Source: an uncultured Gammaproteobacteria bacterium (GTDB lineage: Bacteria > Patescibacteriota > Microgenomatia > UBA10105 > UBA927). Taken from it: a DNA stretch of 64,000 nucleotides. Below, one piece after another: positions 1 to 64,000 of this stretch. The stretch covers positions 44,877-108,876 of the forward strand of contig CAYVAR010000001.1 of the NCBI GenBank assembly GCA_964449675.1, read 5' to 3'. Made by a program: the position numbers and the translations under genes. How positions within the stretch are numbered: position 1 is the first letter of the stretch; every line of letters begins with the position of its first letter. The notes beneath the pieces are model-generated. The model was not told where the DNA came from. It searched no databases and saw only the letters and a program-made list of their open reading frames with translations.

Positions 1-322
1 TGAGCTTGCCGCAACGTGTATGAAGGCAGGAGCAAAACGGTTTGGGCAAGTTCCTACTCAAGAGTTATCTCAGGGAGAAGCAGTTGCGCCACTTCCTGCT
101 ATCGGTAAACAACCGCAAAAAGTGCAGGATGCTCCTCTATCTGACAAAACAGCGCAGGGCGCCTCACAAGAGGATATTATGACAGGAAATCCTCCGCAAA
201 GCGTATCAGCAGCGTCAATGTCTCCTTCTCAAGGGCGAGGGCAAGCCCATTCGGCAGGTTCAGGGCAGGCTCCGGCAGATTGGCTGAAGCCCAAAATCTT
301 CAAAAGCTCGAATTTGCTATAA
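1..322 (+). CDS. Partial CDS (C-terminal end) for a low-complexity Gln/Ala/Ser/Pro-rich hypothetical protein. The gene continues upstream of the window.
   Basis: The reading frame is open from position 1 with no stop, and the listed ORF 20..322 lies in that frame. No recognisable domain. Confidence 0.3.
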   Translation, partial: ELAATCMKAGAKRFGQVPTQELSQGEAVAPLPAIGKQPQKVQDAPLSDKTAQGASQEDIMTGNPPQSVSAASMSPSQGRGQAHSAGSGQAPADWLKPKIFKSSNLL

Positions 323-485
323 TGAATGATAGCAGTATATCTATATTTAGAAGTTGAAAAAATCGAAGAAAGGAATCCAAAAGATAATAATGAATACTCG
401 CCAGTATAGTATCACTCCCATTATTGCAATCACCATTATGGCGAGGTGATAGTTTGGGAGAAAAAGGTCACGTACATGTTAATAC

Positions 486-511
486 CCTCCCAAACTTTGG
501 GAGGTTTTTTT
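486..511 (+). terminator. Rho-independent terminator-like hairpin followed by a T-run.
   Basis: The sequence is CCTCCCAAA-(C)-TTTGGGAGG followed by TTTTTTT, about 160 nt downstream of the first ORF. Confidence 0.45.
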
Positions 512-632
512 ATGGAGAGCATATGAGCGAACTCTTTCCGAAACCAGCTAATAATCTCTAAAAACTCTTTCTAAGCAAAGAGTCACTAGCCCAAGTTCGT
601 AGAATTTCAGATTAACTTTAAATTTAAACATT

Positions 633-1082
633 ATGATACCTGAATGGTTAACTCCATCAACGCATGAGCAAAAAGCATCGTGTTTTGAGCAAAAGATGGG
701 AAACTTAAAGTGGCAACACGCGTTTCCGCTAACAAGTGAAGGGGAATTCCTAGAGGTTGCACAGGAGAGAGTATTAGATTTAGGTAACATAGAGAAAATA
801 ATTTATTGGGCAGATAAAAAAGAGGAAAGAGGACTTGGAAATTTAGCTCGACTGGCCGGAAACCTTGCTGACAGAGAATCAGCATTTAGAGTGAGAGTTG
901 CAGTAATACTTACCGCAAGTGATAAACCATTGATTGTTGAATTAATTCCGCAAATCACTGCCACAGTACTTTCTTGTGGAGGAACTCCCGGCGAACATTC
1001 TCTTGGATATCAACCACTTAAAGAAGGAGAGGGCATCCCAGGTTACTGGTATAGTCAAGGTACACACACTTTTGAATCTTGA
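633..1082 (+). CDS. Hypothetical protein of 149 aa. The ORF overlaps the long upstream extension of the azlC frame, and whether it is really coding is uncertain.
   Basis: Listed six-frame ORF with ordinary amino-acid composition. I recognise no motif. Confidence 0.3.
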   Translation: MIPEWLTPSTHEQKASCFEQKMGNLKWQHAFPLTSEGEFLEVAQERVLDLGNIEKIIYWADKKEERGLGNLARLAGNLADRESAFRVRVAVILTASDKPLIVELIPQITATVLSCGGTPGEHSLGYQPLKEGEGIPGYWYSQGTHTFES

Positions 1083-1089
1083 AGACCCT

Positions 1090-1824
1090 ATGGCAAAAGA
1101 AGTAAGACTGACAGATGACATTTCGAACAAAAAACACTTCCGTAATGGTGTGCACGCAAGTTTGCCCATTGTATTAGGATACATTGCTATCGGACTTGTG
1201 GTTGGTGTAGTTGCAAAAACAGCTGGTTTGACCGTCCTTGAAGTTTCTCTCATGTCTCTCCTCCTTTATGCCGGTTCTGCCCAACTGATTGTATCAAGCC
1301 TCATCGGAGTGGGCGCATCCGCGCCATCTATAGTTTTTACTATCTTTCTCGTGAACATGCGACATCTTCTCTACAGCGCATCTCTAGCACCTCATATTCG
1401 CACATTACCACTCTGGCAGAATATTCTTATTGGGCTGGAACTCACCGATGAGACATTCGCTGTCGCGGCAAATCATCTCGCAGGGAATCGCCGTGCACAC
1501 GCAGCCTGGTTATTCGGTCTCAATCTGACGGCGCACGCCACATGGATTGCATCCACAACCATTGGCGCGATCGCCGGACGTGCCATTCCCAACACGCATG
1601 CTCTCGGTCTCGATTTTGCGCTTACTGCGATGTTTGCAGCGCTCTTTGTTCTCCAGATTGCCAGTAGTTCACAGATGCGTGTGGCGATTACTGTGGGTCT
1701 AGTAAGTGCAGTCGTTGCTGTTGGTGGCACCTTATTTGTGTCATCAAGTTGGGCTATTATTGTAGCCGCTGTGATGGCGGCTAGCGTTGGAGTGTTGATT
1801 GAAAGGAAGTTACAATGGATATAA
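1090..1824 (+). CDS. azlC: AzlC family branched-chain amino acid transporter.
   Basis: Polytopic membrane protein carrying the LLLYAGSAQL motif typical of AzlC. The start is chosen at MAKEV (1090), in frame within ORF 976..1824. An AzlD homologue follows immediately. Confidence 0.7.
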   Translation: MAKEVRLTDDISNKKHFRNGVHASLPIVLGYIAIGLVVGVVAKTAGLTVLEVSLMSLLLYAGSAQLIVSSLIGVGASAPSIVFTIFLVNMRHLLYSASLAPHIRTLPLWQNILIGLELTDETFAVAANHLAGNRRAHAAWLFGLNLTAHATWIASTTIGAIAGRAIPNTHALGLDFALTAMFAALFVLQIASSSQMRVAITVGLVSAVVAVGGTLFVSSSWAIIVAAVMAASVGVLIERKLQWI

Positions 1825-2144
1825 GAGCATCGATATTTTGGATTATAGTCGGAACAGGCATGGTTACGATAATCCCACGAGTTTTGCCTTTGGTACTCCT
1901 TAGTCGCATCAGTTTGCCCGAATGGATGAATCGCTGGCTCGGATATGTGACAGTAGCGGTACTTGCCGCACTTTTCACACAGTCAGTGATACTATTAGAA
2001 GGACAAATCGCACTTTCTCCAAAAACCCTAGCTCTACTAGCAGTTATTCCAACACTATTGGTGGCGATAAAGACTCGCAATCTCATCATGACGGTCGTGG
2101 GCGGTATGATTACCATGGCACTTTTACGCTTGGTGATGCTTTAG
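1815..2144 (+). CDS. azlD: AzlD family branched-chain amino acid transport protein.
   Basis: Hydrophobic 109-aa protein with 3-4 transmembrane segments. It overlaps the azlC stop codon, the classic azlCD arrangement. Confidence 0.65.
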   Translation: MDIRASIFWIIVGTGMVTIIPRVLPLVLLSRISLPEWMNRWLGYVTVAVLAALFTQSVILLEGQIALSPKTLALLAVIPTLLVAIKTRNLIMTVVGGMITMALLRLVML

Positions 2145-2175
2145 GTTTAGTTTTCAAAGGCATTATTTTTTTCTC

Positions 2176-2205
2176 TTGACATACACACTACACAGTGTGT
2201 ATAGT
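2176..2205 (+). promoter_or_regulatory. Putative sigma70-type promoter, TTGACA ... TATAGT, with an internal palindrome that may be the vapB operator.
   Basis: TTGACA begins at 2176. The palindrome TACACACT-acac-AGTGTGTA sits between the -35 and the TATAGT, just upstream of the vapB ATG at 2213. Confidence 0.35.
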
Positions 2206-2212
2206 ACGGCTA

Positions 2213-2460
2213 CTATGTTAACTAGAGTGCAGGTGCTTATTCCAAACGATCTTCTCCAGGCGGCCAGGCTGGCCGCTGCAAGCCATGACTTGAGCTTTTC
2301 TAAGTTCGTGACGAAGTCCCTGGAAGAAAAAGTACAGCCTGAAAAGAAAGAGTCTGTCTATATAGCTTTTAAAAAACTTGCAAAGATCATTGGAAAGAAA
2401 AAAGTCAAACTTCCCCCTGATTTTGCTACAAATGATGATTATCTCTACCGATTGCCATGA
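2213..2460 (+). CDS. vapB: Ribbon-helix-helix (CopG/VapB-like) antitoxin.
   Basis: The N-terminus LTRVQVLIPNDLLQAARLAAASHDLSFSKFV has an RHH-like pattern. The stop overlaps the start of the downstream PIN gene by ATGA. The ATG start is internal to ORF 2176..2460. Confidence 0.6.
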
Positions 2461-2855
2461 TCTTTGTAGATTCTGATGCGCTCATTGGTGTTATCGCTCC
2501 TCAAGACGCTCATCACCCGCGCGCAACCCTCGCCTTTGATCGTTTTGCTAAGACCGACGAGCAACTGGTAACGAGTTGGGAAACGATTGACGAAGTAGCA
2601 ACGAAACTCAGTAGGTATTTCGGGAAAGATATCGCAAGAGTGTTTTTCTCATTTCTTCACCGAACACAGATTACCATCATTTACGTTGACGAGGTGCTTG
2701 CCCAGGTTACGACGGTGATATTTGACAAGCAAACGTCCAAAAACATTTCGCTTACGGATTGCGCCAACATTGCCATCTGCCGATCTTTGGGTATTACGTG
2801 GGTCTTTTCTTTTGATCCGCATTACAAGAAGAATGGGTTAAAACTGCTTTCATAA
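2457..2855 (+). CDS. vapC: PIN-domain ribonuclease toxin VapC.
   Basis: Begins MIFVDSDALIGV with the acidic PIN residues, is 132 aa long, and is translationally coupled to the upstream RHH gene. Confidence 0.8.
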   Translation: MIFVDSDALIGVIAPQDAHHPRATLAFDRFAKTDEQLVTSWETIDEVATKLSRYFGKDIARVFFSFLHRTQITIIYVDEVLAQVTTVIFDKQTSKNISLTDCANIAICRSLGITWVFSFDPHYKKNGLKLLS

Positions 2856-2946
2856 GCACCACCCATTGTTTTTTGGAGTGAGAACGGGTATAATAGAGTT
2901 TATTGGAGCGGGATGAAGCTCCTTTTTATAATTCTACTACCTGGGT

Positions 2947-3327
2947 ATGCCGGCAACGAAAAAAACTGTAAAAACAAAAAAAGAAGCGAAAAAAGTATCG
3001 CCAAAAGTTAGTCTAAAAAAATCTTCTGGAAAAAAGATTAAAAAAGAGGAGCCAGTGGTACCGGCACCGAGCGAAGAAAAGCAGGTAATTATTGCTCAAT
3101 TTCAGGTGAAACAGGGTGATACCGGTAGTCCCGAAGTACAAGTAGCGCTTCTAACCAAACGCATCGAAAAACTCGTTATGCATTTAAAAACCAATCCATC
3201 AGACAACCATTCTCGCCGGGGACTTTTGGGGATTGTCAGTAAAAGGCGTAGACTTCTAAACTACCTAGAAAAAAAAGACGGAAAACGCTACAAGGAAGTA
3301 GCAGTGAAACTAGGACTCGGCAAGTGA
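2947..3327 (+). CDS. rpsO: 30S ribosomal protein S15 with a Lys-rich N-terminal extension of about 40 aa.
   Basis: [20 protein letters not shown] ... [20 protein letters not shown] matches the conserved S15 core. The gene lies upstream of pnp, the conserved rpsO-pnp order. Confidence 0.85.
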
Positions 3328-3348
3328 GACACTAGATGATAGAATAAA

Positions 3349-3451
3349 GATGATAGTGGTAGATGATAGAAGGTGGAAGATAAAAAAGAGCTATTATCAA
3401 TCGTCGATCTTCTATCCTCGACCACTATCTTCAACATTCAACCTTCTATCG
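3349..3451 (+). promoter_or_regulatory. Long imperfect stem-loop in the rpsO-pnp intergenic leader; it may be a pnp autoregulatory or processing hairpin.
   Basis: Nested complementary arms pair GATAGTGGT (3353-3361) with ACCACTATC (3421-3429) and GATAGAAG (3365-3372) with CTTCTATC (3409-3416). GATGATAG units are repeated within the element. Confidence 0.4.
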
Positions 3452-3463
3452 TTTATTAATTGC

Positions 3464-5629
3464 ATGAAAATTGTAAAAAAATCACTTGAACTAAATGGAA
3501 AACCATTGACGCTTGAAGTTGGACGATTTGCCCAGCAGGCAAGCGCTGCTGTGCTTGCCCAGCATGGTGACACAATGGTACTTGCAACGGTTACTGCGTC
3601 AAGTCGCGAAACGACGCTTGATTATTTTCCTCTTTCCGTCGAGTATGTCGAGCGTTTGTACGCAGGGGGACGCATCAAGGGATCCCGGTGGGTCAAGCGC
3701 GAAGGGAGGCCTTCAGATGATGCAGTCCTTGCGGGCCGCATAATCGACCGATCGATACGCCCGCTTTTCCCAAAAACGTATAAGCACGATGTACAGGTTA
3801 TTATTACGGTCTTATCTGTAGACGGTGAAAATGATCCTGATGTATTAGGGTTGGTTGCAACAAGCGCCGCAATAGCTATTTCTCCGATTCCATGGAGTGG
3901 TCCGATCGGAGGCGTTCGTGTGGGATATGTCAAAGATAACGGCAGAAGCGAATTTCTCATAAATCCAACAGTCACGGAACAAGGATTATCTGAATTTGAT
4001 TTTGTCGTCGCAAGTTCAAAAGGAAAAACAGTCATGCTTGAAGGAGGATTTTGTGAAACTCCGGAAGATGTAGTTTATACCGCTGTCCAAAAAGCAAAAG
4101 AAGCAAACGCGAAGATCATTTCATGCATCGAAGATCTTGTCAAAACAGTCGGAAATACGAAGCTTCCCACACCTGTAGCTAGTGCGGCAGACGAACTAAA
4201 AGCCAAGATAATGAAGGATTATAAAAAAGAGATGGACGAGGCTTTTGCCAAAAAAGCCCAAAAGGAATTTGGCGGAGAAGAGATAGGAGAACTTGCCAAA
4301 ACAATCCAAGAAGCGTACGCAAATGAGTACACCCTTAAAGCCATAGAAGATGCCCTGGACACACTCTTTAAAAAACGCGTGAAAGAAGATGTTTTGACCA
4401 AAGGCAAACGATTTGACGGACGAAGTTTAGATGAAATTCGACCGCTTGATGTTGCCGTTGGCATACTTCCTCGTACGCACGGTAGCGCTATGTTTACGCG
4501 TGGACAAACCCAGGCTTTGACCGTTGCAACCCTAGGAACACCAAGCTTAGAACAACTTATAGAAAGCCCAGTTGGAGAAGAATCAAAACGGTATATTCAT
4601 CACTACAGTATGCCGCCCTATTCTGTCGGAGAAACAGGACGCATCGGTACACCATCCAGGCGTGAGATAGGGCATGGTGCTTTGGCTGAGCGCGCACTTT
4701 TATCTGTCATCCCATCAGAAGAAGATTTTCCGTATACCATTCGTTTAGTGAGCGAGATTATGTCCAGTAACGGCTCCACTTCTATGGCTAGTACGTGTGG
4801 ATCGACCCTTGCGCTTATGGACGCTGGAGTACCGATAAAAGAACCAGTCGCTGGTATCTCCATAGGGCTTATGACTGACAAGAAAAAGTTTGTGCTTCTT
4901 ACTGATATCATGGGGATAGAGGATTTCGCGGGCGATATGGACTTTAAAGTGGCTGGAACAAAAAACGGCATTACAGCCATACAGCTCGATATTAAAATCG
5001 ACGGACTGACGGATGAGATAGTTGAACAAACATTGGGTAAGGCAAAAATTGCGCGGATGAAGATACTGGAAAAAATGCTTTCAGTTATCAGTACCCCCCG
5101 TAAAAAACTTTCTCAATACGCGCCAAATGTCAAAGTAGTCAAAATCCCTACGGACAAAATCGGAGAAGTCATTGGTCCGGGTGGGCGAGTTATACGGCAA
5201 ATTATCGCCGTTACCACTGCAACCGTTGATGTCAATGACGATGGATCGGTCGTTATATCGGGAAGTGCTGATGCCGTCGCAAAGGCTGTCGAGTGGGTTG
5301 AAGGGTTGACCAAAGAAGTGCAACCAGATGAAGAATACGAAGGCGAAGTCAAGCGCATACTACCGTTTGGTGCATTTGTCGAAATTCTTCCCGGGAAAGA
5401 AGGCATGGTGCATGTGTCCCAAATGTCTACGAGTTACGTCAACGATCCCAACGATGTCGTAAAGCTTGGTCAAAAAGTGAAGGTTCGGGTAATGGAAATA
5501 GACGATCAACACAGGGTCAATCTCTCAATGCTTTTTGGCGAGGATGCAAAAAAAGCGCCGGTGCGAGAACGTCGAGATTCTTCAGATCGCCCACGGAGAT
5601 CTTTTGATAGAAATAGAAAGAGATATTAA
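3464..5629 (+). CDS. pnp: Polynucleotide phosphorylase (PNPase).
   Basis: Two RNase PH domains, a KH domain and an S1 domain are recognisable, including FTRGQTQAL, the GIEDF-AGDMDFKVAG motif and the KH GPGG motif. The ATG at 3464 is in frame within ORF 3350..5629. Confidence 0.95.
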   Translation: MKIVKKSLELNGKPLTLEVGRFAQQASAAVLAQHGDTMVLATVTASSRETTLDYFPLSVEYVERLYAGGRIKGSRWVKREGRPSDDAVLAGRIIDRSIRPLFPKTYKHDVQVIITVLSVDGENDPDVLGLVATSAAIAISPIPWSGPIGGVRVGYVKDNGRSEFLINPTVTEQGLSEFDFVVASSKGKTVMLEGGFCETPEDVVYTAVQKAKEANAKIISCIEDLVKTVGNTKLPTPVASAADELKAKIMKDYKKEMDEAFAKKAQKEFGGEEIGELAKTIQEAYANEYTLKAIEDALDTLFKKRVKEDVLTKGKRFDGRSLDEIRPLDVAVGILPRTHGSAMFTRGQTQALTVATLGTPSLEQLIESPVGEESKRYIHHYSMPPYSVGETGRIGTPSRREIGHGALAERALLSVIPSEEDFPYTIRLVSEIMSSNGSTSMASTCGSTLALMDAGVPIKEPVAGISIGLMTDKKKFVLLTDIMGIEDFAGDMDFKVAGTKNGITAIQLDIKIDGLTDEIVEQTLGKAKIARMKILEKMLSVISTPRKKLSQYAPNVKVVKIPTDKIGEVIGPGGRVIRQIIAVTTATVDVNDDGSVVISGSADAVAKAVEWVEGLTKEVQPDEEYEGEVKRILPFGAFVEILPGKEGMVHVSQMSTSYVNDPNDVVKLGQKVKVRVMEIDDQHRVNLSMLFGEDAKKAPVRERRDSSDRPRRSFDRNRKRY

Positions 5630-6010
5630 ATATTCGTCATCCCGACCGAAGCGGAGGGATCTTTTTTTAAATGCCTGCAAAGAAACAGTATTACGTTTAT
5701 ATCTTACGTAGCAAATAGGGAGTATTGTACATCGGCATTACAGATAACCTCGTAAAGAGAATCTGGCAACACAAACAGAAATTTGTAAAAGGATTTACTC
5801 AGAAATATAACATTGACCAACTCCTCTACTACGAAATTTTTCAAGATCCACTCACCGCTATTGCTAGAGAAAAACAGATTAAGAAGTGGAGTCGAAAGAA
5901 AAAAGTACTATTAATAATAACTACAAATCCGACATTTCGGGAAATTTTCATTGAAGACATACATTAATAAGTGAGATTCCTCGACTTCGCTCGGAATGAC
6001 AATTAGTATA
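5630..6010. mobile_element. Putative small mobile element: a GIY-YIG nuclease gene bounded by ~28-bp terminal inverted repeats.
   Basis: The left end TTCGTCATCCCGACCGAAGCGGAGGGATC (5632-5660) and the reverse complement of the right end GATTCCTCGACTTCGCTCGGAATGACAA (5978-6005) match at about 22 of 28 positions. Related ORF-less copies occur at 61036-61150 and 63655-63775. Confidence 0.45.
5671..5967 (+). pseudogene. GIY-YIG nuclease family protein (UPF0213/YhbQ-like) interrupted by an in-frame TAG codon.
   Basis: The frame reads MPAKKQYYVYILRSK-TAG(5716-5718)-GVLYIGITDNLVKRIWQH..., so the canonical YVYIL ... LYIG ... GIY-YIG N-terminus is split by a single in-frame amber. The listed ORF 5725..5967 is only the portion after the stop. 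Confidence 0.5.
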
Positions 6011-6023
6011 AGATAGAAGAAGT

Positions 6024-7139
6024 ATGTCAAAACTTACAGATGAAGTTGAAAGTCTTCGAAAAAAACTTACTGAGGTGAAGGTTCCCAAAGAATTAGTCAA
6101 TCGAGTAGAGGGAAATTTAGACGAATTACTCCGGATTGAACACGACATTACCGCACGAGCTCATGTGGAACAGATATTGCGGTATGCAGAGTGGGTGATT
6201 GATCTGCCTTGGAATGTGCGGACGAACGATGTTTTAGATCTGGTGAAAGCACAAGAGATACTCAATAAACATCATTATGGACTTGAACCGGTAAAAGAAA
6301 GAATTTTGGAATACTTAGCAATATTAAAGCTTAATATCGACAAATGGAAAAAAGAGTCAGATGTGAACGTCGCCAGTCGAACTGCGCAGATTGCCAATGA
6401 TGCCAAACTTTCTCACGCAATTTTAGCGCGAAGAGCGCCAATATTATGTCTTGTCGGACTTGTGGGTACTGGAAAGACAACGCTTGCAAAATCGATTGCT
6501 GAGGCGATGGGACGCAGATTTGTGCGTATTCCTTTTGGTGGCATGGCAGATGCCTTGGATCTACGCGGACAGTCACGAGTGCGGCCGGATGCGGAAATCG
6601 GACTTATTCTCAAAGGGCTTCGCTTTGCGGGAAGTAAAAACCCGGTCATCCTTCTTGATGAAATCGATCGTGTCGCAGAACAGGCCAGGGGAGACATAAT
6701 GGGAGTTTTAGTCGAGCTTCTCGATCCCGAACAAAATGCTGCGTTTACTGATCACTATTTGGATTATCCGTTTGATTTATCAGAGGTACTTTTTATCGCA
6801 ACAGCCAATAATACGACAAATATCGCAACAGCCGTCCTTGACAGGCTAGAACCGATCCAAATGCCGTCATATACAGACGAGGAAAAAACAAAAATTGCCC
6901 GGGATTATGTGTTGCCGCAACTTATGAAAGAATCGGGACTCACGAGCGAAAATTTAACCATCGATGCGTCAATTTGGCCAAGGCTTGTTCGTCCGCTCGG
7001 TTACGATGCAGGCATCAGAAGTTTGGAGCGCACGATGAATAGTTTATGCCGTAAGGTAGCCCGGATGATCGTTGACGGCAAAGGAAAAAGCTTCCACGTG
7101 ACGAGTGATAATATAAAAGATTTTATTGATATTTATTAA
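6024..7139 (+). CDS. Lon-like AAA+ ATPase comprising only the helical region and AAA+ module. Both the N-terminal LAN domain and the C-terminal S16 protease domain are absent.
   Basis: The sequence aligns with the Lon middle region: HHYGLEPVKERILEYLAILK matches the Lon DHYGLERVKDRILEYLAV, and Walker A GLVGTGKTT, Walker B ILLDEID, sensor-1 ATAN and arginine-finger LDR are all present. It ends at 7139, 54 bp before rnj, leaving no room for a protease domain. Confidence 0.75.
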   Translation: MSKLTDEVESLRKKLTEVKVPKELVNRVEGNLDELLRIEHDITARAHVEQILRYAEWVIDLPWNVRTNDVLDLVKAQEILNKHHYGLEPVKERILEYLAILKLNIDKWKKESDVNVASRTAQIANDAKLSHAILARRAPILCLVGLVGTGKTTLAKSIAEAMGRRFVRIPFGGMADALDLRGQSRVRPDAEIGLILKGLRFAGSKNPVILLDEIDRVAEQARGDIMGVLVELLDPEQNAAFTDHYLDYPFDLSEVLFIATANNTTNIATAVLDRLEPIQMPSYTDEEKTKIARDYVLPQLMKESGLTSENLTIDASIWPRLVRPLGYDAGIRSLERTMNSLCRKVARMIVDGKGKSFHVTSDNIKDFIDIY

Positions 7140-7192
7140 TACAAATCAAAACTCAAAGGTCAAATGTCAAAACTTTACAATACACAATAATT

Positions 7193-8923
7193 ATGAGATT
7201 TTGGCAAAAATTTAAAAAACAACCAGTGTATCACGGCTCTTCCTCAACCGGTAAAGATACAGTTCGAATTATCCCATTAGGAGGTATAGGAAATGTTACG
7301 AAAAACATGTTTGTCTATGAGTATCGTTATGATGGCAAACTTCGAGATATTTTGATTGTCGATTGCGGCATAGGGTTTCCGGATCCTGAGATGTTTGGAG
7401 TTGATTTAGTCATTCCTGATGTGCGCTATCTTGAAGCAAAAAAAGACCTCATTCGGGGACTCGTATTTACTCACGGACACGACGATCATATCGGAGGTAT
7501 CCCGTATCTTTATAAAAAGTTGGGGAATATACCGATGTGGGGGACTACGCTTACTGCTGCTTTTGCCAATATTAAACTTCGAGAAATCCGATCAACGAAC
7601 AAAGTGACACCAGTGACCTTTGACAAGGTTCTCACGATTGGTCCATTTCGTGTAACATTTGTGCACGTAACTCATTCAGTTCCTGATGCAGCAAACCTCA
7701 TCATTGAAACACCAATAGGAACGTTTTATCACGGAAGCGATTTTAAATTTGACTTTAGTCCGCTGGACGGAAAACTTTCTGAGCTTCACAAAATAACAGA
7801 TGCTGGAAGGCGTGGTGTATTATGTCTTTTGACTGACTCTTTAGGGAGCGAACGGCCTGGGTTTACCCCGTCTGAACAGCGTATTCGTGAAACTATCGAA
7901 CGGGAGATAGAACTTTGTCCCGGTAAACTTCTTTTTACGACCCAATCAAGCAATATTTCACGTATTCAACTTGCTATTGAAATTGCCATTGCTCATGGCA
8001 GACAGATAGCATTTTTGGGTCGAAGCATCGATCAAAATGTCGAAGAGGCAGTCAAGCTCGGCTACATGAAGTTTCGCCGCGAGGCCCTTATCAGCGATCG
8101 AGATTTAAAGCGCTTACCATCGGTCAAACAATTTCTTGTGGTTGCCGGTAGTCAAGGGCAATCGGACTCCGCGCTTTCAAGGATTGCCAATGATAGTCAT
8201 AAATATGTGAGGCTTGTGGAAGGAGATACCGTTGTTTTTTCTGCAGACCCCATACCCGGTCACGAAAATGACGTCAACCGCTTGATTGACCAAATTTACC
8301 GCAAAGGAGCGAGAGTATCCTACTCCGATATCATGGAGGATTTACATGTATCCGGACACGGTAGTCAAGGAGACATGATGCTTATGCTCTCTGCCTTAGG
8401 TCCACGCTATATTTTTCCCATCGGAGGAACCTATAAGCATATGATGCAGTACCGCAGGCTTGCGATGGAGCTCGGGTACAAAAAAAGCGAAATCCTCATT
8501 CCTGAGGATGGACAAGTATTAGAATTTTCTGCTGTAGGTGAGCCAAAGGTGGTCGAAACGATAGAGCTTGAAAATGTGATGATCGATGGCCTAGGAATCG
8601 GCGATGTGGGAAATGTCGTCCTTCGCGATCGGCAAACAATTGCTAAAGAAGGTATCGTTGTCATTGTAGTACCTATAGAAGAATCAACTGGCCGAGTTAC
8701 AGCTGAGCCAGATATTATTTCCCGGGGATTTGTCTACATGAAGGCATCTGGCAGACTCGTTGATCAAGCGAAGCAATTAGTGACGAGGTCGCTTCGACTC
8801 AAAAAGGGGCGCATGATCGATTGGCATTTTGCGAGAAAGCAGGTAGAAGAGAATGTTGGTGTCTTTCTGCGTCGCGAAACCGGCCGCAGCCCCCTCATCG
8901 TTCCTGTAATCGTAGAGGTATGA
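7193..8923 (+). CDS. rnj: Ribonuclease J (metallo-beta-lactamase / beta-CASP family).
   Basis: Contains the THGHDDHIGG motif and the beta-CASP and C-terminal domains. Its length of 576 aa is typical for RNase J. Confidence 0.9.
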   Translation: MRFWQKFKKQPVYHGSSSTGKDTVRIIPLGGIGNVTKNMFVYEYRYDGKLRDILIVDCGIGFPDPEMFGVDLVIPDVRYLEAKKDLIRGLVFTHGHDDHIGGIPYLYKKLGNIPMWGTTLTAAFANIKLREIRSTNKVTPVTFDKVLTIGPFRVTFVHVTHSVPDAANLIIETPIGTFYHGSDFKFDFSPLDGKLSELHKITDAGRRGVLCLLTDSLGSERPGFTPSEQRIRETIEREIELCPGKLLFTTQSSNISRIQLAIEIAIAHGRQIAFLGRSIDQNVEEAVKLGYMKFRREALISDRDLKRLPSVKQFLVVAGSQGQSDSALSRIANDSHKYVRLVEGDTVVFSADPIPGHENDVNRLIDQIYRKGARVSYSDIMEDLHVSGHGSQGDMMLMLSALGPRYIFPIGGTYKHMMQYRRLAMELGYKKSEILIPEDGQVLEFSAVGEPKVVETIELENVMIDGLGIGDVGNVVLRDRQTIAKEGIVVIVVPIEESTGRVTAEPDIISRGFVYMKASGRLVDQAKQLVTRSLRLKKGRMIDWHFARKQVEENVGVFLRRETGRSPLIVPVIVEV

Positions 8924-9032
8924 TACCTATTTAATAGTTATATACGAGCAAAATATTATAGGTCTTGAAAAATATAAACAAAAATGGTATATTATAATTG
9001 TTTAATAAATAGTTAAAAGACAACAACGCCTT

Positions 9033-9092
9033 GATCTTTCTTTAGAAGAAAGATAATTACAACCGGCCAGTCAAAAGGGGCCGGTTTTTTGA
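9033..9092 (+). terminator. Tandem hairpins ending in a T-run; an intrinsic terminator after rnj.
   Basis: ATCTTTCTT-tag-AAGAAAGAT is followed by CCGGCC-agtcaaaagg-GGCCGG and then TTTTTT. Confidence 0.55.
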
Positions 9093-9351
9093 TGCATAAA
9101 AAACCGGCACAAACAGAGCTGGTTTTGTTGACAACAGTAGCAAAGCCGGATGCACGCCAAGCTCCAGAAGCACTGAGAAGCCTGCGCGCATCCGGGCAAA
9201 GGTGCTTTGCTACAGTGCAGCATGTGTGCCCGCGCCCGGGTGCGGGCACATTAACAATCTGGTGTGAAAACAGGTTTTCCTGTTGCCCTTTCGGGAAAGA
9301 ACTTATTCTTTTTCGAATGGGTAACAGGAGACCTAAACAAGGAGACTATGA

Positions 9352-10066
9352 GATGAGTACCTTACGAATGTTTTGGGAACTTCTAAGGCGGACTGACGAT
9401 CGTATCGCCCGCGTGACCTTGCGGCTGCCCAAAAGGCTGCAAGGACTGGAGCTGCGCGACGACCTGACGCTTGCCGTAGCCATCACGAGAAGGATTTACG
9501 TGTATGGCGTTCTCGCGCTTTCGGCCTTCCTCGTGGTCTACGTGGCCTACTGGTTGCTCTTTAGCGGGCCACGGACGAGGCTCTCAGACCCAGCCCTCCA
9601 AACCGAGATCCCTACGGCCATCGCTTCACCGACGCCGCGGGTGATTATCGATCCCTGGAGCGGACATGAGTGGTTCTCAGCCGACGAGGCGCGAAACCTC
9701 AGGACCCAGGAGAACGTTATCAACCTGGCATATCTTGAGGACGGTAGCGCCAAGTACAGCGCAGGCTTTAGCGTAGTATTCACCGGCGAGACTCCTTGGG
9801 AGAATGCGGGCAAGCCCTTCGGCGTGAGCGAGCTGAGTGTCGAAGTTACCTCGGTTGCGCTCACCGCCCACGGTCAGCAATATACCCTGAACGTGTGGCA
9901 GCCGTTTGTGCTTTCCGAAAATTCTCAGGAGATCTACGTCGTTGATGCGACAGGCCAGTTGTGGCGGGCGCCACTGGCCGATCTGAGCCTCGTTCCTTTG
10001 GATCAGGTTATCGGCGACCTCCCGGCCCCGATTGCGCCCAACCCCAACCTCAGTTTTACCTACTGA
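9352..10066 (+). CDS. Hypothetical single-pass membrane protein encoded in the high-GC island.
   Basis: The ATG carries an AAGGAGA RBS (MSTLRMFWELL...), one transmembrane segment is present, and codon usage is GC-rich unlike its flanks. The upstream part of ORF 9089..10066 is treated as leader. Confidence 0.5.
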
Positions 10067-10080
10067 AAGGAAGGTATGAG

Positions 10081-11877
10081 ATGTTATTCACCTACAGTCT
10101 TGCATTCGCTGCGGGAGCGGCTGCTGCTGCAGGCCTGTTCGAGCTGTTCAACGGCCGCTTTAAACACCCGGTGAGCGCCGGATTCATCACGGGCGTCCTC
10201 ACCTTCATCGTCAACGCGGGGATCGTGTACTTCGGCATGCCGCCCTTCACCCACTGGCTCGCGGCCGGCTACCCGATTCTGTTCTTCGTGGATTTGGCTA
10301 TCGCTGCGGTCATCGTGGTCATTGACTCGGCGGTAACGTATGAAGAGCACCGCGCGGATGGTTCCGGCGGTTACGTAGCCGCAGGCACGTTCGTCGTGTT
10401 TCTGGTTGTTTGGGGTATGGTCGCCGCAGTGACCCCTCCCGGGGCATTCTGCGACAATCCCGGCTACCAGCGGATGGTCGCGCTCATAAACGTTGCTGAT
10501 AGCGACGCGGCGTTCCCGGACACCAACTTGGACAGTCTGGTGCGGGTTGCCCCGGAGACGGCTATGCTCAAGGCTAGCCGCGCAATCGGCGGCGACGCCA
10601 ACATCGGCTCCTACCTTGAAGTAAACAACCCTTACCTGCAAAAGGTCCAGGGGCGTTGGGTCTATGTTGTAGACCTTAAGGTAAAGGACTGGCGGGCCTT
10701 CGAAACTAAGGGTGCGGTCGTGCCCGGATATATCGTAGTTTCAGCAACGGATCCGCAAGCCGAGGCAGAATTTCGCACCGGCTATGCCATCCGCTATGCG
10801 CCAGACGCGCGCTGGGATCAGGACCTCGACCGGCACGCGTATCTAGGCTTCCTGTTGGGTTCTCCCTACCGCGTGATGGACTTGCGCGGTATGGAAGTTG
10901 ACGAGGAGTGGAACCCTCACTACACGGGCACACTCCTTCGTCATGAAGTAGGATTCGAAGGCAAGGTCGTGGTCGGGATGCTTGACGTCAATCCCCAATC
11001 CGGCGAGATGGCCATGTACACAGTCGGCGAGGTCCCCGAGTGGATCGACAGGATCTGGCCGCTCGAGCTTGTCAAAAGCTACGCAGGTTGGTGGGGTAGT
11101 TATATAGACCACCGGGCATGCGAGCTTCAAGGGGCTGCAGGTCAGCGCGCGATCGACAACACCAACGACGTCGTTACGAGCGCCGGACTCGAGTTTCAAG
11201 TCACGATGACGTCCGTCGGAACCGACCAGTCCCTAACGGAGATTCTCTACGTCGAGCCTCGGACGGGAATCGCCACTCGCTACAAGCTGACCGGCGCCAC
11301 AATCCAGGCTATCGACAACCTCGTTGATGAAGCCAGCCGGGAGATCACCGCCGAAGGTTACGAGCCAGTTGAATGCGAACTCCAGGTGCTTCTGGGCCGC
11401 CAGGTCTGGTACTGCGTCCTGACGGGCCGGGGCGGGGGCGAGGATCTCTCGAGCGGCTCCTACGCGGGGGTGGCCTTTGTCCAAGTGAAGTTTACCTCGG
11501 ATAACACCAAGGTAATCATCGCCGAAACGCTTGAAGAAGCCTACGCCCAGCTCCAGCGACAGATCGCCACGGAAAGTTCCGACGACCCGACCTTGCGCGA
11601 GGCTCAAGAAAAGATCCAAGTGGAAGGCGTGATCGAGCGCAAAGCCAGCATAGGCCAGGACGGTTTCGACACCACTGGTGGAGGTGCTTTCCTGTTCCTA
11701 ATTAAGGCTGACGACGGCAAGACCTACTACTGCCTGGCGCCGACCGCTAGCTGGAATGCGGCGCTCGCACGAGAAGGAGACCGGGTCACAATCACGGCCT
11801 TTCAGGAGCTTGACAAAAGCTACCTGACGGTGATTGATATCGCCATAGTCGGCGCGCCCGACTTCGATCCCAACTAA
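10081..11877 (+). CDS. Hypothetical polytopic membrane protein (about 4 N-terminal transmembrane segments plus a ~450-aa soluble domain) in the high-GC island.
   Basis: The start MLFTYSLAFAAGAAAAAGLF follows a GAAAGGAAGG RBS. GC-rich codons (GCC, CTG, CGC) run throughout. I recognise no domain. Confidence 0.55.
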   Translation: MLFTYSLAFAAGAAAAAGLFELFNGRFKHPVSAGFITGVLTFIVNAGIVYFGMPPFTHWLAAGYPILFFVDLAIAAVIVVIDSAVTYEEHRADGSGGYVAAGTFVVFLVVWGMVAAVTPPGAFCDNPGYQRMVALINVADSDAAFPDTNLDSLVRVAPETAMLKASRAIGGDANIGSYLEVNNPYLQKVQGRWVYVVDLKVKDWRAFETKGAVVPGYIVVSATDPQAEAEFRTGYAIRYAPDARWDQDLDRHAYLGFLLGSPYRVMDLRGMEVDEEWNPHYTGTLLRHEVGFEGKVVVGMLDVNPQSGEMAMYTVGEVPEWIDRIWPLELVKSYAGWWGSYIDHRACELQGAAGQRAIDNTNDVVTSAGLEFQVTMTSVGTDQSLTEILYVEPRTGIATRYKLTGATIQAIDNLVDEASREITAEGYEPVECELQVLLGRQVWYCVLTGRGGGEDLSSGSYAGVAFVQVKFTSDNTKVIIAETLEEAYAQLQRQIATESSDDPTLREAQEKIQVEGVIERKASIGQDGFDTTGGGAFLFLIKADDGKTYYCLAPTASWNAALAREGDRVTITAFQELDKSYLTVIDIAIVGAPDFDPN

Positions 11878-12240
11878 CGTATTCTCCTGTTACCCGAGGG
11901 TTGACTCTCGGTAGAACTATCACACCAGAGTGGAGGACGGACGATGATCCGATTGTCTGCGCGAATTTTGCGCATACGATTTGATCCATTTTCCGTTCCT
12001 CCATAGCCCTCTTCCGATGATTATCGGGACTGATGAGTCGGTCTTTCTACTATATAGGACTACGACGAAAGAGCTATTTTAAATAATGATTACCATAGAT
12101 TAAAGATATAAATAACGTCGACGACGTATATATTTGTCCGGGACTTGGCTAAACGTCATTTTCATACAATCCACCATTTTTCAGTTTAAACGGTTGAACC
12201 AACCTCCAAATCCCTCTATACTAACTGGTACACCATCTTT

Positions 12241-14394
12241 ATGTTTGGAAGAAAGAAAAAGCGCGCGTATAGGAAGCGCAAATCATTTGGCATCAAGCTT
12301 AAAAAGCAGACTGTCTATACGGTCGGGGCTATATGGTTATGGCTTTTTGCGGGAGCTATAACCCTCGCGTTTTTTGGAGAAGGATCAGTGTTATCTACTC
12401 TTCGCGAAGGACTCTTGCAGCACGTCGGTTGGGTCATGTATGGGCTACCGCCGTTTCTCGTCACCTTAAGTTTTCTCTTTTTTAACGTGAAATCAGATAT
12501 AGGGAAACCAAATGTCCCCTTGGGCTTAGGCGTTCTTCTTCTTTCTCTTATAGGCGTCACGCAAGCGGGAACGTTTGGTGAATTTTTGTGGAATATTGTT
12601 TCAAATAACTCCGCAGCTGAGGTAACAATTTTGGTCTATATCGGTCTTTTTATGGTTGGCTTGATCGTCCTTTTCAACACTTCTCTTGACCGATTTATGA
12701 ATATTATCCTTTCTGCGTTTCAAAAAATGGGTGAGTTGCTTGCAGTAGCCGTAGAAAATATTTTTTCTAAAAAGGAAATCCCGCTTTTTGCAAAAGACAA
12801 ACAACTTAAAATAAAAGGTACAGATGATGAAAAGCTATTAGGAAAGGCACCTATGCCGCTTCCTCCGATACTAGGAAAGTCACAAGCGATGGCTGGTGTG
12901 ACATCGACCAAGTCTGATCTTTCGATACACGCACCGCTTGCAAGTTCAAACGACGCGATATGGGAGTATCCACCGTTGACGCTTCTCTCTGATGGTCCTG
13001 GTCAAAAAGCAGATCGCGGTGACATGAGAAAGAATGCATCCATCATAGAAAAAACCCTTGAAGGATTTGGGATAACGGCAAAAGTAACTGAAGTAAATAC
13101 CGGTCCGGCGGTCACGCAGTACGCACTTGAGATAGCATTAGGTACAAAAGTGTCAAAGATTACATCACTTTCAAGTGACCTTGCGCTTGCTCTTGCTGCT
13201 CCCACCGGTCAAGTGCGCATAGAAGCGCCGATACCCGGACGAAGCTTGGTGGGAATTGAAATTCCAAATAGGGGGCTTGAGTTTGTTACCCTTAAACGGA
13301 TGCTTACTTCCGACGTACTTCGTAAGTCAAAAAGTAAACTCGCTGTCGCATTGGGACTTGATGTGTCTGGGAGTCCACTCATCGCAGATATAGGAAAAAT
13401 GCCTCACGTATTGGTAGCCGGAACTACCGGTAGCGGCAAGTCGGTGCTTGTTAATTCGTGGATTTGTTCGCTACTGTTTCGTACTACACCATCGGAAGTA
13501 CGACTTATCTTGGTTGATCCAAAACGAGTGGAACTCACTGGATACAACGGTATACCGCATCTTTTAACTCCGGTCATCGTTGAACCGGATAAAATTCTTT
13601 CCGCCCTTCGCTGGGCGATGACAGAGATGGAAAATCGCTATAAGCAGTTTGCTGAGGTGGGAGTCCGGAATATCGACGGATTCAATGAACTATCCGGATT
13701 TCAAGCGATGCCCTACATTGTGATCCTTATTGATGAACTCGCTGATCTTATGGCGTATGCGCCAGTTGAAGTAGAAGATGCTATTTGTCGCATAGCGCAA
13801 ATGGCTCGAGCAACGGGGATTCATCTCGTATTGGCAACGCAGCGGCCGTCAGTTGACGTTATCACAGGACTTATTAAAGCCAACGTACCTTCTCGTATAG
13901 CCTTTAATGTATCTTCCATGATTGATTCTCGCGTTATTATCGATATGCCGGGAGCTGAAAAACTCCTCGGTCGCGGAGATATGCTGTATGTCCCGCCAGA
14001 CCAGTCAAAACCAAGTAGAATTCAGGGAACGTTTGTTTCAGAGCAGGAAGTTAATAAAGTCGTAGATTTCCTTAAAGTAAAAAATGTGCCTGTGCAGTAT
14101 ACCGAGGAAGTAACAAAGCAACCGCTTACTGGGTGGAAAAGAGGGCTTGCGGTAAACGCTGGAACTGATGGGAAGGATCCGCTTTTTGAAGACGCACTTC
14201 GGCTTATATGCCAGCATGACAAAGCATCAGCGTCACTTCTTCAACGACGTCTTTCTGTTGGGTATGCGCGTGCTGCACGAATTTTGGATCAGTTGGAAGG
14301 TGCCGGTATTATTGGTCCGGGAGAAGGCAGTAAGCCTCGAGATGTCCTCGTAAAAAACGCGGATGATTATCTTGCCCTACAAGCACAACAGTAG
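12241..14394 (+). CDS. ftsK: DNA translocase FtsK/SpoIIIE.
   Basis: N-terminal transmembrane segments, Walker A VAGTTGSGKSV, LILVDPKRVEL and IDELADLM motifs, and a C-terminal gamma domain (LLQRRLSVGYARAARILDQLE) are all present. Confidence 0.9.
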   Translation: MFGRKKKRAYRKRKSFGIKLKKQTVYTVGAIWLWLFAGAITLAFFGEGSVLSTLREGLLQHVGWVMYGLPPFLVTLSFLFFNVKSDIGKPNVPLGLGVLLLSLIGVTQAGTFGEFLWNIVSNNSAAEVTILVYIGLFMVGLIVLFNTSLDRFMNIILSAFQKMGELLAVAVENIFSKKEIPLFAKDKQLKIKGTDDEKLLGKAPMPLPPILGKSQAMAGVTSTKSDLSIHAPLASSNDAIWEYPPLTLLSDGPGQKADRGDMRKNASIIEKTLEGFGITAKVTEVNTGPAVTQYALEIALGTKVSKITSLSSDLALALAAPTGQVRIEAPIPGRSLVGIEIPNRGLEFVTLKRMLTSDVLRKSKSKLAVALGLDVSGSPLIADIGKMPHVLVAGTTGSGKSVLVNSWICSLLFRTTPSEVRLILVDPKRVELTGYNGIPHLLTPVIVEPDKILSALRWAMTEMENRYKQFAEVGVRNIDGFNELSGFQAMPYIVILIDELADLMAYAPVEVEDAICRIAQMARATGIHLVLATQRPSVDVITGLIKANVPSRIAFNVSSMIDSRVIIDMPGAEKLLGRGDMLYVPPDQSKPSRIQGTFVSEQEVNKVVDFLKVKNVPVQYTEEVTKQPLTGWKRGLAVNAGTDGKDPLFEDALRLICQHDKASASLLQRRLSVGYARAARILDQLEGAGIIGPGEGSKPRDVLVKNADDYLALQAQQ

Positions 14395-14496
14395 CTAAAT
14401 AGCAAGGCCAGTTACTCCGTTACTTAGAAAGAGCAAATTCTTTTTTTATTTTTTTCCTAATAACTAAGTAACAAAGTAACCAAGTAACCTTTTTTC

Positions 14497-15129
14497 ATGA
14501 AAACAGTAGGATCTATACTCAAGGAAGCTCGAATTGGGAAAGAAATAACACTTGAACAAGTAGAAAAAGCGACGAAAATTCGTGAGAAATTTTTGCATGC
14601 CATAGAAGCAGATGATTATACAACGCTTCCATCTCCTTCCTATGCGAAAGGATTTGTAAAAAACTATAGTGCTTTTTTAGGACTTGATATTGAATGGGTA
14701 CTCGCGTTTTTCCGCCGACAAACCAGAGAGCCACCTCGGTCTACGCTTTTACCCAAACAACAGGACGAGTTGGAAAAACCGTTCTTCCGCCTTACACCGA
14801 ATCGATTCCTCTTGCTATTTGTGGCGAGTTTGGTACTTATTTTTTTGTCGTATCTAGGACTCCAATATCGTAAATTAACATCACCTCCGTTCCTTTCTAT
14901 CGAATCTCCAAAAGAACAAATCGTAAAAGATAAACGTGTAGATATTCTTGGAAAAACAGATACAGATGCAACAGTGACTATAAATGATGTTTCAGTATTC
15001 GTACGAAGTGATGGACGATTTTTCGATCAAAGAATTCTTAACGAAGGAATAAATAAAATTGTTATTACTTCGACGAGTCGGTACGGAAAAACAACGACAG
15101 CAACTCGAGAGGTAACGTACAAACCTTAG
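14497..15129 (+). CDS. rodZ: RodZ-like cytoskeletal protein with an XRE-type HTH and one transmembrane segment.
   Basis: The N-terminus GSILKEARIGKEITLEQVEKATKIREKFLHAIEADDYTTLPSPSYAKGFVKNYSAFLGLD follows the RodZ HTH pattern, and a single transmembrane segment follows it. Confidence 0.6.
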   Translation: MKTVGSILKEARIGKEITLEQVEKATKIREKFLHAIEADDYTTLPSPSYAKGFVKNYSAFLGLDIEWVLAFFRRQTREPPRSTLLPKQQDELEKPFFRLTPNRFLLLFVASLVLIFLSYLGLQYRKLTSPPFLSIESPKEQIVKDKRVDILGKTDTDATVTINDVSVFVRSDGRFFDQRILNEGINKIVITSTSRYGKTTTATREVTYKP

Positions 15130-15309
15130 TCATTGACAGATATCTGGTTTTTGGAGATACTAGTGAAGTAAATTCTAAGCACTAAATACTAAATCTGAAA
15201 CAAATTTAAAATAAAAATATTCAATTTTTAAACTTTTTCTATTAGTATTTTGAATCTATAATTTATTTAGAAACTAGATATTAGTGTTTAGAATTTTATA
15301 ATCTGCCTC

Positions 15310-15570
15310 ATGGAACCTATACAGCTAACTATTATTGTAATAAGCATTATCCTCACAACTCTATTTGTTTTCCTCGGCATTCAAGTGTGGCATATCCTCA
15401 AAGAAATGAAATTATCTCTTGAGAAAGTCAACAAGATGCTTGATGATGCTGGAAAAGTCACAGGAACGGTGAGTACGGGAGTAAGCGGTATGGCGGGACT
15501 TGTGGAAGGACTTAAAACTGGACTATCAGTGTTTAGTGCATTTCGAAAAAAGCACGAAGACTATGAATGA
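15310..15570 (+). CDS. Small membrane protein of 86 aa, hypothetical.
   Basis: Listed ORF with an N-terminal transmembrane helix and no known motif. Confidence 0.35.
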   Translation: MEPIQLTIIVISIILTTLFVFLGIQVWHILKEMKLSLEKVNKMLDDAGKVTGTVSTGVSGMAGLVEGLKTGLSVFSAFRKKHEDYE

Positions 15571-15955
15571 TGATCATCAGGGGCGAGACTTCAAATTCTG
15601 GGTAGGTTTTTTTGTCGGGGGTCTGCTTGGGGCGATCGTTTTATTTTTTCTGGGAACAAAGGAAGGAAAAAAAACGGGAAGATTTTTGGAGGATAAAGGA
15701 AAAGATCTAATCGATGAACTTCAGGATCGTTTGGGTGAGCTTGAGAAGAAAGGCAAAGAACTTGCCAAGCAAGGAGAAGAGATCAAAGAGGAAGTTTTAG
15801 AAACGCTTGATGATAAAAAGGAACACCTAACAGAAAAAGCGACGGAAAAATTAGATGAAGCGCTTGAGCATATAGAAAAGCTGCAAGAACACGGCCGCCA
15901 GACGACGATAGCCATAAGAAAACGCCTCTTCAAAAACCTTCCAAAGAGACCATAA
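15563..15955 (+). CDS. Hypothetical membrane-anchored coiled-coil protein.
   Basis: The in-frame ATG (MNDDHQG...) is followed by a transmembrane segment (FWVGFFVGGLLGAIVLFFLG) and then a charged coiled-coil region. Confidence 0.4.
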   Translation: MNDDHQGRDFKFWVGFFVGGLLGAIVLFFLGTKEGKKTGRFLEDKGKDLIDELQDRLGELEKKGKELAKQGEEIKEEVLETLDDKKEHLTEKATEKLDEALEHIEKLQEHGRQTTIAIRKRLFKNLPKRP

Positions 15956-15963
15956 AAAATAAT

Positions 15964-17628
15964 CTATTGAGATTTATATTGCAATGTACCAGACTCAAGT
16001 GCATTAAGAAACTGGGAGGCTTGAGTAAATGATGGATCTATAGAAAGGGCTTTTTCGAATGCTTCTTTAGCATTTTCTTTATCATCTAGTGCAACGAAAA
16101 TAACGCCGAGATTAGTGTAAAGAGCGGCATTGTTTGAATCAATGGTCAAACCTACTTTGATATGTTTCAATGCTTCAGTTAGATCCTTTCTTTCATAGAG
16201 AAGCGCTGCGATATTTTGATGCGATTGCCAAAGCGTCGGATTATAATCCAAAGCTTTTTGATATTGGCTGATGGCTTCGTCGTTTTTCCCAAGACTTCGA
16301 TAGGCATTGCCGAGATTGTGATAGGCGTCAGCGTAGTTTGGTTTGAGGGCAATTGCTTCTTGAAATTCTTGTGCAGCTCGCGTGTGATCGCCGCGACGCC
16401 CATAGACATCACCGAGGTTGTTATGCGTATTGGGACTACTTGGCGAGGTTTTACCGGTCGCTATCCAGAGCGTATCTTCATTTTTCCAGTCGTTATTTCG
16501 GACAACAGTTCGAATGCTTAAAGCAATAATTATGAGAATCCAAAGTATTATAAAGATTTGTCTCATATGATGTTTTCGAAATCCATAATCAGCACAAAGA
16601 GCAGTAAGTACACATAGTCCTGCAACGCTTAGATACGCATATCGTTCGGCTACGACCCACGTGAGCGGTAATGGGATGAGTGTCGGTATAAGCGGGATGA
16701 TAAAGAATCCAAACCAGAAAGAAATTTTTCTATTGATCTTAAAGAAAACTATCGCACACAAAAAGTAACCGAGTACCAAAAGTGCGCGAAGAATGAAAAT
16801 AAATTTCGTAAAAGACAATTCTGACTGATAGATAGTTAATTTGTTCGGCCATGCAAAAAGCAAGAGGTAGGAGGAAAGCGCTATAGGGATACGGATCAGT
16901 GGATTATCTATGGTGATTTGCGTTTGCGTTTCTTGGGTAAGATACGAAAGCCTGTTAGATAAGCGACCAGAGTAAAACCAGCCGAACATATACAAAAGAC
17001 TTAAAACAAAAAATATTGTTACAATGCGCCAGTTTTTTTTTACATTACCAGAGCAAATTTCATAGAGAGGGAAAACGAGAAAGAGTATGCTTGCTTTTTC
17101 TGAAGAAAGAAGCGATAGAAGAAACGATACAATTGACAGAACCAGAATTATTTTTTTTGTTTTTGCGACCAGATAAAGATAGAAAGACAGTAAGAAAAAA
17201 AAGCTATATTGTGCATAGACGCCACCAGAAATCCAGGTGATTGTTTCCACCAAAAGCGGGTGGACGGCAAAAAGCGTTCCAGAGAGAATGCCGATACGCT
17301 TCGAAAATATTTTTTGTGCAATTCCATAAACGAGAATGGTGTTTCCTATGTGGAAGGCGATGTTGCCAAGTCTATAAAAGATTGGTTGGAACCCAAAGAA
17401 TTTATAAGTAATAAGGTAAACCAAGAGACGAAAGGACGTAAGAAATTTACTAAATACAAATGCAAGGTTCCATGATGGTGCATTGATGAGAATACCTCTA
17501 TCGTCAGATACAAACCCATTGAATAAACTATTACTATAGGCGATGCTAATAAGAGTGATGATCGATAAAATATATAGCAAGTTTTTTTTTAACAATTGAG
17601 AATTCAAAAACGAGAGAAGTTTACCCAT
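15964..17628 (-). CDS. Polytopic membrane protein with a C-terminal TPR-repeat domain, resembling a glycosyltransferase family 39/83.
   Basis: About 10 transmembrane helices are followed by several TPR repeats (AYHNLGNAYRSLGKNDEAISQYQKALDYNP and others). Confidence 0.55.
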   Translation of the reverse strand: MGKLLSFLNSQLLKKNLLYILSIITLISIAYSNSLFNGFVSDDRGILINAPSWNLAFVFSKFLTSFRLLVYLITYKFFGFQPIFYRLGNIAFHIGNTILVYGIAQKIFSKRIGILSGTLFAVHPLLVETITWISGGVYAQYSFFFLLSFYLYLVAKTKKIILVLSIVSFLLSLLSSEKASILFLVFPLYEICSGNVKKNWRIVTIFFVLSLLYMFGWFYSGRLSNRLSYLTQETQTQITIDNPLIRIPIALSSYLLLFAWPNKLTIYQSELSFTKFIFILRALLVLGYFLCAIVFFKINRKISFWFGFFIIPLIPTLIPLPLTWVVAERYAYLSVAGLCVLTALCADYGFRKHHMRQIFIILWILIIIALSIRTVVRNNDWKNEDTLWIATGKTSPSSPNTHNNLGDVYGRRGDHTRAAQEFQEAIALKPNYADAYHNLGNAYRSLGKNDEAISQYQKALDYNPTLWQSHQNIAALLYERKDLTEALKHIKVGLTIDSNNAALYTNLGVIFVALDDKENAKEAFEKALSIDPSFTQASQFLNALESGTLQYKSQ

Positions 17629-17650
17629 GAAAATATTGTACTACGAAGTA

Positions 17651-17695
17651 TATAAAACCAAGAGGACGCAGAAATACTGCGAATAAATTCATAGT
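17651..17695 (-). terminator. Perfect 15-bp inverted-repeat hairpin; a terminator for the DUF2795 gene.
   Basis: GGACGCAGAAATACT ... AGTATTTCTGCGTCC, followed on the minus-strand transcript by a U-rich tract. Confidence 0.5.
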
Positions 17696-17716
17696 ATTTC
17701 TGCGTCCATAGAATTG

Positions 17717-17908
17717 TTACCAACCGAGTGCTTTCGTGACATCATCTGCGCTATTATATGTTCCCTCTGCAAGGTGTTCATTGAACCACTGCTTGTCTTC
17801 TGCGGAAAAGTCTGATAAATTATCGCATTCTGCGAGAAGTTGTGCTTTCGTCGCCGGATATGTTTGATGATTTTTTAAATGATCAACCGCTGCTGCTTGA
17901 TTTTGCAT
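17717..17908 (-). CDS. DUF2795-like small protein of 63 aa.
   Basis: YPATKAQLLAECDNLSDFSAEDKQWFNEHLAEGTYNSADDVTKALG fits the DUF2795 pattern as I recall it (YPAsK.eLv ... lp...Y.s..ev..alg). Confidence 0.45.
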   Translation of the reverse strand: MQNQAAAVDHLKNHQTYPATKAQLLAECDNLSDFSAEDKQWFNEHLAEGTYNSADDVTKALGW

Positions 17909-17993
17909 TTTGTAATCACCCCCAATCTCTCAAAGGAAAAAGTGTGCTTATTGTGTGAGATAGCGTACAGATTTGCAAGAGGGAAAAAATGGG

Positions 17994-18521
17994 TTACTTT
18001 GAAATAAATTTCATGTATTCCTTATCGGTGATAATATCTCTATTATTTTTGATGCGATCAAGGAAAACGATGCCATCAAGATAATCGATTTCATGTTGAA
18101 TGATGCGTGCGATGAAATTAGAAAATTTTTTCCGATGTTTCTCACCTTTTCTATCTATATATTCTATAGTAATCGTTTCAAAACGAGGGATGAGGCCGCG
18201 GATCCCCGTAATACTCAAACACCCTTCCCAATCTTTCTTTTTTACTTTTGAGTGAGAAAGAATTTTTGGGTTAATCATCGACGTAGACTTCATTTCTGGT
18301 GCGTTGGGGTAACGGGGATTTGGATGCGATGCGACGATAATTATCCGGAGCGACTCATACACTTGTGGTGCTGCAATGCCCACACCGTTGACGTCCATGA
18401 CTGTTGCAAGGAGATCATCGATCAAAGATTGAATACGCGAGCCTCGTACGTTTTCCACTTCTTTTGCTTTTTGACGAAGGATAGGATGTCCTAATTGTGC
18501 AACTTGAAGAAGTCGTGCCAT
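17994..18521 (-). CDS. def: Peptide deformylase.
   Basis: The three conserved motifs are present: GVGIAAPQV, EGCLSITG and HEIDYLDG. Confidence 0.9.
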   Translation of the reverse strand: MARLLQVAQLGHPILRQKAKEVENVRGSRIQSLIDDLLATVMDVNGVGIAAPQVYESLRIIIVASHPNPRYPNAPEMKSTSMINPKILSHSKVKKKDWEGCLSITGIRGLIPRFETITIEYIDRKGEKHRKKFSNFIARIIQHEIDYLDGIVFLDRIKNNRDIITDKEYMKFISK

Positions 18522-18523
18522 AT

Positions 18524-19432
18524 CTAAACTATGACATTTTGTGGATTACCTTGGATAAATTGTACAATATTTTTTGCGACCATTTGAGAAAGTGCAAATT
18601 CTGCTTCATCGGTGTTGAATCCTATATGTGGTGTAATGATAACGTTTGGGAAACTAAATAATGGACGGGTTATGTCCATAGGTTCATTCGTAAGAACATC
18701 AAGTCCAGCAGCAAATATTTTTCCTGATTTAAGATTATCTACAAGTGCTTCTTCATCGATAACTGCTCCTCTACCGGTATTTACTATGACGACAGCTTTT
18801 TTCATGCATGAGAATTCTTTTTTTCCTATCATACCGCGTGTTTTTTCTGTGAGAGGCGCCGTAATAGCGACAACATCACTTTCTTTAAGTAATCTCTCAA
18901 AATCTTCTCGTTTTGATGATGTATTTATGTAAAAAATGTTCATATCAAATCCTTCTTTCGCAATTTCTGCGACACGTCTACCAATATTACCGGATCCAAT
19001 CACTCCAAGCGTTTTGCCTTTTAATTCTTTGCCTTTATATGTACCTGGATTATATACACCCCTACGAAGTTCCGTGCTTGATTGGCAGATCAATCTACTT
19101 GCTGCAAGCATAAGTCCAATCGTATGCTGCGCAACAGCTTCTGTGGAAAATCCTGGACAGCTACAGACAATAATTCCTCGTTGTCGAGCTTGGCTTATAT
19201 CGATCTTTTCATAGCCCGTTGCGGATACACAAATCATACGTAATTTTTTTGCAGCGATGATAGTGTCTTTTGTCATTTCGAATGCAATGACAATATCTGC
19301 ATCCGTCACGCGGCGACACAACACGTCTCTCGATGGTTGATCAGTGTATAGAAATAATTTCCCATAATGTCGTAATTCTTTTTGGTGCTTAGGGTGGATG
19401 ACAATAAAATTATCAATACTTACAATTTTCAT
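18524..19432 (-). CDS. D-isomer-specific 2-hydroxyacid dehydrogenase (glycerate or phosphoglycerate dehydrogenase-like).
   Basis: Contains the NAD-binding motif GVIGSGNIGRRVA and the catalytic region GRGAVIDEEAL ... TPHIG. Confidence 0.8.
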   Translation of the reverse strand: MKIVSIDNFIVIHPKHQKELRHYGKLFLYTDQPSRDVLCRRVTDADIVIAFEMTKDTIIAAKKLRMICVSATGYEKIDISQARQRGIIVCSCPGFSTEAVAQHTIGLMLAASRLICQSSTELRRGVYNPGTYKGKELKGKTLGVIGSGNIGRRVAEIAKEGFDMNIFYINTSSKREDFERLLKESDVVAITAPLTEKTRGMIGKKEFSCMKKAVVIVNTGRGAVIDEEALVDNLKSGKIFAAGLDVLTNEPMDITRPLFSFPNVIITPHIGFNTDEAEFALSQMVAKNIVQFIQGNPQNVIV

Positions 19433-19965
19433 ACGTTTAACAAGGACAGCAGTTGAGGAATTTGTGTGATACCATCTTTATCAGTAAAGTGGCGGGCACC
19501 CTTAATCAGCATATATTTTCCACCCAATCGTTTACTCATTTCTTGTACTGTAAACGCAGTAACGTAGGGGTCGTTGTCAGATGATATACAATAGATTTCT
19601 TTGACGTTCCTTTTTATTGCAGCGTGATTGATTGGTTTTTCCCAAAATAGTCGATGTTCCTTCGTCAGATCGTTGAAATCCCAACCGGCAACGAGAAAGA
19701 GCTTATCAAAAGAATATTTTTCTGCAAGCCGCATACCGAGAAGACACCCAAGACTATGACCAATGACTATAGTTTGATGGTTAATTGTTAATAGTTGATT
19801 GATAAAGGATAGTTGTTTTGTCATATCCGGAAGATCAGTATGTATCGTGGGAAGGTCGGGGAGTAAAATTGTATATTTTTTCTTTTCTAACTCTTCTTTA
19901 AGCCATGGGTACCAATTGCTCTCCGGTTTTTGATACCAGCCTTGAAGAATAAGCGCCTGTTTCAT
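19429..19965 (-). CDS. Alpha/beta hydrolase of the RBBP9/YdeN family.
   Basis: Contains a GHSLGC nucleophile elbow, is 178 aa long, and shows the YdeN-like order of catalytic residues. Confidence 0.6.
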   Translation of the reverse strand: MKQALILQGWYQKPESNWYPWLKEELEKKKYTILLPDLPTIHTDLPDMTKQLSFINQLLTINHQTIVIGHSLGCLLGMRLAEKYSFDKLFLVAGWDFNDLTKEHRLFWEKPINHAAIKRNVKEIYCISSDNDPYVTAFTVQEMSKRLGGKYMLIKGARHFTDKDGITQIPQLLSLLNV

Positions 19966-20014
19966 ACTTTAGAGTATGTTCGATTATACCTGAACAAGAT
20001 CGAATAAGAAATTT

Positions 20015-20044
20015 ATGTTATCATGTTTTAAAACAAGATAACAT
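20015..20044. repeat. Copy 1 of a 30-bp AT-rich palindrome, ATGTTATCATGTTTTAAAACAAGATAACAT.
   Basis: Identical to the copy at 59837-59866 and near-identical to the one at 21704-21733. It lies about 20 bp downstream of the cutA stop on the minus strand. Confidence 0.5.
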
Positions 20045-20066
20045 GATTTATGTCAGGAGACTTCTG

Positions 20067-20393
20067 TTAACGAAGTTCTTGTAGAAGCCAGTCGTGATAC
20101 TTCTTAGAGACGTGGGAGATGGGGATCTCATAGAGGGCTGGATTGGAGTAGGAGTGAATCGTCATGATCTCTTTTTCAATAGCCTTATACTTTGATGCTA
20201 ATGCATGGCAAAGAAGGATCGTTTCGGAGGCTTTTTCAATGCGATTCTTCCCTGGTGGCCAGAAGTACATCGAGTGGACGCCATCAATAATATTGATACA
20301 CCCAACGAGGCGTTTTTTGAGGAGATGGCGTCCGATATCCTCAGCTTGTTCGCGAGACTGACAGGTGATGTAGGTGAGAATGAGTTGTTTCAT
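20067..20393 (-). CDS. cutA: Divalent-cation tolerance protein CutA.
   Basis: The 108-aa sequence aligns end to end with CutA1, e.g. LVGCINIIDGVHSMYFWPPG ... ILLCHA. Confidence 0.8.
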   Translation of the reverse strand: MKQLILTYITCQSREQAEDIGRHLLKKRLVGCINIIDGVHSMYFWPPGKNRIEKASETILLCHALASKYKAIEKEIMTIHSYSNPALYEIPISHVSKKYHDWLLQELR

Positions 20394-21340
20394 TATGCTA
20401 GCCCTCTCTTGGCTTTTTCTAGCCAGTTAATAGTTAGTTTTGATGTATCTCGAAGCTTAGTAACGTAATAATTAGTTCGGAGATATATTATCGCATATTG
20501 GGCATGGATTAAGGGAACAAGTGCATCGCGTTCATATGATACAAGCGGCAGCGTCAGTTGGTAATGATTGACAACCAGATCTATGCGCCGTTGTTTTTCT
20601 CCATGAGGAATGTCGAGCGTGTAGTTAGCAAGAAACGTCGCGACGTCGTATATCGCGGCGTTATAGTCCATACATCCCAAATCAAGAAGACAGAGATTAT
20701 CGTCGCGCTTGAGTATGTTTTCTGACTCTAATGTGCCATGGATAATACACCGCCGGAATCGATTATGCGGTAAAGATTGGTATTCTCTAACGACTTGTGA
20801 GACGCGCTGCTCATGAGAATCAGTAAGATAACGATGAAACTTCTTAAACTGTGAGAGAAGGTTAGCAATTCCCATCGTGTCGTAATAGCGCCCGATGCGA
20901 TGGGTATTTTTGTGAATGGTCGCCATGTAATCCGTAAGGCGCAGGAGGTCATCGTCTGTCGCTTTTTGGGGTCGGAGGTACTGACCATCAAAGTATTCCA
21001 TGACGCACAGATAGGATGTTTTTTTCTTGCCTGGTATAGAGAAAGCATATTCGTTACGATCTGTTTTCCGTAGCACAGGAAACGGAACTCCTTGCTTGCG
21101 AAACGAGAGATAGCCCCAGATGTTATCCTGAATCCTTTTTAGTGACTTTTCTTTTGAAAAAATTTTTATAACAAAGTCTCCCTGTGTTGTGGTAGTTTTT
21201 ATATTTAACTCTTGGTAACCATCCGACAAAAATTCGTAGGAACGCAGTGATCCGATGTTGCAAGCACGGCAAGCCTGGTTGAGAAGTTCATCCAGAGAGC
21301 AAGCGATATCGACGCGTTTCAATAGTGACGAATTATCCAT
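20393..21340 (-). CDS. Phosphotransferase-family protein (APH / choline-kinase / CotS-like fold), possibly catalytically altered.
   Basis: The Brenner-like region reads HGTLESENIL, with Thr where the catalytic Asp of the HGD motif normally sits, and is followed by a DLG motif. Confidence 0.5.
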   Translation of the reverse strand: MDNSSLLKRVDIACSLDELLNQACRACNIGSLRSYEFLSDGYQELNIKTTTTQGDFVIKIFSKEKSLKRIQDNIWGYLSFRKQGVPFPVLRKTDRNEYAFSIPGKKKTSYLCVMEYFDGQYLRPQKATDDDLLRLTDYMATIHKNTHRIGRYYDTMGIANLLSQFKKFHRYLTDSHEQRVSQVVREYQSLPHNRFRRCIIHGTLESENILKRDDNLCLLDLGCMDYNAAIYDVATFLANYTLDIPHGEKQRRIDLVVNHYQLTLPLVSYERDALVPLIHAQYAIIYLRTNYYVTKLRDTSKLTINWLEKAKRGLA

Positions 21341-21701
21341 ATGTTATGACGTGTTGCTTCGGATCAAATTTGGGCGTGGTGACCGTGAAGATCGTCACGT
21401 TGCCTTGCCATGCAAACTGTTCTCCTTTATCCAAAAATAGTAAGTCACCAACTTCGAGAGCGTGTTTGGATTTTGTGGTAATAACATATCCACTTCCGGA
21501 GATGACAAAAGCAAGTTCCTTTGAAACCTCATTGACTGCAAATCCGTATTCGGGATAGCGGCCGTTGACTTCTATAGCTGCACCGCTTAAGGACGGTTCA
21601 TCAATAGAATATTCGTGGATCGTCGTTCCAGCAGAGGGAATAATCTTATTTGTTTCTGATTTTTTGACGATCCGCATACCTAAAAAAAATAATTTCGGCA
21701 A
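21333..21701 (-). CDS. Cupin-domain protein.
   Basis: The length (~115 aa) and beta-rich pattern are cupin-like. The start is probably the internal MRIVKK (21677). Confidence 0.55.
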   Translation of the reverse strand: MPKLFFLGMRIVKKSETNKIIPSAGTTIHEYSIDEPSLSGAAIEVNGRYPEYGFAVNEVSKELAFVISGSGYVITTKSKHALEVGDLLFLDKGEQFAWQGNVTIFTVTTPKFDPKQHVITYG

Positions 21702-21703
21702 TC

Positions 21704-21733
21704 ATGTTACTATGTTTTAAAACATGATAACAT
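21704..21733. repeat. Copy 2 of the 30-bp palindrome, ATGTTACTATGTTTTAAAACATGATAACAT.
   Basis: It lies about 10 bp downstream of the stop of the 21746..22060 gene on the minus strand, directly abutting the cupin gene start. Confidence 0.5.
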
Positions 21734-21745
21734 GGATACGAGCAT

Positions 21746-22060
21746 TTACTTTTTCAGTTCCCCGGTTTTTGCTGCGGCTTCGAAGAAACGTTTGAAGTAG
21801 ATATTTTGTTCTCCAGGGGTGAATAAGGATAAAACTTCAAACGTTAGGGTCGTCCTTTTTTCCTTAATCACGGCCTCGTGAACCACGCAGTACCCGAAAA
21901 AAGTCCCATCAAATCCTTCCAGAAGCATGGCGATATGTAGTGGGAACATGCGTTCGTTTTCTTTCACTACTGTATATGTATTTCCTACCGTAAGGGTTGA
22001 AGTATCGAGAGAATCCTTGGGTAGCCTAAGAAGTGTATTAAGTTCTGTAAAGTATCCCAT
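21746..22060 (-). CDS. Hypothetical protein of 104 aa.
   Basis: Listed ORF with no recognisable motif. Confidence 0.4.
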   Translation of the reverse strand: MGYFTELNTLLRLPKDSLDTSTLTVGNTYTVVKENERMFPLHIAMLLEGFDGTFFGYCVVHEAVIKEKRTTLTFEVLSLFTPGEQNIYFKRFFEAAAKTGELKK

Positions 22061-22130
22061 GAGAAAATTATATCACTTCAACAAAACTAGATTGTGTTGG
22101 TACATAGAGTACGATGATATAATTAGTATC

Positions 22131-23990
22131 ATGAAATCTGCGGAAGTAAGGAAGAAGTTTATTGAGTTTTACAAAGCGAGGGGGCACGTGGAGGTGCCGT
22201 CGGCGAGCTTGGTGCCGGAGAATGATCCAACCACATTGTTTACCTCCTCCGGCATGCAGCCGCTTGTGCCGTATCTTCTTGGTCAGACTCACCCATTGGG
22301 CAATCGACTCGTCAACAGCCAAAAAGCATTTCGGGCGCAGGATATCGAGGAAGTGGGAAATAATCGCCACACGACATTTTTTGAAATGTTAGGAAACTGG
22401 TCGCTCGGTGATTATTTTAAGAAAGAACAGTTGCCGTGGATCTGGGAATTTTTGACAAAAGAATTGGGTTTACCCAAAGAAAGACTTTATGTATCTGTTT
22501 TTGAGGGAGACAAAAACGTGCCCAGAGACGAGGAATCAGCGGAGATTTGGAAAAAGTTAGGAGTTCCCGAAGAAAAAATTTTTTCTTACGACATTACTAA
22601 AAACTGGTGGTCTCGAGCAGGAGAGCCCAGCAGGATGCCTCCGGGTGAACCAGGCGGACCGGATAGTGAAGTGTTTTACGAATTTACCCAAGTTGAACAT
22701 GATCCAAAATTCGGCAAACACTGTCATCCAAACTGCGACTGCGGGAGATTTATGGAAATTGCAAATTCAGTATTTATGCAATATCGCAAAAACAAAGACG
22801 GAAGTCTTGAGGAGTTGCCTAATAAAAACGTTGATTTCGGCGGGGGACTCGAGCGGTTGGTGGCGGTGACGGAAAATACACCGGATGTGTTTGACACGGA
22901 TTTGTTTTTGCCGATCATTCAAAAAATAGAGGAGGTGACTCACCAGAGTTATTCCGAAGACAAAAATAAAACTGCCATACGCGCTATTGCCGACCACGTC
23001 AAGGCAGCCACCTTTCTCATTGTTGATGGAGTAATGCCCTCAAATAAAGAACGAGGATATATTGTGCGAAGGCTTTTACGAAGTGCATCCGTGAAGTTCG
23101 CTTTCTTGCGGGATAATCCGGGAGAGTATCTCCCCCCCGAATTAACAACGACAGTTTTAACGATGTATGACGGTGTTCACACCATCGACGAAAAAAAACA
23201 AGGAGGAGATGTTTACAGAGTAGTAGAGGAAGAGATTCGCAAATTTCAAAAAACTCTTCATCTTGGTCTTAAAGTATTGCAAAAAACAACGTTCGTTGAC
23301 GGAAGGAAAGCGTTTGATCTCTATCAAACGTACGGATTTCCGCTTGAGGTAACCATTGAAATTCTTAAAGGAAAAGGTAAAACCGTAGAAGATGTTCAAG
23401 GTTTTCATGAGGAATTTAAAAAGCACCAGGAACTTTCCCGCACGGCAGCAAAGGGCATGTTTAAAGGGGGTCTTGCGGATCATAGTGAGGAAGTGACTAA
23501 ACTTCATACTGCTACTCACCTCCTCCATCAAGCACTTCGCGTAGTATTAGGGCCGCACGTTTCCCAAAAAGGTAGCAACATCACCGCCGAGCGATTACGA
23601 TTTGATTTTTCTCATCCGAACAAGCTTACCGACGAACAGCTCAAACGCGTATCTGATTTAGTCAACGAAAAAATTAAAGAAGATTTACCTGTTTCCTACG
23701 AGATTATTGAAAAAGAAACAGCGCTTAGTAGCGGTGCACTTGCGTTTTTTGGTGAGCGATATGGGGAAAAAGTGAAAGTGTATACCATTGGGGGGACTAC
23801 GGCTGAGCCTTCAAAGATCAAGGCTCAGCCTTCTACAAAGCAGCTTGCCAAAGAGAAACAAACGCCATTTAGTCTAGAAATCTGCGGAGGGCCGCATGTT
23901 GCTCAAACAGGCGCACTTGGTCATTTCACTATCGACCGTGAAGAATCGCTTGGATATGGTATTCGGCGAATATATGCAACGCTCACTTAG
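22131..23990 (+). CDS. alaS: Alanyl-tRNA synthetase comprising catalytic, tRNA-binding and editing domains but lacking the C-terminal C-Ala domain.
   Basis: The N-terminus FTSSGMQP ... RHTTFFEMLGNWSLGDYFK, the editing-domain motif HTATHLLHQAL and the C-terminal ICGGPHV are all present. The start is at MKSAEVRKK. Confidence 0.9.
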   Translation: MKSAEVRKKFIEFYKARGHVEVPSASLVPENDPTTLFTSSGMQPLVPYLLGQTHPLGNRLVNSQKAFRAQDIEEVGNNRHTTFFEMLGNWSLGDYFKKEQLPWIWEFLTKELGLPKERLYVSVFEGDKNVPRDEESAEIWKKLGVPEEKIFSYDITKNWWSRAGEPSRMPPGEPGGPDSEVFYEFTQVEHDPKFGKHCHPNCDCGRFMEIANSVFMQYRKNKDGSLEELPNKNVDFGGGLERLVAVTENTPDVFDTDLFLPIIQKIEEVTHQSYSEDKNKTAIRAIADHVKAATFLIVDGVMPSNKERGYIVRRLLRSASVKFAFLRDNPGEYLPPELTTTVLTMYDGVHTIDEKKQGGDVYRVVEEEIRKFQKTLHLGLKVLQKTTFVDGRKAFDLYQTYGFPLEVTIEILKGKGKTVEDVQGFHEEFKKHQELSRTAAKGMFKGGLADHSEEVTKLHTATHLLHQALRVVLGPHVSQKGSNITAERLRFDFSHPNKLTDEQLKRVSDLVNEKIKEDLPVSYEIIEKETALSSGALAFFGERYGEKVKVYTIGGTTAEPSKIKAQPSTKQLAKEKQTPFSLEICGGPHVAQTGALGHFTIDREESLGYGIRRIYATLT

Positions 23991-24053
23991 CTTGCTTCCT
24001 CACTCCTTTCTTAGTAGTATGATCGTAGGCCCAAAAGATGCGCCACGTATGTC

Positions 24054-26420
24054 ATGAAACTGCCGGGTGCGATAGCTTCCATTTTTTCCAAAAAACCTGA
24101 ACCAAAAGAGGTGATCCTGTCTCTTCTTCTAGATACCGATGCGGTGTCGGGAGCAATTTGGACGCGCGTAAAAAAAGGGGAAGTATCTGGAAAAAAAACA
24201 ACGCCGTCACTTATAAAAACTGTTAACCGTGATGTATCGCAAGATTTGTGGGAAGAACGATTAAAAGCAGCAGATAGCGCGGTATCGGAGCTAGATGAAG
24301 CAGTTGGAGCGACAAAAATCAACGATGTGGTTTTGGGAGTTCCGGCAGTATATTTAACCCCAGATGGTGATATAGAAAAATCAATACAAAAAGAGATTCG
24401 TCATATAACCTCAACTCTCGATTTAACTCCTATCGGATTTGTGGGTGTGCATCAGGCGATCGCCCATACGCTCAAACGCGATGAGGGAGTACCACCAACT
24501 GTAATTTTGCTTAGTGTTACGAGCGATGCTCTCACCGTAACTTTGTATAAAGTAGGAGTGCTTATCGGACAAAAGATGACAAAAAACGAAGGAGAAGTAG
24601 CGCAAAAACTTGAGCATATCCTCAAAAGCTTTAAAGAACTTGAAATTCTTCCATCACGTATACTTTTGTATGGAAATAATAGGCAAGCTCTTGAGGATAC
24701 ACAAGCAAAACTTCTTCGGTACCCATGGCAGACCAAAGCAAATTTTTTGCACTTTCCAAAAATCGAACTATTACCAACGGATTTTGCTGTGGTTGCTGTA
24801 TCAGTCGCAGGAGCGACAGAGTTATCCCAACAAATGGGTGAAGATATAGAAGAAACATATCCATCTGAAGCCCAAGACACACTTCAAAAACACGAGAACA
24901 TCAATGCAGTACCTTTGAAAGAAGAAACTCCATTGCCAGATGAGGAAGAGAGGAAGATGGGAAGAGAGGAAGATGGGAAGAGAGGAAGATGGGAAGAGAG
25001 AGACAAAGAAAACGAGGAAAATATTGAATCAGAAGACAAGAATGCCCTTGATATTGAAGAGTCAAATGTTACTTTGGTGACGCCTGAAGAGCTGGGATTT
25101 GCGCATGGAGATGGGCTCCATGCTGATGACTATAAGGATAATGCCCAACCACTACCGAAACAATCATCTACTGAAAATAATGGTCCGGAAGACAAAGCTC
25201 ATGAAATGATCACTACAGAAAAGACACCAGCTGTATCATTCTCTCATCTTCCGAAATTTTTTTTCCATCTCCCTATATTACCGAGATCCGCAGTGTTCGC
25301 ACTTTTTGGTTTTATCATCGTGGGTTTTGGAATATTTGGACTTACTGCGTGGTTTATCCCAAAAGTAGCTGTGACGGTTTTTGTCATCCCGCAGCAAGTT
25401 GAGGAGTCAGCCGTCGTGACAATTGAACCAACGGCGACTGTTGTTGACCCACAAAATAAAATTATTCCGGGAAAGAAACAAGAAAAAATAGTAAGCGGCG
25501 AAAAAATAATTCAGGTAACAGGCAAAAAGAAAGTTGGTGAACCTGCAAAAGGAATTGTCACGATATTTAATAAAGCAACAACAAACAAATCGTTCAAAAA
25601 AGGAAGTATCATCGTATCAAATAGTTTGTCATTTACTCTCGATGATGATGTACAAGTGGCCTCGGCAAGTGAAAATTTAATAAGCGGCACAGTGACCTTT
25701 GGGAAAGGAACAGTCGGCATCACCGCATCAGAGATTGGAGGCCAAAGCAATCTTGCATTGGGGAGTGAATTTACTTTTAAAGATATCGCCTCAAGTGTAG
25801 CAATCGCTCGAAACGAAAAAGCACTATCTGGTGGAACAAGTCGCGACGTGACAGTCGTATCGCGTAGTGATTATGATACTCTGACGAAGTCGCTTACTCA
25901 AGATCTCGTAGAGAATGCCAAAAAGGAGCTTGCGACAAGTGTTGAAGGAAGTGAAAAACTTATCGATGAGACAATAAAAACGTCAGTTTCGGAAAAATCT
26001 TTTACCGAAGAACTAGATCAAGAAGCGAGTGAACTTCATGGGAAACTCACCCTCGTTATGTCTGGTATTTCATATAGTGAGCATGACATCGCGTCACTTT
26101 TGTCGTCAGTTGTAGCAGATAAAGTACCACAAGGATATACGGTAGATACGACAAGTGTTACGACATCGATTGAAAATGCACTCATAAAAAAAGATGGCAC
26201 GATAACAGTGTCGACGAGTCTGAAAGGGAGCGCACTTCCTTCTTTAGATATAGAGGAAATAAAAAAGAATATTACCGGAAAAAAACTTGATACATCGCAA
26301 GATTACCTCAAGCGCCTTCCGGGTGTCGGGGGAGCTGAGTTTCGATTCAGATTTTCTCTCTCTAAAGATAAACTTCCTGCCAATAGCCACAATGTTTCGA
26401 TATCGATAGCAATACAGTAA
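24054..26420 (+). CDS. Large hypothetical membrane protein: an N-terminal cytoplasmic domain, an acidic repeat linker, one transmembrane segment and a beta-rich extracytoplasmic C-terminal domain.
   Basis: 788 aa. A single transmembrane segment lies near residue 420 (FALFGFIIVGFGIFGLTAWFI). The linker contains the EEDGKRG tandem repeat. There is no LPXTG motif. Confidence 0.5.
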   Translation: MKLPGAIASIFSKKPEPKEVILSLLLDTDAVSGAIWTRVKKGEVSGKKTTPSLIKTVNRDVSQDLWEERLKAADSAVSELDEAVGATKINDVVLGVPAVYLTPDGDIEKSIQKEIRHITSTLDLTPIGFVGVHQAIAHTLKRDEGVPPTVILLSVTSDALTVTLYKVGVLIGQKMTKNEGEVAQKLEHILKSFKELEILPSRILLYGNNRQALEDTQAKLLRYPWQTKANFLHFPKIELLPTDFAVVAVSVAGATELSQQMGEDIEETYPSEAQDTLQKHENINAVPLKEETPLPDEEERKMGREEDGKRGRWEERDKENEENIESEDKNALDIEESNVTLVTPEELGFAHGDGLHADDYKDNAQPLPKQSSTENNGPEDKAHEMITTEKTPAVSFSHLPKFFFHLPILPRSAVFALFGFIIVGFGIFGLTAWFIPKVAVTVFVIPQQVEESAVVTIEPTATVVDPQNKIIPGKKQEKIVSGEKIIQVTGKKKVGEPAKGIVTIFNKATTNKSFKKGSIIVSNSLSFTLDDDVQVASASENLISGTVTFGKGTVGITASEIGGQSNLALGSEFTFKDIASSVAIARNEKALSGGTSRDVTVVSRSDYDTLTKSLTQDLVENAKKELATSVEGSEKLIDETIKTSVSEKSFTEELDQEASELHGKLTLVMSGISYSEHDIASLLSSVVADKVPQGYTVDTTSVTTSIENALIKKDGTITVSTSLKGSALPSLDIEEIKKNITGKKLDTSQDYLKRLPGVGGAEFRFRFSLSKDKLPANSHNVSISIAIQ
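24951..24998 (+). repeat. Perfect tandem repeat, 3 x 16 bp (AGGAAGATGGGAAGAG), inside a coding sequence.
   Basis: Directly visible in the sequence. It encodes the EERKMGREEDGKRGRWEE low-complexity stretch. Confidence 0.6.
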
Positions 26421-26576
26421 TACCAATAGGAGATATTCTTGTAATGAATTATCATGTATGAATTTTTATAGACCTACAAATACTTGAGTTTTTTCCCATA
26501 TAGAGAAAATGGATACAGTGCTATGCTTCTTTATCGATATATAAAATCATCAACTGATAAAAAAAAACGCATACGG

Positions 26577-27275
26577 ATGCCATTTGTATTTTCGATCGTT
26601 CTCATCACAATAGGCTTGAGCATCCTCATGTGGGTGGGATGGCCGATTTTATCTTTCACACTTTTTAATCAATATCTATACGCATCAACTATTTCACCGC
26701 TTGCCAGTGAGATTGATACTGCTATTGGAGGACTCATTTCTCCAGTTGTCTTGGCATCTTCGGGCATCGTTTCTAATAGTAGCAATGCACAACTTACGCT
26801 GCAGAATGCAAATCTCTGGTTTCCGACGCTTCCGCAAAAGAAAGTGGTGACTCCGGTAAATAGCTACAAACTTTCGATACCGAAGCTTAAAATTCTTGAT
26901 GCAGCTGTTCTCATCGCTGGCGATGATCTTATGAAAAGCTTGATCCATTACGGTGGTACTGGATTACCAGGTGAATATGGAAATGCTATTGTCTTTGGCC
27001 ACTCGACACTTCCACAGTTTTTTAATCCAAAGGACTATAAAACGATTTTTTCAACAATTCCCACACTTAAGGAAGGCGATGATATTTTTGTCGTTTACGA
27101 CGGGGTGACGTATCGGTATCAAGTCATTTCTTTGACTGTTTTGCAGCCAACTGATCTATCGGGACTTGAACAACGGTTTGATGATTCGTATCTCACCTTG
27201 GTCACGTGTGTTCCCCCCGGGACCTATTGGCAACGACTCTATGTAAAGAGTCGATTAATACGTCCGCAGACGTAG
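26577..27275 (+). CDS. Sortase-family transpeptidase.
   Basis: An N-terminal transmembrane anchor is followed by a His motif (IVFGHS), the catalytic TLVTC motif and a downstream Arg. The ATG for MPFVFSIV is at 26577. Confidence 0.65.
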   Translation: MPFVFSIVLITIGLSILMWVGWPILSFTLFNQYLYASTISPLASEIDTAIGGLISPVVLASSGIVSNSSNAQLTLQNANLWFPTLPQKKVVTPVNSYKLSIPKLKILDAAVLIAGDDLMKSLIHYGGTGLPGEYGNAIVFGHSTLPQFFNPKDYKTIFSTIPTLKEGDDIFVVYDGVTYRYQVISLTVLQPTDLSGLEQRFDDSYLTLVTCVPPGTYWQRLYVKSRLIRPQT

Positions 27276-27314
27276 ACAGAAATATAACACATACAATGAC
27301 TTTTTTTGCCTACT

Positions 27315-28574
27315 ATGCTTGAAGATAAAAAGCAGCAAGCGATAAACGCGATAAAAAAGAAATTGTTGGGAAAACAATTGTCGTATAACGAGATTTTTTC
27401 CATCATGGACGAAATAGCCAATAAACGATTGGGTCCGGTGCTTACGACATACTTTGCAGCAGCGGGGTTTACCGAAGGGTTTAATGATGAGGAATTGTAC
27501 TTTCTCACAAAAGCAATGGTCGCGACTGGACCACGACTCCATTTTAAAGGTATTGTGGCTGATAAACATTCTACTGGAGGAGTAGCAGGAACGAGGACGA
27601 CCATGATCGTGGTTCCAATTGTTGCAGCCGCAGGTTTTCAGATTCCAAAAACATCTTCACGCGCTATCACATCTCCATCAGGTACAGCAGATACGATGGA
27701 AGTTGTTGCACCAGTGACATTTTCTCCAAAACAGATTGAAGCGATCGTTGCAAAAGTCGGCGGGTGTATTGTCTGGGGAGGACATTTGGGACTAGCTCCT
27801 GCTGATGACATGATCATTCAAGTCGAACAGCCACTTGCCTTTGAATCATTTGATAAAATTATTGTTTCTATAATGGCCAAAAAAGTGGCATCGGGAGCAA
27901 CACACGTGGTACTTGATATTCCCGTTGGTCCGAAGATGAAAATACAACATTTTAGAGACGCAGAAATTATTGAAAAAAAATTTACTTTCTTGGCAAAAAA
28001 ATTTGATATAAAAATAACGACTGATATAAATGAGATTCGTCAAAACGCCGGTCGAGGTATAGGACCGGTGCTTGAAGCGCGGGATGTATTTGATGTGCTT
28101 GAGCAAAAAAAAGGCCGCCCGCTTGCTCTTGAAGCCAAAGCACTACGACTTGCCGGAAAATTATTAAATCTATGCTTTGCCGATACACGAGAGAAAAAAG
28201 ATCTTCTCGGAGATGATGTCGCGCGCGATATCCTCCAATCTGGAAAAGCACTTGCGGAATTACGTGAGATCATAAAAGTACAGGGTGGAGATCCGGCTAT
28301 AGATAGTTCTAAACTGCAACCCGGGAAAGCGACCTACCATGTCACATCACCTCGTCACGGTCATATCGTTTCGATAGACAATAAGCAAATCACGGTACTT
28401 TGCAGAATATTAGGCTGTCCGACTGACAAAAAAGCTGGAATGTTCTTAAATAAGAAACTTGATGAGGAAGTAGACAAGGGTGATATACTATGTACGATTT
28501 ATAGTTCCGATCGCTTTAGGCTAAAAGAAGCAGTCGACACACTCAAGAACATACCAGTATATACGGTAGAGTAA
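27315..28574 (+). CDS. AMP phosphorylase / thymidine phosphorylase (pyrimidine-nucleoside phosphorylase family).
   Basis: Contains the DKHSTGGVAG motif and the TSSRAITSPSGTADTMEV motif. The domain order is that of type-II nucleoside phosphorylases. Confidence 0.85.
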   Translation: MLEDKKQQAINAIKKKLLGKQLSYNEIFSIMDEIANKRLGPVLTTYFAAAGFTEGFNDEELYFLTKAMVATGPRLHFKGIVADKHSTGGVAGTRTTMIVVPIVAAAGFQIPKTSSRAITSPSGTADTMEVVAPVTFSPKQIEAIVAKVGGCIVWGGHLGLAPADDMIIQVEQPLAFESFDKIIVSIMAKKVASGATHVVLDIPVGPKMKIQHFRDAEIIEKKFTFLAKKFDIKITTDINEIRQNAGRGIGPVLEARDVFDVLEQKKGRPLALEAKALRLAGKLLNLCFADTREKKDLLGDDVARDILQSGKALAELREIIKVQGGDPAIDSSKLQPGKATYHVTSPRHGHIVSIDNKQITVLCRILGCPTDKKAGMFLNKKLDEEVDKGDILCTIYSSDRFRLKEAVDTLKNIPVYTVE

Positions 28575-28679
28575 TGTAAAGCTCAAATGTCAAAACTCAA
28601 AACTATAGCGTAAATCTTAAAACTTTTTAGATTTGGGTTGTCGTTATGCGTTTTGAACTTTGCGTTTTGAGTTTGGTAT

Positions 28680-28874
28680 ATGTTAAAGAACATCATTGCG
28701 CCAGTGCAAGCGTGGTTACTTTCTCAGGGTAAATGCGTGGGGTGCGGACGAGACCTTACTAAAAAGCAAGGGAAGGGATTTATACGGGTAGATTGCATGT
28801 GTGGGCGTATATATATGTATGACTCTGATGCTCGTAAATACAAAAGGGCGACACTTGATGAAATTAACAAATAA
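28680..28874 (+). CDS. Small zinc-ribbon-like protein of 64 aa.
   Basis: Contains the cysteine pattern CVGCG ... CMCG. It overlaps the 5' extension of the mltG ORF in another frame. Confidence 0.35.
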   Translation: MLKNIIAPVQAWLLSQGKCVGCGRDLTKKQGKGFIRVDCMCGRIYMYDSDARKYKRATLDEINK

Positions 28875-29850
28875 TCCGTCAAAAAGTTTTTTGTTTCGTA
28901 TTGGCATACTTTTTGTTGTTGCCATAGTTTTCATTGTGAGCGGGTGGATATGGTGGTCAGATGGAATTTCTTCAGTTGATCCTACAGATAAAAAACCAGT
29001 TGTTTTCGTCGTCCGTCGAGGGCAAGGAGTACGCGACATAGCCGCAAATTTAGCGCTGCAGCGTCTCATACGCAGTTCCACGAGTTTTTTTCTCATCGTA
29101 AAATTTCTTGGAGTCGAAAAAAACTTACAGGCTGGTGATTATCGGCTCAATCGATCCATGGATGCAAAAACGATTGCCCTTGAACTTACGCACGGTATTG
29201 TCGATGTATGGGTGACGACGCTTGAAGGATGGAGAGTAGAAGAAATTGCTACAAAACTTGCCAAGGAATTAGATATACCGGAAGCAGAATTTTTGAAATA
29301 TGCGAAAGAAGGACATATGTTTCCAGATACATACCTCATTCCTCGTGATGCAACTCCTGCCGCGGTTGCCAAACTTTTTTTGACTACATTTGATACAAAG
29401 GTAACAAAAGACATGCTAGATGATGCAAAAGAAACAAACCTTTCACTTGAAGATATTGTGACCCTTGCCTCAATTGTCGAGCGGGAAGGCAGAAGCGATC
29501 TGGATCGTCCAATTATTGCCGGAATACTCCTCAAGCGTTTGCAAGAAAAGTGGCCTCTCCAAGTGGATGCCACACTGCAATACGCACTTGGGTATCAATC
29601 GTATGAAAAATCCTGGTGGAAGAAATCATTAGAGAGTGAAGATAAGAAACTTAAATCGCCATACAATACGTATCTTCATACTGGACTTCCGCCTGGACCA
29701 ATCGCCAACCCCGGTCTTTCTGCTATAAAATCAGTCATTTATCCCAAGGACACTGAATATTGGTATTATATTCATGATAAAGAAGGCAACGCGCACTACG
29801 CCAAAACAATCGAAGAACATGAACAGAACATCCGCACGTTTCTTCAGTAA
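28858..29850 (+). CDS. mltG: Endolytic murein transglycosylase MltG (YceG-like).
   Basis: An N-terminal transmembrane segment precedes LASIVEREG, LQVDATLQYALG and YNTYLHTGLPPGPIANPG, which match MltG signature motifs. Confidence 0.85.
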   Translation: MKLTNNPSKSFLFRIGILFVVAIVFIVSGWIWWSDGISSVDPTDKKPVVFVVRRGQGVRDIAANLALQRLIRSSTSFFLIVKFLGVEKNLQAGDYRLNRSMDAKTIALELTHGIVDVWVTTLEGWRVEEIATKLAKELDIPEAEFLKYAKEGHMFPDTYLIPRDATPAAVAKLFLTTFDTKVTKDMLDDAKETNLSLEDIVTLASIVEREGRSDLDRPIIAGILLKRLQEKWPLQVDATLQYALGYQSYEKSWWKKSLESEDKKLKSPYNTYLHTGLPPGPIANPGLSAIKSVIYPKDTEYWYYIHDKEGNAHYAKTIEEHEQNIRTFLQ

Positions 29851-30354
29851 AAAAGACAACGAGTTTTTTCAACAACCAGATGTAACCTTAAGTTGCATTT
29901 GTCGCATCATGTTGCTATAATGTTCTTATTGTAAAATAAACTATGGCGCTAACACCTGATACTCGTCCTGGTTGTGGAAATTTTGATTCTCTTTCGGGAG
30001 TTTGTCTTGCAGGACGGCTGCATAGGGAAAAAAATATTCCCACAATGGCAATCATAGCGAAAATTTCTCCTCCTGGTGCGATCGAGGGACCTGATGTTCA
30101 AATCGACGGAATAATATGTAAAGTTAGAAACGGATCTCCAGATCAAATAGGATGCAGCGATTATGTGCCTAGAACTGAAGCAGATGACACTAGAGATCTA
30201 ATGCTTGATTAAAGGCATAAAATGTTTGATATTCTTCAAATAATTAAAGTCGTTGACAACGCATTCTTATTGGTTTAAGATTTCATCTTACTATAAGATT
30301 ATTGAGGTGTCATGCCTAGTATTTTTTACAGTTACGGCCTTTCCGTAAAAGGGG

Positions 30355-32856
30355 ATGCATATGCTAGATGAACTTAGAGGAGGTTACGGCCAAGACGAAA
30401 TTGAACAAAAATGGTCGGGCATCTGGGATCATTTACAATTATTTCAAAATACTCCTGATAATGAGCTTAGCCAACAATTAACTGGTGATAAACTTTATCT
30501 TCTTTTTGCATTTGCCTATCCATCCGGATCAGGGCTTCACGTAGGGCACGTAGAATCAAAAACCGCACTAGATATTCTTTCTAGATACTTCAGAATGCAG
30601 GGAAACAATGTATTCTTTCCCGTCGGATGGGATGCCTTCGGTCTACCTGCTGAGAATTATGCTGTAGAAACCGGGATTCACCCGGCAATTACCACTCAAA
30701 ACGCTATTGATACATTCCGAAGACAAGTACGACGCCTCGGGATTTCCTACGAGTGGGCAAATGAAATAGCAACAAGTGATCCAGAATATTACAAATGGAC
30801 GCAATGGATATTTACTCAATTATACGAGAACGGATTAGCCTATCATGCCGATGGACCTGTAAACTGGTGTCCATCCTGTCAAACAGTCTTAGCCAATGAG
30901 CAGGTTGAAGAAGGAGACTGTTTTCGTTGTCACAGTGAAGTAATTCAGAAGCAAATGAAGCAGTGGTTTTTAGGGATCACTCATTATAAGGATGAACTGA
31001 TTGACGGTCTTGCGACAGTGGATTGGCCAGAGTCTACCAAGAAAATGCAGAGGGATTGGATTGGCAGACAGGAGGGCGCGAACGTCATTTTCCATCTGCA
31101 GGATACGGATGCGGATCTGGCGTGTTTTACGACCAGATTAGACACCGTTTGCGGAGTGACGTTTGTTGTAGTTTCACCAGAAAAGTTTACGGAATATGGT
31201 TTAGCAAGTTATGTGCCGGATGATTTATGGGGTCCAGTAAGTGAGTATCTAGAAAGAGCCCAGCACAAGACAGAAGAACAACGTAAAAAAGGCGAAAGAG
31301 ATAAATACGGTATACACACAGGACTTACGATGTTAAATCCGGTGACAAACGAGGAAGTTCCTCTGTATCTTGCAGATTATGTACTTCCAAATTATGGTAC
31401 CGGTATCGTGATGGGCGTTCCCGCTCACGATGAAAGAGACTATGCGTTTGCAAAAAAATACGGTCTCCCGATACGTCAAGTTGTTCAGAATGATACGCAA
31501 AGTGAGCAGGGCGTTTTTTCCGAAGAAGGAATTCTCATCAATTCCGGTGAATTGAACGGTTTGACATCAGAACAAGCAAGAATTACTTTAATGCAGCAGT
31601 TTCCCGGCCTTATAGAATCTGCTGTAACATATAAACTTCGAGATTGGCTTATTTCTAGGCAAAGGTACTGGGGTGCTCCGATTCCGATCGTCTATGATCC
31701 GCAGGGTAAGCCGCATCCAGTAAGAAAAGAGCATCTTCCATGGTTATTGCCGACGGACGTAGATTTTAAACCCACTGGTGAGTCACCATTAAGATCATCC
31801 AGAGAATTTTTAGAAAGAACTGAAAGACTATATGGTGAAGGTTGGAGACCAGAGTACGACACGATGGATACTTTTGTCGATTCAAGCTGGTATTATCTCC
31901 GTTACCCAGATGCCCATAACCCGAATGAGTTTGCAGCAGCTCAACGGCTTCAGAAATGGCTTCCAGTCGATTTCTACATGATCGGTGCTGAGCATACTGT
32001 TCTTCATCTATTATATTCTCGTTTCTTCACTAAGTTTCTTCGAGATCAGGGATATCTAGCCTTTGATGAACCATTTCAAACGATGAGACATCAGGGGATG
32101 ATACTCGGGCCGGACGGGAAAAAGATGAGTAAATCGCTTGGTAACGTCATAAATCCAGATGACGTTATTGACCGATTCGGAGCAGATACGCTTCGCATGT
32201 ATGAAATGTTTATGGGTCCGATTGACGTTGATAAACCATGGGATGATCGTGCCGTCCATGGAGTATATAAATTTCTTTCACGGGTAGCGACATTAGTCAG
32301 ATCTTTTGAACAAGTACAAAAACCGCAACGAAGTCAAAATCTTGAAAAACTACTTCATCAAACTATCCGGAAAGTGACTGAAGATATAGAAAGGCTGAAA
32401 TTTAATACGGCAATAGCCGCTATGATGCGATTTGTAAATGAATGGTCCAGAGAGCAACGAGAAAATCCGACAGTAAATTCAGTGCTTACACCCGACGAAA
32501 TAGCTACTTTTGCAAAGATCCTTTCTCCATTTGCGCCATTTCTTGCGTCGGAAATATATTATCTTATTGAATCTAAAAATGGGGAAAATGGTCTTGAGCA
32601 AGATTATATTGTTCATTTACAACCATGGCCTATCTACGACGCAGCCCTTTCCACTGAACATGAATATCTCATCCCGGTGCAAATCAACGGCAAAGTGAGA
32701 GGACATATACCTATTTCAGGTGATATCATAAGGGATGAAACGAAGGTTTTCGCATTGGTCTATCAATTAGAGAGTATACAGGGAAGACTAGCGGGTAAGA
32801 ATATTAAAAGTCAAATATACGTTGAAGGAAGAATAGTCTCGATTGTAACCGATTAA
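30355..32856 (+). CDS. leuS: Leucyl-tRNA synthetase.
   Basis: Contains the HVGHVESKTALDILSRY (HIGH) motif, a KMSKS motif (KMSKSLGNV), and the CP1 editing and anticodon-binding regions. Confidence 0.95.
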   Translation: MHMLDELRGGYGQDEIEQKWSGIWDHLQLFQNTPDNELSQQLTGDKLYLLFAFAYPSGSGLHVGHVESKTALDILSRYFRMQGNNVFFPVGWDAFGLPAENYAVETGIHPAITTQNAIDTFRRQVRRLGISYEWANEIATSDPEYYKWTQWIFTQLYENGLAYHADGPVNWCPSCQTVLANEQVEEGDCFRCHSEVIQKQMKQWFLGITHYKDELIDGLATVDWPESTKKMQRDWIGRQEGANVIFHLQDTDADLACFTTRLDTVCGVTFVVVSPEKFTEYGLASYVPDDLWGPVSEYLERAQHKTEEQRKKGERDKYGIHTGLTMLNPVTNEEVPLYLADYVLPNYGTGIVMGVPAHDERDYAFAKKYGLPIRQVVQNDTQSEQGVFSEEGILINSGELNGLTSEQARITLMQQFPGLIESAVTYKLRDWLISRQRYWGAPIPIVYDPQGKPHPVRKEHLPWLLPTDVDFKPTGESPLRSSREFLERTERLYGEGWRPEYDTMDTFVDSSWYYLRYPDAHNPNEFAAAQRLQKWLPVDFYMIGAEHTVLHLLYSRFFTKFLRDQGYLAFDEPFQTMRHQGMILGPDGKKMSKSLGNVINPDDVIDRFGADTLRMYEMFMGPIDVDKPWDDRAVHGVYKFLSRVATLVRSFEQVQKPQRSQNLEKLLHQTIRKVTEDIERLKFNTAIAAMMRFVNEWSREQRENPTVNSVLTPDEIATFAKILSPFAPFLASEIYYLIESKNGENGLEQDYIVHLQPWPIYDAALSTEHEYLIPVQINGKVRGHIPISGDIIRDETKVFALVYQLESIQGRLAGKNIKSQIYVEGRIVSIVTD

Positions 32857-32874
32857 CCACGAGTCACAATTACT

Positions 32875-33309
32875 ATGAAGGTTGTATTAGAAAGGGTTTC
32901 GATGGCAGCAGTTACAGTAAGTAAAGAGACTGTTGGCCGTATAGAATCTGGGTTTTTGCTTCTTGTTGGATTTACCCATAGTGACACTGAGGAAATTACA
33001 GGTGAAATGGCAAGAAAAATAGCAAATTTTCGTGTCATGGAAGATGAAAATGGTAAATTGAACAGCACGTTACTGGAGACAGGTGGTAAAATACTTGCTG
33101 TTCCGCAATTTACGTTATATGCCGATACATCAGGTAGGAGGCCTGGATTTTTGGACGCAGCTCGTCCTGAACAAGCTCATACCCTATTTGATACTTTTGT
33201 GACTCAGTTAACTTCTGAGGGCATATCTGTAGAAACTGGTACGTTCGGCGCGTTTATGAGTGTGCAATCAATAAATGAGGGACCTTTAACGCTTGTTGTT
33301 GAAATCTAA
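32875..33309 (+). CDS. dtd: D-aminoacyl-tRNA deacylase.
   Basis: The sequence aligns end to end with Dtd: MKVVLERVS ... FLLLVGF ... QFTLYADT ... GRRPGF ... ETGTFGA ... NEGPLTL. Confidence 0.9.
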   Translation: MKVVLERVSMAAVTVSKETVGRIESGFLLLVGFTHSDTEEITGEMARKIANFRVMEDENGKLNSTLLETGGKILAVPQFTLYADTSGRRPGFLDAARPEQAHTLFDTFVTQLTSEGISVETGTFGAFMSVQSINEGPLTLVVEI

Positions 33310-33318
33310 GGAGTATCC

Positions 33319-34632
33319 TCAATTTTTTCCCAACCCGAGACATTGAGTTTTGTATATACGATACGTTGATTTGGGAAACGCATTGCTCTCCCATTCTTTG
33401 AATACTTCGGTGAAGATATTTATGGCGCGCAGTATTTCTCTATGCGTTATCGTTAGAGGAGGGTGTATGCGTAATACGTCATTATTTTTTCCAAAATATC
33501 CGACGTAGAGTCCCTTCTCAAGACACCTGACACCAAAGAGGGCCGCAAGAGGCTTATCATCTTTTGAGCGTATTGATAAGCCGATTTGGAATCCAATTCC
33601 CCGAACCTCACAACGTAGAGAGTCTCCAGACCTCCTTATCAGATTGTTTAATTGATGAATGAAAAATATTCCATTTTTGTTAACAGAATTCAAAATATTC
33701 TCTTTTTCGATAATGGATAGAATTTTTGTCCCAACTGCACAGGCAGGAGGATGTCCAGAATACGTGAAAACATGCTGTGCTTTGTCAAGCGAGTCAATTA
33801 CTTCTGATCGACCTATACAAGCTCCTAAAGCAATATAACCTCCGCTTATACCCTTGCCTACGACGATAATATCCGGTATGACATCAAAATGCTCTATGCC
33901 CCACCATTTTCCGGTTCGGCCAACTCCACTTTGCGCTTCATCATCTATCAGGATTACCCCATACTTTTGAGTTAATCTTTTCAGTTCGGCAAAAAAATAC
34001 TTGGGCGGAACAAGATTTCCTCCGTCTCCTTGAATAGGCTCAATGATAAAGCATGCAATCTTACCGGTTTGAAAATATTCTTCTGCGGCTTTTAAACACG
34101 CGTCGGCCCCTTTTTTTGTAATCGGAAAGTCTAAAAAGAAAAACTCATCAGAACTCAAAATTCCATTCCTTATACCTGGAAACCCAGTAGCTTGTGCAGA
34201 TAGTCCCGTACTTCCGTGGTATGCATTATGAAAAGCAATAGTTCCTCTTCTTTGTGTAAATTTTCTTGCTGCTTTAATAGCACCGTCTATACTGTCGGAT
34301 GCAGACATGCCAAACATTACTTTCTTTCTGAAGTTTCCCGGAGTTATTCTGATTAATTTTTCGGCTAGTTCTATAGTTTCTATATTAGGAGAATAGACAA
34401 AACATGACTGTGTAATTTTTTTTGCAACAGTTGCATATGCATCGATTACGTCTGTCCGTCCATAACCAACATTTACTGAGGAAGCGGCTGAAAATAAATC
34501 AAGATATTCTTTCCCTTCAACGTCTTTGATGGTACTTCCGCGAGCGGATTCCAGAGCAATTCCATATAATCCAGCATACTGAGCTCTGGCTATATATTTT
34601 TTAACTTTCCTAAATACCTGTGTAGTTTTCAT
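33319..34632 (-). CDS. Class-III (omega) PLP-dependent aminotransferase.
   Basis: Contains DEAQSGVGRTGKWWG followed by the catalytic Lys in VVGKGISGGY, with the fold-type I class III pattern. Confidence 0.85.
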   Translation of the reverse strand: MKTTQVFRKVKKYIARAQYAGLYGIALESARGSTIKDVEGKEYLDLFSAASSVNVGYGRTDVIDAYATVAKKITQSCFVYSPNIETIELAEKLIRITPGNFRKKVMFGMSASDSIDGAIKAARKFTQRRGTIAFHNAYHGSTGLSAQATGFPGIRNGILSSDEFFFLDFPITKKGADACLKAAEEYFQTGKIACFIIEPIQGDGGNLVPPKYFFAELKRLTQKYGVILIDDEAQSGVGRTGKWWGIEHFDVIPDIIVVGKGISGGYIALGACIGRSEVIDSLDKAQHVFTYSGHPPACAVGTKILSIIEKENILNSVNKNGIFFIHQLNNLIRRSGDSLRCEVRGIGFQIGLSIRSKDDKPLAALFGVRCLEKGLYVGYFGKNNDVLRIHPPLTITHREILRAINIFTEVFKEWESNAFPKSTYRIYKTQCLGLGKN

Positions 34633-34640
34633 ACATTACC

Positions 34641-34666
34641 AAAAAAATTCCCCCTTCTCGGGGGGC
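34641..34666 (-). terminator. Intrinsic terminator on the minus strand, between the 468-aa gene and the aminotransferase gene.
   Basis: The minus-strand transcript reads GCCCCCC-gagaa-GGGGG followed by TTTTTTT. Confidence 0.5.
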
Positions 34667-34780
34667 TTATGTGCTATCACACAAAATGCTCCCCGCTAAG
34701 AGGAAAGGAGAACGAGAAGGAGCGTATTTATAGAATAATTCATATCTTGAATATCAGTATATCAGACTATATGTTTGAGG

Positions 34781-36187
34781 TCAACTATTAATAAAACTTA
34801 GAAATTTCATAAGGAGGTCTTCACTACCGATATCACCGATCATCACAAGAATATCCCGTTCAATTTCGTTCAATCGTTTGAGTTCAAGCGATCGTTCGGC
34901 TCCTGACAACTGTGAGTTAATTAAATCCCTCATATAATTCAGATAAGACAATGGCGAATCGGAATAGGTCCGTATTCCTAAATCATACCGTGTCCGATAG
35001 TACACGGGTGTACTCCCGACTCTTGTAATTGCCAGTGTACTGGCAACAGGAGACAATGCATGATCCGGTGAGGCGGAGAAAATTTCATAACTTATTGACG
35101 CAGCAGTTGCTTCCGATTCGCTGGTGCAGAGTAATGTCTGACTCGTCTCTTTAGAAGTCGATGCAGGATGAAATCTTCCGTTTCTTCTGATGTATGCACG
35201 TGCGATATTAAACATTCGTTCGGGTCTACCACCTATTGATACGGCAAAAATGCTTTTTTCTCCATCTTCAAAGACATTGACTTTGGGATGATAAACTGAA
35301 TCTTTGAATAATAATGGATGCATCGCGGCATAAACATGGGAGAGTTTCGCACCGTTATCGTTACCGTGCTTGATTCCTCTAGCATATAGTATAGCAAGCG
35401 CTCTTTTCACGTCATCATCTTGAGAATCCAAAAGTAATTGTGAATAGTTTTGAATAACTTCACGCGTGATAGGGTCATGCATACCCCACGGATTTTCAAA
35501 TTCAAAATATACATACGGAAAAATTTTATTATGAAAATAGTAAATATACTTGTATATATATTCATACGTTCTCGTCATATGTTGTAGCACCTCTTCTGAG
35601 GACATTTCTGCGGCATTTACCGAAATTGCTGTATAAGGAGCGAAAAAAATTCTAAGCCTCGGGAGTTCAAAGTCGATAATATTCTTTCGTTTTAGTTCTC
35701 TTAAATTTTCTAATATTTTTATACCTGGTATGACATACGATGGTGCTCGAATATTTGTATCCTCATCATTACTTCCCCCAAATCCAGTACTAATTGTCAG
35801 TTCTTCAAATAGCCTAGGATCGCGAGCTAAAAGAATCGAGGTAGATAGCAGATTTAAATAGGAATCTTGATGGATAGATCGAATCTGGGTACCCAGCAAG
35901 AAACACTCCAATATGGGTCGAACTGCTGCACGGGCCCTTTTGCCTTCGTCGCTGTCAGGGTTGACTCCCGTTAGGGTCAGCGAAAATATCTCTGCAATTT
36001 GAGCTTTGAGTGTGGGTGATACACGATTTACCTGTAATTCACCATTACCTGTATCTAATAAAATTGCTGTTTGTAAAATGAGGTCTGTACTCTGATTGAG
36101 AACTCTACGAAACCCTTGATCAAGAGTAATATTGTAATCTTCGCAATGCAAAGGAATGCTAGTATCGTAATACTTTTCGGGGGTCAT
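34781..36187 (-). CDS. Hypothetical protein of 468 aa, probably an enzyme of unknown family.
   Basis: Long ORF with no transmembrane segment, signal peptide or motif I can assign. Confidence 0.45.
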   Translation of the reverse strand: MTPEKYYDTSIPLHCEDYNITLDQGFRRVLNQSTDLILQTAILLDTGNGELQVNRVSPTLKAQIAEIFSLTLTGVNPDSDEGKRARAAVRPILECFLLGTQIRSIHQDSYLNLLSTSILLARDPRLFEELTISTGFGGSNDEDTNIRAPSYVIPGIKILENLRELKRKNIIDFELPRLRIFFAPYTAISVNAAEMSSEEVLQHMTRTYEYIYKYIYYFHNKIFPYVYFEFENPWGMHDPITREVIQNYSQLLLDSQDDDVKRALAILYARGIKHGNDNGAKLSHVYAAMHPLLFKDSVYHPKVNVFEDGEKSIFAVSIGGRPERMFNIARAYIRRNGRFHPASTSKETSQTLLCTSESEATAASISYEIFSASPDHALSPVASTLAITRVGSTPVYYRTRYDLGIRTYSDSPLSYLNYMRDLINSQLSGAERSLELKRLNEIERDILVMIGDIGSEDLLMKFLSFINS

Positions 36188-36458
36188 AATTAATTTTATG
36201 CTTTAGTCTATTATATAATGTATCAATCTGGTATAATTATTACGACGGCCAATTACAACCTATAATTATACCCAAATTATACAATTTTCAAGGAATAATA
36301 TAGGTGACAATAAAGAATTCTGGCCAATATACATAATTAAACAAGTATATCAGGGTTTTATTATAAGTCAATGTAAACTTATTTAATCATTAACCTATAA
36401 TTTATTTTGTAATATATAAGTCTTAGCATCAGATTTTTTTAAGGGGAGAGAACTTAAT

Positions 36459-36749
36459 ATGTCCAAGATAATAGCAGAGTATCCTGCGCGAACTTCATTG
36501 CAGGATGTATTTGATTCAAATAAGATAATCGAACTAATGAGAATGGATCCTGGTGATTGCAGAGTATTTTACACTTTGTATAAAGGAATGCTACTTGAGA
36601 TGAACGCACTCCGGCCGAATAATGTCGCTATGGCAGATGCTACAGATACAGCCAATGGACTTTGGGATATACACCGACCTGATTGTTTTCTTGGATCTAT
36701 ATCAGCGCACTTTCCAAGTGGAGTAATGGAACACAGGTTATCTGAATAG
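36459..36749 (+). CDS. Hypothetical protein of 96 aa.
   Basis: Listed ORF with an RBS-like GGGGAGAG upstream. No motif. Confidence 0.35.
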   Translation: MSKIIAEYPARTSLQDVFDSNKIIELMRMDPGDCRVFYTLYKGMLLEMNALRPNNVAMADATDTANGLWDIHRPDCFLGSISAHFPSGVMEHRLSE

Positions 36750-36750
36750 A

Positions 36751-37029
36751 TTGATCCTTAAGAAAATCAATACAAGCAGAACCTATCCTTCCTTCTCGTC
36801 AACGACAGCCAACCAATTCGCCATTCGAGCAACGGGCGGCGTAAAGTTCGTGTTGGCCGTGGACGGTAAAGGCAACGCCTCGCGATGGTGCGAGGCTACG
36901 ACCACAGGAGACTTTCGCTGTACCACTGGTGGTCTGACTGTTTCCCTCACTCAGCTCTTTGCGGAAAATGCCGCCCTCAAGCAGCAACTGAAACAACTTG
37001 AGGAGCGGATCGCAAAATTGGAACAGTAA
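36751..37029 (+). CDS. Fragment resembling the C-terminal chaperone-of-endosialidase (tail-fibre) domain; probably a gene remnant.
   Basis: NQFAIRATGGVKF ... resembles the N.F.VRA.GG.RF start of the tail-fibre intramolecular-chaperone domain, and the sequence ends in a coiled coil. Local GC is clearly higher than the flanks. Confidence 0.3.
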   Translation: MILKKINTSRTYPSFSSTTANQFAIRATGGVKFVLAVDGKGNASRWCEATTTGDFRCTTGGLTVSLTQLFAENAALKQQLKQLEERIAKLEQ

Positions 37030-37233
37030 ACGTTTTTAAGAAGGCCCACCGATGAGACGAGAACGTGCAGTACATGCAACTGCTCATATGTGCGTTCTCC
37101 TCTCCAAGTTTTCATTACATTATAATAATAGGTAAATGTAGGTACATGACCCTAAATAAAATTGAGGAAGACAATGCGGTAGTGAGCGGAGTGAAATTGA
37201 CATCGTACACTTTTCGTTCGTACAATCAATACA

Positions 37234-38511
37234 ATGCCTGACTTCAAGCTGGTAGAATCCCAACAGTACAACACAAAAATTACCAAAGACTTCTCTATTG
37301 ATATTGAGATTGCGCGAGATGGGTTGTATGTCATTGTTATCGGTGCTCGTGCGTTGGCATGGTGGCAGAATATACCTCACTTCTTTAAGCGATATTTTCA
37401 GGACGACCATCTCTCCGTCCGACTTAATACTTTGGGTGATGAGCTTGCATGGAACGGAAACGACCTCAAGGGGCTTGAACAAACAAACATTTTTCTTTCA
37501 CACATTCATCCGGGGAGTTATAGAATTTCTTTCAAAGTCAAACAGCAGCCAACGTTGTTGTCTTTAGTGATTTACGAAGTGGTAAATACCACAAACCCCA
37601 ATCTCATCGAGGTGATTCCTTCTTCAGTCGAAGACGGAAATAGACGTCCGGTTATCAAAGTAGTCGCCGCAGATGTTTTGATACAGAACATAACTATTGA
37701 CGCTACCGTGTTGACCGGAAGACAACATATGGTATTTTTTCGAGATGATGATGATTTGAAAGCAGTAATAAATGGGGAAGTTGTCAAAAACGATCTGCCG
37801 AAGTCGCATACGGACTGGTACTGGTGCGGCCAAGGCCAACGCTATCAACAGATCAATCGCAGGACACTTGAAAAGAAATTATCAGGAGAGACAAAAAATA
37901 CCATGGAACTCTATGCCGATAGAACGCCTGCCATTCATAGATTCGAGCTTATACTTTCAGTTAACACCCTGCCCCCTCGTTTTGATGAGTTATACATTAT
38001 CGATGATGATACGTTCACCCATGGAGGGTTTACCCAAAAAGAAATCCAAGATTTTTTTGAACAAAAAAGTCAAAACCACCCCAACCATCTGGCCTTCCGC
38101 ATATTTCATGAAAAAAGCGCAGCGCAGCTCATCTACCAGGCAGCAAAAACAAACAGCATCAACCCAAAGGTCATGGTGACGAAACTTCAGGCAGAGCAAG
38201 GGGTGATCTCGGGGAGTAGGGCAACAAACCCCACACAGTCACAGCTTGATCGCGCCATGGGCGTTGGCATATTGGACGACGGCACCGTGTTAGGATCATA
38301 CCAGGGGTTTGAGAATCAGGTTGCCGGCGCCGCCCAATTACTACGGAAGCATTTTGATCAAGCAGAGAAAGAGCACTTTACCCTACGAGATGTTGACGGC
38401 AGAATGCTCTTGGTGAAAAATAGCGCGACGTACAGCCTCTATCGATATACGCCTCATGTTGCCGGGGCCAAGCTCTTTTTTGATATTTACTCAAGTTTTT
38501 TCAGACTATGA
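37234..38511 (+). CDS. Hypothetical protein of 425 aa, possibly a cell-wall hydrolase-like C-terminal domain.
   Basis: The C-terminal region INPKVMVTKLQAEQGVISG ... SQLDRAMGVGILDDG resembles glucosaminidase/muramidase-type domains, with low confidence. There is no signal peptide. Confidence 0.4.
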   Translation: MPDFKLVESQQYNTKITKDFSIDIEIARDGLYVIVIGARALAWWQNIPHFFKRYFQDDHLSVRLNTLGDELAWNGNDLKGLEQTNIFLSHIHPGSYRISFKVKQQPTLLSLVIYEVVNTTNPNLIEVIPSSVEDGNRRPVIKVVAADVLIQNITIDATVLTGRQHMVFFRDDDDLKAVINGEVVKNDLPKSHTDWYWCGQGQRYQQINRRTLEKKLSGETKNTMELYADRTPAIHRFELILSVNTLPPRFDELYIIDDDTFTHGGFTQKEIQDFFEQKSQNHPNHLAFRIFHEKSAAQLIYQAAKTNSINPKVMVTKLQAEQGVISGSRATNPTQSQLDRAMGVGILDDGTVLGSYQGFENQVAGAAQLLRKHFDQAEKEHFTLRDVDGRMLLVKNSATYSLYRYTPHVAGAKLFFDIYSSFFRL

Positions 38512-38903
38512 ACCGACGTTTCGTACGCACCTTCGAACTCGTTGGACTCGCAATAGGAATAGTTCTCTTTTTGCTTATCGTAAGAACAAATAGCGAACTG
38601 TTTAAAGACATACAATCGTACCAACGACTCCTTAAAGATGCTCAGGAGCGGGCAGACCGTATGACCGAAGAAAAAACTCGTTGGGAGAATACGTATGCAC
38701 GCACACGGGAATCTTGGATTGCATGGCAAATAGAATCAAAACTGAAAGATATAATAACGGGTGTAGAATCGATTGAATTGGGAAATAATGATGATGGGAT
38801 TGCCTACGTACAAGAGGGAGGGGTCAAAAAGCGGTACTCATTCCGATTCGCTTCTGATCGCAATAACACGGCGTTAGTTACCGATGTACAACTGTTGCCA
38901 TAG
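38508..38903 (+). CDS. Hypothetical membrane-anchored protein of 131 aa.
   Basis: An N-terminal transmembrane segment is present, and the start overlaps the stop of the upstream gene (ATGA). Confidence 0.4.
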   Translation: MNRRFVRTFELVGLAIGIVLFLLIVRTNSELFKDIQSYQRLLKDAQERADRMTEEKTRWENTYARTRESWIAWQIESKLKDIITGVESIELGNNDDGIAYVQEGGVKKRYSFRFASDRNNTALVTDVQLLP

Positions 38904-38996
38904 GGATACATAACACAAATCGAGAGATTTTGTTGGGTAGTTCTCGACTCGAGTTTACCCCGATCTTTTCGAGTGTTTCAAGCAATGTGGTAGGCG

Positions 38997-39401
38997 CTAC
39001 AGAGTTTTAAACCCCATCTGTTCAAAGTTACGGTCGAAAGTGAAAACCGTCTTGATTTTCAACTCTTTCATTACTACATAACTGGTACAGTCGGTAAAAG
39101 ACCATTTTTTATCTCTGTTATATCGTCTAAGTACTTCTTGGGCTTTAACAAATCTCTGTTCCGTAATCCTTTCAATGCTCCACTTGCCTAAGGTTAAATT
39201 CCGGTCAAACTCCATAGCCAGCCGGTAACCCTCTTTTGACAAAAGGGCGGTGTACGTTTCGTCAATAACGTAATCAGTAAGAATAGTCCTTATTTTTTGG
39301 GCCTCAATTTTTAACAAAACCTCTCTTGCCTGCTGATGGTCTTTGTCTCCCTGCCGAAGTAACGCCACGAAGGCACCAGTATCAATAAATATATTTGTCA
39401 T
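38997..39401 (-). CDS. vapC: PIN-domain toxin VapC.
   Basis: The sequence MTNIFIDTGAFVALL ... IDETYTAL ... FTDCTS carries the PIN acidic residues. Confidence 0.8.
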   Translation of the reverse strand: MTNIFIDTGAFVALLRQGDKDHQQAREVLLKIEAQKIRTILTDYVIDETYTALLSKEGYRLAMEFDRNLTLGKWSIERITEQRFVKAQEVLRRYNRDKKWSFTDCTSYVVMKELKIKTVFTFDRNFEQMGFKTL

Positions 39402-39642
39402 GATTTCTGGCCAAATCTACTGGACCAGTAGTCTTATATTTTTTAGCCGCCTTTACCATCCTAAACATGGCCCTGATGGCGCTTATTTTTTTAACTGTCT
39501 TAGCGACTCTCTTCCTGTCCTGTATCTTCTCAAACAGAAACTCCCGTACCAAACCCGAGATGGATCTGCCTTCTTCTCTAGCCAAAACAGCCAACTCTAA
39601 CCGAGTTTTGTCATCAATCATGAGCTGTACTCGTTGTAACAT
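39382..39642 (-). CDS. vapB: RHH/CopG-like antitoxin VapB.
   Basis: MLQRVQLMIDDKTRLELAVLAREEGRSISGLVREFL has an RHH fold pattern. The gene lies upstream of the PIN gene and overlaps it. Confidence 0.55.
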   Translation of the reverse strand: MLQRVQLMIDDKTRLELAVLAREEGRSISGLVREFLFEKIQDRKRVAKTVKKISAIRAMFRMVKAAKKYKTTGPVDLARNHDKYIY

Positions 39643-39745
39643 ATACACAATACTATTACACAACTAATCAGGTGTCAATCCGACGTTTGGGGATTTTGTC
39701 AATTCCAATTAACTCCTTAGTTTTGTACGATATACTTATAGGTAC

Positions 39746-40288
39746 ATGACCCCACATTTTCGTTTTCCATTTACCGGAAATTTTGCGATCACTTTTCCGT
39801 TTGGGGCTGCACCTATAACTAGTGATATGCAGAAAAAATTTGATGCGTGGGGGATCAAAGGCCATGACGGCGTTGATTTTGGTTTACCAGAAGGGACTGA
39901 GGTGGTAGCGGTTGACGCTGGTACCGTTTCTCAATACGGAGAAAATGGCGACTTCGGCATATCAGTAACTATCAAGCATGAATGGGGAATCAGTCTCTAC
40001 GCGCATTTGCACGATACAGCGATAACACTTCATCAAAATATAAAAGAAGGAGAGGTTATTGGCCACAGCGGACAAACGGGAGTTACAACCGGACCACATC
40101 TGCATTTTGGTATAAAACCAAATGATGAAGTTTTGGAGAATGGATATCTGGGATTTGTTGATCCTACACCAGGTTTTGTGAAAGCGCGCCAGTTCAAGGT
40201 AATCAAACGGCAACAGACGCTTGAACGCGAAGGAAAAATTCGTCAAAAAGGCATCCGCGGCAGATCGGTGTACACCCCAGTTCAGTAG
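39746..40288 (+). CDS. M23-family metallopeptidase.
   Basis: Contains the two M23 zinc-site motifs, GHDGVDFG ... EGTEVVAVDAGTV and HLHFGI. Confidence 0.8.
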   Translation: MTPHFRFPFTGNFAITFPFGAAPITSDMQKKFDAWGIKGHDGVDFGLPEGTEVVAVDAGTVSQYGENGDFGISVTIKHEWGISLYAHLHDTAITLHQNIKEGEVIGHSGQTGVTTGPHLHFGIKPNDEVLENGYLGFVDPTPGFVKARQFKVIKRQQTLEREGKIRQKGIRGRSVYTPVQ

Positions 40289-40363
40289 CCAATACTCAGA
40301 GTTTTAGTAAGTCACGTGTGTTGACAGAGACGTAGGAGCGTGTCATTCTAGATAGAGAAATAT

Positions 40364-42934
40364 ATGACAAAACCGCAACCACCAAAAGGAGTAACACCCA
40401 GTAGAGCTGAAGGTGAACCATCAGGTCAACCTTTTGTTTCTCAAGCTGATCAACCACTTACCCCCCCCAATGCCGCCGCACGTATCCCGGAGGATTCTCC
40501 TCAAGCGAAAGACGCGCGAGATGCGCTGGATACTTTAGCTACACGAGCCACACCAAGCGATATACCAGATGACCTTGCAGATTTTTTTACTGATTCTCCT
40601 GGAACAGCTTTAGACACTGAACAAATTTTAAAAGATGTCCAAGAAGCAAGACGGGATCCATATGAAAGACGTAGAGAAATAAATCAAGCAGTTGCCGATC
40701 CCGAGCATGCCATAACAAAAAAAGCTAGAGCTCTTGGCGCATCGCTATGGGCGCACCCGGGGGATGAAGCAGTCGTCAGCGAAGCGGTTGCGTTTTTAGG
40801 TGAAAACATGAGAGTTGCTCTTCAAGAGCCTGGACAATTGGGCGTGGGCGATATGATCGGCTTGCTAAAAACGGAATTAGGTGAACTTGAAAGCGGGCAG
40901 AGAAGTATTTATAGAAAATTGTCTGATTTTGAGGCGACTGCAGAAGTTGGAGCAGAACGAAGGACTGGCCAGCAAACGGTTACGGCAACTAAAGCGACGC
41001 TCCTGTCTATCTCCGAAGCAGCATTTCAATCAGAAGATTTGACTGCTAATAATTTGCATCTTGCAATTTCCGCATTTGAGGCAGCGCAGGTCGATATGAT
41101 ATCTGCTGAACCGGTATGGGCGGTTGATACGATGGCACGCGCAATTGAAAAAGCAGATATAAACAATCCGGCAATAAGACATGAGCTTGTCGGGATGAAA
41201 ACTAAAAATATCCTCCAAACAACCATGGACATGGATGCTCGTGCAAAAGATGAACAGCCCGAGGCGCTTACGGCGCGAGAAATAATACTTAAAAGATCAC
41301 TCGAAGCACAACACATAAATGACCAAATCAAAGAAGCTGCACGACTAGAGGCAGAAAGGGTAGCAAATGCAGAGAAGCTCGCGCGCGCGCTGGAAAGGAA
41401 AATGGCAGCAGCAGTGTCTGACGGAATGACGCAATTTTCCTATCACTTTACCGGAGGAGATGATTATCCTGTTCGATTTACCACCAGTAGCGACGGATCC
41501 GGTATCCTACGAGGTGTTTTAGAAGATGACTATCAGATGTTTGGTGAGGTTAGTCAAAATCATAGTCTTGGAGGAGTGAATGGATATCTTCAGGTATTGG
41601 AAAATATTCTTGAAACACCCGGGTTTGAGGATCGTCTTGTGGAAAAAACAGTTGGAAAGTATTGGAGTGATCCGGCCGGTAAAAGCCGTGAGGATTACAA
41701 GCGCGAAGGGAGAGAAAACGAATGGAACATGTATATGCAGCAACAGGTCCGTATCGAAGTCTATGGAAATGCTCTTGGTATACTTTTTGGAGCGGTAAAT
41801 GAAGAAGGTCCTCATATGAGTGAGGATAGACGGGCACTGATATTGCGACGGTCTCTGGAGGTACTTGGCGGCGGGAGGTCATTGGAACAACTTATTTCAG
41901 GTAGAGGTGAGCTGTCACCGGAGATGAAAATGGTCCGGAAAACACTTACAGAATATATCAAAAATCCTTTTGGCCGAGAGGAAAAAAAGAGAGACGACAG
42001 CGAATCTGTGGCAGCCAGACGAAAAGGGAGACTCAGGACGCTCAAAGATTATGCAGCGCAGGCAGATACTTCAGTGAGTGACAGGCGCAGGCGGAAACAG
42101 GAAGAACTTAGACAAAAACAAAAAGAAAAAGAGGAGCGGCGAGATCGACTGACGGCAAAGAGAACGAAGTCTCAAGAAGCACTTCGGGCTATAGAAAAAG
42201 TGAGAGTTGATATGCGTGCGTTAAAAGAAAAAGCCGCAAGACTAGGACAACTATCATACGCTCCGGTAGAAGAATTTATCACGGTTACTCCAAATGATAA
42301 CGCAGCAGGAGATCCGCTTGTTGATGTAGCTATAAACGAAGATAGATTTAGGATGCGGGAACAAGAAATTGCGCAATTGCGAGAGCAGCTAACTGCGGAG
42401 CATGTTGAAAGTCCGGACGAAATGCGTGCGACGCTCGCACGGCTTGAAACCGATCAGGAATTTGTTCAAGCGATGAGGCCTTCTGTGCAACGAGTAAATG
42501 GTCCAGCGTACCAAGGTACAAAAGAACAAAGAGGAGGGTTTTTGGGAGTTGGCAAGAAGAGACTTGGTGCTATTGCCGCAACTGCATTTGATGAAATTAA
42601 ACCATTAAGCAAACAAGAAGAATTACCCACTTATTTTTCACGAGAGATTGATGATTCTCAACGCAGTATATTTCTTGCACCAGAAAGAGCAAAAACACTT
42701 GATGATCTACGCGGGGCTTTAGAAATACAGTTAGCAGCAGATGACGTTACGGTCATAGCAGGAGACATTGAAACTGTCGAAGCAGAACTTTCCGGGAGAA
42801 GAGCTAGAGGAGCGACGCGATTTGAAAAACACCGAAATGACTTATCAAATGCGGTTAAGGGTGCCGCTCGAGTATACGTGAAAGACCAACTCTACCAGGC
42901 TTTATATCAACAGCATCGGATTTCATCGACATAA
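40364..42934 (+). CDS. Large acidic, coiled-coil-rich hypothetical protein of 856 aa.
   Basis: Long ORF with GC above its surroundings, no transmembrane segment or signal peptide, and no motif I recognise. Confidence 0.5.
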   Translation: MTKPQPPKGVTPSRAEGEPSGQPFVSQADQPLTPPNAAARIPEDSPQAKDARDALDTLATRATPSDIPDDLADFFTDSPGTALDTEQILKDVQEARRDPYERRREINQAVADPEHAITKKARALGASLWAHPGDEAVVSEAVAFLGENMRVALQEPGQLGVGDMIGLLKTELGELESGQRSIYRKLSDFEATAEVGAERRTGQQTVTATKATLLSISEAAFQSEDLTANNLHLAISAFEAAQVDMISAEPVWAVDTMARAIEKADINNPAIRHELVGMKTKNILQTTMDMDARAKDEQPEALTAREIILKRSLEAQHINDQIKEAARLEAERVANAEKLARALERKMAAAVSDGMTQFSYHFTGGDDYPVRFTTSSDGSGILRGVLEDDYQMFGEVSQNHSLGGVNGYLQVLENILETPGFEDRLVEKTVGKYWSDPAGKSREDYKREGRENEWNMYMQQQVRIEVYGNALGILFGAVNEEGPHMSEDRRALILRRSLEVLGGGRSLEQLISGRGELSPEMKMVRKTLTEYIKNPFGREEKKRDDSESVAARRKGRLRTLKDYAAQADTSVSDRRRRKQEELRQKQKEKEERRDRLTAKRTKSQEALRAIEKVRVDMRALKEKAARLGQLSYAPVEEFITVTPNDNAAGDPLVDVAINEDRFRMREQEIAQLREQLTAEHVESPDEMRATLARLETDQEFVQAMRPSVQRVNGPAYQGTKEQRGGFLGVGKKRLGAIAATAFDEIKPLSKQEELPTYFSREIDDSQRSIFLAPERAKTLDDLRGALEIQLAADDVTVIAGDIETVEAELSGRRARGATRFEKHRNDLSNAVKGAARVYVKDQLYQALYQQHRISST

Positions 42935-43087
42935 ATAATTAGGACTAGCCAATACGCACTGTCCTGGCTAGCCCTGTGGATGTTTTTTTATTGGAGTGTA
43001 TGCGAGTAGTTTGCTTCACGAGCAGGCGGGCCTCCAGATTTTTTTACCCTCCTTCGCAGAAAGCCACGGGCGTTATCCCGTGGAGCT

Positions 43088-43670
43088 TCACTTTTTCAAA
43101 CGTTTGGTGTTTTGCGACTCTTTGAGGTAATTGCCAGATGTGGAGACTTTTTGACCGGATTTTCGTTCTAATTCCTTTCGCGCGTTACCAGCAACACTAC
43201 CACCCTCACGGGCAGCTTGTATATTTTGGGGAAACCCTTGGGCGTTTTTGGCGCGGGTAATTTTCGTGGTTGATGCTTCACTAAGCATGGTGAAGATAAG
43301 TTCAAGGTCGTCCATATGATCTCGAAGATTTTGTCTTTTAAGGTGTTTGAATTTTTTGTATTCCGATGGTGTCATGTCAAACGTTGCTTTGGAGATTTCT
43401 GCGGTGAGAATAGCGTATTCTCTATTTTTTCTCACGTTTCGTTTTTTCCATCGGAGCTTCCAATTTCAACCGTCCGATTTTTTCGGACACTTCAGTATAC
43501 CCCTCGCGTGTTAGCCTGACTTTGAGGTCATTCCAGTACTTTCTTGGCCGATCTGATTGAGTAAGGACTGCGATAACATCGATAACCGAAAACCACCATT
43601 CGTCCTGGTGAATGGTTCGGCGGATTTGTTTACCTTGGAAGAGAGCCAACTGTGTATGTACAGTTTGCAT
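43088..43670 (-). pseudogene. DinD / Bro-N-like (DNA-damage-inducible protein D family) gene split into two overlapping ORFs; probably frameshifted.
   Basis: ORF 43422..43670 carries the N-terminal HQDEWWFSVIDVIAVL ... YWNDLKVRL Bro-N/DinD-like region. ORF 43088..43435 carries the DinD-like C-terminal region. The two overlap by 14 nt in different frames. Confidence 0.45.
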
Positions 43671-43728
43671 ATTGTTGTAATGGTAGTATATTAAAAAAAG
43701 AAATTAAAGACTATTCTCACGGAGGGCT

Positions 43729-43757
43729 TGACAAGTTTCTTTAGGGAGCTATAATAC
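43729..43757 (+). promoter_or_regulatory. Consensus sigma70 promoter upstream of rpoB.
   Basis: TTGACA-N16-TATAAT (cTTGACAagtttctttagggagcTATAAT). Confidence 0.5.
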
Positions 43758-43782
43758 ATACTAATTGAATAGCCATAAGGCA

Positions 43783-43812
43783 GGCGAACGTTCATTGTTC
43801 GCTTCTTTTTGT
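43783..43812 (+). terminator. Attenuator-like hairpin in the rpoB leader.
   Basis: GCGAAC-gttcatt-GTTCGC followed by TTCTTTTT, lying between the promoter and the rpoB start. Confidence 0.4.
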
Positions 43813-43876
43813 CGTTCACTAGAATCATAATCGTATTAATTTTTCCATGTACTAGATTTCTTAAAGAAATTATTCG

Positions 43877-46800
43877 ATGGCTAAAGACGGCATTACCACA
43901 GAGCGATTGTACTGGGGGAAAACAGACGTAACGCTTCCTCCTTTTGATCTTACCCTCGTACAACGGGAATCCTACCAGTGGTTTTTAGAAGAAGGCATTA
44001 AAGAACTTCTGAGCGAAGTTTCTCCGATTACAGATTTTACCGGAAAAAATTGGGAACTTACCTTTGGTGATTACTATTTCGGAAGACCCAGACTTACTAC
44101 GCAACTTGCCCGTGAAAAAGGGTTGACCTATGACATGCCGCTTAAAGTCACAACGACTCTCACCAACAAACAAACAGGACATCACGTCACCCAGGAAGTA
44201 TTTCTAGGAGACATACCCGCCATGACTGAGCACGGGACGTTTATTATTAACGGCATTGATCGCTGTGTCGTTAATCAACTCGTCCGGTCTCCCGGAATTT
44301 TTTTTACTGGGGTTGTTGATCCATCTACGGGAAAAACGTTATATAGCGCGGAAATTCGGCCGATGCACGGCAGCTGGCTAGAGTTTATCATCACCCGTAA
44401 CAACGTGCTCATGGTTAGAATTGATAGGCGAAGAAAATTTGTCGCCTCTACATTTTTACGTGCAATAGGACTATCAACCAACGAACAAATCACACAGGTT
44501 TTCTCCGATGTTCCCGAAGAGATTCGTAATAAATTTTTAGAAGCGACATTTGGTAAAGACCCGACAACCAGTCAGGCAGAGGCAGTGCTTGAGCTTTACC
44601 GTAAACTTCGACCAGGAGAGCCGATTGTACTTGAAAACGCTCAAGAACTTCTAAAAACGATGTTTTTTGACTACAGGCGCTACTCTCTAGAACGGGTTGG
44701 TCGCTATAAGATGAATAAGAAATTAAATATCAATGTACCAAACAGCAAAGATCATTGGATGTTGACTCGGGATGATATCATCGGCAGTATCCGCTATCTT
44801 ATGAACCTGACCCATGGCGATGGAGATGTAGACGATATAGATCATTTGGGTAATCGTCGAATACGGAGAGTCGGTGAGCTCGTTGCGACCAATGCGTTTC
44901 GCGTCGGACTCTTGCGGCTTGAACGGTCAATTCGAGAAAAAATGAGTTTAGCAGGTCCTGCTGCAGAAGATTTGACACCAAGTCAGCTCGTAAACGCTCG
45001 ACCAATTATCGCCTCAATAAATGATTTTTTCCGAACAAGTCAACTCTCAACTATTCTTGATCAGAATAACCCTTTGGCCGAAATAGACAATTTACGCCGA
45101 CTTACCGTTATGGGTGTCGGCGGTATATCACGGGAACGCGCGTCGTTTTCCATCCGAGATATTAATGCCAGCCAGTATGGACGTATTTGTCCGATTCGAA
45201 GTCCTGAGGGACCAAACATTGGACTCGTTACCTATATGTCTTTATATACGCGGGTTGACGAATATGGATTTTTACAAACGCCATATCGAATCGTTAATAA
45301 AGTCGGATCAGGAGATAGCATGAAAATGAAAGTGACGGATAAAATTGTGTATCTCGACGCAGCAGATGAACAATACCACTATATTACCCATGCTGGGGTG
45401 TCTATAGATACCAAGGGCATGATTTCGGATGAGCGTGTTCCCGTACGCTATAAAGGTGATTTTTTAGAAGCTGATGCACATCTGGTTGAGTATATAGACG
45501 TGATTCCTCGACAAGTAGTCGGAGCACCTGCTTCACTTATTCCCTTTTTAGCTCATGATGAGGCAAATCGTGCGCTTATGGGTACGCATATGCAGTGTCA
45601 AGCAGTGCCACTACTTAAACCTCAGGCGCCAGTTGTGGGAACAGGTATGGAAGCGGCGATTTCAGAGACCATGGGTCGTGTCATTCGTGCAAAAGATGAC
45701 GGCGTCGTTGGTTACGCAGATGGAGCAACTGTTGCTATCTTTTATAAAGATGGGCAAGAAGAAACATATACTTGCAACAAATTCATGAGATCAGCGCAAT
45801 CAACCTGTTATAACCAACGAGTTACTGTAGCAACAGGACAAAAAGTAAAAAAGGGCATGGTTATCATTGATGGTCCAGCAAGTGACGCAGGAGAATTAGC
45901 ACTCGGGGCTAATCTCGTAATCTCGTACATGAGTTTTGATGGCTTGGGATACGAAGATGCGATCGTCATATCAGATCGATTGGTGAAAGATGATGTATTA
46001 ACCTCAGTTCACATCGAAGAGTATGAGGCAAGTGTGGTTGATACGAAACTTGGACCTGAGGAAACAACTCGGGATATCCCAAACGTAGGAGAAGAAGCGC
46101 TTAGAAATCTAGATGAATATGGTATTGTCGTTGTCGGTGCTGAGGTGGGACCCAATGATATTCTCGTCGGAAAAATTGCACCCAAAGGAGAAACAGAACT
46201 TACTGCAGAAGAACGGCTTTTGCGCGCTATTTTTGGAGAAAAAGCCCGAGAAGTCCGCGACACCAGTCTACGTATACCACATGGTGAACGAGGGACGGTT
46301 ATAGATGTCAAAATTTTGGATAAAGAAAAAGGCGATGAACTCGAGCCGGGAACCAACAGAAAAATTATTGTAAAAGTTGCACAAATGAGAAAAGTAGTTG
46401 TAGGAGACAAACTTGCTGGCCGTCACGGAAATAAAGGGGTCATTTCAAAAATTGTTCCGGTGTCTGATATGCCATACCTTGCTGATGGCACTGTGGTTGA
46501 TATCATAATCTCTCCGCTTTCTGTGCTTTCACGTATGAATCTTGGACAACTTCTTGAAGCACACTTAGGACTCGCTGCAGATAAACTTTCTTTACGAATT
46601 GCTTTACCAGTATTTGAAGAAGTTGCTGAAGGAAAAATTATCGAAAAAATGAAGGAAGCGAAAATACCGGTAAGCGGTAAAAGTGTTTTATTTGACGGAC
46701 GCACTGGTGAGCAGTTCTCCGAGCCGGTCGTCGTAGGACTTGGGTATGTTATGAAACTTATCCACATGGTTGAAGATAAAACGCATGCTCGCTCAACTGG

Positions 46801-47239
46801 TCCCTATTCTTTGGTTACCCAGCAACCGCTTGGTGGAAAAGCACAAATGGGTGGACAACGCTTAGGAGAAATGGAAGTATGGGCACTTGAAGCACATAGA
46901 GCAGCGCATGTTCTCCAAGAAATGCTTACCATAAAATCCGATGATGTTGTGGGTCGCGCTAAAGCATTTGAAGCAATCGTCAAAGGAACAGATATACCAG
47001 AGTCAACTGTGCCAGAATCTTTTAAAGTACTTGTTAAAGAGCTCCAGGCATTAGGACTGAATGTTATGCCGACAGGAGTGGTAATGAGCAAGCCACAAAT
47101 CGTTGCAGCAGATACAGGAAATTCTTCATCAAGCCAACCGATACAAGATGACGCAGTCACAAAAGTTGCAGTAGAGTTAGCCAAAGTAAGCGGGGAAGAG
47201 GCTGTCGTAGATGAACACATGATTAAAAAACGTGAGTAA
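43877..47239 (+). CDS. rpoB: DNA-directed RNA polymerase subunit beta.
   Basis: The 1120-aa product carries conserved RpoB blocks throughout, e.g. GDKLAGRHGNKGVISKI. Confidence 0.97.
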   Translation: MAKDGITTERLYWGKTDVTLPPFDLTLVQRESYQWFLEEGIKELLSEVSPITDFTGKNWELTFGDYYFGRPRLTTQLAREKGLTYDMPLKVTTTLTNKQTGHHVTQEVFLGDIPAMTEHGTFIINGIDRCVVNQLVRSPGIFFTGVVDPSTGKTLYSAEIRPMHGSWLEFIITRNNVLMVRIDRRRKFVASTFLRAIGLSTNEQITQVFSDVPEEIRNKFLEATFGKDPTTSQAEAVLELYRKLRPGEPIVLENAQELLKTMFFDYRRYSLERVGRYKMNKKLNINVPNSKDHWMLTRDDIIGSIRYLMNLTHGDGDVDDIDHLGNRRIRRVGELVATNAFRVGLLRLERSIREKMSLAGPAAEDLTPSQLVNARPIIASINDFFRTSQLSTILDQNNPLAEIDNLRRLTVMGVGGISRERASFSIRDINASQYGRICPIRSPEGPNIGLVTYMSLYTRVDEYGFLQTPYRIVNKVGSGDSMKMKVTDKIVYLDAADEQYHYITHAGVSIDTKGMISDERVPVRYKGDFLEADAHLVEYIDVIPRQVVGAPASLIPFLAHDEANRALMGTHMQCQAVPLLKPQAPVVGTGMEAAISETMGRVIRAKDDGVVGYADGATVAIFYKDGQEETYTCNKFMRSAQSTCYNQRVTVATGQKVKKGMVIIDGPASDAGELALGANLVISYMSFDGLGYEDAIVISDRLVKDDVLTSVHIEEYEASVVDTKLGPEETTRDIPNVGEEALRNLDEYGIVVVGAEVGPNDILVGKIAPKGETELTAEERLLRAIFGEKAREVRDTSLRIPHGERGTVIDVKILDKEKGDELEPGTNRKIIVKVAQMRKVVVGDKLAGRHGNKGVISKIVPVSDMPYLADGTVVDIIISPLSVLSRMNLGQLLEAHLGLAADKLSLRIALPVFEEVAEGKIIEKMKEAKIPVSGKSVLFDGRTGEQFSEPVVVGLGYVMKLIHMVEDKTHARSTGPYSLVTQQPLGGKAQMGGQRLGEMEVWALEAHRAAHVLQEMLTIKSDDVVGRAKAFEAIVKGTDIPESTVPESFKVLVKELQALGLNVMPTGVVMSKPQIVAADTGNSSSSQPIQDDAVTKVAVELAKVSGEEAVVDEHMIKKRE

Positions 47240-47292
47240 TACATGATCAGGTGTTGATCATGTTCATTTATCATGTATCAATCTTTGTAGCT

Positions 47293-50200
47293 ATGGATAA
47301 AAAAGGAACGTTTGCAAATATTGTTGACTTTTCAGGTCTTCGCGTGACGCTTGCGTCGCCTGAGACGATAAAATCCTGGTCATACGGGGAAATTACCAAA
47401 CCTGAAACGATCAACTATCGTACGCTCAAATCGGAGAAAGACGGATTATTTGACGAGCGAATTTTTGGGCCGACCAAAGACTGGGAGTGTTACTGTGGAA
47501 AATATAAACGGATTCGCTATCGCGGTATTATTTGTGATAAATGCGGTGTAGAAGTGACACAAAGTAAAGTGAGACGCGAACGCATGGGACATATCGCTCT
47601 TGCCGCCCCGGTTGCGCATGTATGGTTTTTCAAAAGTGCTCCGTCAAAACTCTCTCTTCTTTTGGATATAAGCCCGAGAGCGCTTGAGGAAGTCATATAC
47701 TTTTCGCAGTATTTGGTGACGATGGTTGATGAAGACAAAAAAAAGTCTGTCCTTGCGCACGTTTCTGATATCGGGAAAAAACGATTACATGATGTTGACG
47801 GCCGCCTCAAGGATGAGAAGGGTACCCGTCATGAAGCATTTCAAAAAGAGAAAGAAACGTTGAAAGTTCGTTCACTTGGGATAGAAGCCAAAGAGCTTGC
47901 CATTTCAGAAATTGATCTTGAGGAAAAACAAGACCTCGCCCTCATAGAAGAAAATTCAACCAAGGAGAAAGGAAAGATTGAGGAAATCATAAAATCTCTT
48001 GAGAGCATAGTACGAAGCATTAAACCGCTTTCTACCCTTACAGAAGATGAGTATTTGCGGCTTCTTGAATACGATGCAGCGAACTGTTTTAGTGTTGGCA
48101 TGGGCGCTGAAGCAATCGTAGAAGTTGTCAAAAAGCTCGATCTTGATAAGCTCGCTTCTCATCTTCGTGAAGAAATTCAAAATTCTACCGGACAACGCCA
48201 TATTAAAGCGACGAAGAGGTTACGTGTTGTTGATGGTATGCGCAAAGCGCAAATTAATCCCTCCTGGATGATTCTTTCGACGCTACCGGTAATTCCGCCT
48301 GATCTTCGTCCCATGGTGCAGCTTACCGGAGGTCGCTTTGCGACGAGTGATTTAAACGATCTGTATAGACGGGTGATTAATCGCAATAATCGTTTAAAAC
48401 ATTTGATGGACTTAGGTGCACCGGAGATCATCCTCCGAAACGAAAAACGCATGCTCCAGGAGGCAGTTGACAGTCTCATAGACGCCACACAGCGCCCATC
48501 TTCTCGTGCGGTTATCGCACCACTACGGTCTCTTTCAGATATGCTTCGTGGTAAACAAGGACGCTTCCGTCAAAACTTACTCGGCAAACGCGTTGATTAT
48601 TCGGGTCGATCGGTTATCGTCGTAGGCCCTGAGCTTAAATTGACGCAGTGCGGTATCCCTAAAGAAATGGCTCTTGAAATGTTTAAGCCGTTTGTACTTC
48701 GAGAACTCATTGTCCGCGGTATAGCGCCAAATGTCAAAAATGCGAAAAATGTTCTAGAGCGCAGAACTCCAGAGGTTTTTGACATTTTAGAAGAGATTAC
48801 AAAAAATCATCCGGTTCTTCTTAATCGTGCGCCGACACTTCATAAGCTTGGTATCCAAGCGTTTTATCCGATTCTTATTGAAGGGGCTGCTTTGCGTATT
48901 CACCCTTGTGTCTGCGCCGGTTATAACGCTGATTTTGATGGTGATCAAATGGCGGTTCATATCCCGCTTGGTAGCGAAAGTCAGCATGAAGCCATTCACC
49001 TCATGTTGCCAACCCATAATTTGCTTAAGCCTGCTGATGGCTCACCGATCACTGTACCGAATAAAGAAATGGTACTAGGGTGTTATTATCTGACAACGAA
49101 CCAAGAAGATTTGATAAAAGACGAGAAGCAGTTGCCACTTTTTAGTGATACAAGGACGGCGATATATGTCTATCAAACAGGAACATTGTTGTTGCGGGAG
49201 CCAATACGCGTGATGATTGCAGGATCCGCGATGGTTACGACGGTGGGTAAAATCCTTTTTAACGAAATTCTGCCACAAGCACTTCGCTTCATCAATACAC
49301 CGGTCAAAGCAGCAACGGTAAAAACTATTATTACAAAAGCGCTAAGTCTTTACCCGAAAGAAGACGTCGTGACACTCATCGATGCGATAAAAACCATTGG
49401 ATTTTGGGGAGCGACGCTTTGTGGTGGACTATCTGTTTCTGTATTTGATTGTGAAATGATTCCAGAGAAAGCGGAAATTCTTTCTGAGGCAGAAAATAAA
49501 GTCACTGAGATAGATAATAATTATCAACAGGGACTCATCACGCTTGAAGAGAAAAAACGATTAAGCAATGAAGTATGGATTGAGATTACAGAAAAAATAG
49601 CAGATATGACGTGGCAAAAACTTCCGGCAGACAATCCTGTCAAGATGATAATAGACTCAGGGAGCGCCCGCGCATCCAAAGACCAACTCAAACAACTTTC
49701 TGCAATAAAAGGGCTTGTGGTTGATCCACTTGGAAAAATTGTAGAACTTCCGACGAAAAGCAACTACCGTGAGGGACTTGAAATATTTGAATACGTCACA
49801 AGTACCCGTGGATCCCGGAAAGGTTTGACAGATTCGGCACTCAAAACCGCCGATGCGGGATACCTTACGCGACGATTGGTAGACATAGCTCATGAAGCAA
49901 TCATACGGATAGCTGACTGTGGTACGAGTGAAGGATTTGATATCAGTCGAAACGAAAAGCGCCAGACGTCATTATCAGTGCGAGTCATCGGTAGATATAC
50001 GGCAGGAGATATTACCGCACCCAATAGTAAAAAGATTTTAGTGAAAAAAGGAGAGCTTATTGCAGAAAAGCATGCAAAACTTTTCGAAGAACACGGAGTT
50101 ACTGAAGTACTTGTGCGTTCACCGATTACCTGTCAGGCACAAGTAGGGCTTTGTGTCAAATGCTATGGCCGAGATTATGCAACGGGAACGGATGTAGAAA

Positions 50201-51006
50201 ACGGTACGCCGGTTGGAGTCATCGCTGCTCAATCAGTAGGGGAGCCTGGGACACAACTTACCATGCGGGTGCGACATGCAGGAGGAATTGTTGGGCTTGA
50301 CGTGACACAAGGACTGCCTCGCGTTGAAGAGCTTTTTGAAGTTCGCATGCCAAGAGTATTATCTCCAGTTTCCGAAATTGCCGGAAAAGTAGAAATTGTT
50401 GAAACAGAACAAGGATACAAAGTACGCGTCAAAAATACCTCGATGAAGCCACCAGAAGAGCGCGAATACATAGTTCCGCTCACGAGCGAACTACGCGTTT
50501 CTGATCGTGATTTAGTAGTATCAGGTGATCAGCTTGCGAGTGGAAGCCTTGATATAAAAGAAGTTCTTCAGATCCGAGGACTTCGAGGTGCGCAAAAATA
50601 TCTTATTACTGAAATTCAGCGCGTCTATGAGTCACAAGGAATTCAAATATCCGATAAGCACTTTGAAGTAATTGTCAGAAAAATGAGCGAAAAAGTTCGC
50701 ATCGATACGTCAGGTGACACGATGTTATTACCAGGTGAGCTGGTAGACCGGATGCGATTTCAAGAAGAAAACGCACGAGTACTTGCTGAAGGAGGAGAAC
50801 CAGCGACTGCGCAAATCGTCATCCTTGGTATCACGCGAGCATCCCTTTATACAGAAAGCTGGTTATCTGCTGCTTCCTTTCAAGAAACAACGAATGTGCT
50901 CACCGATGCGGCTCTTGCGGCAAAAGAAGATAAGTTGCTGGGGCTTAAAGAAAACGTTATAATCGGGCGACTCATTCCTGTATCTAGTGATAGTGCACAA
51001 GTATAG
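47293..51006 (+). CDS. rpoC: DNA-directed RNA polymerase subunit beta'.
   Basis: Contains the zinc finger CYCGKYKRIRYRGIICDKCGVE and the NADFDGDQM catalytic motif. The start is at MDKKGT, in frame within ORF 47251..51006. Confidence 0.97.
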   Translation: MDKKGTFANIVDFSGLRVTLASPETIKSWSYGEITKPETINYRTLKSEKDGLFDERIFGPTKDWECYCGKYKRIRYRGIICDKCGVEVTQSKVRRERMGHIALAAPVAHVWFFKSAPSKLSLLLDISPRALEEVIYFSQYLVTMVDEDKKKSVLAHVSDIGKKRLHDVDGRLKDEKGTRHEAFQKEKETLKVRSLGIEAKELAISEIDLEEKQDLALIEENSTKEKGKIEEIIKSLESIVRSIKPLSTLTEDEYLRLLEYDAANCFSVGMGAEAIVEVVKKLDLDKLASHLREEIQNSTGQRHIKATKRLRVVDGMRKAQINPSWMILSTLPVIPPDLRPMVQLTGGRFATSDLNDLYRRVINRNNRLKHLMDLGAPEIILRNEKRMLQEAVDSLIDATQRPSSRAVIAPLRSLSDMLRGKQGRFRQNLLGKRVDYSGRSVIVVGPELKLTQCGIPKEMALEMFKPFVLRELIVRGIAPNVKNAKNVLERRTPEVFDILEEITKNHPVLLNRAPTLHKLGIQAFYPILIEGAALRIHPCVCAGYNADFDGDQMAVHIPLGSESQHEAIHLMLPTHNLLKPADGSPITVPNKEMVLGCYYLTTNQEDLIKDEKQLPLFSDTRTAIYVYQTGTLLLREPIRVMIAGSAMVTTVGKILFNEILPQALRFINTPVKAATVKTIITKALSLYPKEDVVTLIDAIKTIGFWGATLCGGLSVSVFDCEMIPEKAEILSEAENKVTEIDNNYQQGLITLEEKKRLSNEVWIEITEKIADMTWQKLPADNPVKMIIDSGSARASKDQLKQLSAIKGLVVDPLGKIVELPTKSNYREGLEIFEYVTSTRGSRKGLTDSALKTADAGYLTRRLVDIAHEAIIRIADCGTSEGFDISRNEKRQTSLSVRVIGRYTAGDITAPNSKKILVKKGELIAEKHAKLFEEHGVTEVLVRSPITCQAQVGLCVKCYGRDYATGTDVENGTPVGVIAAQSVGEPGTQLTMRVRHAGGIVGLDVTQGLPRVEELFEVRMPRVLSPVSEIAGKVEIVETEQGYKVRVKNTSMKPPEEREYIVPLTSELRVSDRDLVVSGDQLASGSLDIKEVLQIRGLRGAQKYLITEIQRVYESQGIQISDKHFEVIVRKMSEKVRIDTSGDTMLLPGELVDRMRFQEENARVLAEGGEPATAQIVILGITRASLYTESWLSAASFQETTNVLTDAALAAKEDKLLGLKENVIIGRLIPVSSDSAQV

Positions 51007-51095
51007 AATAAATAATCTGCTCATGAAGAATCTGCTAATCTGCGAGTAAAAATTAGCAGATTTAATTATTAGTAGATTAGTAGATTTTTTATAGT

Positions 51096-51533
51096 ATGCC
51101 TACGATAAATCAACTCATTAAATACGGCAGGCGGAGTAAATCAAAAAAGGTAAAGGCGACTGCGCTTCGCAAGTTTTTTAATGCAAAAGATCGCATCACC
51201 AAGAAGCTTCAGGCCCCCTTTAAGCGTGGTGTTGTGACGCTTGTGAAAACCATGACTCCAAAAAAGCCAAATAGTGCGCTTCGAAAAGTGGCAAGAGTAA
51301 GACTTTCAAATAAACAAGAGGTGACTGCATATATTCCTGGTATCGGACATGAACTCACCGAACACGCGATTGTACTTGTTCGAGGAGGTCGAGTGCCGGA
51401 TTTGCCGGGAGTCAAATATCATATAGTACGTGGTAAGTTTGATATGACGGGTGTGGTAAGCCGTAGACAAGGACGCAGCCGCTACGGCGCCAATGCGTCA
51501 GGTCCAGGACCGACGGTAGCAGCTGCTAGCTGA
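51096..51533 (+). CDS. rpsL: 30S ribosomal protein S12 with a short C-terminal extension.
   Basis: [13 protein letters not shown] ... [16 protein letters not shown] ... [30 protein letters not shown]. Confidence 0.95.
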
Positions 51534-51648
51534 GAATTAATAAACAAATCTACAAATGATAAATCTACAAATGAATGAATAAATGATTAAATCATTTACT
51601 AAATAAATTATTCATTTGCATATTTGTCGGATTTGTAGATTCTAGAAT
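51534..51648 (+). promoter_or_regulatory. Highly structured AT-rich rpsL-rpsG intercistronic region; a candidate S7 translational operator.
   Basis: Nested inverted repeats AAATCTACAAAT ... ATTTGTAGATT and AAATGATT/AAATCATTT, plus a direct repeat of AAATCTACAAATGA. Confidence 0.35.
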
Positions 51649-52125
51649 ATGCCAAGAGCAGGACGAATAAAAAAACCATTACTTTCACCCGATCCCATGT
51701 ATGGGAATCGGTTGCTGTCGCGTTTTATAAACCGAGCGATGATTAATGGAAAAAAACGGGTAGCCGAGCGTCAAGTCTATCAGTCCCTTGAAACGATCAA
51801 AGCAAAAGGTGAAGATCCGATAAAAATTTTTGAAGCAGCAATTGCATCAGTTGGTCCCAAGATGGAAGTGCGCCCAAGACGTGTCGGGGGAGCGTCATAT
51901 CAAGTGCCCATGGAAGTACGAGGTGATAGACGCGTCGCGCTTGCTATCCGGTGGGTCATTGCATTTGCAAAAAAGCGTTCGAATAAAGAATACACATCAT
52001 TCGCAGAAAAACTTGCTGCAGAACTTCTTGACGCTGCAAAAGGAGTGGGTGAGTCAATTAAAAAGCGCGACACCGTCCACCGCATTGCAGAAGCCAATAG
52101 AGCTTTCGCCCATTTTAAGTGGTGA
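51649..52125 (+). CDS. rpsG: 30S ribosomal protein S7.
   Basis: MPRAGRIKKP ... MINGKKRVAERQVY ... a 158-aa S7 homologue. Confidence 0.95.
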   Translation: MPRAGRIKKPLLSPDPMYGNRLLSRFINRAMINGKKRVAERQVYQSLETIKAKGEDPIKIFEAAIASVGPKMEVRPRRVGGASYQVPMEVRGDRRVALAIRWVIAFAKKRSNKEYTSFAEKLAAELLDAAKGVGESIKKRDTVHRIAEANRAFAHFKW

Positions 52126-52316
52126 AAGCTCTATGAAGTCCCGCCGAATCGCTCCACGAGCCGTCTACGAATAGTAGTGAAAAGGCGAGCGGTAAGATTG
52201 TGTGGGACGAACCGTGCATTTGCCACTTTAAGTGGTAGTACTGCCCTCTACAAAGATCCCTGTGTATAGTAACATACTTCTTTTCATCTCTTCTTACAAT
52301 TTTTATACATCGTTTT

Positions 52317-53468
52317 ATGTCTAAAGAGATAACCACGTTATCGCGACGCGAATTTCTAAAAGGGATGCTTGGTGGTTCAGCGGGAGCACTCGCACTACTT
52401 TATACCCCAGATGGACTTGCTTGGCTTATGGGTGAGCCGTTGCAAGAAGAAGAACAAGAAGTTCCTTACCCAGATGGAGGTTGGCTTGAGACGATGGTTC
52501 CAGACAGAGCGGCGTTTATCAAAATTGACGGGGGGCATCAGGATTACCTTCGTGACATGTGCCTAAAAAATTCAGTTCTACGAAGTGCACTCAAGCCTTT
52601 ATATGATGATCTGCTCTACTTACCACGATCCAGTCCTCCACTTCTTGGCGACGTCTTTCGGCAGCATTTAATGAATGCTGAAACAACATTAATCGCACAT
52701 GCAAATACATTGCTCGCGGGAGTTGAGGTTCAACATGCTCCGTCACTTGAAAATATAGTTCATGTCGCTTTATTTACTATGGCAGCTATATACAGTCCGT
52801 ATTTAACGAGAAGTGATGTACAAGAAATATTAGAAAAAAGTGATCTCCAGATACCAGAGGCACAAAAGGGTAGCTTATGGATTGACTACGATGGTTATAG
52901 AGTTCCTCGAATATTTCCAGTTGATATAAAAGAATGTGGATCTGCTGCAGACCAAATTCTTCGATGCGGAGGTATGGATAAAACAGTTCACCTCATCCAG
53001 CATTTGTTTTTGAAGTACCAATATTTTTATGCATTGCGTTATGGATTACAGGAAAAAGATCGAGTAACGAGACTCGCTCGTTTTATATCAAAGATTGGGT
53101 GGAGCAATGAGGCAAAAGCAACAATACTCGATACACTCGGTCAGTTTGCATGGGAATTTCTTGAGTCGATAGATCAGATTCGCAGTGACGCAACCACTGA
53201 TGAAAATGGTGATCTAATAGATACCGGCTTTTTTGATCCATTTGTATGGCAAGACTTTCGGGCAAATATGGTCGGTGCTCACTACGCAGATGAACTTACT
53301 CGTCATACTCTTGCATGGGATACAATAGATAAGATTGTTAATGAAATGAACGCGTTGACTAATGCGTCAGACGTTCCTCACGCGGGCGACGACGATACGT
53401 CTATAATCAGTATAGACGAAATACCTCTATTTTCTGCTGTTTACGCAGGTCAGAATGCCTATGCATAA
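52317..53468 (+). CDS. Hypothetical exported protein with a twin-arginine (Tat) signal.
   Basis: The N-terminus MSKEITTLSRREFLKGMLGGSAGALALL matches the S-R-R-x-F-L-K Tat consensus. The mature domain is unrecognised. Confidence 0.5.
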   Translation: MSKEITTLSRREFLKGMLGGSAGALALLYTPDGLAWLMGEPLQEEEQEVPYPDGGWLETMVPDRAAFIKIDGGHQDYLRDMCLKNSVLRSALKPLYDDLLYLPRSSPPLLGDVFRQHLMNAETTLIAHANTLLAGVEVQHAPSLENIVHVALFTMAAIYSPYLTRSDVQEILEKSDLQIPEAQKGSLWIDYDGYRVPRIFPVDIKECGSAADQILRCGGMDKTVHLIQHLFLKYQYFYALRYGLQEKDRVTRLARFISKIGWSNEAKATILDTLGQFAWEFLESIDQIRSDATTDENGDLIDTGFFDPFVWQDFRANMVGAHYADELTRHTLAWDTIDKIVNEMNALTNASDVPHAGDDDTSIISIDEIPLFSAVYAGQNAYA

Positions 53469-54057
53469 AAGAGTTATTGAACACTTTCGTCTTAACGATT
53501 CGATCCTTTTTGCCTTCATTGATAAATTAGAACCAATGAAGTTGATTAAGTATGATGATTATTTTGTCTGTTTATGTCGGGAAATTATTGGACAACAACT
53601 TGCCGGGAAAGCTGCTGATGCGATATATAGACGATTCCTCAAGCTTTTCCCCAAAGGCTCCGTGACCCCAAAACGAACGCTTAAAATTTCAGATGACAAA
53701 ATCCGCAAGATAGGTCTATCATGGGCGAAGGTAACATATATTAAGGACCTTGCGAAAAAAGTTTTCGATGGTGCACTCAACTTGAGGCGACTTCCATCGC
53801 TTTCTGATGATGAAGTGATAAAAGAGTTGGTGAAGGTAAAAGGTATCGGGCCGTGGACCGCTGAGATGTTTCTCATGTTTACCCTTGGCCGGGAAGATAT
53901 ATTTTCCTATGGAGATTTGGGACTTCGAAAAGCGATTCAAAAACTTTATGGTTTTAAAAAAGAACCAACAATGCGTCAAATGGAAAAAATCGTCAATACG
54001 TGGAAACCATACCGTACCTACGCGGCACGACTACTTTGGAAAAGTTTAGAGAAATAA
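53455..54057 (+). CDS. HhH-GPD superfamily DNA glycosylase (DNA-3-methyladenine glycosylase II / AlkA-like).
   Basis: Contains the VKGIGPWTAEMFLMF helix-hairpin-helix and a downstream Asp (GDLGL). Confidence 0.75.
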   Translation: MPMHKRVIEHFRLNDSILFAFIDKLEPMKLIKYDDYFVCLCREIIGQQLAGKAADAIYRRFLKLFPKGSVTPKRTLKISDDKIRKIGLSWAKVTYIKDLAKKVFDGALNLRRLPSLSDDEVIKELVKVKGIGPWTAEMFLMFTLGREDIFSYGDLGLRKAIQKLYGFKKEPTMRQMEKIVNTWKPYRTYAARLLWKSLEK

Positions 54058-54063
54058 GGTCTT

Positions 54064-55359
54064 ATGAAAAAGATATTGTACGTGACGATTGTATTTGGTG
54101 TCATGTTAGGAAGTTACTATGGATATAGATTTTATTATCAAAATCTCCGCGGTATTGGTCCAGCAATATTGCCATCAGCTCGCAACATGGACCAACTTCT
54201 AGAAGAGCAGATCAAGCGTGAATCAAGTCCTGAGTCAGTGGAACCCAATACGACAGGATTACCATTGATCTTGCCAACTAAGTTCTCAATTTCAGTTTTT
54301 GCAAAAGACCTAGGGGGTCCACGTGTACTTGCCTGGGATCCCAATGGCGTTCTTCTTGCAAGCATTCCCAGTCAGGGGAGAGTGGTTTCGATACTTCGTG
54401 CGATTGGCGAGTTTCGAGATGACCAAGTTGCGACTGTCGTTGAAGGACTGAATCGTCCACATGGGATAGCATTTTTAGGAAATACACTCTACATCGCCGA
54501 GACGAACGCTGTAGCGACCTATGATTATGATGTTAATTCTCACAAAGCCACCAACAGAAAGAAGATAATCGATCTTCCAGAAGGCGGAAATCATTTTAGT
54601 CGAACAATCGGTTTTGGACCTGACGGAAGGCTTTATATAGCAGTTGGATCTTCATGTAATGTTTGTAATGAAAACGATTGGCGCCGGGCAAAAATTCTTG
54701 TTGCAAATGCAGATGGCAGCGACCTTAAGGAATATGCAACCGGACTACGAAACTCTGTATTTTTTACCTGGCATCCGTTGACAGGTGAGATGTGGGCGAC
54801 AGAGATGGGTAGAGATCTCATCGGTGACGGCATACCGCCGGATGAGATTAACCTTATTAAGGAAGGCGCCAATTATGGTTGGCCATATTGTTATGGGAAG
54901 AATGTAACAGACTTAACGTTTTCTTCCAAAGGCTGTCAGGGCGCAATAGCTTCGCATATCGATCTGCAGGCACACTCGGCACCGTTGGGTCTCGCATTTA
55001 TTCCCAATAGGAAGCCAAGTAGCTTAAAGGATGAAGGAGCCAACAAAATTGCGACCGCAAAAATATTGACTCCTTCGCTATGGCCGGAGGAATATCTGGG
55101 AGATTTGTTGGTTGCCTACCACGGCTCATGGAATCGAAGTACGCCAACAGGGTATAAGGTAGTGCGCATGAAACTCGATTCTCAAGGAAATTACGAAGGC
55201 ATAGAAGACTTCATCACTGGATGGTTGGGACATGCATCCGCTGCTGCCGGCGCTCTCGGCCGCCCGGTGGATCTTCTATTCGACCAAAAAGGAAATTTGT
55301 ATATTTCCGATGACAAGGCAGGGGTTATATATCGCGTAACATTCCATAGTTTTGAATGA
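54064..55359 (+). CDS. PQQ-dependent soluble sugar (glucose/sorbosone) dehydrogenase-like beta-propeller, membrane-anchored.
   Basis: An N-terminal transmembrane segment precedes SGDH-like blocks (GRLYIAVGSSCNVCNE, GEMWATEMGRD, NYGWPYCYG). Confidence 0.7.
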   Translation: MKKILYVTIVFGVMLGSYYGYRFYYQNLRGIGPAILPSARNMDQLLEEQIKRESSPESVEPNTTGLPLILPTKFSISVFAKDLGGPRVLAWDPNGVLLASIPSQGRVVSILRAIGEFRDDQVATVVEGLNRPHGIAFLGNTLYIAETNAVATYDYDVNSHKATNRKKIIDLPEGGNHFSRTIGFGPDGRLYIAVGSSCNVCNENDWRRAKILVANADGSDLKEYATGLRNSVFFTWHPLTGEMWATEMGRDLIGDGIPPDEINLIKEGANYGWPYCYGKNVTDLTFSSKGCQGAIASHIDLQAHSAPLGLAFIPNRKPSSLKDEGANKIATAKILTPSLWPEEYLGDLLVAYHGSWNRSTPTGYKVVRMKLDSQGNYEGIEDFITGWLGHASAAAGALGRPVDLLFDQKGNLYISDDKAGVIYRVTFHSFE

Positions 55360-55395
55360 GGTTACAGCTAAACATAGTATAATAACATTGAACGT

Positions 55396-55827
55396 ATGGT
55401 CGAGCGACATAGGCCTATAGAAGATCGTCAAAATAATATACAGAATAGAGAAAAAATTGGTTGGTATGATGTTTGGTTTCTTCTTGCTACATCTGGATTG
55501 TTTGGCGTGTTAATAGTTCAGGATTTCTTAGAAAAAGTACAAAGATATAGTTTGACAATAGAAAGTTCTCCCGCTGTTTTGGTTCATGCAGGTATCCCAT
55601 GGAGTGAGTGTTATCCACAAGAAAATTTTCCTGATTATGATTATAACGATCTTGTATTAGGATACGTGATGGATCTACTTCCACAACTTGATCCCACAAA
55701 AGACACATGGAGATTGTATAAACAATTTTTAGACGACAATAGTATTATGAATCCAGACGGAACAGTTTCTGCCTACGTTGTGCCAGATGTTGATCTCGAC
55801 GGGAAGGTCTGCGGTATAACTATCTGA
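55396..55827 (+). CDS. Hypothetical membrane protein of 143 aa.
   Basis: Listed ORF with one transmembrane segment and no motif. Confidence 0.35.
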   Translation: MVERHRPIEDRQNNIQNREKIGWYDVWFLLATSGLFGVLIVQDFLEKVQRYSLTIESSPAVLVHAGIPWSECYPQENFPDYDYNDLVLGYVMDLLPQLDPTKDTWRLYKQFLDDNSIMNPDGTVSAYVVPDVDLDGKVCGITI

Positions 55828-55916
55828 GAAGATGGGAGTCTGCTCCTTTCAGGAGGAGGGTTGTATATTCCTTCTCGTACCGATAATCCTTAAATATTAA
55901 CCTGAGTTTAGGATCA

Positions 55917-55954
55917 CCCAAACGTAAACGCGTAGAGGTCGAGGGTGGCGTCAG
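55917..55954 (+). repeat. Left copy of a ~28-bp direct repeat flanking the brnTA cassette.
   Basis: CCAAACGTAAACGCGTAGAGGTCGAgGGT is repeated at 56600-56635, where it encodes the C-terminus (DLYAFTFG-stop) of the dsbD-like gene on the minus strand. Confidence 0.55.
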
Positions 55955-55999
55955 TTCGTTTGATAGTTGACATTGTACATACAATGTGTCATCATCAAT

Positions 56000-56290
56000 A
56001 TGATGAGGCGGTTTGAGTTTAGCGGAGAGAAAAATGCGTTGATAAAAAGAAAGCACGGTATTTCGTTTGAGGAAATTATTGACGCATTGGAAGGAAAGAA
56101 AATTTTGGCAGCATTTCCGCATCCGAACCGGAAGAAATATCCAAATCAAACCATGATGATTGTAGAGATAAAAGGATATGCGTGTGTTGTACCGACGATA
56201 AAAAGTGAGCAGTCAATATTTCTCAAGACCGCGTTTCCGAGCAGAAAATATACAAAGAAGTATCTAAAATCACGAAAGGAGGCTATATGA
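56000..56290 (+). CDS. brnT: BrnT-family (DUF497) toxin.
   Basis: FEFSGEKNALIKRKHGISFEE matches the BrnT FEWD.aK...N..KHGvsFeEa signature. The palindrome TGACATTGTACATACAATGTGTCA lies at its promoter. Confidence 0.7.
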   Translation: MMRRFEFSGEKNALIKRKHGISFEEIIDALEGKKILAAFPHPNRKKYPNQTMMIVEIKGYACVVPTIKSEQSIFLKTAFPSRKYTKKYLKSRKEAI

Positions 56291-56589
56291 AAAAGCAGAA
56301 ATCCGTTACTCTTGATTCCTACGAAAAGGAGATCAACGATGCTATTGAACGGGGAAAAGTTCGAGAGGTTTCTCCCGCGGTTTTACAGCGTATGCGAGAG
56401 AAATATGCTCGAATAGCAAAATATACCAAAACACAAAGCAAAAAAGATCGACGCGTGAGCTTGCGGATGAATGAGCGAGACTTAGATGCTATTCAAGCGA
56501 AGGCTTCGGCTAACGGTTTACCCTATCAGACGCTCATCGCCACTATCCTTCATCAAGTGGCTACGGGTAAAGTCACGGTTACGCTGTAA
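56287..56589 (+). CDS. brnA: BrnA antitoxin (CopG/RHH-like).
   Basis: It overlaps the brnT stop, and its C-terminus RVSLRMNERDLDAIQAKASANGLPYQTLIATILHQ is BrnA-like. Confidence 0.65.
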   Translation: MKKQKSVTLDSYEKEINDAIERGKVREVSPAVLQRMREKYARIAKYTKTQSKKDRRVSLRMNERDLDAIQAKASANGLPYQTLIATILHQVATGKVTVTL

Positions 56590-56595
56590 GGGCAC

Positions 56596-58356
56596 TTATC
56601 CAAACGTAAACGCGTAGAGGTCGATGGTACCGTCGAGGAATTCGAGCTTTAAAGTATGTTCTCCCGGAGTTGAAAGCTTGATAAGTTTATAGAGGCGATC
56701 AGAATCGATGGTTACAATACCTTCTTTTGTATCTTCACCTGCAACGTTTATCGTCAGCGATTGATTATCCAATGTTACTCGTATTCTTCCGGTAAGCCCT
56801 TCGGTTTTCGGACGCATGACGAGGAAGACTTCTTTGGCATCGAAGCGATAGGTAAGGGAAGAGCCTTGAGCAGGACTTGCGTACTCATCTCCGATCATCC
56901 ATTGGCCACTGAGTGCAAATGAATTCCTGTTAAGGTTTGTTGGCGTAGTATAGAGAGTACCTTCATCAACCTTTACTCTTTCAGGAGAAGCAAGACCACT
57001 CATTCTCCGAAATCCTAGATACGTTTCCGGAGTACGTGTTTGCACTTGATACGTTGGATTGCTTATAGAAACATCGCCAACAAGTGATCCTGATTCTTCC
57101 AAAAGTTCCTGGATTTTTTTCTCGGTCTCGTCATAATTCCCTTCACCAAAATGCGTGTAGCGGATACGGCCATCTTTATCAATCAAATATTTTGCCGGCC
57201 AATACCTGTTGTTGTACGCATTCCATGTTGCGTAGTTATTGTCCTGCATTACCGCATATTCAAGGCCGAAATCTTTAATAGCTTTGGCTACGTTGTCAGG
57301 ATTTTTTTCAAATTCAAACTCCGGTGTGTGGACGCCGATGATCACGAGTCCTTTATCTTTATACTTGGCATGCCACGATTTGAGGTAAGGAAGTGTTCGA
57401 ATACAATTTATGCACGTATATGTCCAAAAGTCTACAAGGACTACCTTTCCGTGAAGACTTTTTATTGTAAGAGCTTGTCCTGAGCTTGTCGAAGGATTAA
57501 ACCATCTTCCTCCTGAGATAAGCTCCGGTGCAGGACCTAAGTCGGGCGCAAGGAGCTTATTGAGCACATTTTTTTGAGGTTTTTGAGGAGCGCGAAGCAC
57601 ATCGAGCTGCTTTTTAACTGCGCTATTATCTTCAAACTTTGTGAGCCCGACGCCATAGTTTGGAAATTTGTCGAGGATAAAGGTTTGAAATTTTCTATCC
57701 AGTTGCAAGTAAATACTTATGCCAGCAATGATCATCAAAACTCCAAATGCTTTTTGAATTTTTCCACTGCTTGCCAGGAGCCAAGGTACTTTTTGCAGCA
57801 ACGTTCTGCCGCTGTAGGTGATTGCCAGAAGTGGCATTGACGTCCCGATAGCATAGGCAAGCGTAATGATAAACGCATCTGTCGTTACCGTGCTTGTTAC
57901 CGCAATAGTGATGATTGAGGCAAGAATTGGTCCGACGCATGGTGTCCAGACAAGCCCGAGGCTTAAACCGATCAGAAGTCCCGCAATCAGATCCGGTCTA
58001 TGGTTGGCTGTATCCGGATTGGATTGGTTTATTGGAACAAGACCTGCAAATTTTGAGAAAAACTGCTCCATGCGCACTTGAAATTTTGGATACAATAAAC
58101 TTAAGCCAAATGTCGCTACGATGACAACAGAGAGATTACGCAGAAAATCTGCAGAGAGTCCGGTAGACTTAACAATCGCGGTGAGGAAAAGAGTAAAAAA
58201 AGTAAAACTTGCAATAAAGCCAAGGATAATGCCAATCGGTCGCTTTTTGCCGCCGGTGAGGGATCCGGAAAGCACGATGGGTAGAATCGGAAGAATGCAC
58301 GGAGAAAGTATCGTAACGATACCTGCCAGGAATGAAAAGAGTATGAGAAGAAACAT
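56596..58356 (-). CDS. DsbD/CcdA-like membrane thiol:disulfide transporter fused to a periplasmic TlpA/ResA-type thioredoxin domain and a C-terminal beta-rich domain.
   Basis: The CcdA transmembrane cysteines CILPILPIV and CVGPILASI are followed by the thioredoxin motif WTYTCINC. Confidence 0.75.
   Translation of the reverse strand: MFLLILFSFLAGIVTILSPCILPILPIVLSGSLTGGKKRPIGIILGFIASFTFFTLFLTAIVKSTGLSADFLRNLSVVIVATFGLSLLYPKFQVRMEQFFSKFAGLVPINQSNPDTANHRPDLIAGLLIGLSLGLVWTPCVGPILASIITIAVTSTVTTDAFIITLAYAIGTSMPLLAITYSGRTLLQKVPWLLASSGKIQKAFGVLMIIAGISIYLQLDRKFQTFILDKFPNYGVGLTKFEDNSAVKKQLDVLRAPQKPQKNVLNKLLAPDLGPAPELISGGRWFNPSTSSGQALTIKSLHGKVVLVDFWTYTCINCIRTLPYLKSWHAKYKDKGLVIIGVHTPEFEFEKNPDNVAKAIKDFGLEYAVMQDNNYATWNAYNNRYWPAKYLIDKDGRIRYTHFGEGNYDETEKKIQELLEESGSLVGDVSISNPTYQVQTRTPETYLGFRRMSGLASPERVKVDEGTLYTTPTNLNRNSFALSGQWMIGDEYASPAQGSSLTYRFDAKEVFLVMRPKTEGLTGRIRVTLDNQSLTINVAGEDTKEGIVTIDSDRLYKLIKLSTPGEHTLKLEFLDGTIDLYAFTFG
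56600..56635 (+). repeat. Right copy of the ~28-bp direct repeat; this is the native 3' end of the dsbD-like CDS.
   Basis: See the 55917-55954 entry. 27 of 28 nt are identical. Confidence 0.55.
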
Positions 58357-58357
58357 G

Positions 58358-58795
58358 CTACTGTTTTGTTTTTAGTCTGTTTATGATGTCATTGACATCG
58401 CCGCCATTCCAAGTTTGGAGTGCATTGCCAACTTTATCAACTTCGACAAACGTATGCTGGTACGTTACTCCGTACCTCGTCTTAAGTGCTGTTTCACTAT
58501 CATAATCAGTTTTCAAAATGACAACGCCTTCTGGTATTTGATTGGGATTATCACTGAGCGCTTTATCCAGTGGTCGACACGTTGGACACCAGGGTGCGTG
58601 GAAGTAGAGAACCCGGCGTTTGTCCGCCGCCGCGTCAAATGCAGTTTCTGAGTAAGGAATGTATCGATCAGTTTGACTTGCTACTTGAGGCGGCTGTGTT
58701 TCCCTAGTGTACGTTGGTGAGGAAGTAGATTTCACTGTAAAAAGAATACCTCCCACCACGAGAACTGCAACTACAATACCAATTATTTTTTTCAT
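58358..58795 (-). CDS. Membrane-anchored thioredoxin-family protein.
   Basis: An N-terminal transmembrane segment precedes the thioredoxin active site HAPWCPTC. Confidence 0.7.
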   Translation of the reverse strand: MKKIIGIVVAVLVVGGILFTVKSTSSPTYTRETQPPQVASQTDRYIPYSETAFDAAADKRRVLYFHAPWCPTCRPLDKALSDNPNQIPEGVVILKTDYDSETALKTRYGVTYQHTFVEVDKVGNALQTWNGGDVNDIINRLKTKQ

Positions 58796-58851
58796 TGTTT
58801 ACGTTTCAGTATAGCACAATCTTTGATTATTTAAGGTAAAATACGGGAAGT

Positions 58852-59826
58852 ATGACGCTCCCACTTAACTGGGTCGATTGGATTATCCTTGCTGCTATTT
58901 TTTACTTTCTCGTTGATGGATGGCAAGCAGGACTTGTTTCGCTCGTAGAAAGTTTATTAGCGTTTTTGGGATCACTTTGGTTATCTATAAAATACCATGC
59001 GTTGGTAGGAAATTTTCTTGTTGAAAAATTCGGAATCCCGCAACTTTGGTCATCAGTCGTCGGATATATCATCGTTGGTTTTGTTGCTGATATTGTTATT
59101 CGTGAAGTTCTCACTATGCTCATCGGGAAACTTCCCAAAAAACTCGTAGAGTCAAAGACAAATCAATGGCTCGGGTCGATTGTTTCAGGTGTCAACGGCA
59201 TTATCCTTGTCACGTTTGTACTTCTTCTTGTTACTGCGTTACCAATTCGAGGAACGGTAAAAAATGATATCAGACAATCTACAGTAGGTAAACAACTACT
59301 TTTACTTGCCAATCGGTATGCCGGACAAGTGAAATCGACCTTAGATGAAGCGACGAAAGAAGCACTCAAATTTATTACGGTACAGCCTACGTCAAAAGAG
59401 CGCATTGTTTTGGACGTAACTCCTGGCAAAAATCAGCTTTCGATCGATAACCAGGCGGAGGTTACAATGCTTGAACTACTTAATAAGGAACGTGAAAAAG
59501 TAGGTGCACCACTTCTCGTTATTGACTCCAAAATTACCCAAGTCGCTCGATTACATAGTCGCGATATGTTTGAACGTAAATACTTTTCGCATATTACTCC
59601 GGAAGGGAAAGATGCTGGAGACAGGTTACAAGCGGGTGGAGTAGCCTATGAGGTGGCCGGAGAAAATCTCGCCTACGCACCGGATGTAAATACTGCACAT
59701 CATGGACTTATGAATAGCGAAGGACACCGGAAAAATATTCTTGATCCCCAGTTTCACCATATTGGCATCGGCGTCATTGACGGAGGAGTCTACGGCAAGA
59801 TGTTTGTCCAAAACTTCACGGATTAA
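58852..59826 (+). CDS. CvpA-family membrane protein fused to a C-terminal CAP/SCP (PR-1-like) domain.
   Basis: Four N-terminal transmembrane segments resemble CvpA. The C-terminus contains GHRKNILDPQFHHIGIGV, a CAP-domain signature. Confidence 0.6.
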   Translation: MTLPLNWVDWIILAAIFYFLVDGWQAGLVSLVESLLAFLGSLWLSIKYHALVGNFLVEKFGIPQLWSSVVGYIIVGFVADIVIREVLTMLIGKLPKKLVESKTNQWLGSIVSGVNGIILVTFVLLLVTALPIRGTVKNDIRQSTVGKQLLLLANRYAGQVKSTLDEATKEALKFITVQPTSKERIVLDVTPGKNQLSIDNQAEVTMLELLNKEREKVGAPLLVIDSKITQVARLHSRDMFERKYFSHITPEGKDAGDRLQAGGVAYEVAGENLAYAPDVNTAHHGLMNSEGHRKNILDPQFHHIGIGVIDGGVYGKMFVQNFTD

Positions 59827-59836
59827 TTTTCTTATC

Positions 59837-59866
59837 ATGTTATCATGTTTTAAAACAAGATAACAT
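59837..59866. repeat. Copy 3 of the 30-bp palindrome ATGTTATCATGTTTTAAAACAAGATAACAT.
   Basis: It lies 11 bp after the stop of the CvpA-CAP gene and 17 bp before the MGMT gene start, and is identical to copy 1. Confidence 0.5.
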
Positions 59867-59882
59867 GAAATGATTAGGAACT

Positions 59883-60182
59883 ATGATGGTTGCAGAACGA
59901 GTGCACACAATCATTAAGAAAATTCCTAAGGGAAAGGTTGCGACCTACAAACAAATAGCAAGCCTTGCTGGAAATATTCATCCGCGATACATTGGTTATC
60001 TCCTTCATCATAACCCAGATCCAAAGACGATCCCATGTCATCGGGTAGTAAATGCTCAGGGAAAGCTTGCGAAGCAATATGCGTTTAGTGGAATTGAAGG
60101 ACAAAAAATGAAACTTGAACAAGAAGGGATCACAGTGAAAGAGGATGAGGTAGATCTTGATCGATATTTATGGAAACAATAA
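59883..60182 (+). CDS. MGMT-family (O6-alkylguanine-DNA alkyltransferase DNA-binding domain) protein, 99 aa.
   Basis: Contains the PCHRVV active-site motif with its Cys, within a winged-helix domain, and lacks the N-terminal domain. Confidence 0.75.
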   Translation: MMVAERVHTIIKKIPKGKVATYKQIASLAGNIHPRYIGYLLHHNPDPKTIPCHRVVNAQGKLAKQYAFSGIEGQKMKLEQEGITVKEDEVDLDRYLWKQ

Positions 60183-60257
60183 ATTGTCATCCTGCTAGTC
60201 ACCCGCCATCCCGTCGACTTCGCTTAAAGGCAAGCTAGTCTTTTGGATAATCAAACG

Positions 60258-61031
60258 TTAGCTCGATAGCCAACCACCATCTACATATAGTGTCGCACCG
60301 GTGGTGTAACTTGCTTCGTTTGAGGATAGATACACGACTGCTCCTGCAATTTCTTCTGGTTTTCCTGCGCGTTTGAGTGGCACGCGGGAAAGAAACGTTT
60401 GGGCCTGCGTCGGGTCTTTAAGCATATTTTGTGTCATTTCTGTTTCGATGATTCCGGGGCCAATGCAATTGACAAGTATTCCCATTGGCGCAAGCTCATC
60501 AGCAAGCGCTTCGGTCATCGCGACAATACCGCCTTTGCTTGCGCAGTAATGTGCGACAGAGGGAAACCCTACGCCAACGCCGCCTGAGGCAATAGATGCG
60601 ATATTTATAATGCGCCTTCCGCCAGCTGGCGGATTATTTTTTTTCATTTCTCGTGCAGCTGCCTGAGCAACGAGAAAATACCCTTTGAGATTTGTGTCAA
60701 TGGTTTTATCCCACTGTGCTTCAGTCATATCAAGAAATGGACTAAACTCGGCAACTCCAGCATTATTAAGTAGTATATCGAGACGACCGTACGTTTGGAC
60801 TGTCTGGTTGATCGCTGATTGGATGTCCTCTTTTTTGGTAACATCCATTTGTACGGCAAGCGCTTCATGCCCGTTTTCTTTTATTTCCGTAGCAAGCGCC
60901 TTGAGCCGATCAATTCTTCGTGCGGCAACAGCGACTTTTGCACCCTGGTTGGCAAGGGCAATTGCCGAGGCTTTTCCGATACCGCTACTTGCTCCCGTAA
61001 CGAATGCAACTTTTCCGGTCAAATCAAACAT
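60258..61031 (-). CDS. SDR-family oxidoreductase (FabG-like).
   Basis: Contains TGASSGIGKA, NNAG and YCASKGG. Confidence 0.85.
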   Translation of the reverse strand: MFDLTGKVAFVTGASSGIGKASAIALANQGAKVAVAARRIDRLKALATEIKENGHEALAVQMDVTKKEDIQSAINQTVQTYGRLDILLNNAGVAEFSPFLDMTEAQWDKTIDTNLKGYFLVAQAAAREMKKNNPPAGGRRIINIASIASGGVGVGFPSVAHYCASKGGIVAMTEALADELAPMGILVNCIGPGIIETEMTQNMLKDPTQAQTFLSRVPLKRAGKPEEIAGAVVYLSSNEASYTTGATLYVDGGWLSS

Positions 61032-61035
61032 ATTT

Positions 61036-61150
61036 AGGAGTTACGCACTTTTGTCATCGCGAGACCGTTCTGACGGCGAAGCGATCTCTCATTGACGAAT
61101 ATGAGATTGCCGCGTCGCTCTCGCTCCTCGCAATGACAGTTTGTGTAAGT
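61036..61150. repeat. MITE-like copy A of the TIR-element family seen around the GIY-YIG gene.
   Basis: Left end ACGCACTTTTGTCATCGCGAG ... CGAAGCGATCTCTC; right end CGCTCCTCGCAATGACAG. It shares 25 bp plus further blocks with copy B (63655-63775) and with the ends of the element at 5630-6010. Confidence 0.4.
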
Positions 61151-61160
61151 CATGCATATT

Positions 61161-61805
61161 CTATTTTTTCCGAAATATTAAAAGACCTCTATAGATGAGT
61201 ATGACTGTCATTATGAGAAAAACAAACGTGCTCGCCGGAGGAAATGAAGGATTAGCAAGTTCCGGCGTGACTTTAACTTTTCCCTGCCACCAGCTGATCC
61301 ATCCTTGATACTTCATGATGACGAGATGAAGATACACAGCGATAAATGCCGTATGCCCAGCGATTTTTTGTCGCCATCGCCATGAGTCTGAACCAAGCGC
61401 TGTAATGCTCTTGTTCGATGATATCGATGCTACATATACCCATATCGCTATCGCAATACCCCCAAATGTTATCGGAGTAATTTCGTTTATAAACCATGAG
61501 ACGGGAAACTTATTTGGTAATAGAAAGACAGAATAATAGACGTGGAAAAGTGCTAAGGCAAGGGCGAGTAATCCAAGTTCACGTCGAATCGGCATAAAAA
61601 GGGAAAATAATCGATATCGATGCGCAAGCGGGCCGATAATGAGGGTAAGTCCTGCGACCACAGCTGATGTTGAGCCAAAAACTTTGTTAATAATATAGTC
61701 GTTATAGTACCCGCGCCTGAGCCAAAGGTATAAAGAGAAAAGGAGAAAAACGATACCGGTAATACCTATGCTTTTTATCCATCGGGCAGTTACTTCTTTA
61801 TTCAT
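61161..61805 (-). CDS. Polytopic membrane protein (about 6 transmembrane segments), possibly a ferric-reductase/MsrQ-like haem-binding domain.
   Basis: Conserved His residues sit within transmembrane helices (LALFHVYY, AGHTAFIAVYLH). Placement next to the DsbA/VKOR genes suggests a redox role; the family assignment is weak. Confidence 0.35.
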   Translation of the reverse strand: MNKEVTARWIKSIGITGIVFLLFSLYLWLRRGYYNDYIINKVFGSTSAVVAGLTLIIGPLAHRYRLFSLFMPIRRELGLLALALALFHVYYSVFLLPNKFPVSWFINEITPITFGGIAIAIWVYVASISSNKSITALGSDSWRWRQKIAGHTAFIAVYLHLVIMKYQGWISWWQGKVKVTPELANPSFPPASTFVFLIMTVILIYRGLLIFRKK

Positions 61806-61821
61806 ACCTTCCCTTCTTATA

Positions 61822-62448
61822 TTACTTGAGCGCGCGTTCCACTTCCACTCGTATATCACTATATGAAGTTAAAATGAGCTTTTTTCCGTTGAGGTAGAAT
61901 GTTGGCGTTGAATTAACTCCAATTTTTAGACCGTAATCTCGATCGAGCGAGACATTGGCTTTTGTCTTCGGGTCACTCAGCGAGTCGGTAAAATCTTTTT
62001 CATTGAGATTCAGTTGTTTTGCTAAATCGACAAAAAGGGCTTCAGAAAGATTTTCCTGATTGGTAAAAAGCAGGTCATACATCTCCCAAAATTTTCCTTG
62101 GACACCAGCAGCTTCTGCAACAATCGCAGCCTTCAAACCAAACGGATGCTGCGCCAGAGGAAAATGACGATAGACAAAAAATAATCTTTCTCTATTTTTT
62201 TCAACGACTTCATCAACAAACGGTTTAGCAGCTTTGCACGCTGGACATTGAAAATCAGAAAATTCTACTAAATAGGTCGATGCGCTCGCATTTCCTTTTC
62301 CATGGGGCTGCTGTCCCAAAAGTTCGCTTTTTGGAAGTGTTGGTTGTACGGGAGCGGGACGGGAAAAGAAAATAGCCGCAATAGCAATAAGAAGAATAGA
62401 TGCACCAGTAACTCCTAAAAATAACTTAGATTCTCCCGTCAATCTCAT
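61822..62448 (-). CDS. DsbA-like thiol:disulfide oxidoreductase (BdbD-like).
   Basis: A transmembrane anchor precedes the CPAC active site FSDFQCPACK. Confidence 0.7.
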   Translation of the reverse strand: MRLTGESKLFLGVTGASILLIAIAAIFFSRPAPVQPTLPKSELLGQQPHGKGNASASTYLVEFSDFQCPACKAAKPFVDEVVEKNRERLFFVYRHFPLAQHPFGLKAAIVAEAAGVQGKFWEMYDLLFTNQENLSEALFVDLAKQLNLNEKDFTDSLSDPKTKANVSLDRDYGLKIGVNSTPTFYLNGKKLILTSYSDIRVEVERALK

Positions 62449-62894
62449 ATTTTTTCCAGTGTATAGCTTTTCAGTGTGAGAAGAAAAATCGTGACCATAT
62501 TAACTGCAGATACTGCGCACCAGGTGCAGACCGCTCGGATGACAAATAGTTCTGTATAGGTAAACCAGGATACAAAGAAAACACCGAATATTGACATACC
62601 CAGGATGCCCTTAAGAAATTGAAAATTGTTATTAGACTTCGTTGTTCGAAGAAATGAAAGAATTGCAATAATTGAATAACCGATGAGTCCAACTCCGGGG
62701 ACAGGAAATCCGAATAAATAACTCGATGGACTTTTTCTGACTGTCTCGCACCCAGTGTTTACACATACTATGGGTGCTTGCCGTACAAAACTTTGGAAAA
62801 CATATATTGCTATGACAATACCAACAAGTGAGAGGATAAATATGATTCGATTGAGTTTTTTCGTTTGTACTTCGCTAACTAGCATTTGCTTCAT
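62445..62894 (-). CDS. Vitamin K epoxide reductase (VKOR) family protein.
   Basis: A polytopic membrane protein with the loop Cys pair CVNTGC and the active site CTWC, overlapping the DsbA-like gene (VKOR-DsbA pairing). Confidence 0.75.
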   Translation of the reverse strand: MKQMLVSEVQTKKLNRIIFILSLVGIVIAIYVFQSFVRQAPIVCVNTGCETVRKSPSSYLFGFPVPGVGLIGYSIIAILSFLRTTKSNNNFQFLKGILGMSIFGVFFVSWFTYTELFVIRAVCTWCAVSAVNMVTIFLLTLKSYTLEKI

Positions 62895-62989
62895 GTTGAT
62901 CTAATTATCGCTTACGCCAGGCAAAAATACTGTGATGTAGATTACAGGGAGTATAATATGGGTGAAATCTATTAAACAGCGCAGAATTT

Positions 62990-63637
62990 ATGTATGAAGA
63001 GATGACATCGGTAGGCATATCGGCTTTTTTTTCAAAGTTTCCAAAGCTTGTTGTAAAAACAAAAACAACTATCCTGCGTGGAGATCAACAACCGAAGGCC
63101 CTCTTTTTTCTCGAGTCGGGATACGTAAAACAGTATAGCGTTTCGCCAGCAGGCGAGATGCTCATGATGACTATATATAAGCCTGGTTCATGTTTTCCTC
63201 TGATGTGGGCGCTAGAGGACATCCCCAACACGACATTTCTCGAAACCGTTTCCCCAGTGGTGATGCGAAAAGTTCCCAAAGAGCGATTTTTGGAACTGCT
63301 GCATACGCATCCGGATATTTTGTTTGCCTACGCAAAACGAATCGTTAAAGGACTCAATGGACTCATGAAACGCATGGAGCTTCTCGTATTTGACCGCGCA
63401 AATATGCGCGTTGCTCTGATTCTTTCGTATTTTGCCCGTTCATTTGGCGAGAAAGCTCATGGGTCCATCACCCTGCCGATTCTTCTGCCACACAAAGAGC
63501 TTGCAGCTTGGTGTGGGTTGACGAGGGAAACAACAAGCGTCGAAATGGCTCGCCTCGTAAAGGGCGGAGTCATTTCCTATAATCACCGCTTCATCGTGAT
63601 TCAAAATCTCCCAAAACTCGAGCATGCATCTATTTAA
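62990..63637 (+). CDS. Crp/Fnr-family transcriptional regulator.
   Basis: An N-terminal cNMP-binding-like beta-roll is followed by the C-terminal HTH RETTSVEMARLVKGGVI. Confidence 0.75.
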   Translation: MYEEMTSVGISAFFSKFPKLVVKTKTTILRGDQQPKALFFLESGYVKQYSVSPAGEMLMMTIYKPGSCFPLMWALEDIPNTTFLETVSPVVMRKVPKERFLELLHTHPDILFAYAKRIVKGLNGLMKRMELLVFDRANMRVALILSYFARSFGEKAHGSITLPILLPHKELAAWCGLTRETTSVEMARLVKGGVISYNHRFIVIQNLPKLEHASI

Positions 63638-63654
63638 TACTGACTAACTACAGG

Positions 63655-63775
63655 ACTCACGCACTTTGTCATCGCGAGTCCGCGCACCATCCGATGGTGC
63701 GCGGACGTGGCGATCTCTCCGATATTTTAAAAATTGCTTCGCCAGCGGCTCGTAATGACAAGGAATACGTCGATA
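63655..63775. repeat. MITE-like copy B of the TIR-element family.
   Basis: AGGACTCACGCACTTTGTCATCGCGAG ... (perfect internal 13-bp palindrome TCCGCGCACCATC/GATGGTGCGCGGA) ... GGCGATCTCTC ... CTCGTAATGACAAGG ... CACTGCGTAAGTCCT, where the outer ends are themselves inverted repeats. Confidence 0.4.
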
Positions 63776-63800
63776 CACTGCGTAAGTCCTGTAACTAAAT

Positions 63801-64000
63801 TATTTTTTAGCAAACGAATTATAGGCAGTTGCAAATATATATCCGATAAACCATCCATAAGCAGTCGCCGTCACAAATCCTAAAACAAGAGACTCAATGG
63901 AAAAGTTCCACGAACTTATTTTTGACAGATCTATGCCATGGAACCATGATCTTGTGACATTCATGGTAAATTCAGGAAATAATGCGACAGCTGTTGCACA
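63801..64000 (-). CDS. Partial CDS (C-terminal end) of a hydrophobic membrane protein; the gene continues beyond the window.
   Basis: The minus-strand frame ending ...LGFVTATAYGWFIGYIFATAYNSFAKK-stop is open to the window edge. Confidence 0.25.

Follow-up and report, generated by a model that had tools for sequence, protein, structure and literature searches.

Is a small GIY-YIG nuclease gene that lies between inverted repeats the driver of a mobile element, and are two gene-less segments with similar ends its miniature offspring? This question is raised by a locus in a 64,000-nucleotide stretch of DNA (the window, to which all coordinates refer unless a related genome is named) from a CPR/Patescibacteria bacterium, Candidatus Gottesmanbacteria. 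The preliminary description had read the locus as a transposable or homing element with an autonomous-looking copy, a YhbQ-like gene and MITE-like derivatives, and had called it an undescribed vehicle. The bracketing of the gene by inverted repeats of about 28 bp, on which this reading was founded, is confirmed; the arms measure approximately 27 nt. Gene and arms, in the following referred to as the ssn cassette, comprise three features:

5635..5661, + strand: left SRM hairpin of the ssn cassette, CGTCATCCCGACCGAAGCGGAGGGATC, with C-GTC head, stem ATCCC/GGGAT and C tail
5671..5967, + strand: ssn pseudogene, single-domain GIY-YIG, 98 codons, identified by PF01541 and homologue alignment, with an in-frame TAG at 5716-5718
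5975..6001, - strand: right SRM hairpin of the ssn cassette, TGTCATTCCGAGCGAAGTCGAGGAATC, with T-GTC head, stem ATTCC/GGAAT and C tail

The open reading frame lies past the pnp stop codon (5627-5629) and ahead of the ATG (6024) of a lon-like AAA+ gene, at a place where the source annotation (JACQJW010000017.1, GCA_016204865.1) calls no gene. Its translation carries a GIY-YIG domain (Pfam PF01541, E=6.9e-17), and no NCBIfam model matches it. With 98 codons and the domain spanning residues 6-78, it has the single-domain build of Ssn proteins, i.e., about 90-100 aa without an extra DNA-binding domain. The frame is not intact. Codon 16 is TAG, at a position where homologues have Ser, Gly, Thr or Asn, and, the TAG aside, all 20 of the 20 invariant columns of the family alignment are kept. 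The TAG is known from a single assembly; independent contigs covering it were sought and none was found. Judged from the sequence, the frame belongs to the Ssn family by descent and is probably non-functional. Because the stop codon interrupts the gene, the copy can no longer be called autonomous-looking.

Genes of this layout have been described. Ssn denotes a family of single-domain GIY-YIG proteins, cd10448 (GIY-YIG_unchar_3), and the usual arrangement of the gene is NTS-ssnA-NTS (Chenal et al. 2025, Nat Commun 16:2388; PMC11893778). Members from Neisseria and Wolbachia bind the NTS/SRM hairpins solely as single-stranded DNA, do not bind RNA and leave double-stranded DNA uncut. The nick lies 5' of the motif at a distance of a few nucleotides. 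Cutting depends critically on the three nucleotides (GTC) that precede the palindrome and binding on the C that follows it, and in Neisseria the system modulates natural transformation (PMC11893778). CGTC-tagged REPs, including dRS3 of Neisseria and RPE-4/RPE-6 of Rickettsia, had been catalogued in 2013 and were concluded to be without a dedicated enzyme; in Halothiobacillus neapolitanus, all dimers of such REPs are embedded in longer palindromes (Di Nocera et al. 2013; PMC3733652). In the window, inverted repeats of this type lie on both sides of ssn, and the gene-plus-hairpin locus at 5.6 kb belongs to the already described Ssn/SRM system. The core of the observation is an independent rediscovery and no new category, and with these two publications the claim of an undescribed vehicle falls.

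The association of gene and hairpin is not restricted to the window. Homologues of the GIY-YIG frame, 813 in number and of about 93-98 aa (87-103 aa overall), were collected, and a scan of one genome per species finds them in most bacterial phyla. By tblastn, 80 loci were obtained (E 1e-26 to 1e-31, 45-60% identity). Among the 79 homologous loci with readable flanks, which come from many phyla, 61 carry GTCAT on both sides of the gene, in sense orientation upstream of it and in antisense orientation downstream. A perfect AT+NNN basal stem follows 111 of 139 GTCAT heads, compared to 4 in a random-triplet control. Thirteen different stem triplets occur across the loci, each of them compensated, and this is strong covariation for the hairpin.

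Two arm styles are found at ssn loci, a long-stem style ending in ATCCAG/T and a 'GAG..CGAAG..ATCTC' style. Homologues from beta-proteobacteria (Burkholderiales) and Rickettsiaceae (47-53% identity) have canonical arms of the Neisseria NTS type, and their long-stem arms depart from the Neisseria NTS CGTCATTCCCGCGMAVGCGGGAATCYRG at few positions or none. In many of the stems, tandem G.A pairs (GAG..CGA) and GAA/GNA mini-loops are seen, motifs that are very stable in single-stranded DNA. One related genome (L196) carries two ssn paralogues 1 kb apart (3001-3282 and 4345-4632 of that locus), each with its own arm subtype, one in CCC/GAC style and the other in TCT long-stem style. This is consistent with several Ssn/SRM pairs per genome.

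The two ORF-less segments of the preliminary description also exist as described, with similar ends and with slightly larger extents (61034-61155 and 63650-63792). They are termed E1 and E2 here, and they are composed as follows, target-site duplications being abbreviated TSD:

61030..61033, no strand: left TSD of E1, ATAT, 4 bp, overlapping the start codon of an SDR gene (60258-61031, minus strand)
61034..61155, no strand: element E1, a 122-bp MITE-like composite, with an empty site in L171
61034-61048: TIR-L of E1, TTAGGAGTTACGCAC
61052-61086, + strand: SRM of E1, stem ATCGC/GCGAT
61105-61138, - strand: SRM of E1, stem ATTGC/GCAAT, after a short spacer
61141-61155: TIR-R of E1, TTGTGTAAGTCATGC
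61156..61159, no strand: right TSD of E1, ATAT, 4 bp
63646..63649, no strand: left TSD of E2, AACT, 4 bp
63650..63792, no strand: element E2, a 143-bp MITE-like composite, with an empty site in L168-L171
63650-63664: TIR-L of E2, ACAGGACTCACGCAC
63667-63715, + strand: SRM of E2 with an inserted 12-bp hairpin
63732-63760, - strand: degenerate SRM of E2, followed by a 17-nt spacer
63778-63792: TIR-R of E2, CTGCGTAAGTCCTGT
63793..63796, no strand: right TSD of E2, AACT, 4 bp

Together with the cassette, this makes six SRM arms in the 64-kb window (approximately 78 kb of the source genome were read). Each arm has the same design, namely a GTC head, a 5-bp stem of AT+NNN and N'N'N'+AT, and a C directly after the stem. 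By hand count from the GTCAT head on, the inverted cassette arms share 21 of 26 positions, and their stem triplets differ and are compensated in each (CCC/GGG and TCC/GGA). The left one starts 5 nt past the pnp stop codon. The right one, with a TC extension to 5973, is located 22 nt upstream of the lon-like ATG, and its sequence recurs unchanged as the downstream arm of a Parcubacteria ssn gene (L006). In the gene-less segments, the stems are CGC/GCG, TGC/GCA and CGC/GCG, plus a degenerate TAC/GCA. Altogether, the GTC head is present in six of the six arms, and the perfect stem and the tail C in five each; the exception is the arm at 63732-63760, whose stem has a single mismatch and whose tail base is T.

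A strict detector, which demands GTCAT, then a perfect 5-bp AT+NNN stem and then C, returns five modules and two outward-facing pairs in the window. In 300 Markov simulations the means are 2.9 modules and 0.003 pairs, and no simulation yields two or more pairs. Hence it is the paired arrangement that is significant; the module count alone is not. An earlier hairpin detector had been rejected as too permissive (48 matches versus 33 in shuffles), and a generic repeat finder did not detect the cassette arms in the window. Neither the published SRM pattern, HGTCWYN(0-2)YYVSBRHN(0-5)WNVSBRGN(0-2)RNCYNB, nor the published NTS pattern matches any of the six arms, which are of the 'GAG..CGAAG..ATCTC' style with only a 5-bp basal stem. 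The sole match to the SRM pattern in the window (50817) is located inside a long ORF (47251-51006) and is taken as chance. Since SRMs were found around 71% of homologues by the authors' own count (PMC11893778), the pattern is to be seen as a search heuristic and not as a definition. It misses the widespread GAG/ATCTC subtype, and SRM counts in the literature are therefore underestimates.

Two further repeats of the window were recorded. A 32-bp AT-rich near-perfect palindrome, ATGTTATCATGTTTTAAAACAAGATAACATGA, occurs three times (20015-20046, 21704-21735 and 59837-59868; 88-100% identity), each copy in a short intergenic spacer where it could act as operator or terminator. An 8-nt tandem array (GGAAGAGA/GGAAGATG) at 24944-25023 lies in a long ORF (24054-26420) and would encode a low-complexity stretch rich in Glu, Gly and Arg.

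How did the cassette come to its present site? For 80 relatives of the lon-like gene the surrounding DNA was fetched, and pnp-lon synteny is conserved in most of them. In none of the 80 is ssn located between pnp and lon. The spacer measures 9-40 nt and is free of repeats in several of these genomes, among them L093 and L091, whose Lon identity is 81%; the closest relative, L088 (94%), has a spacer of 118 nt. The L088 spacer was considered as a decayed cassette and rejected, as its similarity to the window cassette is undetectable (score 18 versus a shuffle mean of 18.4).

Other SRM sequences were met in the same spacer. L090 (4890-4980) has a gene-less NTS-style doublet, whose right arm TGTCATTCCCGCGCAGGCGGGAATCC departs from the published consensus of the Neisseria NTS only in its first base, T instead of C; the doublet, its arms being of the NTS type, was rejected as an orthologue of the window arms. 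L092 (4945-4980) has a solo SRM arm, and L106 (4330-4955) a composite MITE and a second doublet. These unrelated insertions suggest a recurrent insertion site just past the pnp stop codon.

The closest intact homologues (70-72% identity) are found in several related genomes at a recR-ssn-FeS assembly locus. Their arms, GTCATCCCGACC..GGAGGGATC and GGGATCCCTCGAC..CTCGGGATGAC, are of the same subtype as those of the window cassette, and the homology between the window cassette and the recR-locus cassettes ends at the heads. The cassette thus acts as a unit able to occupy different sites. In the relatives, the syntenic recR-ssn-FeS position looks like that of a resident gene. No target-site duplication flush with the heads was detected among plain SRM pairs and ssn cassettes (n=114).

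The gene downstream deserves a remark of its own. The 'Lon' gene (6024-7139) encodes 371 aa with an AAA+ module and a Lon lid, without a protease domain, and is followed by an RNase J gene; matches to the 371-aa query in 80 metagenomic relatives span nearly its full length. The lon orthologues (window 6003-6026; L088-L108) share a conserved TATNAT-like box approximately 6-9 nt before the ATG and have no Shine-Dalgarno sequence, which hints at transcripts without a leader. The insertion point of the ssn cassette lies immediately upstream of the box.

The gene-less segments show a different picture. Between the two TIRs of E2, the 7 outer positions that were scored all agree, and a hand count gives 14 matches in 15; the TIR-R of E1 has diverged and agrees with TIR-L at 9 of 15 positions (hand count). 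ATAT flanks E1 and AACT flanks E2 as target-site duplications, for which the preliminary description had advised to look. In the relatives L168-L171, the site of E2 is an empty 20-nt spacer between the genes of Crp and DUF5676, and in L171 the site of E1 is an empty 11-nt spacer at the orthologous junction of the SDR gene and a hypothetical gene. As these orthologous sites in relatives with conserved gene order are empty short spacers, E1 and E2 are insertions. Both combine TIRs, a flanking TSD, the lack of any ORF and empty orthologous sites, and we conclude that they are MITE-type elements carrying SRM pairs. E1 sits 2 nt upstream of the SDR start codon, between co-directional genes that are 11 nt apart in L171, and is thus probably part of an operon transcript.

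A search with the TIR consensus nCAnGAsTTACGCrc revealed three further composites with outward SRM heads, one in L106 (TSD TAAG) and two in the Woesebacteria genome L017 (AAAA and GAGA). Composites with flush 4-bp direct repeats thus amount to five elements in three genomes. Within 15 candidate TIR pairs (at most 400 nt apart), five have identical flush 4-mers, where 0.06 are expected and a shifted control gives 0. The SRM arms inside the composites vary between elements and the TIR is conserved. At all ten TIR ends of the five composites, an outward-facing SRM head is found within 1-17 nt, which suggests a functional coupling.

The TSD signature belongs to the TIRs, as the 114 plain SRM pairs and cassettes show none flush with their heads. 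For a 15-nt TIR the ssn cassette has no room, because its left arm begins 5 nt after the pnp stop codon. Moreover, E1 and E2 are not offspring of the pseudogene cassette, since they differ from it in arm subtype (CGC/TGC versus CCC/TCC) and the cassette lacks 15-nt outer TIRs. Of the proposed transposable element with MITE-like offspring, the status of the small copies as insertions therefore stands, and their descent from the cassette does not.

A transposase or any other ORF bounded by the 15-nt TIR was found neither in the window nor in approximately 1.9 Mb of fetched loci, and literature searches on the TIR sequence and on Nezha did not identify the TIR family. A scan of viral contigs for the TIR plus head gave 24 matches, all in apparently ordinary coding regions and all rated as chance. 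In Anabaena sp. WFMT (L034, 15106-15213), a 108-bp element has the same TIR (TAGGACTTACGCA / TGCGTAAGTCCTA) and apparently a 5-bp direct repeat (ACCAA), with no SRM inside. As the same TIR surrounds unrelated content there, the TIR family is common to a cyanobacterium and CPR bacteria.

Some traces of the repeats were also seen in assembly graphs. Independent Logan unitigs from four read sets (L084-L087) break off within the loop of E2's left SRM (63696), and two of the four have the TGTCAT head of E1 as their exact starting point (61052 or 61053); another unitig, the fifth (L002), starts where the right cassette arm has its inner edge (5973). As a hint, these breaks at SRM edges may point to extra copies or variants in the community.

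Taken together, the locus at 5.6 kb is probably a decayed Ssn/SRM member, and E1 and E2 are separate MITE-like insertions that carry the same kind of hairpin. The notion of the GIY-YIG gene as the transposase-like driver of an autonomous element, with the small copies as its MITE offspring in analogy to RAYT/REPIN, deserves attention, as an IS-like layout and the parallel to REP/RAYT had already been remarked by the Ssn authors (PMC11893778). In its favour, the small copies did insert, cassettes at different loci share homology only up to the heads, and an outward SRM head lies close to each of the 10 composite TIR ends. This notion is nevertheless unlikely: the ssn copy of the window is a pseudogene, the small copies differ in arm subtype and carry 15-nt TIRs that are absent from the cassette, plain SRM pairs and cassettes show no head-flush TSD, the same TIR bounds the SRM-free Anabaena element, and the intact homologues are syntenic (recR-ssn-FeS) across related genomes. 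To our knowledge, GIY-YIG nucleases have no strand-transfer activity, which also speaks against it. That a homing endonuclease and its recognition sites spread via double-strand break and repair appears extremely unlikely. The catalytic domain is of the GIY-YIG type and presence or absence varies among relatives, but the protein has no DNA-binding domain beyond its catalytic core of approximately 95 aa, neither an intron nor an intein surrounds the gene, the intergenic insertion sites show no sequence relationship to each other, and the characterised family members leave double-stranded DNA uncut (PMC11893778).

It also had to be asked whether the repeats are a family of structured ncRNAs or terminators whose linkage to the GIY-YIG gene is incidental, the ncRNA case being one that the preliminary description itself had named. 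The compensatory stem changes are strong, the whole gene-less elements fold well as RNA (z -3.7 and -7.4, with E2 at approximately -7), and every copy is found in intergenic DNA past the 3' end of a gene. An incidental ncRNA or terminator family is nevertheless very unlikely. Rfam at gathering thresholds has no match anywhere in the window, where no tRNAs were found either, and the doublets lack terminator-like sites and T tracts. The linkage to ssn in 61 of 79 loci across phyla is hardly incidental, and the published biochemistry reports binding to single-stranded DNA and none to RNA (PMC11893778). The arms occur as inverted pairs in co-directional as well as convergent intergenic contexts, so each transcript would contain an arm in sense along with one in antisense. 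Both inverted arms nevertheless preserve the asymmetric head (GTC) and tail (C), which argues for recognition at the DNA level.

How the decayed cassette and the separate insertions would have worked can be outlined from the literature on the characterised Neisseria and Wolbachia members, from which we infer single-strand binding and nicking. The ssn product would be a single-domain GIY-YIG endonuclease of approximately 95 aa that binds its own flanking hairpin as single-stranded DNA only. In the repeats of the characterised members, GTC forms the head, the palindrome opens with AT and a C immediately follows the stem, and the nick is placed a few nucleotides 5' of the head. In the window, arm, gene and inverted arm form one cassette between the pnp stop and the lon promoter, and the TAG at codon 16 would inactivate the gene. 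E1 and E2 each represent an outward-facing SRM pair inside a 120-145-bp element with 15-nt TIRs, inserted with a 4-bp target duplication. A TIR-specific transposase that acts in trans could move them; a less likely mover is an Ssn paralogue, encoded elsewhere in the genome, whose arm specificity matches. It seems improbable that Ssn hairpin pairs are the functional ends of a MITE family (15-nt TIR, 4-bp TSD) mobilised by an Ssn-type GIY-YIG nuclease. If this were true, Ssn would be a new kind of transposition enzyme, and the spread of CGTC/SRM repeats through bacterial genomes would be explained.

What is new, then, is the extension of the Ssn/SRM system to CPR bacteria, the arm subtype that escapes the published pattern and the comparative evidence for the movement of SRM pairs, given by empty sites and by five elements with TIRs and 4-bp duplications. 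The text of PMC11893778 makes no mention of CPR bacteria, pseudogenes, target sites or TIR/TSD-bounded MITEs, and the term target-site duplications is absent from PMC3733652; as far as these two papers go, TIR/TSD-bounded SRM carriers are an unreported detail. Their movement bears on the question left by both papers, i.e., how the repeats spread and whether they have a dedicated enzyme, and E1 and E2 provide concrete test substrates.

Among known systems, Ssn/NTS/SRM (PMC11893778) is in best agreement with the window locus in that a single-domain GIY-YIG protein of approximately 95 aa is encoded, inverted hairpins on either side of the gene have (C/T)GTC as head, AT at the start of the stem and a C directly behind it, and additional gene-less repeat copies are found in intergenic DNA. 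Unlike the published cases, the host is a CPR bacterium (Gottesmanbacteria), the gene is a pseudogene, the arms belong to the GAG..CGAAG..ATCTC subtype with a 5-bp basal stem that the published pattern misses, and the gene-less pairs sit within TIR/TSD-bounded MITEs. The CGTC-tagged REPs (PMC3733652) share the CGTC/TGTC tag, the stem starting with AT, a short unpaired tail and the frequent dimers, whereas their families have 8-9-bp stems and CCA tails.

UPF0213/YhbQ-type proteins are of the same fold family and of similar size. The relationship is only distant, as the nearest solved structures, PDB 1ZG2 and 1YWL, are reached by the family profile at E=1.5e-7 and 2.9e-5, and the label YhbQ-like is not retained. 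We know of no hairpin repeats associated with that family. REP/REPIN-RAYT and IS200/IS605 resemble the locus in a small nuclease gene between inverted hairpins, scattered hairpin doublets and recognition of single-stranded DNA; here, however, the enzyme is GIY-YIG and not an HUH/Y1 transposase, the head is GTC and not GTAG, and IS200/IS605 make no TIRs or TSDs, whereas the window-type composites have both. E1 and E2 finally match bacterial MITEs such as Correia/NEMIS and Nezha in being noncoding (122 and 143 bp), with 15-nt TIRs, 4-bp TSDs, empty sites and a stable fold. They differ from these in that no parent IS with their TIRs was found and in that their interior is a pair of Ssn-type hairpins.

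Follow-up and report, generated by a model that had tools for sequence, protein, structure and literature searches.

What a Lon protein might do when it has no protease is the question raised by a 371-aa homologue encoded within the window (the whole stretch of 64,000 nucleotides that was analysed here). The original prediction had offered three options for it, namely, a decaying pseudogene, a repurposed unfoldase or chaperone, or one half of a split Lon whose protease partner is encoded elsewhere. We call the gene lonAAA. In the literature library searched, we found no paper tying Lon to Patescibacteria, CPR or Saccharibacteria, and no description of a protease-less Lon; reviews have all Lons carrying both domains on one chain (PMC9569914).

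Domain architecture

The open reading frame begins with ATG and ends with TAA (7137-7139), and its product corresponds to LonA only over the N-terminal three-helix bundle (NTD3H) and the AAA+ module, whose lid closes the match, according to Pfam, NCBIfam and PDB matches. The gene and its main regions, each with the evidence that placed it, are:

6024-7139, + strand: lonAAA, gene for a LonA-derived AAA+ ATPase (ORF list, sequence, Pfam, NCBIfam, PDB matches, AF2 model, Foldseek)
6030-6203, + strand: NTD3H equivalent, residues 3-60 (TIGR00763 match starting at model position 252, PDB alignment to 6v11/3m6a, AF2 model)
6333-6431, + strand: lineage-variable insertion of about 30 aa, residues 104-136, running from the first AAA+ helix to strand beta-1 (gap in the PDB alignment against Lon, family alignment columns 501-640, pLDDT)
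6927-7088, + strand: Lon-type lid, the small AAA+ subdomain, Pfam Lon_lid 302-355 (Pfam, invariant G330/R332)

Pfam matched AAA at residues 141-278 and Lon_lid at 302-355, with no match in the protein to LAN (PF02190) or Lon_C/S16 (PF05362). The NCBIfam model TIGR00763 ('endopeptidase La') was covered only at positions 252-570 of its 795, and scores fell below the curated cut-offs (326.9 bits against 608.05 for TIGR00763, 278.3 against 891 for NF008053). The top PDB sequence matches were LonA chains; residues 137-370 aligned with E. coli Lon 348-581, and residues 5-104 with the matching region of B. subtilis and Y. pestis Lon.

NTD3H, which in Y. pestis Lon comprises residues 253-305 (PMC7239648), is represented in the AF2 model by helices at residues 3-17, 22-38 and 42-60, and its residues Y54 and W57, equivalent to Y294 and W297 of Y. 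pestis Lon, are conserved in the alignment of 107 family members. The model (pLDDT 86.4, pTM 0.82) superposes on the NTD3H and AAA+ portions of LonA and LONP1 over about 360 columns, with TM-scores of 0.72-0.83 by Foldseek. It also has the pre-sensor-1 beta-hairpin, an HCLR feature, with strands at 241-243 and 248-250 ahead of the sensor-1 strand; the segment FTDHYLDYPFDLS aligns to the Lon hairpin without gaps, and F241, D243, D247 and P249 are invariant. As modelled, the fold of the product is complete. Within the insertion, residues 118-135 were modelled at low confidence (pLDDT <50), and its length differs among family members, between about 0 and about 130 aa.

The original prediction had described a Lon homologue reduced to its AAA+ module from the helical linker onward, with neither LAN nor S16 domain but with Walker A, Walker B, sensor-1 and the Arg finger in place, and on all of this it was right. 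It had not included the insertion, nor the GLVG form of Walker A or the altered pore-loop 1 described below.

ATPase motifs and pore-loop 1

The motifs of the AAA+ module were placed as follows:

6456-6479, + strand: Walker A GLVGTGKT, residues 145-152, K151 equivalent to Lon K362 (motif position, family alignment)
6567-6602, + strand: pore-loop 1 GQSRVRPDAEIG, residues 182-193 (alignment to 6v11/3m6a, family statistics)
6648-6668, + strand: Walker B ILLDEID, residues 209-215, D212/E213 equivalent to Lon D423/E424 (motif position, invariance)
6798-6809, + strand: sensor-1 ATAN, residues 259-262, N262 equivalent to Lon N473 (motif position, invariance)
6843-6845, + strand: Arg finger R274 in LDRLE, equivalent to Y. 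pestis Lon R484 (PDB alignment, PMC7239648, D273/R274 invariant)
7017-7019, + strand: sensor-2 R332 in GIRSLER (motif position, G330/R332 invariant)

Walker A is non-canonical, reading GLVG where Lon has GPPG. Across the 107 aligned members, G145, G148, G150, K151, D212/E213, N262, D273, R274, G330 and R332 were invariant, and Walker A T152 was retained in at least 90%; K151, T152, D212/E213, N262, R274 and R332 all stayed invariant once canonical Lons joined the alignment. Judged from these alignments, the set of residues for ATP binding and hydrolysis is intact in lonAAA. The product also has a motif HHYGLEP at residues 83-89.

In Y. pestis Lon, Y398 and I399 are the pair that grips the substrate (PMC7239648). 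Their counterparts in the lonAAA product are R187 and P188, and the aromatic-hydrophobic pair is absent. The loop has been rewritten, SRxRPDAE in the lonAAA family vs. RRTY[I/V]GA in Lon, and the new loop is itself conserved: the residue at the Y398 position was Arg in 162 of 221 members, Phe in about 27 and His in 15, with other residues in the remainder, and Pro followed it in nearly all. The members with Phe at the aromatic pore position (about 12%, mainly with YFP or FFP loops, e.g., P0138 and P0142) leave room for threading in the family as a whole. For the lineage studied here, the loss of the aromatic residue argues against a classical polypeptide-threading unfoldase, as far as the alignment can speak to mechanism. 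The repurposed unfoldase or chaperone fared best among the three options of the original prediction, except in its classical threading form, which the lost pore aromatic disfavors.

Family distribution and selection

More than 200 homologue clusters share the architecture of the lonAAA product and stop at its C-terminal point. All but one of the matches listed (239 of 240) had AAA and Lon_lid without Lon_C, at lengths of 347-480 aa plus two longer proteins (669 and 679 aa), and the distance from sensor-2 to the C-terminus was 41-46 aa in every short representative. The source names point to several lineages of the ultra-small CPR (Patescibacteria) bacteria, among them Gottesman-, Shapiro- and Levybacteria, Microgenomates, Saccharimonadales and Dojkabacteria. 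The short forms made up one clade, split from 36 canonical LonA sequences in 100 of 100 neighbor-joining bootstraps; by this tree the protease-less forms have a single evolutionary origin. The C-terminal extensions of P0208 and P0209 (clade-B) were considered as degenerate protease domains and ruled out, being S/N-rich and of low complexity with no Pfam match.

The gene could in principle be a pseudogene, a truncated gene call or an assembly artefact of a normal lon, as its 371 aa fall short of half the length of LonA and the NCBIfam score lies under the family cut-off. We give this explanation almost no credence. Identical end points recur in hundreds of independent assemblies (NCBI, JGI, ENA, Logan), and the four orthologues compared had intact frames and zero stop codons. 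For these orthologues pN was 0.17-0.20 vs. a pS of 0.77-0.89 (given as pN/pS rather than dN/dS because synonymous sites were saturated), and by this codon comparison lonAAA is under purifying selection, which appears strong. Only 53 nt (not the 54 bp of the original prediction) lie between its stop codon and the ATG of rnj at 7193, leaving no space for a missing domain, and Lon_C similarity was absent downstream of lonAAA in any frame. A frameshift or a contiguous protease domain was looked for and none was found, and the copy is not degenerate; the proposal of a decaying pseudogene does not hold up against the intact frames, the excess of pS and the shared end point of the clusters.

Southlakia epibionticum is a cultivated Saccharibacterium with Tn-seq data. 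It has no K01338 (lon), its sole Lon_C Pfam match sits in a Mg-chelatase-type (ChlI family) ATPase, and its gene row reads pnp, hypothetical gene, rnj, ftsK. With neither canonical Lon nor lonAAA in this genome, its Tn-seq data are uninformative on essentiality.

Search for a separately encoded protease

The HCLR clade includes ClpX and HslU, which pair with separately encoded peptidases, and lonAAA might similarly encode an unfoldase that works, either within a split Lon or in the manner of ClpX/HslU, with a peptidase encoded elsewhere. Such a two-component protease would fit a C-terminus placed precisely where the linker joins AAA+ and protease in Lon, as well as the aromatic residue (Y, W or F) with which 191 of 221 members (86%) end, possibly as a docking tail; it would also fit the retention of the pore-loop Phe in a minority of members. 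However, the terminal aromatic aligns with the canonical Lon interdomain-linker aromatic and may be a structural remnant, and the threading aromatic has become Arg, His, Gln or similar in most members, including the one here.

We searched for the missing domains by tblastn in 393 kb of sequence, namely, the 64-kb window and 22 family loci. S16 queries gave no match there, while the same queries matched 67 canonical lon loci, and LAN queries likewise gave none, while matching 68 canonical loci. The 22 loci were covered for 6-10 kb on each side of lonAAA (less at contig ends), and the source contig for 74-84 kb of its 189 kb, including 10 kb downstream of the window in which Lon_C was absent. 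Searching the window with the S16 domains of three, and then twelve, canonical Lons returned no match, and the called neighbors in related loci included no peptidase Pfam family. On the local scale, then, the split Lon of the original prediction was not upheld, neither S16 nor LAN being encoded in the window, in the 10 kb beyond it or in the stretches covered of the 22 related loci.

ClpX and HslU resemble the lonAAA product as stand-alone HCLR AAA+ ATPases of similar size with no fused peptidase. They differ in having an aromatic pore loop (GYVG), docking elements (the IGF loop and a C-terminal tail) and a partner gene that is usually nearby (clpP, hslV), none of which was found for the lonAAA product in the alignments and loci covered; on the lid side, the alignments with Lon show no extra loop of the IGF docking kind. 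With annotated neighborhoods devoid of any peptidase gene, we consider a two-component protease unlikely.

Genomic neighborhood

The genes around lonAAA that recur in related loci are:

2947-3327, + strand: rpsO (translation, tblastn synteny, Pfam labels in related loci)
3350-5629, + strand: pnp, encoding PNPase (translation, tblastn synteny, Pfam labels in related loci)
7193-8923, + strand: rnj, encoding RNase J, 53 nt downstream of lonAAA (translation, synteny)
12241-14394, + strand: ftsK, last member of the conserved block (Pfam, synteny)

In related loci the usual setting is a pnp-lonAAA-rnj-ftsK block, and rnj lay directly downstream of lonAAA in 13 of the 18 informative loci; in the window, a high-GC insertion parts rnj from ftsK. 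There was no terminator-like site in the gap between lonAAA and rnj, and lonAAA probably shares a transcript with rnj, and in many cases with pnp as well. Across lineages its neighbors are mostly RNA-decay genes; two loci have groES-groEL and two have UDG. Taken together, the neighbors point to no one substrate class. CIRCE, a heat-shock control element, gave no sites in the window when up to three mismatches were allowed, and no CIRCE inverted repeat was seen in the groES-lonAAA intergenic regions of loci L006 and L011, read by eye.

Membership in an anti-phage defense system was also considered and ruled out, as PADLOC defense models gave generic AAA matches only (27 bits or less) and the context of lonAAA is one of housekeeping genes, not a defense island. 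In a separate observation, local alignment showed that imperfect inverted repeats surround a GIY-YIG gene.

The company of rnj and pnp suggests another function, that of a degradosome-type ring ATPase working with RNase J and PNPase on RNA or RNP and not on free proteins. The same-strand order of pnp, lonAAA and rnj in the window, with its terminator-free gap, is consistent with this, as is the breadth of the arrangement: the 13 loci with rnj next come from both Microgenomates and Saccharimonadales, with protein identities of 50-80%, lonAAA and rnj remain paired even where genes intervene between pnp and lonAAA, and upstream in related loci lie rpsO, pnp and a gene of the DHH family (Pfam PF01368). 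The replacement of the pore-loop Tyr by Arg would also suit such a role, although the acidic residues D189 and E191 lie beside that Arg, and Pfam detected no RNA-binding domain. The nucleic-acid motor RuvB belongs to the same HCLR clade and shows that the clade can yield motors acting on non-proteins, but it has a winged-helix domain and the partners RuvA and RuvC, and no specific similarity to lonAAA beyond the AAA+ core; we use it as an analogy only. Moreover, the pnp...rnj-ftsK order, which Bacillus presumably has in similar form, may be mere inherited synteny, the linkage is broken in loci L006, L011, L016 and L085, and CPR genomes are so compact that short intergenic gaps say little. We regard a role in RNA decay as quite doubtful. 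A bolder version would have the Lon ring turned from a protein threader into an ATP-driven remodeller of RNA or RNP, the energy-dependent part of a Patescibacteria-specific RNA-decay machine serving RNase J and PNPase, with the Tyr to Arg pore change as the signature of the switch; we offer it as speculation with rather long odds.

Proposed function and relation to known Lon proteins

The explanation that we favor, and think probable, is that lonAAA encodes a functional, ancient, non-proteolytic and stand-alone ring ATPase, derived from LonA, that remodels its substrates. An ancestor within Patescibacteria would have lost the S16 peptidase at the C-terminus and also LAN, the domain for substrate recognition at the N-terminus, while keeping exactly NTD3H and the AAA+ module. 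The product is predicted to form a Lon-like hexamer that hydrolyzes ATP; in LonA, the protease ring helps assembly. An NTD3H collar together with the rewritten pore-loop 1 may bind and remodel the substrate without degrading it, in a chaperone- or disassembly-type action rather than by processive threading into a protease chamber.

The closest known relative is LonA (E. coli, Y. pestis and B. subtilis Lon and human LONP1; MEROPS S16, TIGR00763), with which the lonAAA product shares NTD3H, the AAA+ domain with its pre-sensor-1 beta-hairpin, the Lon-type lid and the same Walker A/B, sensor-1, Arg-finger and sensor-2 residues, at 39-48% identity over the module. LonA additionally has a LAN/PUA-like N domain, a long coiled-coil helix and the S16 Ser-Lys peptidase, all of which the lonAAA product is without. 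Where LonA has GPPG and a pore Tyr-Ile/Val, lonAAA has GLVG and Arg-Pro, along with the variable insertion before beta-1 and a score at about half the TIGR00763 cut-off.

In LonC, a Lon-like protease, the ATPase module is inactive (PMC3391209, PMC13069640). It too is a Lon relative that has given up one of two activities, but as a mirror image, the peptidase kept and the ATPase lost. To our knowledge, LonC is the only natural 'half-Lon' that has been described. The lonAAA family would be its converse, a Lon motor with intact ATPase residues and neither peptidase nor N-domain, maintained across several classes of Patescibacteria. Genomes in this group are minimal, and genes retained in them are usually important. 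An activity of the Lon ATPase that is independent of proteolysis, as a chaperone or remodeller, has long been discussed, and the family may provide a natural test of it, and of how a Lon ring behaves after replacement of its substrate-gripping Tyr; if the adjacency to rnj and pnp is functional, the family would further bear on how CPR bacteria organize RNA decay. The label 'ATP-dependent Lon protease', which several sources apply, claims too much proteolytic capacity for these genomes and needs correcting.

The boundaries of the lonAAA product are near-identical to those of the E. coli Lon AAA+ fragment in PDB 6n2i (TM-score 0.88, target-normalized; 39% identity). That fragment is an engineered laboratory truncation, whereas lonAAA encodes a natural, conserved gene product.

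A Lon ATPase lacking peptidase and LAN domains

The lonAAA gene was originally predicted to be a Lon reduced to its ATPase, and every motif named in that prediction was found in its 371-aa translation.

Features of lonAAA (window coordinates for the gene, protein residues for the motifs)
6024-7139, + strand: lonAAA ORF, ATG to TAA, 371 aa
residues 83-89: HHYGLEP motif
residues 145-152: Walker A, GLVGTGKT
residues 209-215: Walker B, ILLDEID
residues 259-262: sensor-1, ATAN
R274: Arg finger
R332: sensor-2

Pfam, NCBIfam and PDB matches show the description to be accurate and the finding real. Pfam recognized an AAA domain (141-278) and the Lon-specific lid (302-355), and detected neither the S16 peptidase domain (Lon_C) nor the LAN domain, as predicted; the NCBIfam model for endopeptidase La (TIGR00763) covers the protein at model positions 252-570 of 795 only, and its score of 327 bits falls short of the cut-off, 608. 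The best PDB sequence matches were all LonA, aligning residues 137-370 with E. coli Lon 348-581 and residues 5-104 with the helical region immediately preceding the LonA ATPase. Beyond residue 136, adding 211 gives the E. coli or Y. pestis Lon numbering, with a one-residue shift past the sensor-1 region (K151=K362, E213=E424, N262=N473, R274=R484, R332=R542). The adjacency to rnj also held, at a gap of 53 nt rather than the 54 bp first given.

The protein descends from the LonA ATPase and would work like it. Of the features that define the LonA protease family it fails four (LAN domain, S16 domain, an aromatic in the pore loop and a score above the curated cut-off) and therefore should not be named a Lon protease. 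In NCBI records the window lies at about 26.9-90.9 kb of contig JACQJW010000017.1 (GCA_016204865.1), and the protein is named 'AAA family ATPase [Candidatus Gottesmanbacteria bacterium]'; relatives among the matches listed carry 'ATP-dependent Lon protease' (JGI) or 'ATP-dependent protease La', and such protease annotations are misleading. Neither Pfam nor NCBIfam holds a curated model specific to the family, and we found no published description of it in the literature searched. A recent classification has both the ATPase and the peptidase domain in one chain in all Lons (PMC9569914). The closest conceptual relative is LonC, of which lonAAA is the mirror image: LonC retains the peptidase with a dead ATPase (PMC3391209, PMC13069640), whereas lonAAA keeps the ATPase. 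The representative search also returned unusual Lon-like proteins of ~1000-1400 aa, unrelated to the window, that have the Lon AAA+ module in two or three tandem copies and in some cases S16 as well (P0122-P0136, P0145; Pfam confirmation for P0145 only), P0122 being named Candidatus Dependentiae.

Conservation of the short form

A first database search with lonAAA found at least 120 clusters at 75-100% identity and 355-393 aa among the matches listed, and all 120 listed had AAA and Lon_lid without Lon_C. A profile search, partly overlapping the first, found at least 119 short proteins at 46-82% identity, their lengths being 347-480 aa apart from two of 669 and 679 aa. The relatives come from assemblies at four sources (NCBI, JGI, ENA, Logan). 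All short relatives in the representative library, clustered at 50% identity, terminate 41-46 aa past sensor-2; canonical Lons run on for 230-290 aa and have the S16 serine motif. Residues K151, D212/E213, N262, R274 and R332 were invariant among 107 family members, T152 being present in at least 90% of them. Four Gottesmanbacteria orthologues had intact frames and pN of 0.17-0.20 vs. pS of 0.77-0.89 (saturated). The suggestion of a decaying pseudogene was refuted by the intact frames, pN far below pS, the uniform end point and the invariant ATPase residues; with the same architecture recurring across independent assembly sources and selection on orthologues, pseudogene or artefact is effectively excluded.

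In a distance-based (NJ) tree of the region spanning the N-terminal three-helix bundle (NTD3H) and AAA+, 22 short forms (the query and 21 others) were split from 36 canonical LonA in 100/100 bootstraps, pointing to one ancient origin of the short forms. Clade A, to which the query belongs, shows GL[VA]GTGKT as its Walker A and a usually aromatic C-terminal residue; clade B has G[LIV]QG[VI]GKT and C-termini like ...GPLS or ...GIVS. By source name, members belong to Candidatus Gottesmanbacteria, Shapirobacteria, Levybacteria, 'Microgenomates group', Saccharimonadales and Dojkabacteria, the MAGs being incomplete and the bin labels of a few plainly wrong. Several TPA_asm MAGs (loci L003-L005, L008, L009, L011) are titled 'uncultured Gammaproteobacteria bacterium' despite typical Patescibacteria gene content, and further members are named Methylomirabilota or Sulfotelmatobacter; all these titles are probably taxonomic mislabels or mis-binning.

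Predicted fold

An AlphaFold2 model built from 107 family sequences had mean pLDDT 86.4 and pTM 0.82, with pLDDT below 50 at residues 118-135 only. Foldseek against the PDB placed LonA and LONP1 chains on top (E ~1e-29, ~360 aligned columns, query-normalised TM 0.72-0.83), and 6n2i, an engineered AAA+ fragment of E. coli Lon, reached a target-normalised TM of 0.88. Because model helices 3-17, 22-38 and 42-60 match the NTD3H, which in Y. pestis Lon cryo-EM comprises residues 253-305 seated on the ATPase ring (PMC7239648), the protein is modelled as exactly NTD3H plus the large and small AAA+ subdomains. The C-terminus, proposed for checking by structure prediction, closes a complete fold, and its last residue aligns where the interdomain linker of Lon has its aromatic. 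The low-confidence residues lie in an insertion (104-136) before beta-1, of ~0-130 aa in relatives. Some relatives bear long low-complexity extensions, either Q/P-rich N-termini of up to ~400 aa at the LonA LAN position (P0138, P0142, P0129, P0151) or S/N-rich C-termini of ~200 aa at the S16 position (P0208, P0209). LAN was absent from all relatives checked, extended N-termini included.

A rewritten pore loop and the search for a peptidase

Canonical LonA has, with almost no exceptions, Walker A GPPG[VT]GKT and pore-loop 1 RGHRRTY[VI]GA[LM]PG, in which Y398 and I399 are the pair gripping the translocating polypeptide (PMC7239648). Walker A in the lonAAA family is GLVGTGKT (185/221) or GLAGTGKT (25/221), and pore-loop 1 is RGQSR-x-[R/F/H/Q]-P-D-A-E-[P/I/V]-G; of the 221 members, 162 have R at the Y398 position, ~27 have F, 15 have H and 2 have Y, and ~215 have Pro at the I399 position. 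S184, R185, P188, D189, A190 and E191 are each present in at least 90% of members, and the network supporting the loop is partly retained (Y54=Y294, W57=W297, R185=R396, D247=E458). Such strong conservation argues that the loop is functional, with a chemistry differing from that of Lon.

Detached domains were sought with LAN and S16 queries cut from 12 canonical Lons (tblastn, E <= 0.01), which gave no match in 393 kb of window and family loci and matched 67-68 canonical loci from the same scan. Nor was any peptidase gene seen in the neighbourhoods examined, which covered 84 kb of the window's 189-kb contig and, in other genomes, 6-10 kb to each side of the gene (less at contig ends). lonAAA has no fused or neighbouring peptidase and no N-terminal substrate-recognition domain, and the split Lon once suggested finds no support within this range. 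That lonAAA is the ATPase part of a two-component protease whose peptidase is encoded elsewhere we regard as improbable: Phe persists in the pore loop of a minority of members and 86% end in an aromatic residue, but besides the local lack of S16, most members have Arg-Pro where Lon has its gripping Tyr-Ile/Val, which argues against processive polypeptide threading, and hence against a feeder of a detached protease. Southlakia epibionticum, the one cultivated Patescibacterium with Tn-seq data, has no canonical lon (no K01338) and no lonAAA at its pnp-rnj locus, so those data do not bear on what lonAAA does.

A repurposed ATPase is the best supported of the options first put forward, given the intact ATPase residues, selection and lack of a nearby peptidase. 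lonAAA is a conserved, selected and structurally complete Lon motor, predicted from its sequence to be competent for ATP binding and hydrolysis. Its subunits would assemble into a Lon-like hexamer, and the ring would spend ATP on remodelling a substrate instead of degrading it, a reading we consider reasonably probable.

Genomic neighbourhood

On a single strand of the window, rpsO and pnp are followed by a small GIY-YIG insertion, then lonAAA and rnj, and after a high-GC insertion ftsK; the lonAAA-rnj gap has no terminator-like site. The block (dnaK-dnaJ-)nusA-infB-DHH-rpsO-pnp-lonAAA-rnj-ftsK recurs across Microgenomates and Saccharimonadales loci.

Genes next to lonAAA (window and loci of relatives in other genomes)
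rnj directly downstream (13/18 informative loci): window, L001-L003, L005, L007-L009, L012, L083, L086-L088
rnj 3 kb downstream: L010
ftsK next: L085
UDG gene next: L010, L016
divergent from groES-groEL: L006, L011

In L083, L087 and L088 genes are inserted between pnp and lonAAA, yet the lonAAA-rnj pair is unbroken. A role in RNA decay with RNase J and PNPase would fit this conserved order with rnj and pnp, and the Tyr-to-Arg change in the pore loop; the order may, however, simply be inherited, and we hold such a role to be unlikelier still than a two-component protease. The two loci divergent from groES-groEL (L006 7742-11017, L011 7869-11020) represent two Patescibacteria lineages, in which lonAAA does not lie between pnp and rnj; no CIRCE element was seen on reading their shared groES-lonAAA intergenic regions.

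Several insertions were observed near the block. In a Saccharimonadales MAG (L083 8712-9824, L084 1415-2527) pnp and lonAAA are separated by a CAP12-PCTIR_TIR TIR-domain gene and a small ORF, which lie on the other strand; the conserved block may here have taken in a defence gene. The window's GIY-YIG nuclease gene (5636-6000, 80 to 98 codons, between pnp and lonAAA) starts at ATG 5671, has an in-frame TAG (5716-5718) parting the GIY and YIG motifs, and lies between 26-nt inverted repeats that match imperfectly (5636-5661 and 5975-6000, 21/26 identical). The orthologous loci L001-L003 lack it at this position, so that a small mobile insertion, perhaps in decay, is the probable explanation. In the window, rnj and ftsK, direct neighbours in L002, L003, L005, L007, L009 and L012, are separated by an island (~9400-11900) of GC 0.58-0.64 in a genome of ~0.42. 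The island is foreign DNA or else the product of a chimeric assembly, and neither of its ORFs (9089-10066, 325 aa; 9961-11877, 638 aa) matches a Pfam or NCBIfam model. Two large ORFs elsewhere in the window (24054-26420, 788 aa; 40364-42934, 856 aa) likewise have no Pfam or NCBIfam match, and an equivalent ORF of ~790 aa follows alaS in L001.

Follow-up and report, generated by a model that had tools for sequence, protein, structure and literature searches.

In prophages and other mobile DNA, bacterial hammerhead ribozymes are found beside single genes or short runs of genes, where they can cut a long transcript into mRNAs of gene length (Perreault et al. 2011, PMC3088659). It is not yet clear why certain bacterial genes are accompanied by hammerhead and twister ribozymes (PMC6765202). 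Retrozymes and viroid-like circular RNAs are non-coding and eukaryotic or viral; each of their two terminal repeats contains the ribozyme, or, in circular RNA, each polarity has one (PMC5680766).

The locus analysed here lies in a 64,000-nucleotide stretch of DNA (the window) from a Candidatus Gottesmanbacteria (CPR) genome, and its features are listed in Table 1. It resembles the described bacterial hammerheads in its canonical core, its intergenic position on the coding strand and its place on the border of a block of horizontally acquired genes, and the role proposed for it, the cutting of a longer transcript to a gene-length mRNA, is likewise the same (PMC3088659). It differs from the bacterial hammerhead clusters in having one 3' ribozyme, and from the hammerheads of that study in belonging to type III, with a bulged stem II of 30 nt and a 70-nt hairpin immediately before the ribozyme, in its coupling to a conserved leader complementary to the trailer, in the absence of phage and integrase genes, and in its CPR host. 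A literature search did not find a paper mentioning both hammerhead ribozymes and Patescibacteria. With retrozymes and viroid-like circular RNAs, the locus shares a type III hammerhead bounding a mobile unit and ends that are able to pair; unlike retrozymes, it is a chromosomal DNA copy with two long ORFs and one hammerhead in 64 kb (PMC5680766). Terminal direct repeats are absent as well, and assignment to this class of circular RNA elements was therefore rejected.

Table 1. Features of the inserted DNA and its right-hand border (positions in the window)
Feature	Position	Strand	Description
AT-rich DNA	8924-9019		rnj stop codon to conserved element; missing from relatives' empty site (L098)
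Left end of conserved element	9020-9131	+	Hairpins; comparison with L013 and L007
5' leader	9134-9337	+	Three hairpins: H1 9134-9216, H2 9217-9265, H3 9275-9337
ORF1	9353-10066	+	237 aa; single-pass membrane protein, predicted TM 47-73, extracytoplasmic C-terminal domain
ORF2	10081-11877	+	598 aa; four N-terminal TM helices, beta-rich domain, C-terminal OB fold (predicted)
Structured 3' trailer	11878-12002	+	Leader-complementary segments, then long hairpin 11933-12002
Type III hammerhead ribozyme	12003-12077	+	Strict descriptor, covariance model, homologues
Hammerhead stem III	12003-12010/12070-12077	+	7/8 bp; one C-A mismatch in the window
Predicted cleavage site	C12011/U12012	+	H17 = C12011
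Hammerhead stem I	12012-12029	+	7 bp
Hammerhead core CUGAUGA	12030-12036	+	Agrees with C3-U4-G5-A6-N7-G8-A9
Hammerhead stem II	12037-12066	+	30 nt, 4+3 bp, UA bulge
Hammerhead GAAA	12067-12070	+	Agrees with G12-A13-A14
AT-rich DNA	12078-12193		Ribozyme to retained ftsK promoter; missing from empty site
Host ftsK promoter	12194-12222	+	TTGAAC-17-TATACT; kept downstream of insertion

An insertion of foreign composition between rnj and ftsK

In three relatives without the island (L098, L099 and L100; RNase J 87% identical), rnj and ftsK are separated by 52 nt, and positions 8924-12193, AT-rich flanks included, thus represent an insertion between two housekeeping genes of the host. The empty site of L098 contains a counterpart of the host ftsK promoter (TTGATC-17-TATACT). 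Within the 3.27 kb of inserted DNA, the conserved core covers about 3.05 kb, from approximately 9020 to 12077.

The GC content of positions 9090-12035 was 0.579, compared with 0.424 for the remainder of the window. In 300-nt windows it rose from 0.38 (8850-9149) to 0.53-0.62 (9150-11999) and returned to 0.39 (12000-12299), and every other 1-kb bin of the 64 kb was at or below 0.475. The GC content at third codon positions (GC3) was 0.702 for ORF1 and 0.713 for ORF2, against 0.39, 0.40, 0.39 and 0.28 for the neighbouring lon-like, rnj, ftsK and rodZ-like genes, respectively; the difference between island and neighbours lay chiefly at synonymous sites. A sequence-only reading of this DNA had described a GC-rich island in surroundings of about 40% GC and had taken it to be either horizontally acquired or an assembly chimera. 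The windowed GC and GC3 values confirmed the island, and the empty site in the three relatives together with the foreign composition confirmed that it is foreign to this locus. Of the limits then proposed (9090-11880), the sharp GC step was retained, but the GC-rich and conserved stretch continues beyond the ORF2 stop codon, through the structured trailer, to about 12077.

The locus is similar to composition-defined genomic islands in its sharp GC and GC3 break, its location in an intergenic spacer and its absence from the corresponding site of close relatives. Unlike typical islands, it exceeds its host by about 17 points of GC, and it has no integrase, transposase or recombinase gene and no clear flanking direct repeats; no tRNA gene was found between 6000 and 16000. 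The island ends showed weak AT-rich similarities only.

The abrupt composition step, in a metagenome-assembled genome, could also arise if a high-GC fragment of another organism had been misjoined or misbinned into a low-GC contig. This explanation was rejected, and we regard it as extremely improbable: three Logan contigs, assembled from other runs, match the window at 100% identity across the junctions (L008 spans 8750-12342, L010 8465-10981 and L012 8683-10075), and the insert passes without a break into its AT-rich flanks and into the ftsK promoter of the host. Related islands in other samples likewise sit in low-GC flanks (L013, flank 0.41 GC; also L101, L001 and L005), and the close homologues all come from CPR genomes.

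At the left end, homology to the L013 island is clear only from about 9022. A hairpin at 9033-9053 is followed by a terminator-like hairpin with U6 at 9063-9090, common to the window and L013, and by a hairpin with a U-run at 9104-9129, common to the window and L007; an alternative pairing of the palindrome 9080-9090/9098-9108 is possible. The hairpin at 9063-9090 had been read as the rnj terminator. As judged by sequence comparison, it is not the ancestral rnj terminator, as it has no counterpart in the island-free relatives and accompanies the L013 island, which has no rnj beside it. A promoter scan detected a sigma-70-like match at 8965-8993 (TTGAAA-17-TATATT with TG). The cassette promoter is nevertheless uncertain, because the terminator-like hairpins stand between this best match and the leader.

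The ORF1-ORF2 pair and its family

Both ORFs noticed earlier are present, with the start of ORF1 corrected from 9352 to 9353. The predicted topology agreed with the earlier counts of one transmembrane segment in ORF1 and four plus a soluble domain in ORF2 (2-20, 30-53, 59-88 and 95-124), and the beta-rich domain of ORF2, predicted to be PepSY-like and to lie outside the cytoplasm, contains four conserved Cys. Searches of both proteins against Pfam, NCBIfam, PHROG and PADLOC models gave zero matches, in keeping with the description of a two-gene membrane module without a recognised domain. For ORF2, zero Pfam matches were obtained even at E <= 1, PepSY (PF03413) included, while two of its distant homologues passed the PF03413 cut-off of 24 (P0045 with 29.1 bits and P0040 with 26 bits). 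A profile search against PDB sequences returned nothing meaningful, and the OB fold was the only part recognised structurally; the ORF1 model was unusable.

Among known proteins, the pair is most readily compared with PepSY membrane proteins (YpeB-like; PF03413) and membrane-anchored OB/TOBE-fold proteins, with which it shares an N-terminal anchor and repeated alpha/beta units; as in the latter, the C-terminal OB fold of ORF2 is predicted to lie outside the membrane. Unlike PepSY proteins, ORF2 has a four-TM anchor and matches no Pfam model, and unlike known PepSY systems it has an obligatory single-pass partner, ORF1. The two proteins may have an envelope or ligand-binding role. One source names the distant homologue P0165 as CvpA/Colicin V production family; this name was not adopted, since neither ORF2 nor P0165 matched any such Pfam or NCBIfam model. 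An anti-phage defence system or a phage gene was also rejected, as PADLOC and PHROG searches were empty and no ORF2 relative occurred in 2.9 million viral contigs.

The ORF2 family comprised 2015 representatives, and curated models were unmatched by ORF1, ORF2 and most of the homologues tested. In 41 loci, an ORF1 homologue was located directly upstream of the ORF2 homologue, and no other conserved neighbour that might give a clue to function was found in the same loci. On this sequence evidence, the conserved pair is a two-gene unit kept across many bacterial lineages, well beyond CPR. In the window, ORF1 and ORF2 probably form a translationally close-packed pair of putative envelope proteins.

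Structured ends and the hammerhead motif

Related islands were aligned, and the conservation of the leader was found to exceed that of the coding sequence. Folding z-scores were -4.1 to -6.1 for 9000-9399 and about 0 for rnj and ftsK, which substantiates the hairpin-rich leader noted earlier; those of the trailer were also in the range of -4 to -6. Hairpins H2 and H3 were also found in L101, and six base pairs of the leader showed compensatory changes. Rfam searches, which covered the island, leader, trailer and related loci, gave no matching family for the leader, and the leader motif was not found in the 2.9 million viral contigs. The earlier reading had missed the conservation of the leader, its complementarity to the trailer, the 3' hammerhead ribozyme, and the very large, widespread family of the gene pair.

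Two segments of the trailer, 11883-11895 and 11920-11932, are complementary to leader positions 9319-9331 and 9255-9267, respectively. In the window, L007 and L101, one helix retained 12/13, 12/13 and 11/13 pairs and the other 13/13, 13/13 and 11/13, with one compensatory change (C-G to U-A). The long trailer hairpin lies immediately 5' of the ribozyme in both the window and L043. It was not taken for an integron cassette attC site, as R''/R' core sites were not seen by eye, and the leader-trailer repeats were not considered transposon terminal inverted repeats because they are internal to, not at, the limits of conservation.

A complete canonical type III hammerhead motif could be recognised in the sequence at the 3' end of the cassette. 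U12010 pairs with A12070 (the A15.1-U16.1 pair), stems I and II are capped and stem III is open, and the core is identical in the window, L007, L101 and L043. A strict descriptor gave one match in the 64 kb, against 0.13 expected. A covariance model trained on just L043 and L007, with the window left out, and run with filters off, found 11996-12077 as the sole significant match in the 64 kb (42.1 bits, E = 6e-9), and it also detected L101 at 6430-6501 (E = 2e-4). In L043, whose protein is 26% identical, a type III hammerhead is located 176 nt past the stop codon; its best Rfam match was Hammerhead_3 (E = 0.016), with 22.1 bits, below the RF00008 gathering score of 48.5. The window motif was not reported by RF00008 even at E <= 10, probably because of a 22-nt insertion in stem II.

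Conservation and covariation of the RNA structures were established on 3-4 sequences. Stem I was 100% paired across three sequences, and in 3/7 of its pairs both partners had changed. Stem II was 94% paired in three sequences; its fourth pair, G-C in the window, is C-G in L007. Across the whole 3' structure, 10 pairs were doubly changed, a number reached by 1/500 shuffles, and slid controls gave 1-4. The covariance model at full sensitivity found no second ribozyme at the 5' end. Among about 90 loci, a relaxed descriptor detected no further credible hammerhead beyond three lineages, namely those of the window, L101 and L043. The cassette of L001 (Woesebacteria) has no ribozyme and ends with an ordinary intrinsic terminator, and cassettes of this type indicate that the module can do without the ribozyme.

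The normal terminator of L001 and the lack of the ribozyme in most family loci would suit an ordinary horizontally acquired island, in which nothing but the two genes is functional, while the resemblance to a hammerhead and the complementarity of leader and trailer arose by chance or serve no function. The same may be said of the empty Rfam result for the window and of the leader-trailer duplex energy, which was unexceptional (matched by 35/300 shuffles). This explanation seems unlikely, since the single strict match falls within a conserved trailer, an independent covariance model recovers it at high significance, and L007, L101 and L043 carry the motif at the same place, its core unchanged and its stems altered in a compensatory manner. 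The higher conservation of the non-coding ends than of the coding sequence also argues against it.

Alternatively, the hammerhead might serve the downstream gene, by freeing the ftsK transcript from read-through RNA or by changing the decay of ftsK mRNA through a leader with a 5'-OH end. The body of a type III ribozyme does remain on the downstream fragment, and no strong terminator was found between 12077 and ftsK. We consider such a role quite improbable, as the insertion left ftsK with a promoter of its own on the downstream side, and in L101 and L043, which have different and convergent genes downstream, the ribozyme travels with the cassette.

Probable spread of the cassette and proposed fate of its transcript

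The contexts of the element vary. The L013 island, 79% identical at the nucleotide level, adjoins FemAB-like and coiled-coil genes, and L101 adjoins type IV pilin genes. A scan of a genome collection matched one Saccharibacteria locus only. All close relatives were in CPR genomes, each higher in GC than its host, and copies whose third codon positions were 48-53% identical had GC3 of 0.64-0.73 throughout. The acquisition had been described as recent and from a high-GC donor; its horizontal and foreign character stands, but a recent or single event is questionable, as GC3 persists in diverged copies. Unlike in single-transfer islands, GC3 is about 0.7 even where synonymous divergence is nearly saturated, which does not fit one recent transfer under amelioration. 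Together with the restriction of close relatives to CPR, this persistence makes the high GC look like a lasting property of the element lineage, or like the result of repeated transfers. Horizontal spread among CPR bacteria, with GC3 kept near 0.7 irrespective of the host, is judged the probable history of the cassette.

In our preferred reading, which we hold to be likely, the locus is a foreign, self-contained cassette that spreads horizontally and whose mRNA 3' end is made by hammerhead cleavage. The transcript would start with a leader of about 200 nt consisting of three stable hairpins, and its 3' part would contain the long hairpin directly followed by the type III hammerhead. Cleavage after C12011 would leave a 2',3'-cyclic-phosphate 3' end nine nucleotides beyond a very stable hairpin and would separate the cassette mRNA from downstream transcription in the ftsK region. 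Leader and trailer could pair via two nested helices, by which the ends of the processed mRNA would be brought together. We infer from the sequence features that the RNA may cleave itself in vivo, that cleavage may serve 3'-end formation or stabilisation, and that the ends may pair.

A further step, in which cleavage, end pairing and ligation yield a unit-length and possibly circular RNA that is recopied to DNA or acts as a circular mRNA, in the manner of retrozymes or viroid-like agents, was also weighed. The hammerhead at the extreme end of the conserved element, the leader-trailer complementarity in three lineages, the differing genomic contexts and a GC3 uncoupled from host composition despite synonymous turnover are what a mobile element with an RNA stage might show. 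In addition, contig L007 (3030 nt), identical in the two samples that contain it, covers almost exactly the conserved element, starting and stopping at its limits. If its two ends were joined, the junction would read GAAAG/AGC as in the window. L007 has no terminal overlap that would indicate circularity, however, and the AGC coincidence amounts to merely 3 nt. There is one ribozyme only, without flanking direct repeats, no reverse transcriptase is encoded, and the viral contigs were empty. Perreault et al. searched for products of bacterial hammerhead clusters that were circular or spliced, with a negative result (PMC3088659). An RNA stage is thus very unlikely. Equally doubtful is the broader proposal that the cassette represents a novel type of mobile unit in bacteria, its identity defined at the RNA level by a transcript that is trimmed by the hammerhead, closed by the conserved end pairing and possibly ligated into a circular mRNA or a transposition intermediate. 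If true, it would explain why the limits fall at the RNA elements, why the contexts are unrelated without a recombinase and why composition is decoupled from the host.

The locus offers a compact, testable case for the association of hammerheads with genes, and it records a hammerhead motif in the genome of a CPR bacterium (Patescibacteria). For annotation, it defines a large family of two-gene envelope modules with about 2,000 representatives. That GC3 is held near 0.7 while the hosts lie near 0.4, in spite of turnover at synonymous sites, is an anomaly that one transfer with later amelioration does not explain. Finally, the position of the ribozyme right after a stabilising hairpin, together with natural variants of the cassette that use an ordinary terminator, suggests that ribozyme cleavage can take the place of termination in making mRNA 3' ends.

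Insertion of a GC-rich cassette between rnj and ftsK

The GC content in 300-nt windows rose from 0.38 (8850-9149) to 0.53-0.62 (9150-11999) and returned to 0.39 (12000-12299). The mean was 0.579 for the island and 0.424 for the remainder of the window, in which every other 1-kb bin stayed at or below 0.475. The sharply bounded high-GC island of the sequence-only reading was therefore borne out by the windowed profile, and the step is unique in the window. GC3 was 0.70 in ORF1 and 0.71 in ORF2, compared with 0.39-0.40 in rnj, ftsK and the lon-like gene and 0.28 in the rodZ-like gene; GC1 and GC2 of the island ORFs were raised by only about 0.05, the excess lying mainly at synonymous sites. The lowest-GC stretch seen in the window was 15000-15450 (0.27-0.28), just 3' of the rodZ-like gene.

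An assembly chimera, which that reading had offered as the alternative, is contradicted by five Logan contigs from other sequencing runs, each 100% identical to the window; one (L008) covers window 8750-12342 with both junctions, and two (L010 and L012) cross the left junction. A Candidatus Gottesmanbacteria MAG at NCBI carries an annotated ORF2 protein identical to this one. The ancestral arrangement was sought in the loci of the closest RNase J relatives, and three of them (L098, L099 and L100; RNase J 87% identical) have an empty site consisting of rnj, 52 nt and ftsK. The 52-nt spacer carries a promoter (TTGATC-17-TATACT), the counterpart of which is kept in the window just 5' of ftsK (TTGAAC-17-TATACT, 12194-12222). 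Given these empty sites and the retained promoter, 8924-12193 is inserted DNA. The insertion and foreign origin of the island are almost certain.

Another relative (L097; RNase J 92% identical) has a different insert in the same place (8733-10560), with a 305-aa ORF and an IS200/IS605 Y1 transposase, so the 3' flank of rnj looks like a place where DNA lands repeatedly, an apparent insertion hot spot. The L097 insert is flanked by hairpins (TAGCCTTGCAAGG...), and behind it lies a further, degenerate copy of the 3' end of rnj (~10509-10560). No tRNA was found near the insertion site, nor were a recombinase, direct repeats or a terminal overlap in L007, a contig with a related cassette. At the left end, TTTAGAAGAAAGATAA (9041-9056) is similar to the opening codons of ftsK, TTTGGAAGAAAGAAAA (12244-12259), at 14/16 positions, and the AT-rich DNA past the rnj stop (8924-8975) loosely aligns with the ancestral spacer (L098:7052-7125). 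Either a target duplication that has degenerated or coincidence between AT-rich sequences could account for these likenesses.

With L013, another related cassette locus, homology to the window starts near 9022 and takes in the hairpin and U6 at 9063-9090; in place of rnj, the left flank of L013 has one FemAB-like and one coiled-coil gene. L007, a 3030-nt contig identical in two samples, starts within ~20 nt of this left limit and ends 6 nt short of the ribozyme end. These ends delimit a conserved unit of ~9020-12077 with RNA elements at both limits, and genomic contexts of at least three kinds were seen for it. In L101, from a third CPR lineage, the cassette is divergent to a type IV pilus cluster with a prepilin peptidase and several N-methyl pilins (402-3500), and in the Woesebacteria relative L001 a VirD4/TraG-like coupling ATPase lies near it (1167-3305). 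Both neighbours are surface or DNA-transfer machineries; across the loci overall, no consistent neighbour was seen.

The ORF2 family gene is usually GC-richer than its own flanks (median excess +3.5 points), the window being extreme at +17, and within the CPR clade each cassette copy exceeds its host in GC. At third codon positions the window copy is 53% identical to L013 and 48% to L007, yet GC3 is high in all three (0.71, 0.73 and 0.64 in the window, L013 and L007). Of the earlier proposal of a recent acquisition from a high-GC donor, the foreign origin stands, while this pattern is not what one transfer with later amelioration would leave. The high GC3 implies either that a GC-rich reservoir has donated repeatedly and recently or that selection maintains it; mRNA structure is a possible target of such selection, the folding z-scores of the coding sequence being modestly negative.

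The ORF1-ORF2 pair

Both genes of the sequence-only reading were retained, with the ORF1 start moved by one base, and its transmembrane counts were supported by hydropathy and a structure model. Its view that neither protein has a recognised domain also held, as neither matched Pfam, NCBIfam, PHROGs or PADLOC. A word-index search returned 14 relatives for ORF2 and 5 for ORF1; every close one belongs to a CPR genome or a short metagenome contig. An exhaustive profile search with ORF2 found 2015 cluster representatives (898 below 1e-30), indicating a large family. No curated model fitted ORF2 or most of the homologues tested; two distant family members passed the Pfam PepSY threshold. One Oscillospiraceae homologue is named 'CvpA family protein' by its source, an identity that no model reproduced.

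Cassette features (feature, window position, description)
Terminator-like hairpin	9063-9090	with U6
Perfect 11-bp palindrome	9080-9090/9098-9108	GCCGGUUUUUU/AAAAAACCGGC
Second hairpin	9104-9129	with U-run
Leader hairpin H1	9134-9216	RNAalifold
Leader hairpin H2	9217-9265	RNAalifold
Leader hairpin H3	9275-9337	RNAalifold
ORF1	9353-10066	237 aa, one TM
ORF2	10081-11877	598 aa, four TM
Hammerhead stem III	12003-12010/12070-12077	7/8 pairs
Hammerhead U16.1, H17	U12010, C12011	
Hammerhead stem I	12012-12029	7 bp, GAUU loop
Hammerhead core		CUGAUGA, then bulged 30-nt stem II, then GAAA

With an ORF1 HMM, 41 loci proved to have a homologue immediately 5' of their ORF2 homologue, among them loci with ORF2 only 24-29% identical. 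ORF1 being a conserved partner and no further conserved neighbour having been found, the pair forms a stand-alone two-gene envelope module. Our best guess by analogy is a heteromeric surface complex that may bind a ligand or glycan, or may control an extracellular hydrolase, the role supposed for PepSY proteins. In the Woesebacteria locus L003 (2971-4770), ORF1-ORF2 is followed by 92-aa and 599-aa ORFs, all within one stretch of raised GC; possibly the 599-aa ORF is paralogous to ORF2. The start contexts of ORF1 and ORF2 are alike (AAGGAGNNUAUGAGAUG, 14/17 identical; 9339-9355 and 10067-10083), each with an out-of-frame AUG five bases 5' of the true start, which in ORF1 opens a two-codon mini-ORF (AUG AGA UGA) overlapping the start codon. 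This context is not kept in L013 or L007.

A hammerhead motif in the trailer and its recurrence

The trailer alignment showed an invariant CUGAUGAGUC...GACGAAAG, and a comparison of 12003-12077 with the hammerhead consensus finds every element of type III in place. The assignment of U16.1 and H17 puts the predicted cleavage site between C12011 and U12012. A strict hammerhead descriptor found this site alone on both strands of the window (0.13 expected from shuffles). Rfam did not assign it to the family, leaving it unreported even at E <= 10, which we attribute to a 22-nt insertion in stem II. A covariance model built on just two sites, those of L043 and L007, and so independent of the window sequence, was run over the 64 kb with filters off; the sole significant match was 11996-12077 (42.1 bits, E = 6e-9), the runner-up having E = 1.5.

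L043, a distant locus from a high-GC organism, has an ORF1-ORF2 pair (ORF2 26% identical) and, 176 nt past the stop codon, a compact type III hammerhead (AGCACUC|CAUGA...CUGAUGAGUCGUAAACGACGAAAGUGC) that its minimum-free-energy fold reproduces exactly. Its best Rfam match was Hammerhead_3 (22.1 bits, E = 0.016, below gathering). The 3' architecture is the same as in the window, a long, very stable hairpin lying immediately 5' of the ribozyme (88 nt in L043:6907-7052). L101 (ORF2 48% identical), whose leader and trailer are both homologous to those of the window, carries the ribozyme at the equivalent place (24.3 bits, E = 2e-4). When the window is compared with L007 and L101, pairing is 100% in stem I, where three pairs differ on both sides, and 94% in stem II. 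The long hairpin and ribozyme together have 10 doubly changed pairs, a number reached by 1/500 shuffles, with slid controls giving 1-4. The hammerhead motif is very probably real. In L001 the cassette ends in an ordinary intrinsic terminator instead, and no further hammerheads were found among about 90 loci. A weak hammerhead-like match lies 5' of a distant AT-rich ORF2 homologue (L079:4602-4668; 19.2 bits, E = 0.09); its stem II is unconvincing and it is probably due to chance.

Leader RNA, possible end pairing and a proposed role of the ribozyme

The non-coding flanks of the cassette are better conserved than its genes. The leader is nearly invariant among the window, L013 (79% coding nucleotide identity) and L007 (72-74%), its fold has compensatory changes at 6 pairs (RNAalifold), and it matched no Rfam family. 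Folding z-scores reached -4 to -6 in the leader and -4.5 to -4.9 in the trailer; the coding sequence gave about -1 and host genes about 0. Further 5', the three hairpins within 9063-9129, each excluding the others, have an attenuator-like layout 3' of a promoter match (8965-8993). They are not conserved together, L013 keeping the first only, L007 the last only and L101 none.

Nested inverted repeats join the two ends, 9319-9331/11883-11895 (13/13) and 9255-9267/11920-11932 (12/13), and both helices are retained in L007 (13/13 and 12/13) and L101 (11/13 and 11/13), the second with one compensatory change (C-G to U-A). Local folding into hairpin H3 competes with the first helix, the minimum-energy structure of the joined ends has the second only, and the duplex energy in the window is not exceptional. 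We regard pairing of the cassette RNA ends as plausible. An RNA stage or circular-RNA life style of the cassette, for which the support is circumstantial, is improbable. Viral contigs contained neither ORF2 relatives nor leader motifs.

In prophages and other mobile DNA of bacteria, hammerheads are known at the borders of genes or small blocks of genes, where a proposed function is to divide long transcripts into gene-length mRNAs (PMC3088659); what ties such ribozymes to particular genes has yet to be explained (PMC6765202). The cassette ribozyme fits these gene-flanking hammerheads, yet is a distinct variant: a single 3' ribozyme directly follows a stabilising hairpin, the conserved structured leader is able to pair with the trailer, there are no phage genes, and the host is a CPR bacterium. 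A role of the ribozyme in 3'-end formation is, in our judgement, evenly balanced. Placed right after the stabilising hairpin, its cleavage would be expected to leave a hairpin-protected 3' end on the cassette mRNA and would insulate the cassette from the essential downstream gene ftsK.

Follow-up and report, generated by a model that had tools for sequence, protein, structure and literature searches.

Three copies of a 30-bp palindrome lie in the 64,000-nt stretch of DNA analysed here (the window). The sequence ATGTTATCATGTTTTAAAACAAGATAACAT occurs in identical form at 20015-20044 (site 1) and 59837-59866 (site 3), and a variant, ATGTTACTATGTTTTAAAACATGATAACAT, at 21704-21733 (site 2). The first-pass annotation had reported the three copies at these coordinates, and sequence matching recovered them there. 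The sites and the genes that adjoin them are:

17994 to 19965, minus strand: putative target operon 1, with Ser_hydrolase (19429-19965), 2-hydroxyacid dehydrogenase (18524-19432) and peptide deformylase (17994-18521)
20015 to 20044: site 1, between the stop codon of cutA (20067) and the start of the Ser_hydrolase operon (19965)
20067 to 21677, minus strand: putative target operon 2, with cupin (21333-21677), an APH-like kinase (20393-21340) and CutA (20067-20393)
21704 to 21733: site 2, the variant palindrome, between the stop codon of a 104-aa gene (21746) and the start of the cupin operon
59832 to 59839, plus strand: an extra 8-bp unit, TTATCATG
59837 to 59866: site 3, identical to site 1, between the stop codon of the CvpA-CAP gene (59826) and the start of the MGMT-family gene (59883)
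59883 to 60182, plus strand: putative target 3, a 99-aa MGMT-family protein (PF01035, PCHR motif)

The gene identities proposed earlier agree with Pfam, which returned CutA1, Ser_hydrolase, cupin (a weak match), Colicin_V plus CAP, and DNA_binding_1/MGMT. The genes of operon 1 overlap by 4 nt or are spaced by 2 nt, the reading frames of operon 2 overlap, and sites 2 and 1 head these two consecutive minus-strand operons, the cupin operon and then the Ser_hydrolase operon. Site 1 lies 49 nt from the hydrolase start, site 2 lies 26 nt from the cupin ATG (21677) or 2 nt from an alternative TTG (21701), and site 3 lies 16 nt from the MGMT-family start, with an AGGA Shine-Dalgarno sequence before the ATG. 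The description of the copies as lying just upstream of the hydrolase, cupin and MGMT genes is thus correct. Each copy had also been said to begin 8-20 bp after a stop codon; the position is real, but the gaps measure 22, 12 and 10 nt for sites 1, 2 and 3, respectively. The sites fall just past stop codons because consecutive operons are packed head to tail with very short spacers.

No match to the palindrome was obtained in 100 dinucleotide-preserving shuffles of the window, so the earlier view that its recurrence exceeds chance holds. Scanning with the family consensus revealed exactly three sites at 0-1 mismatches and no weaker copies in the window at 2-7 mismatches, also when the central 4 bases were left free. 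The count is likewise three, all single, over the 83 kb formed by the window and 10 kb on either side. Symmetry is broken at one position pair in sites 1 and 3 and at two pairs in site 2. The 30-mer is composed of four TGTT/AACA units with an 8-bp period, two direct and two inverted. At site 3 the extra unit forms an in-phase direct repeat with the left arm (TTATCATG twice in succession, 59832-59847), with a shifted consensus match at 59830, and resembles a further half-site, in step with the 8-bp sub-repeats.

The distribution of the motif was investigated with the pattern TGTTANNNTGTTTTAAAACANNNTAACA, scanned against one genome per species. This revealed 65 motif loci, nearly all in Patescibacteria (Gottesman-, Shapiro- and Woesebacteria, and the "Patescibacteria group"); the motif ATGTTAYYATGTTTTAAAACATRRTAACAT is common to many Patescibacteria MAGs, a single one of which has 5-11 strict copies. 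At the six positions that the pattern left open the loci show only YYA/TRR, and the consensus is a perfect palindrome, nTGTTAYYATGTTTTAAAACATRRTAACAn. Matches in L005/L035 (Spirochaetia), L014 and L033 (Clostridium) were set aside as unrelated look-alikes in which the free positions differ. Nearly the same 30-mer recurs in different candidate families whose genome G+C contents range over 39-51%, and conservation of the primary sequence over this range points to recognition by a conserved protein and speaks against both a repeat peculiar to one species and a simple hairpin. Over 28-30 bp the sites hardly vary, which is far more information than such a regulon needs and also resembles copied repeats.

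Several of the genomes with the motif (L004, L007, L008, L034, L040 and others) are binchicken MAGs titled "uncultured Gammaproteobacteria/Pseudomonadales". They carry the TrpR-like gene of Patescibacteria described below together with the palindrome, among typical Patescibacteria neighbours, and their labels are probably wrong. Four independent short-read assemblies (L146-L149; Logan contigs SRR12113420, SRR12113424, SRR12113384 and SRR12113383) end within the palindrome of site 1, and four homologues of the TrpR-like protein (P0045, P0048, P0049 and P0083) stand on contigs of only ~510-560 nt, the spacing of the palindromes that flank their genes. The repeated 30-mer evidently breaks k-mer and short-read assemblies at these places.

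A crude gene map permitted 64 sites to be classified as tandem, convergent or divergent (42/14/8), and several of the 14 convergent spacers were confirmed on inspection. Two of the three window targets, the hydrolase and the cupin, recur beside the motif in other genomes. Seven other loci have a Ser_hydrolase gene (PF06821) behind a homologous site, mostly as the gene after that for the TrpR-like protein, and in L072 the deformylase start lies 29 nt from a homologous site. In a Gottesmanbacteria MAG with ~73% nucleotide identity to the window (L061), the syntenic site is retained upstream of an operon composed of a 224-aa gene and the cupin, though the neighbouring genes differ.

In 9 of the 65 loci a gene whose product begins MTQVS... 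starts 5-20 nt past the motif. Proteins linked to the motif in this way, all encoded in other genomes, match PF01371 (Trp_repressor) at 53.7 and 46.2 bits against a cut-off of 27. The protein consists of 147 aa, with a TrpR/YerC-like helix-turn-helix (HTH) core and a C-terminal helical extension of ~45 residues. Database searching returned 154 homologues, nearly all of 146-150 aa and all from Patescibacteria; PF01371 was present in all 120 that were listed, and their annotations went no further than "Trp family transcriptional regulator" or "YerC". Scores against the equivalog models lie below their cut-offs (TIGR01321, 29 versus 67 bits; TIGR02531, 33 versus 42 bits). An AlphaFold model built on 30 homologues (pLDDT 78 overall, ~90 in the core) is confident for residues 11-103. 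In Foldseek this model matched TrpR and TrpR-like chains with a probability of 1.0 and TM scores of 0.75-0.84 (normalised to the target), and the predicted fold is all-helical and TrpR-like. Two further C-terminal helices are of low confidence in the model and have no structural counterpart. The nearest sequence relatives in the PDB are of the YerC/HisR type (3frw, 3kor, 3g1c), and similarity to the sequence of Escherichia coli TrpR is marginal (E 0.2-0.5). Neither Pfam nor comparison of the model revealed a nuclease, transposase or other catalytic domain in the 147-aa protein, and neither PHROG nor PADLOC showed a link to phages or defence.

The gene for this protein was not found by tblastn in the window or in the 10 kb past either end, so that a candidate repressor acting on the three sites would be encoded elsewhere in the genome. 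The FtsK/RodZ-like/YtxH-like gene order of the window (12241-17628) is common to L060, L050, L053, L027 and L066, where it is followed by a unit consisting of site, regulator and site. The window is without the unit there and has instead a convergent 554-aa TPR membrane gene, which starts 8 nt past the YtxH-like gene; a move, a loss or a gain of the unit would explain the difference. Between RNase J and FtsK lies a G+C-rich island (9000-11900; 58.6% versus ~43%) that looks like foreign DNA and holds two overlapping ORFs annotated without function, 9089-10066 and 9961-11877, the latter with several hydrophobic stretches. Upstream of the window (L152, contig 17.5-27 kb) is the order hrcA-grpE-dnaK-(23S rRNA IVP protein)-dnaJ.

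The association of protein and palindrome was studied in 80 metagenomic loci selected by the protein alone and spanning 94-37% identity. In 78 of them the palindrome, or a co-evolved variant of it, ends 0-35 nt before the start codon of the regulator. Of 66 non-redundant loci, 61 have a second palindrome within 130 nt past the stop codon (median 8 nt), against 0 of 66 for a control stretch taken from within the regulator gene. The post-stop copy adjoins a convergent gene in about a quarter of the regulator loci (~10/38), which suggests that this copy is part of the regulator unit, where it could serve for looping or as a roadblock, and not of the gene beyond. Which gene comes after the regulator depends on the lineage, yet a site always precedes it: a Fic-family protein whose C-terminus carries a DeoR-like HTH in one distant group (L100-L102, L107, L110), and Ser_hydrolase, an FeS_assembly_P protein or AlaRS in other groups.

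The centre of the palindrome changes with the protein through the series TTTTAAAA, TTTCGAAA, TTCTAGAA, ATTCGAAT, ATTTAAAT and ATAYRTAT, and the arms vary too. Operator and protein covary with a Spearman coefficient of 0.47 overall. The TTCTAGAA centre is accompanied by the HTH sequence VGLETV in 7 of 7 loci, other loci having VSLGTV or VSLTTV, and ATAYRTAT centres pair with the HTH "RVTPxTI". Such covariation of HTH and palindrome is the signature of direct, co-evolving protein-DNA recognition. Comparison of the two copies that flank one gene showed 58 one-arm differences versus 8 compensatory ones that keep the palindromy; the constraint thus appears to be on sequence and not on pairing, which fits recognition by a protein. 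Selection for a hairpin was considered for the symmetric variants (TTTCGAAA, TGCTA..TAGCA) and rejected, these being lineage-specific operator types that track changes in the HTH. The copies flanking one regulator can differ in their centres, each being symmetric (TTTCGAAA versus TTTTAAAA and TTTTAAAA versus TATCGATA; L068, L072, L095). One lineage (L125, L127, L132) has a consistently asymmetric operator, TGTTATCATGATTT joined to AAATCATTAGAACA, the two copies being alike in sequence and pointing the same way relative to the gene.

In the distant variants the palindrome overlaps a predicted promoter. TTGACA is found 22-23 nt left of the palindrome centre in ~20 loci, TATCAT follows at +1..+6 after a spacer of 17-18 nt, and the start codon lies at +13..+22. 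The palindrome would here span the spacer and the -10 element as well as the point at which a leaderless or nearly leaderless mRNA begins. A palindromic candidate operator lying over the regulator's own predicted promoter was found (78/80 loci; TTGACA-17/18-TATCAT). TTGACA was not seen in the close group, to which the window belongs. In 10 loci of this group the regulator ATG is at +21, the 7th nt after the TAACAT that ends the palindrome; in sigma-70 promoters 7 nt is the canonical distance from the -10 hexamer to the start. Longer gaps between palindrome and ATG are filled by a GGAGG Shine-Dalgarno sequence. About nine credible targets other than the regulator start about 3-8 nt past the motif, among them RdgB, DNA ligase, an HhH-GPD glycosylase, DUF3850 and RecF. 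This geometry suggests that the palindrome overlaps or contains a promoter in which TAACAT would be the -10 element and ATGTTA/TTGTTA of the other arm a weak -35 element at 18-nt spacing, and a module of such symmetry could fire both ways. In the window the terminal TAACAT lies at 59861-59866 in site 3 and, read on the minus strand, from 20020 to 20015 in site 1. Between the latter and the ATG there is a perfect TATAAT (minus strand, 19988 to 19983), so that at site 1 the palindrome may lie a little ahead of a different promoter and act on it from there without overlapping it.

In the close group ~44 downstream genes are credible targets, 14 of which specify functions in DNA repair or nucleotide care: ATP-dependent DNA ligase (two), RdgB/Ham1 (three), RecF, RecG, thymidine kinase (Tdk; two), thymidylate kinase (Tmk), Nudix, HhH-GPD, DNA_alkylation repair and MGMT. 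By rough estimate, made without a computed background, this share is far above that in a genome of ~1000 genes. Other candidates include TGT (two), Sua5-TsaE, AlaRS, CysRS, a RibD_C/DHFR-like protein, an AAA_33 kinase, Fic and FeS_assembly_P. The targets that recur across genomes are Ser_hydrolase (eight, including window site 1), RdgB and AlaRS (three each), and DNA ligase, Tdk and TGT (two each). No his genes were among the ~44, and trp-related targets were likewise absent. With DNA repair, the sanitation and salvage of nucleotides, and tRNA modification among its functions, this candidate regulon suggests, speculatively, a nucleotide- or DNA-damage-related cue as the sensed signal.

Since the palindrome is linked to the TrpR-like gene in all but two of the 80 loci and covaries with its HTH, the window sites are best read as operators of a TrpR-like repressor. 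We give a probability of about 0.75 to the reading that each palindrome is the operator of a Patescibacteria-specific protein of the Trp-repressor family. The candidate gene, which lies outside the window, is elsewhere bracketed by two palindromes, one at its promoter and start codon and the other just past its stop codon. The 30-mer would probably bind two dimers, and the outward-facing TAACAT of each arm would probably be a -10 element. From the geometry, transcription would start ~7 nt past the palindrome and the bound repressor would occlude the promoter. Three units in the window would be placed under this regulator: the hydrolase/dehydrogenase/deformylase operon, the cupin/kinase/CutA operon and the MGMT-family gene. 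One of the two possibilities raised in the first-pass annotation, that the copies are shared operators for a dimeric regulator, is therefore strongly supported by conservation across Patescibacteria, by the linkage to the TrpR-like gene and by the covariation of the HTH.

A more elaborate form of the operator reading is offered tentatively and is appreciably less probable than not. The palindrome would be a self-contained, symmetric promoter-operator with outward TAACAT elements, giving rise to leaderless or short-leader mRNAs; a TrpR-like repressor would use it to govern a LexA-independent regulon of repair and nucleotide sanitation, and the two bracketing operators would serve looping or a roadblock through the new C-terminal domain. 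The module would have spread by copying, as a mobile regulated promoter, and because of such copying the near-invariance of the sites and their presence in convergent spacers would be expected.

The main rival, though an unlikely one, is a selfish dispersed repeat of the REP/RAYT kind, in which the TrpR-like gene would be the element's own DNA-binding protein, the solo copies would be scattered, and effects on neighbours would be secondary. Bracketing of the gene by two copies in 61 of 66 loci and the joint evolution of repeat and protein suit this explanation, as do the near identity of the copies with no weak ones among them and the absence of the site-regulator-site unit from the window where the syntenic loci L060, L050, L053 and L027 have it. 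The copies are, moreover, essentially always intergenic with an orientation split close to random placement in spacers, and the 14 of 64 between convergent genes, where a pure promoter-operator should rarely occur, count against the operator reading. A selfish repeat fits poorly, on the other hand, with an all-helical TrpR fold of 147 aa that has no nuclease or transposase domain and no PHROG or PADLOC link, and with only ~5-11 strict copies per MAG. Persistence of nearly the same 30-mer across candidate families of 39-51% G+C is equally hard to reconcile with it. Sites are also kept at orthologous or equivalent places (the cupin operon, Ser_hydrolase eight times, RdgB three times), start codons lie at a fixed distance, and the upstream copy is within a predicted sigma-70-type promoter. 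Still less probable are architectural sites, distant palindromes being bridged through the C-terminal helices of the protein so as to organise the chromosome in the manner of MatP/matS or ParB/parS. The small protein with its extra C-terminal helical region, the ~5-11 or more near-invariant sites per genome, the pairing of sites ~500 bp apart around the regulator gene and the occurrence of some sites away from any promoter would agree with such a role, which we consider improbable given that sites are strictly intergenic, are integrated with start codons and predicted promoters, and have neighbouring gene families that recur.

The distance from the preceding stop codon is 0-22 nt for each window site and for many others, the post-stop copy of the regulator is kept even where the next gene is convergent, and some solo sites stand between convergent genes. 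These positions would accord with transcription stops at gene 3' ends, either AT-rich intrinsic hairpins or roadblocks by the bound TrpR-like protein, the latter being compatible with the operator reading; as a whole the explanation is rated unlikely, only slightly behind the REP/RAYT-like one. Its RNA hairpins do beat those of shuffled sequences (-10 to -16 kcal/mol, z -2.9 to -5). The terminator scan, however, was negative at 3/3 palindromes, which have neither a G+C-rich stem nor a T tract: A+U predominates in the stems, which are followed by the tails GAUUUAUG, GGAUACGA and GAAAUGAU. Rfam 15 gave no match at the gathering score in the whole window, nor was a tRNA found there. What is conserved is sequence rather than pairing, copies are found in divergent spacers and, in many cases, 3-9 nt before start codons, and the upstream copy overlaps the predicted -10 region and transcription start of the regulator. 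The AT-rich terminators proposed in the first-pass annotation are thus rejected, the intrinsic form being very unlikely, while a roadblock role for the post-stop copy is still conceivable. The local Crp/Fnr-family protein (62990-63637) had been named as a candidate regulator, being the sole transcription factor with a cNMP domain in the window. Crp/Fnr operators are 22 bp long, with half-sites TGTGA-N6-TCACA or TTGAT-N4-ATCAA. The 30-bp motif has no resemblance to these half-sites and neither the 5-N6-5 nor the 5-N4-5 layout, the gene has no site near it (the nearest is 3.1 kb away), and the protein that is tied to the motif and covaries with it is always TrpR-like; we attach almost no weight to this candidate. 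Downstream of the window (L150) a copper/thiol-redox cluster (CsoR-like repressor, P-type ATPase, cupredoxins, DsbD, VKOR, DsbA) adjoins the Crp/Fnr gene, which suggests that the Crp/Fnr protein belongs to that cluster. A LexA box was also considered for the palindrome and rejected, the linked protein being TrpR-like and not LexA.

The Patescibacteria, or candidate phyla radiation, are uncultured and abundant; their genomes measure ~1 Mb and encode very few transcription factors. To our knowledge almost nothing is known of gene regulation in them, and we know of no experimental promoter data. The operators put forward here would provide a first view of a regulon rich in genes for DNA repair and nucleotide care in bacteria with tiny genomes, and a pointer to what Patescibacteria regulate: DNA repair, care and salvage of the nucleotide pool, tRNA modification and a conserved serine hydrolase. 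They also supply candidate promoters and leaderless transcription starts for the group. The regulon can be charted in any MAG through a pattern search (for example, with TGTTAYYATGTTNNNNAACATRRTAACA). The proposed pair of transcription factor and operator persists over protein identities of 94% to 37%, helix and DNA visibly co-evolving, and offers a compact test case for the evolution of specificity in the TrpR family.

No description of the regulator, the motif or the regulon was found in the searchable literature, whose coverage excludes the Patescibacteria SOS/LexA study (Sanchez-Osuna et al. 2017). Among the systems available for comparison, CIRCE/HrcA has a long (27-30 bp), near-invariant inverted-repeat operator that is likewise maintained over large phylogenetic distances; the 9-bp spacer of CIRCE is non-conserved, whereas the palindromic centre is conserved here, and the regulator family and regulon differ. 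The LexA/SOS system resembles the one proposed here in having an autoregulated repressor with a palindromic box before repair genes (ligase, RecF, RecG, glycosylases, alkylation repair). The TrpR-like protein, however, lacks both the fold of LexA and its S24 peptidase domain, and its box is unrelated to known LexA boxes. With REP/RAYT elements it shares palindromic repeats dispersed in intergenic spacers, a gene flanked by two copies, and the co-evolution of repeat and protein. It differs from them in having no Y1 (HUH) transposase domain and no REPIN doublets, in numbering tens of copies at most versus hundreds, and in being conserved across the families of a phylum and, by prediction, built into promoters.

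In outline the proposed system resembles TrpR and HisR/YerC, in which a small dimeric HTH repressor acts at a palindrome over the promoter and controls its own gene (PMC9413887). Escherichia coli TrpR belongs to the same Pfam family (PF01371) and has the same fold. Its trp, aroH and trpR operators are palindromes over promoters, and it is autoregulated, both of which are predicted here. The short operator units with their 8-bp period recall the tandem binding of TrpR dimers (1TRR), for which an 8-bp spacing was reportedly described by Lawson and Carey in 1993. The TrpR operator is, in contrast, 18-20 bp rather than 30 bp long and of a different sequence, its motif being TGTACTnGTnnACnAGTACA (PMC9413887). 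TrpR has ~108 aa, compared with 147 aa including the C-terminal extension; the present system further differs in its second operator past the stop codon and in targets that are not tryptophan genes.

HisR/YerC is the TrpR-family histidine repressor of Firmicutes, a protein of <100 aa that controls genes of his biosynthesis and transport through a 20-bp operator, cacTTTAnnnnnnTAAAgtg (PMC9413887). It is the closest known relative by sequence and structure (3frw, 3kor, 3g1c), with a weak match to TIGR02531. Its palindromic, lineage-specific operator consensus also drifts with the protein, and its regulon was likewise derived from comparative genomics (PMC9413887). The Patescibacteria protein differs in its 147 aa, its 30-bp operator and the lack of a his target among ~44. 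The features that define the TrpR and HisR equivalogs (a 20-bp consensus operator, a length of <~110 aa and a trp/aro or his regulon) are not those of the system described here, and on its sequence the protein is a member of the Trp-repressor Pfam family that stands outside both the TrpR and the HisR equivalog groups.
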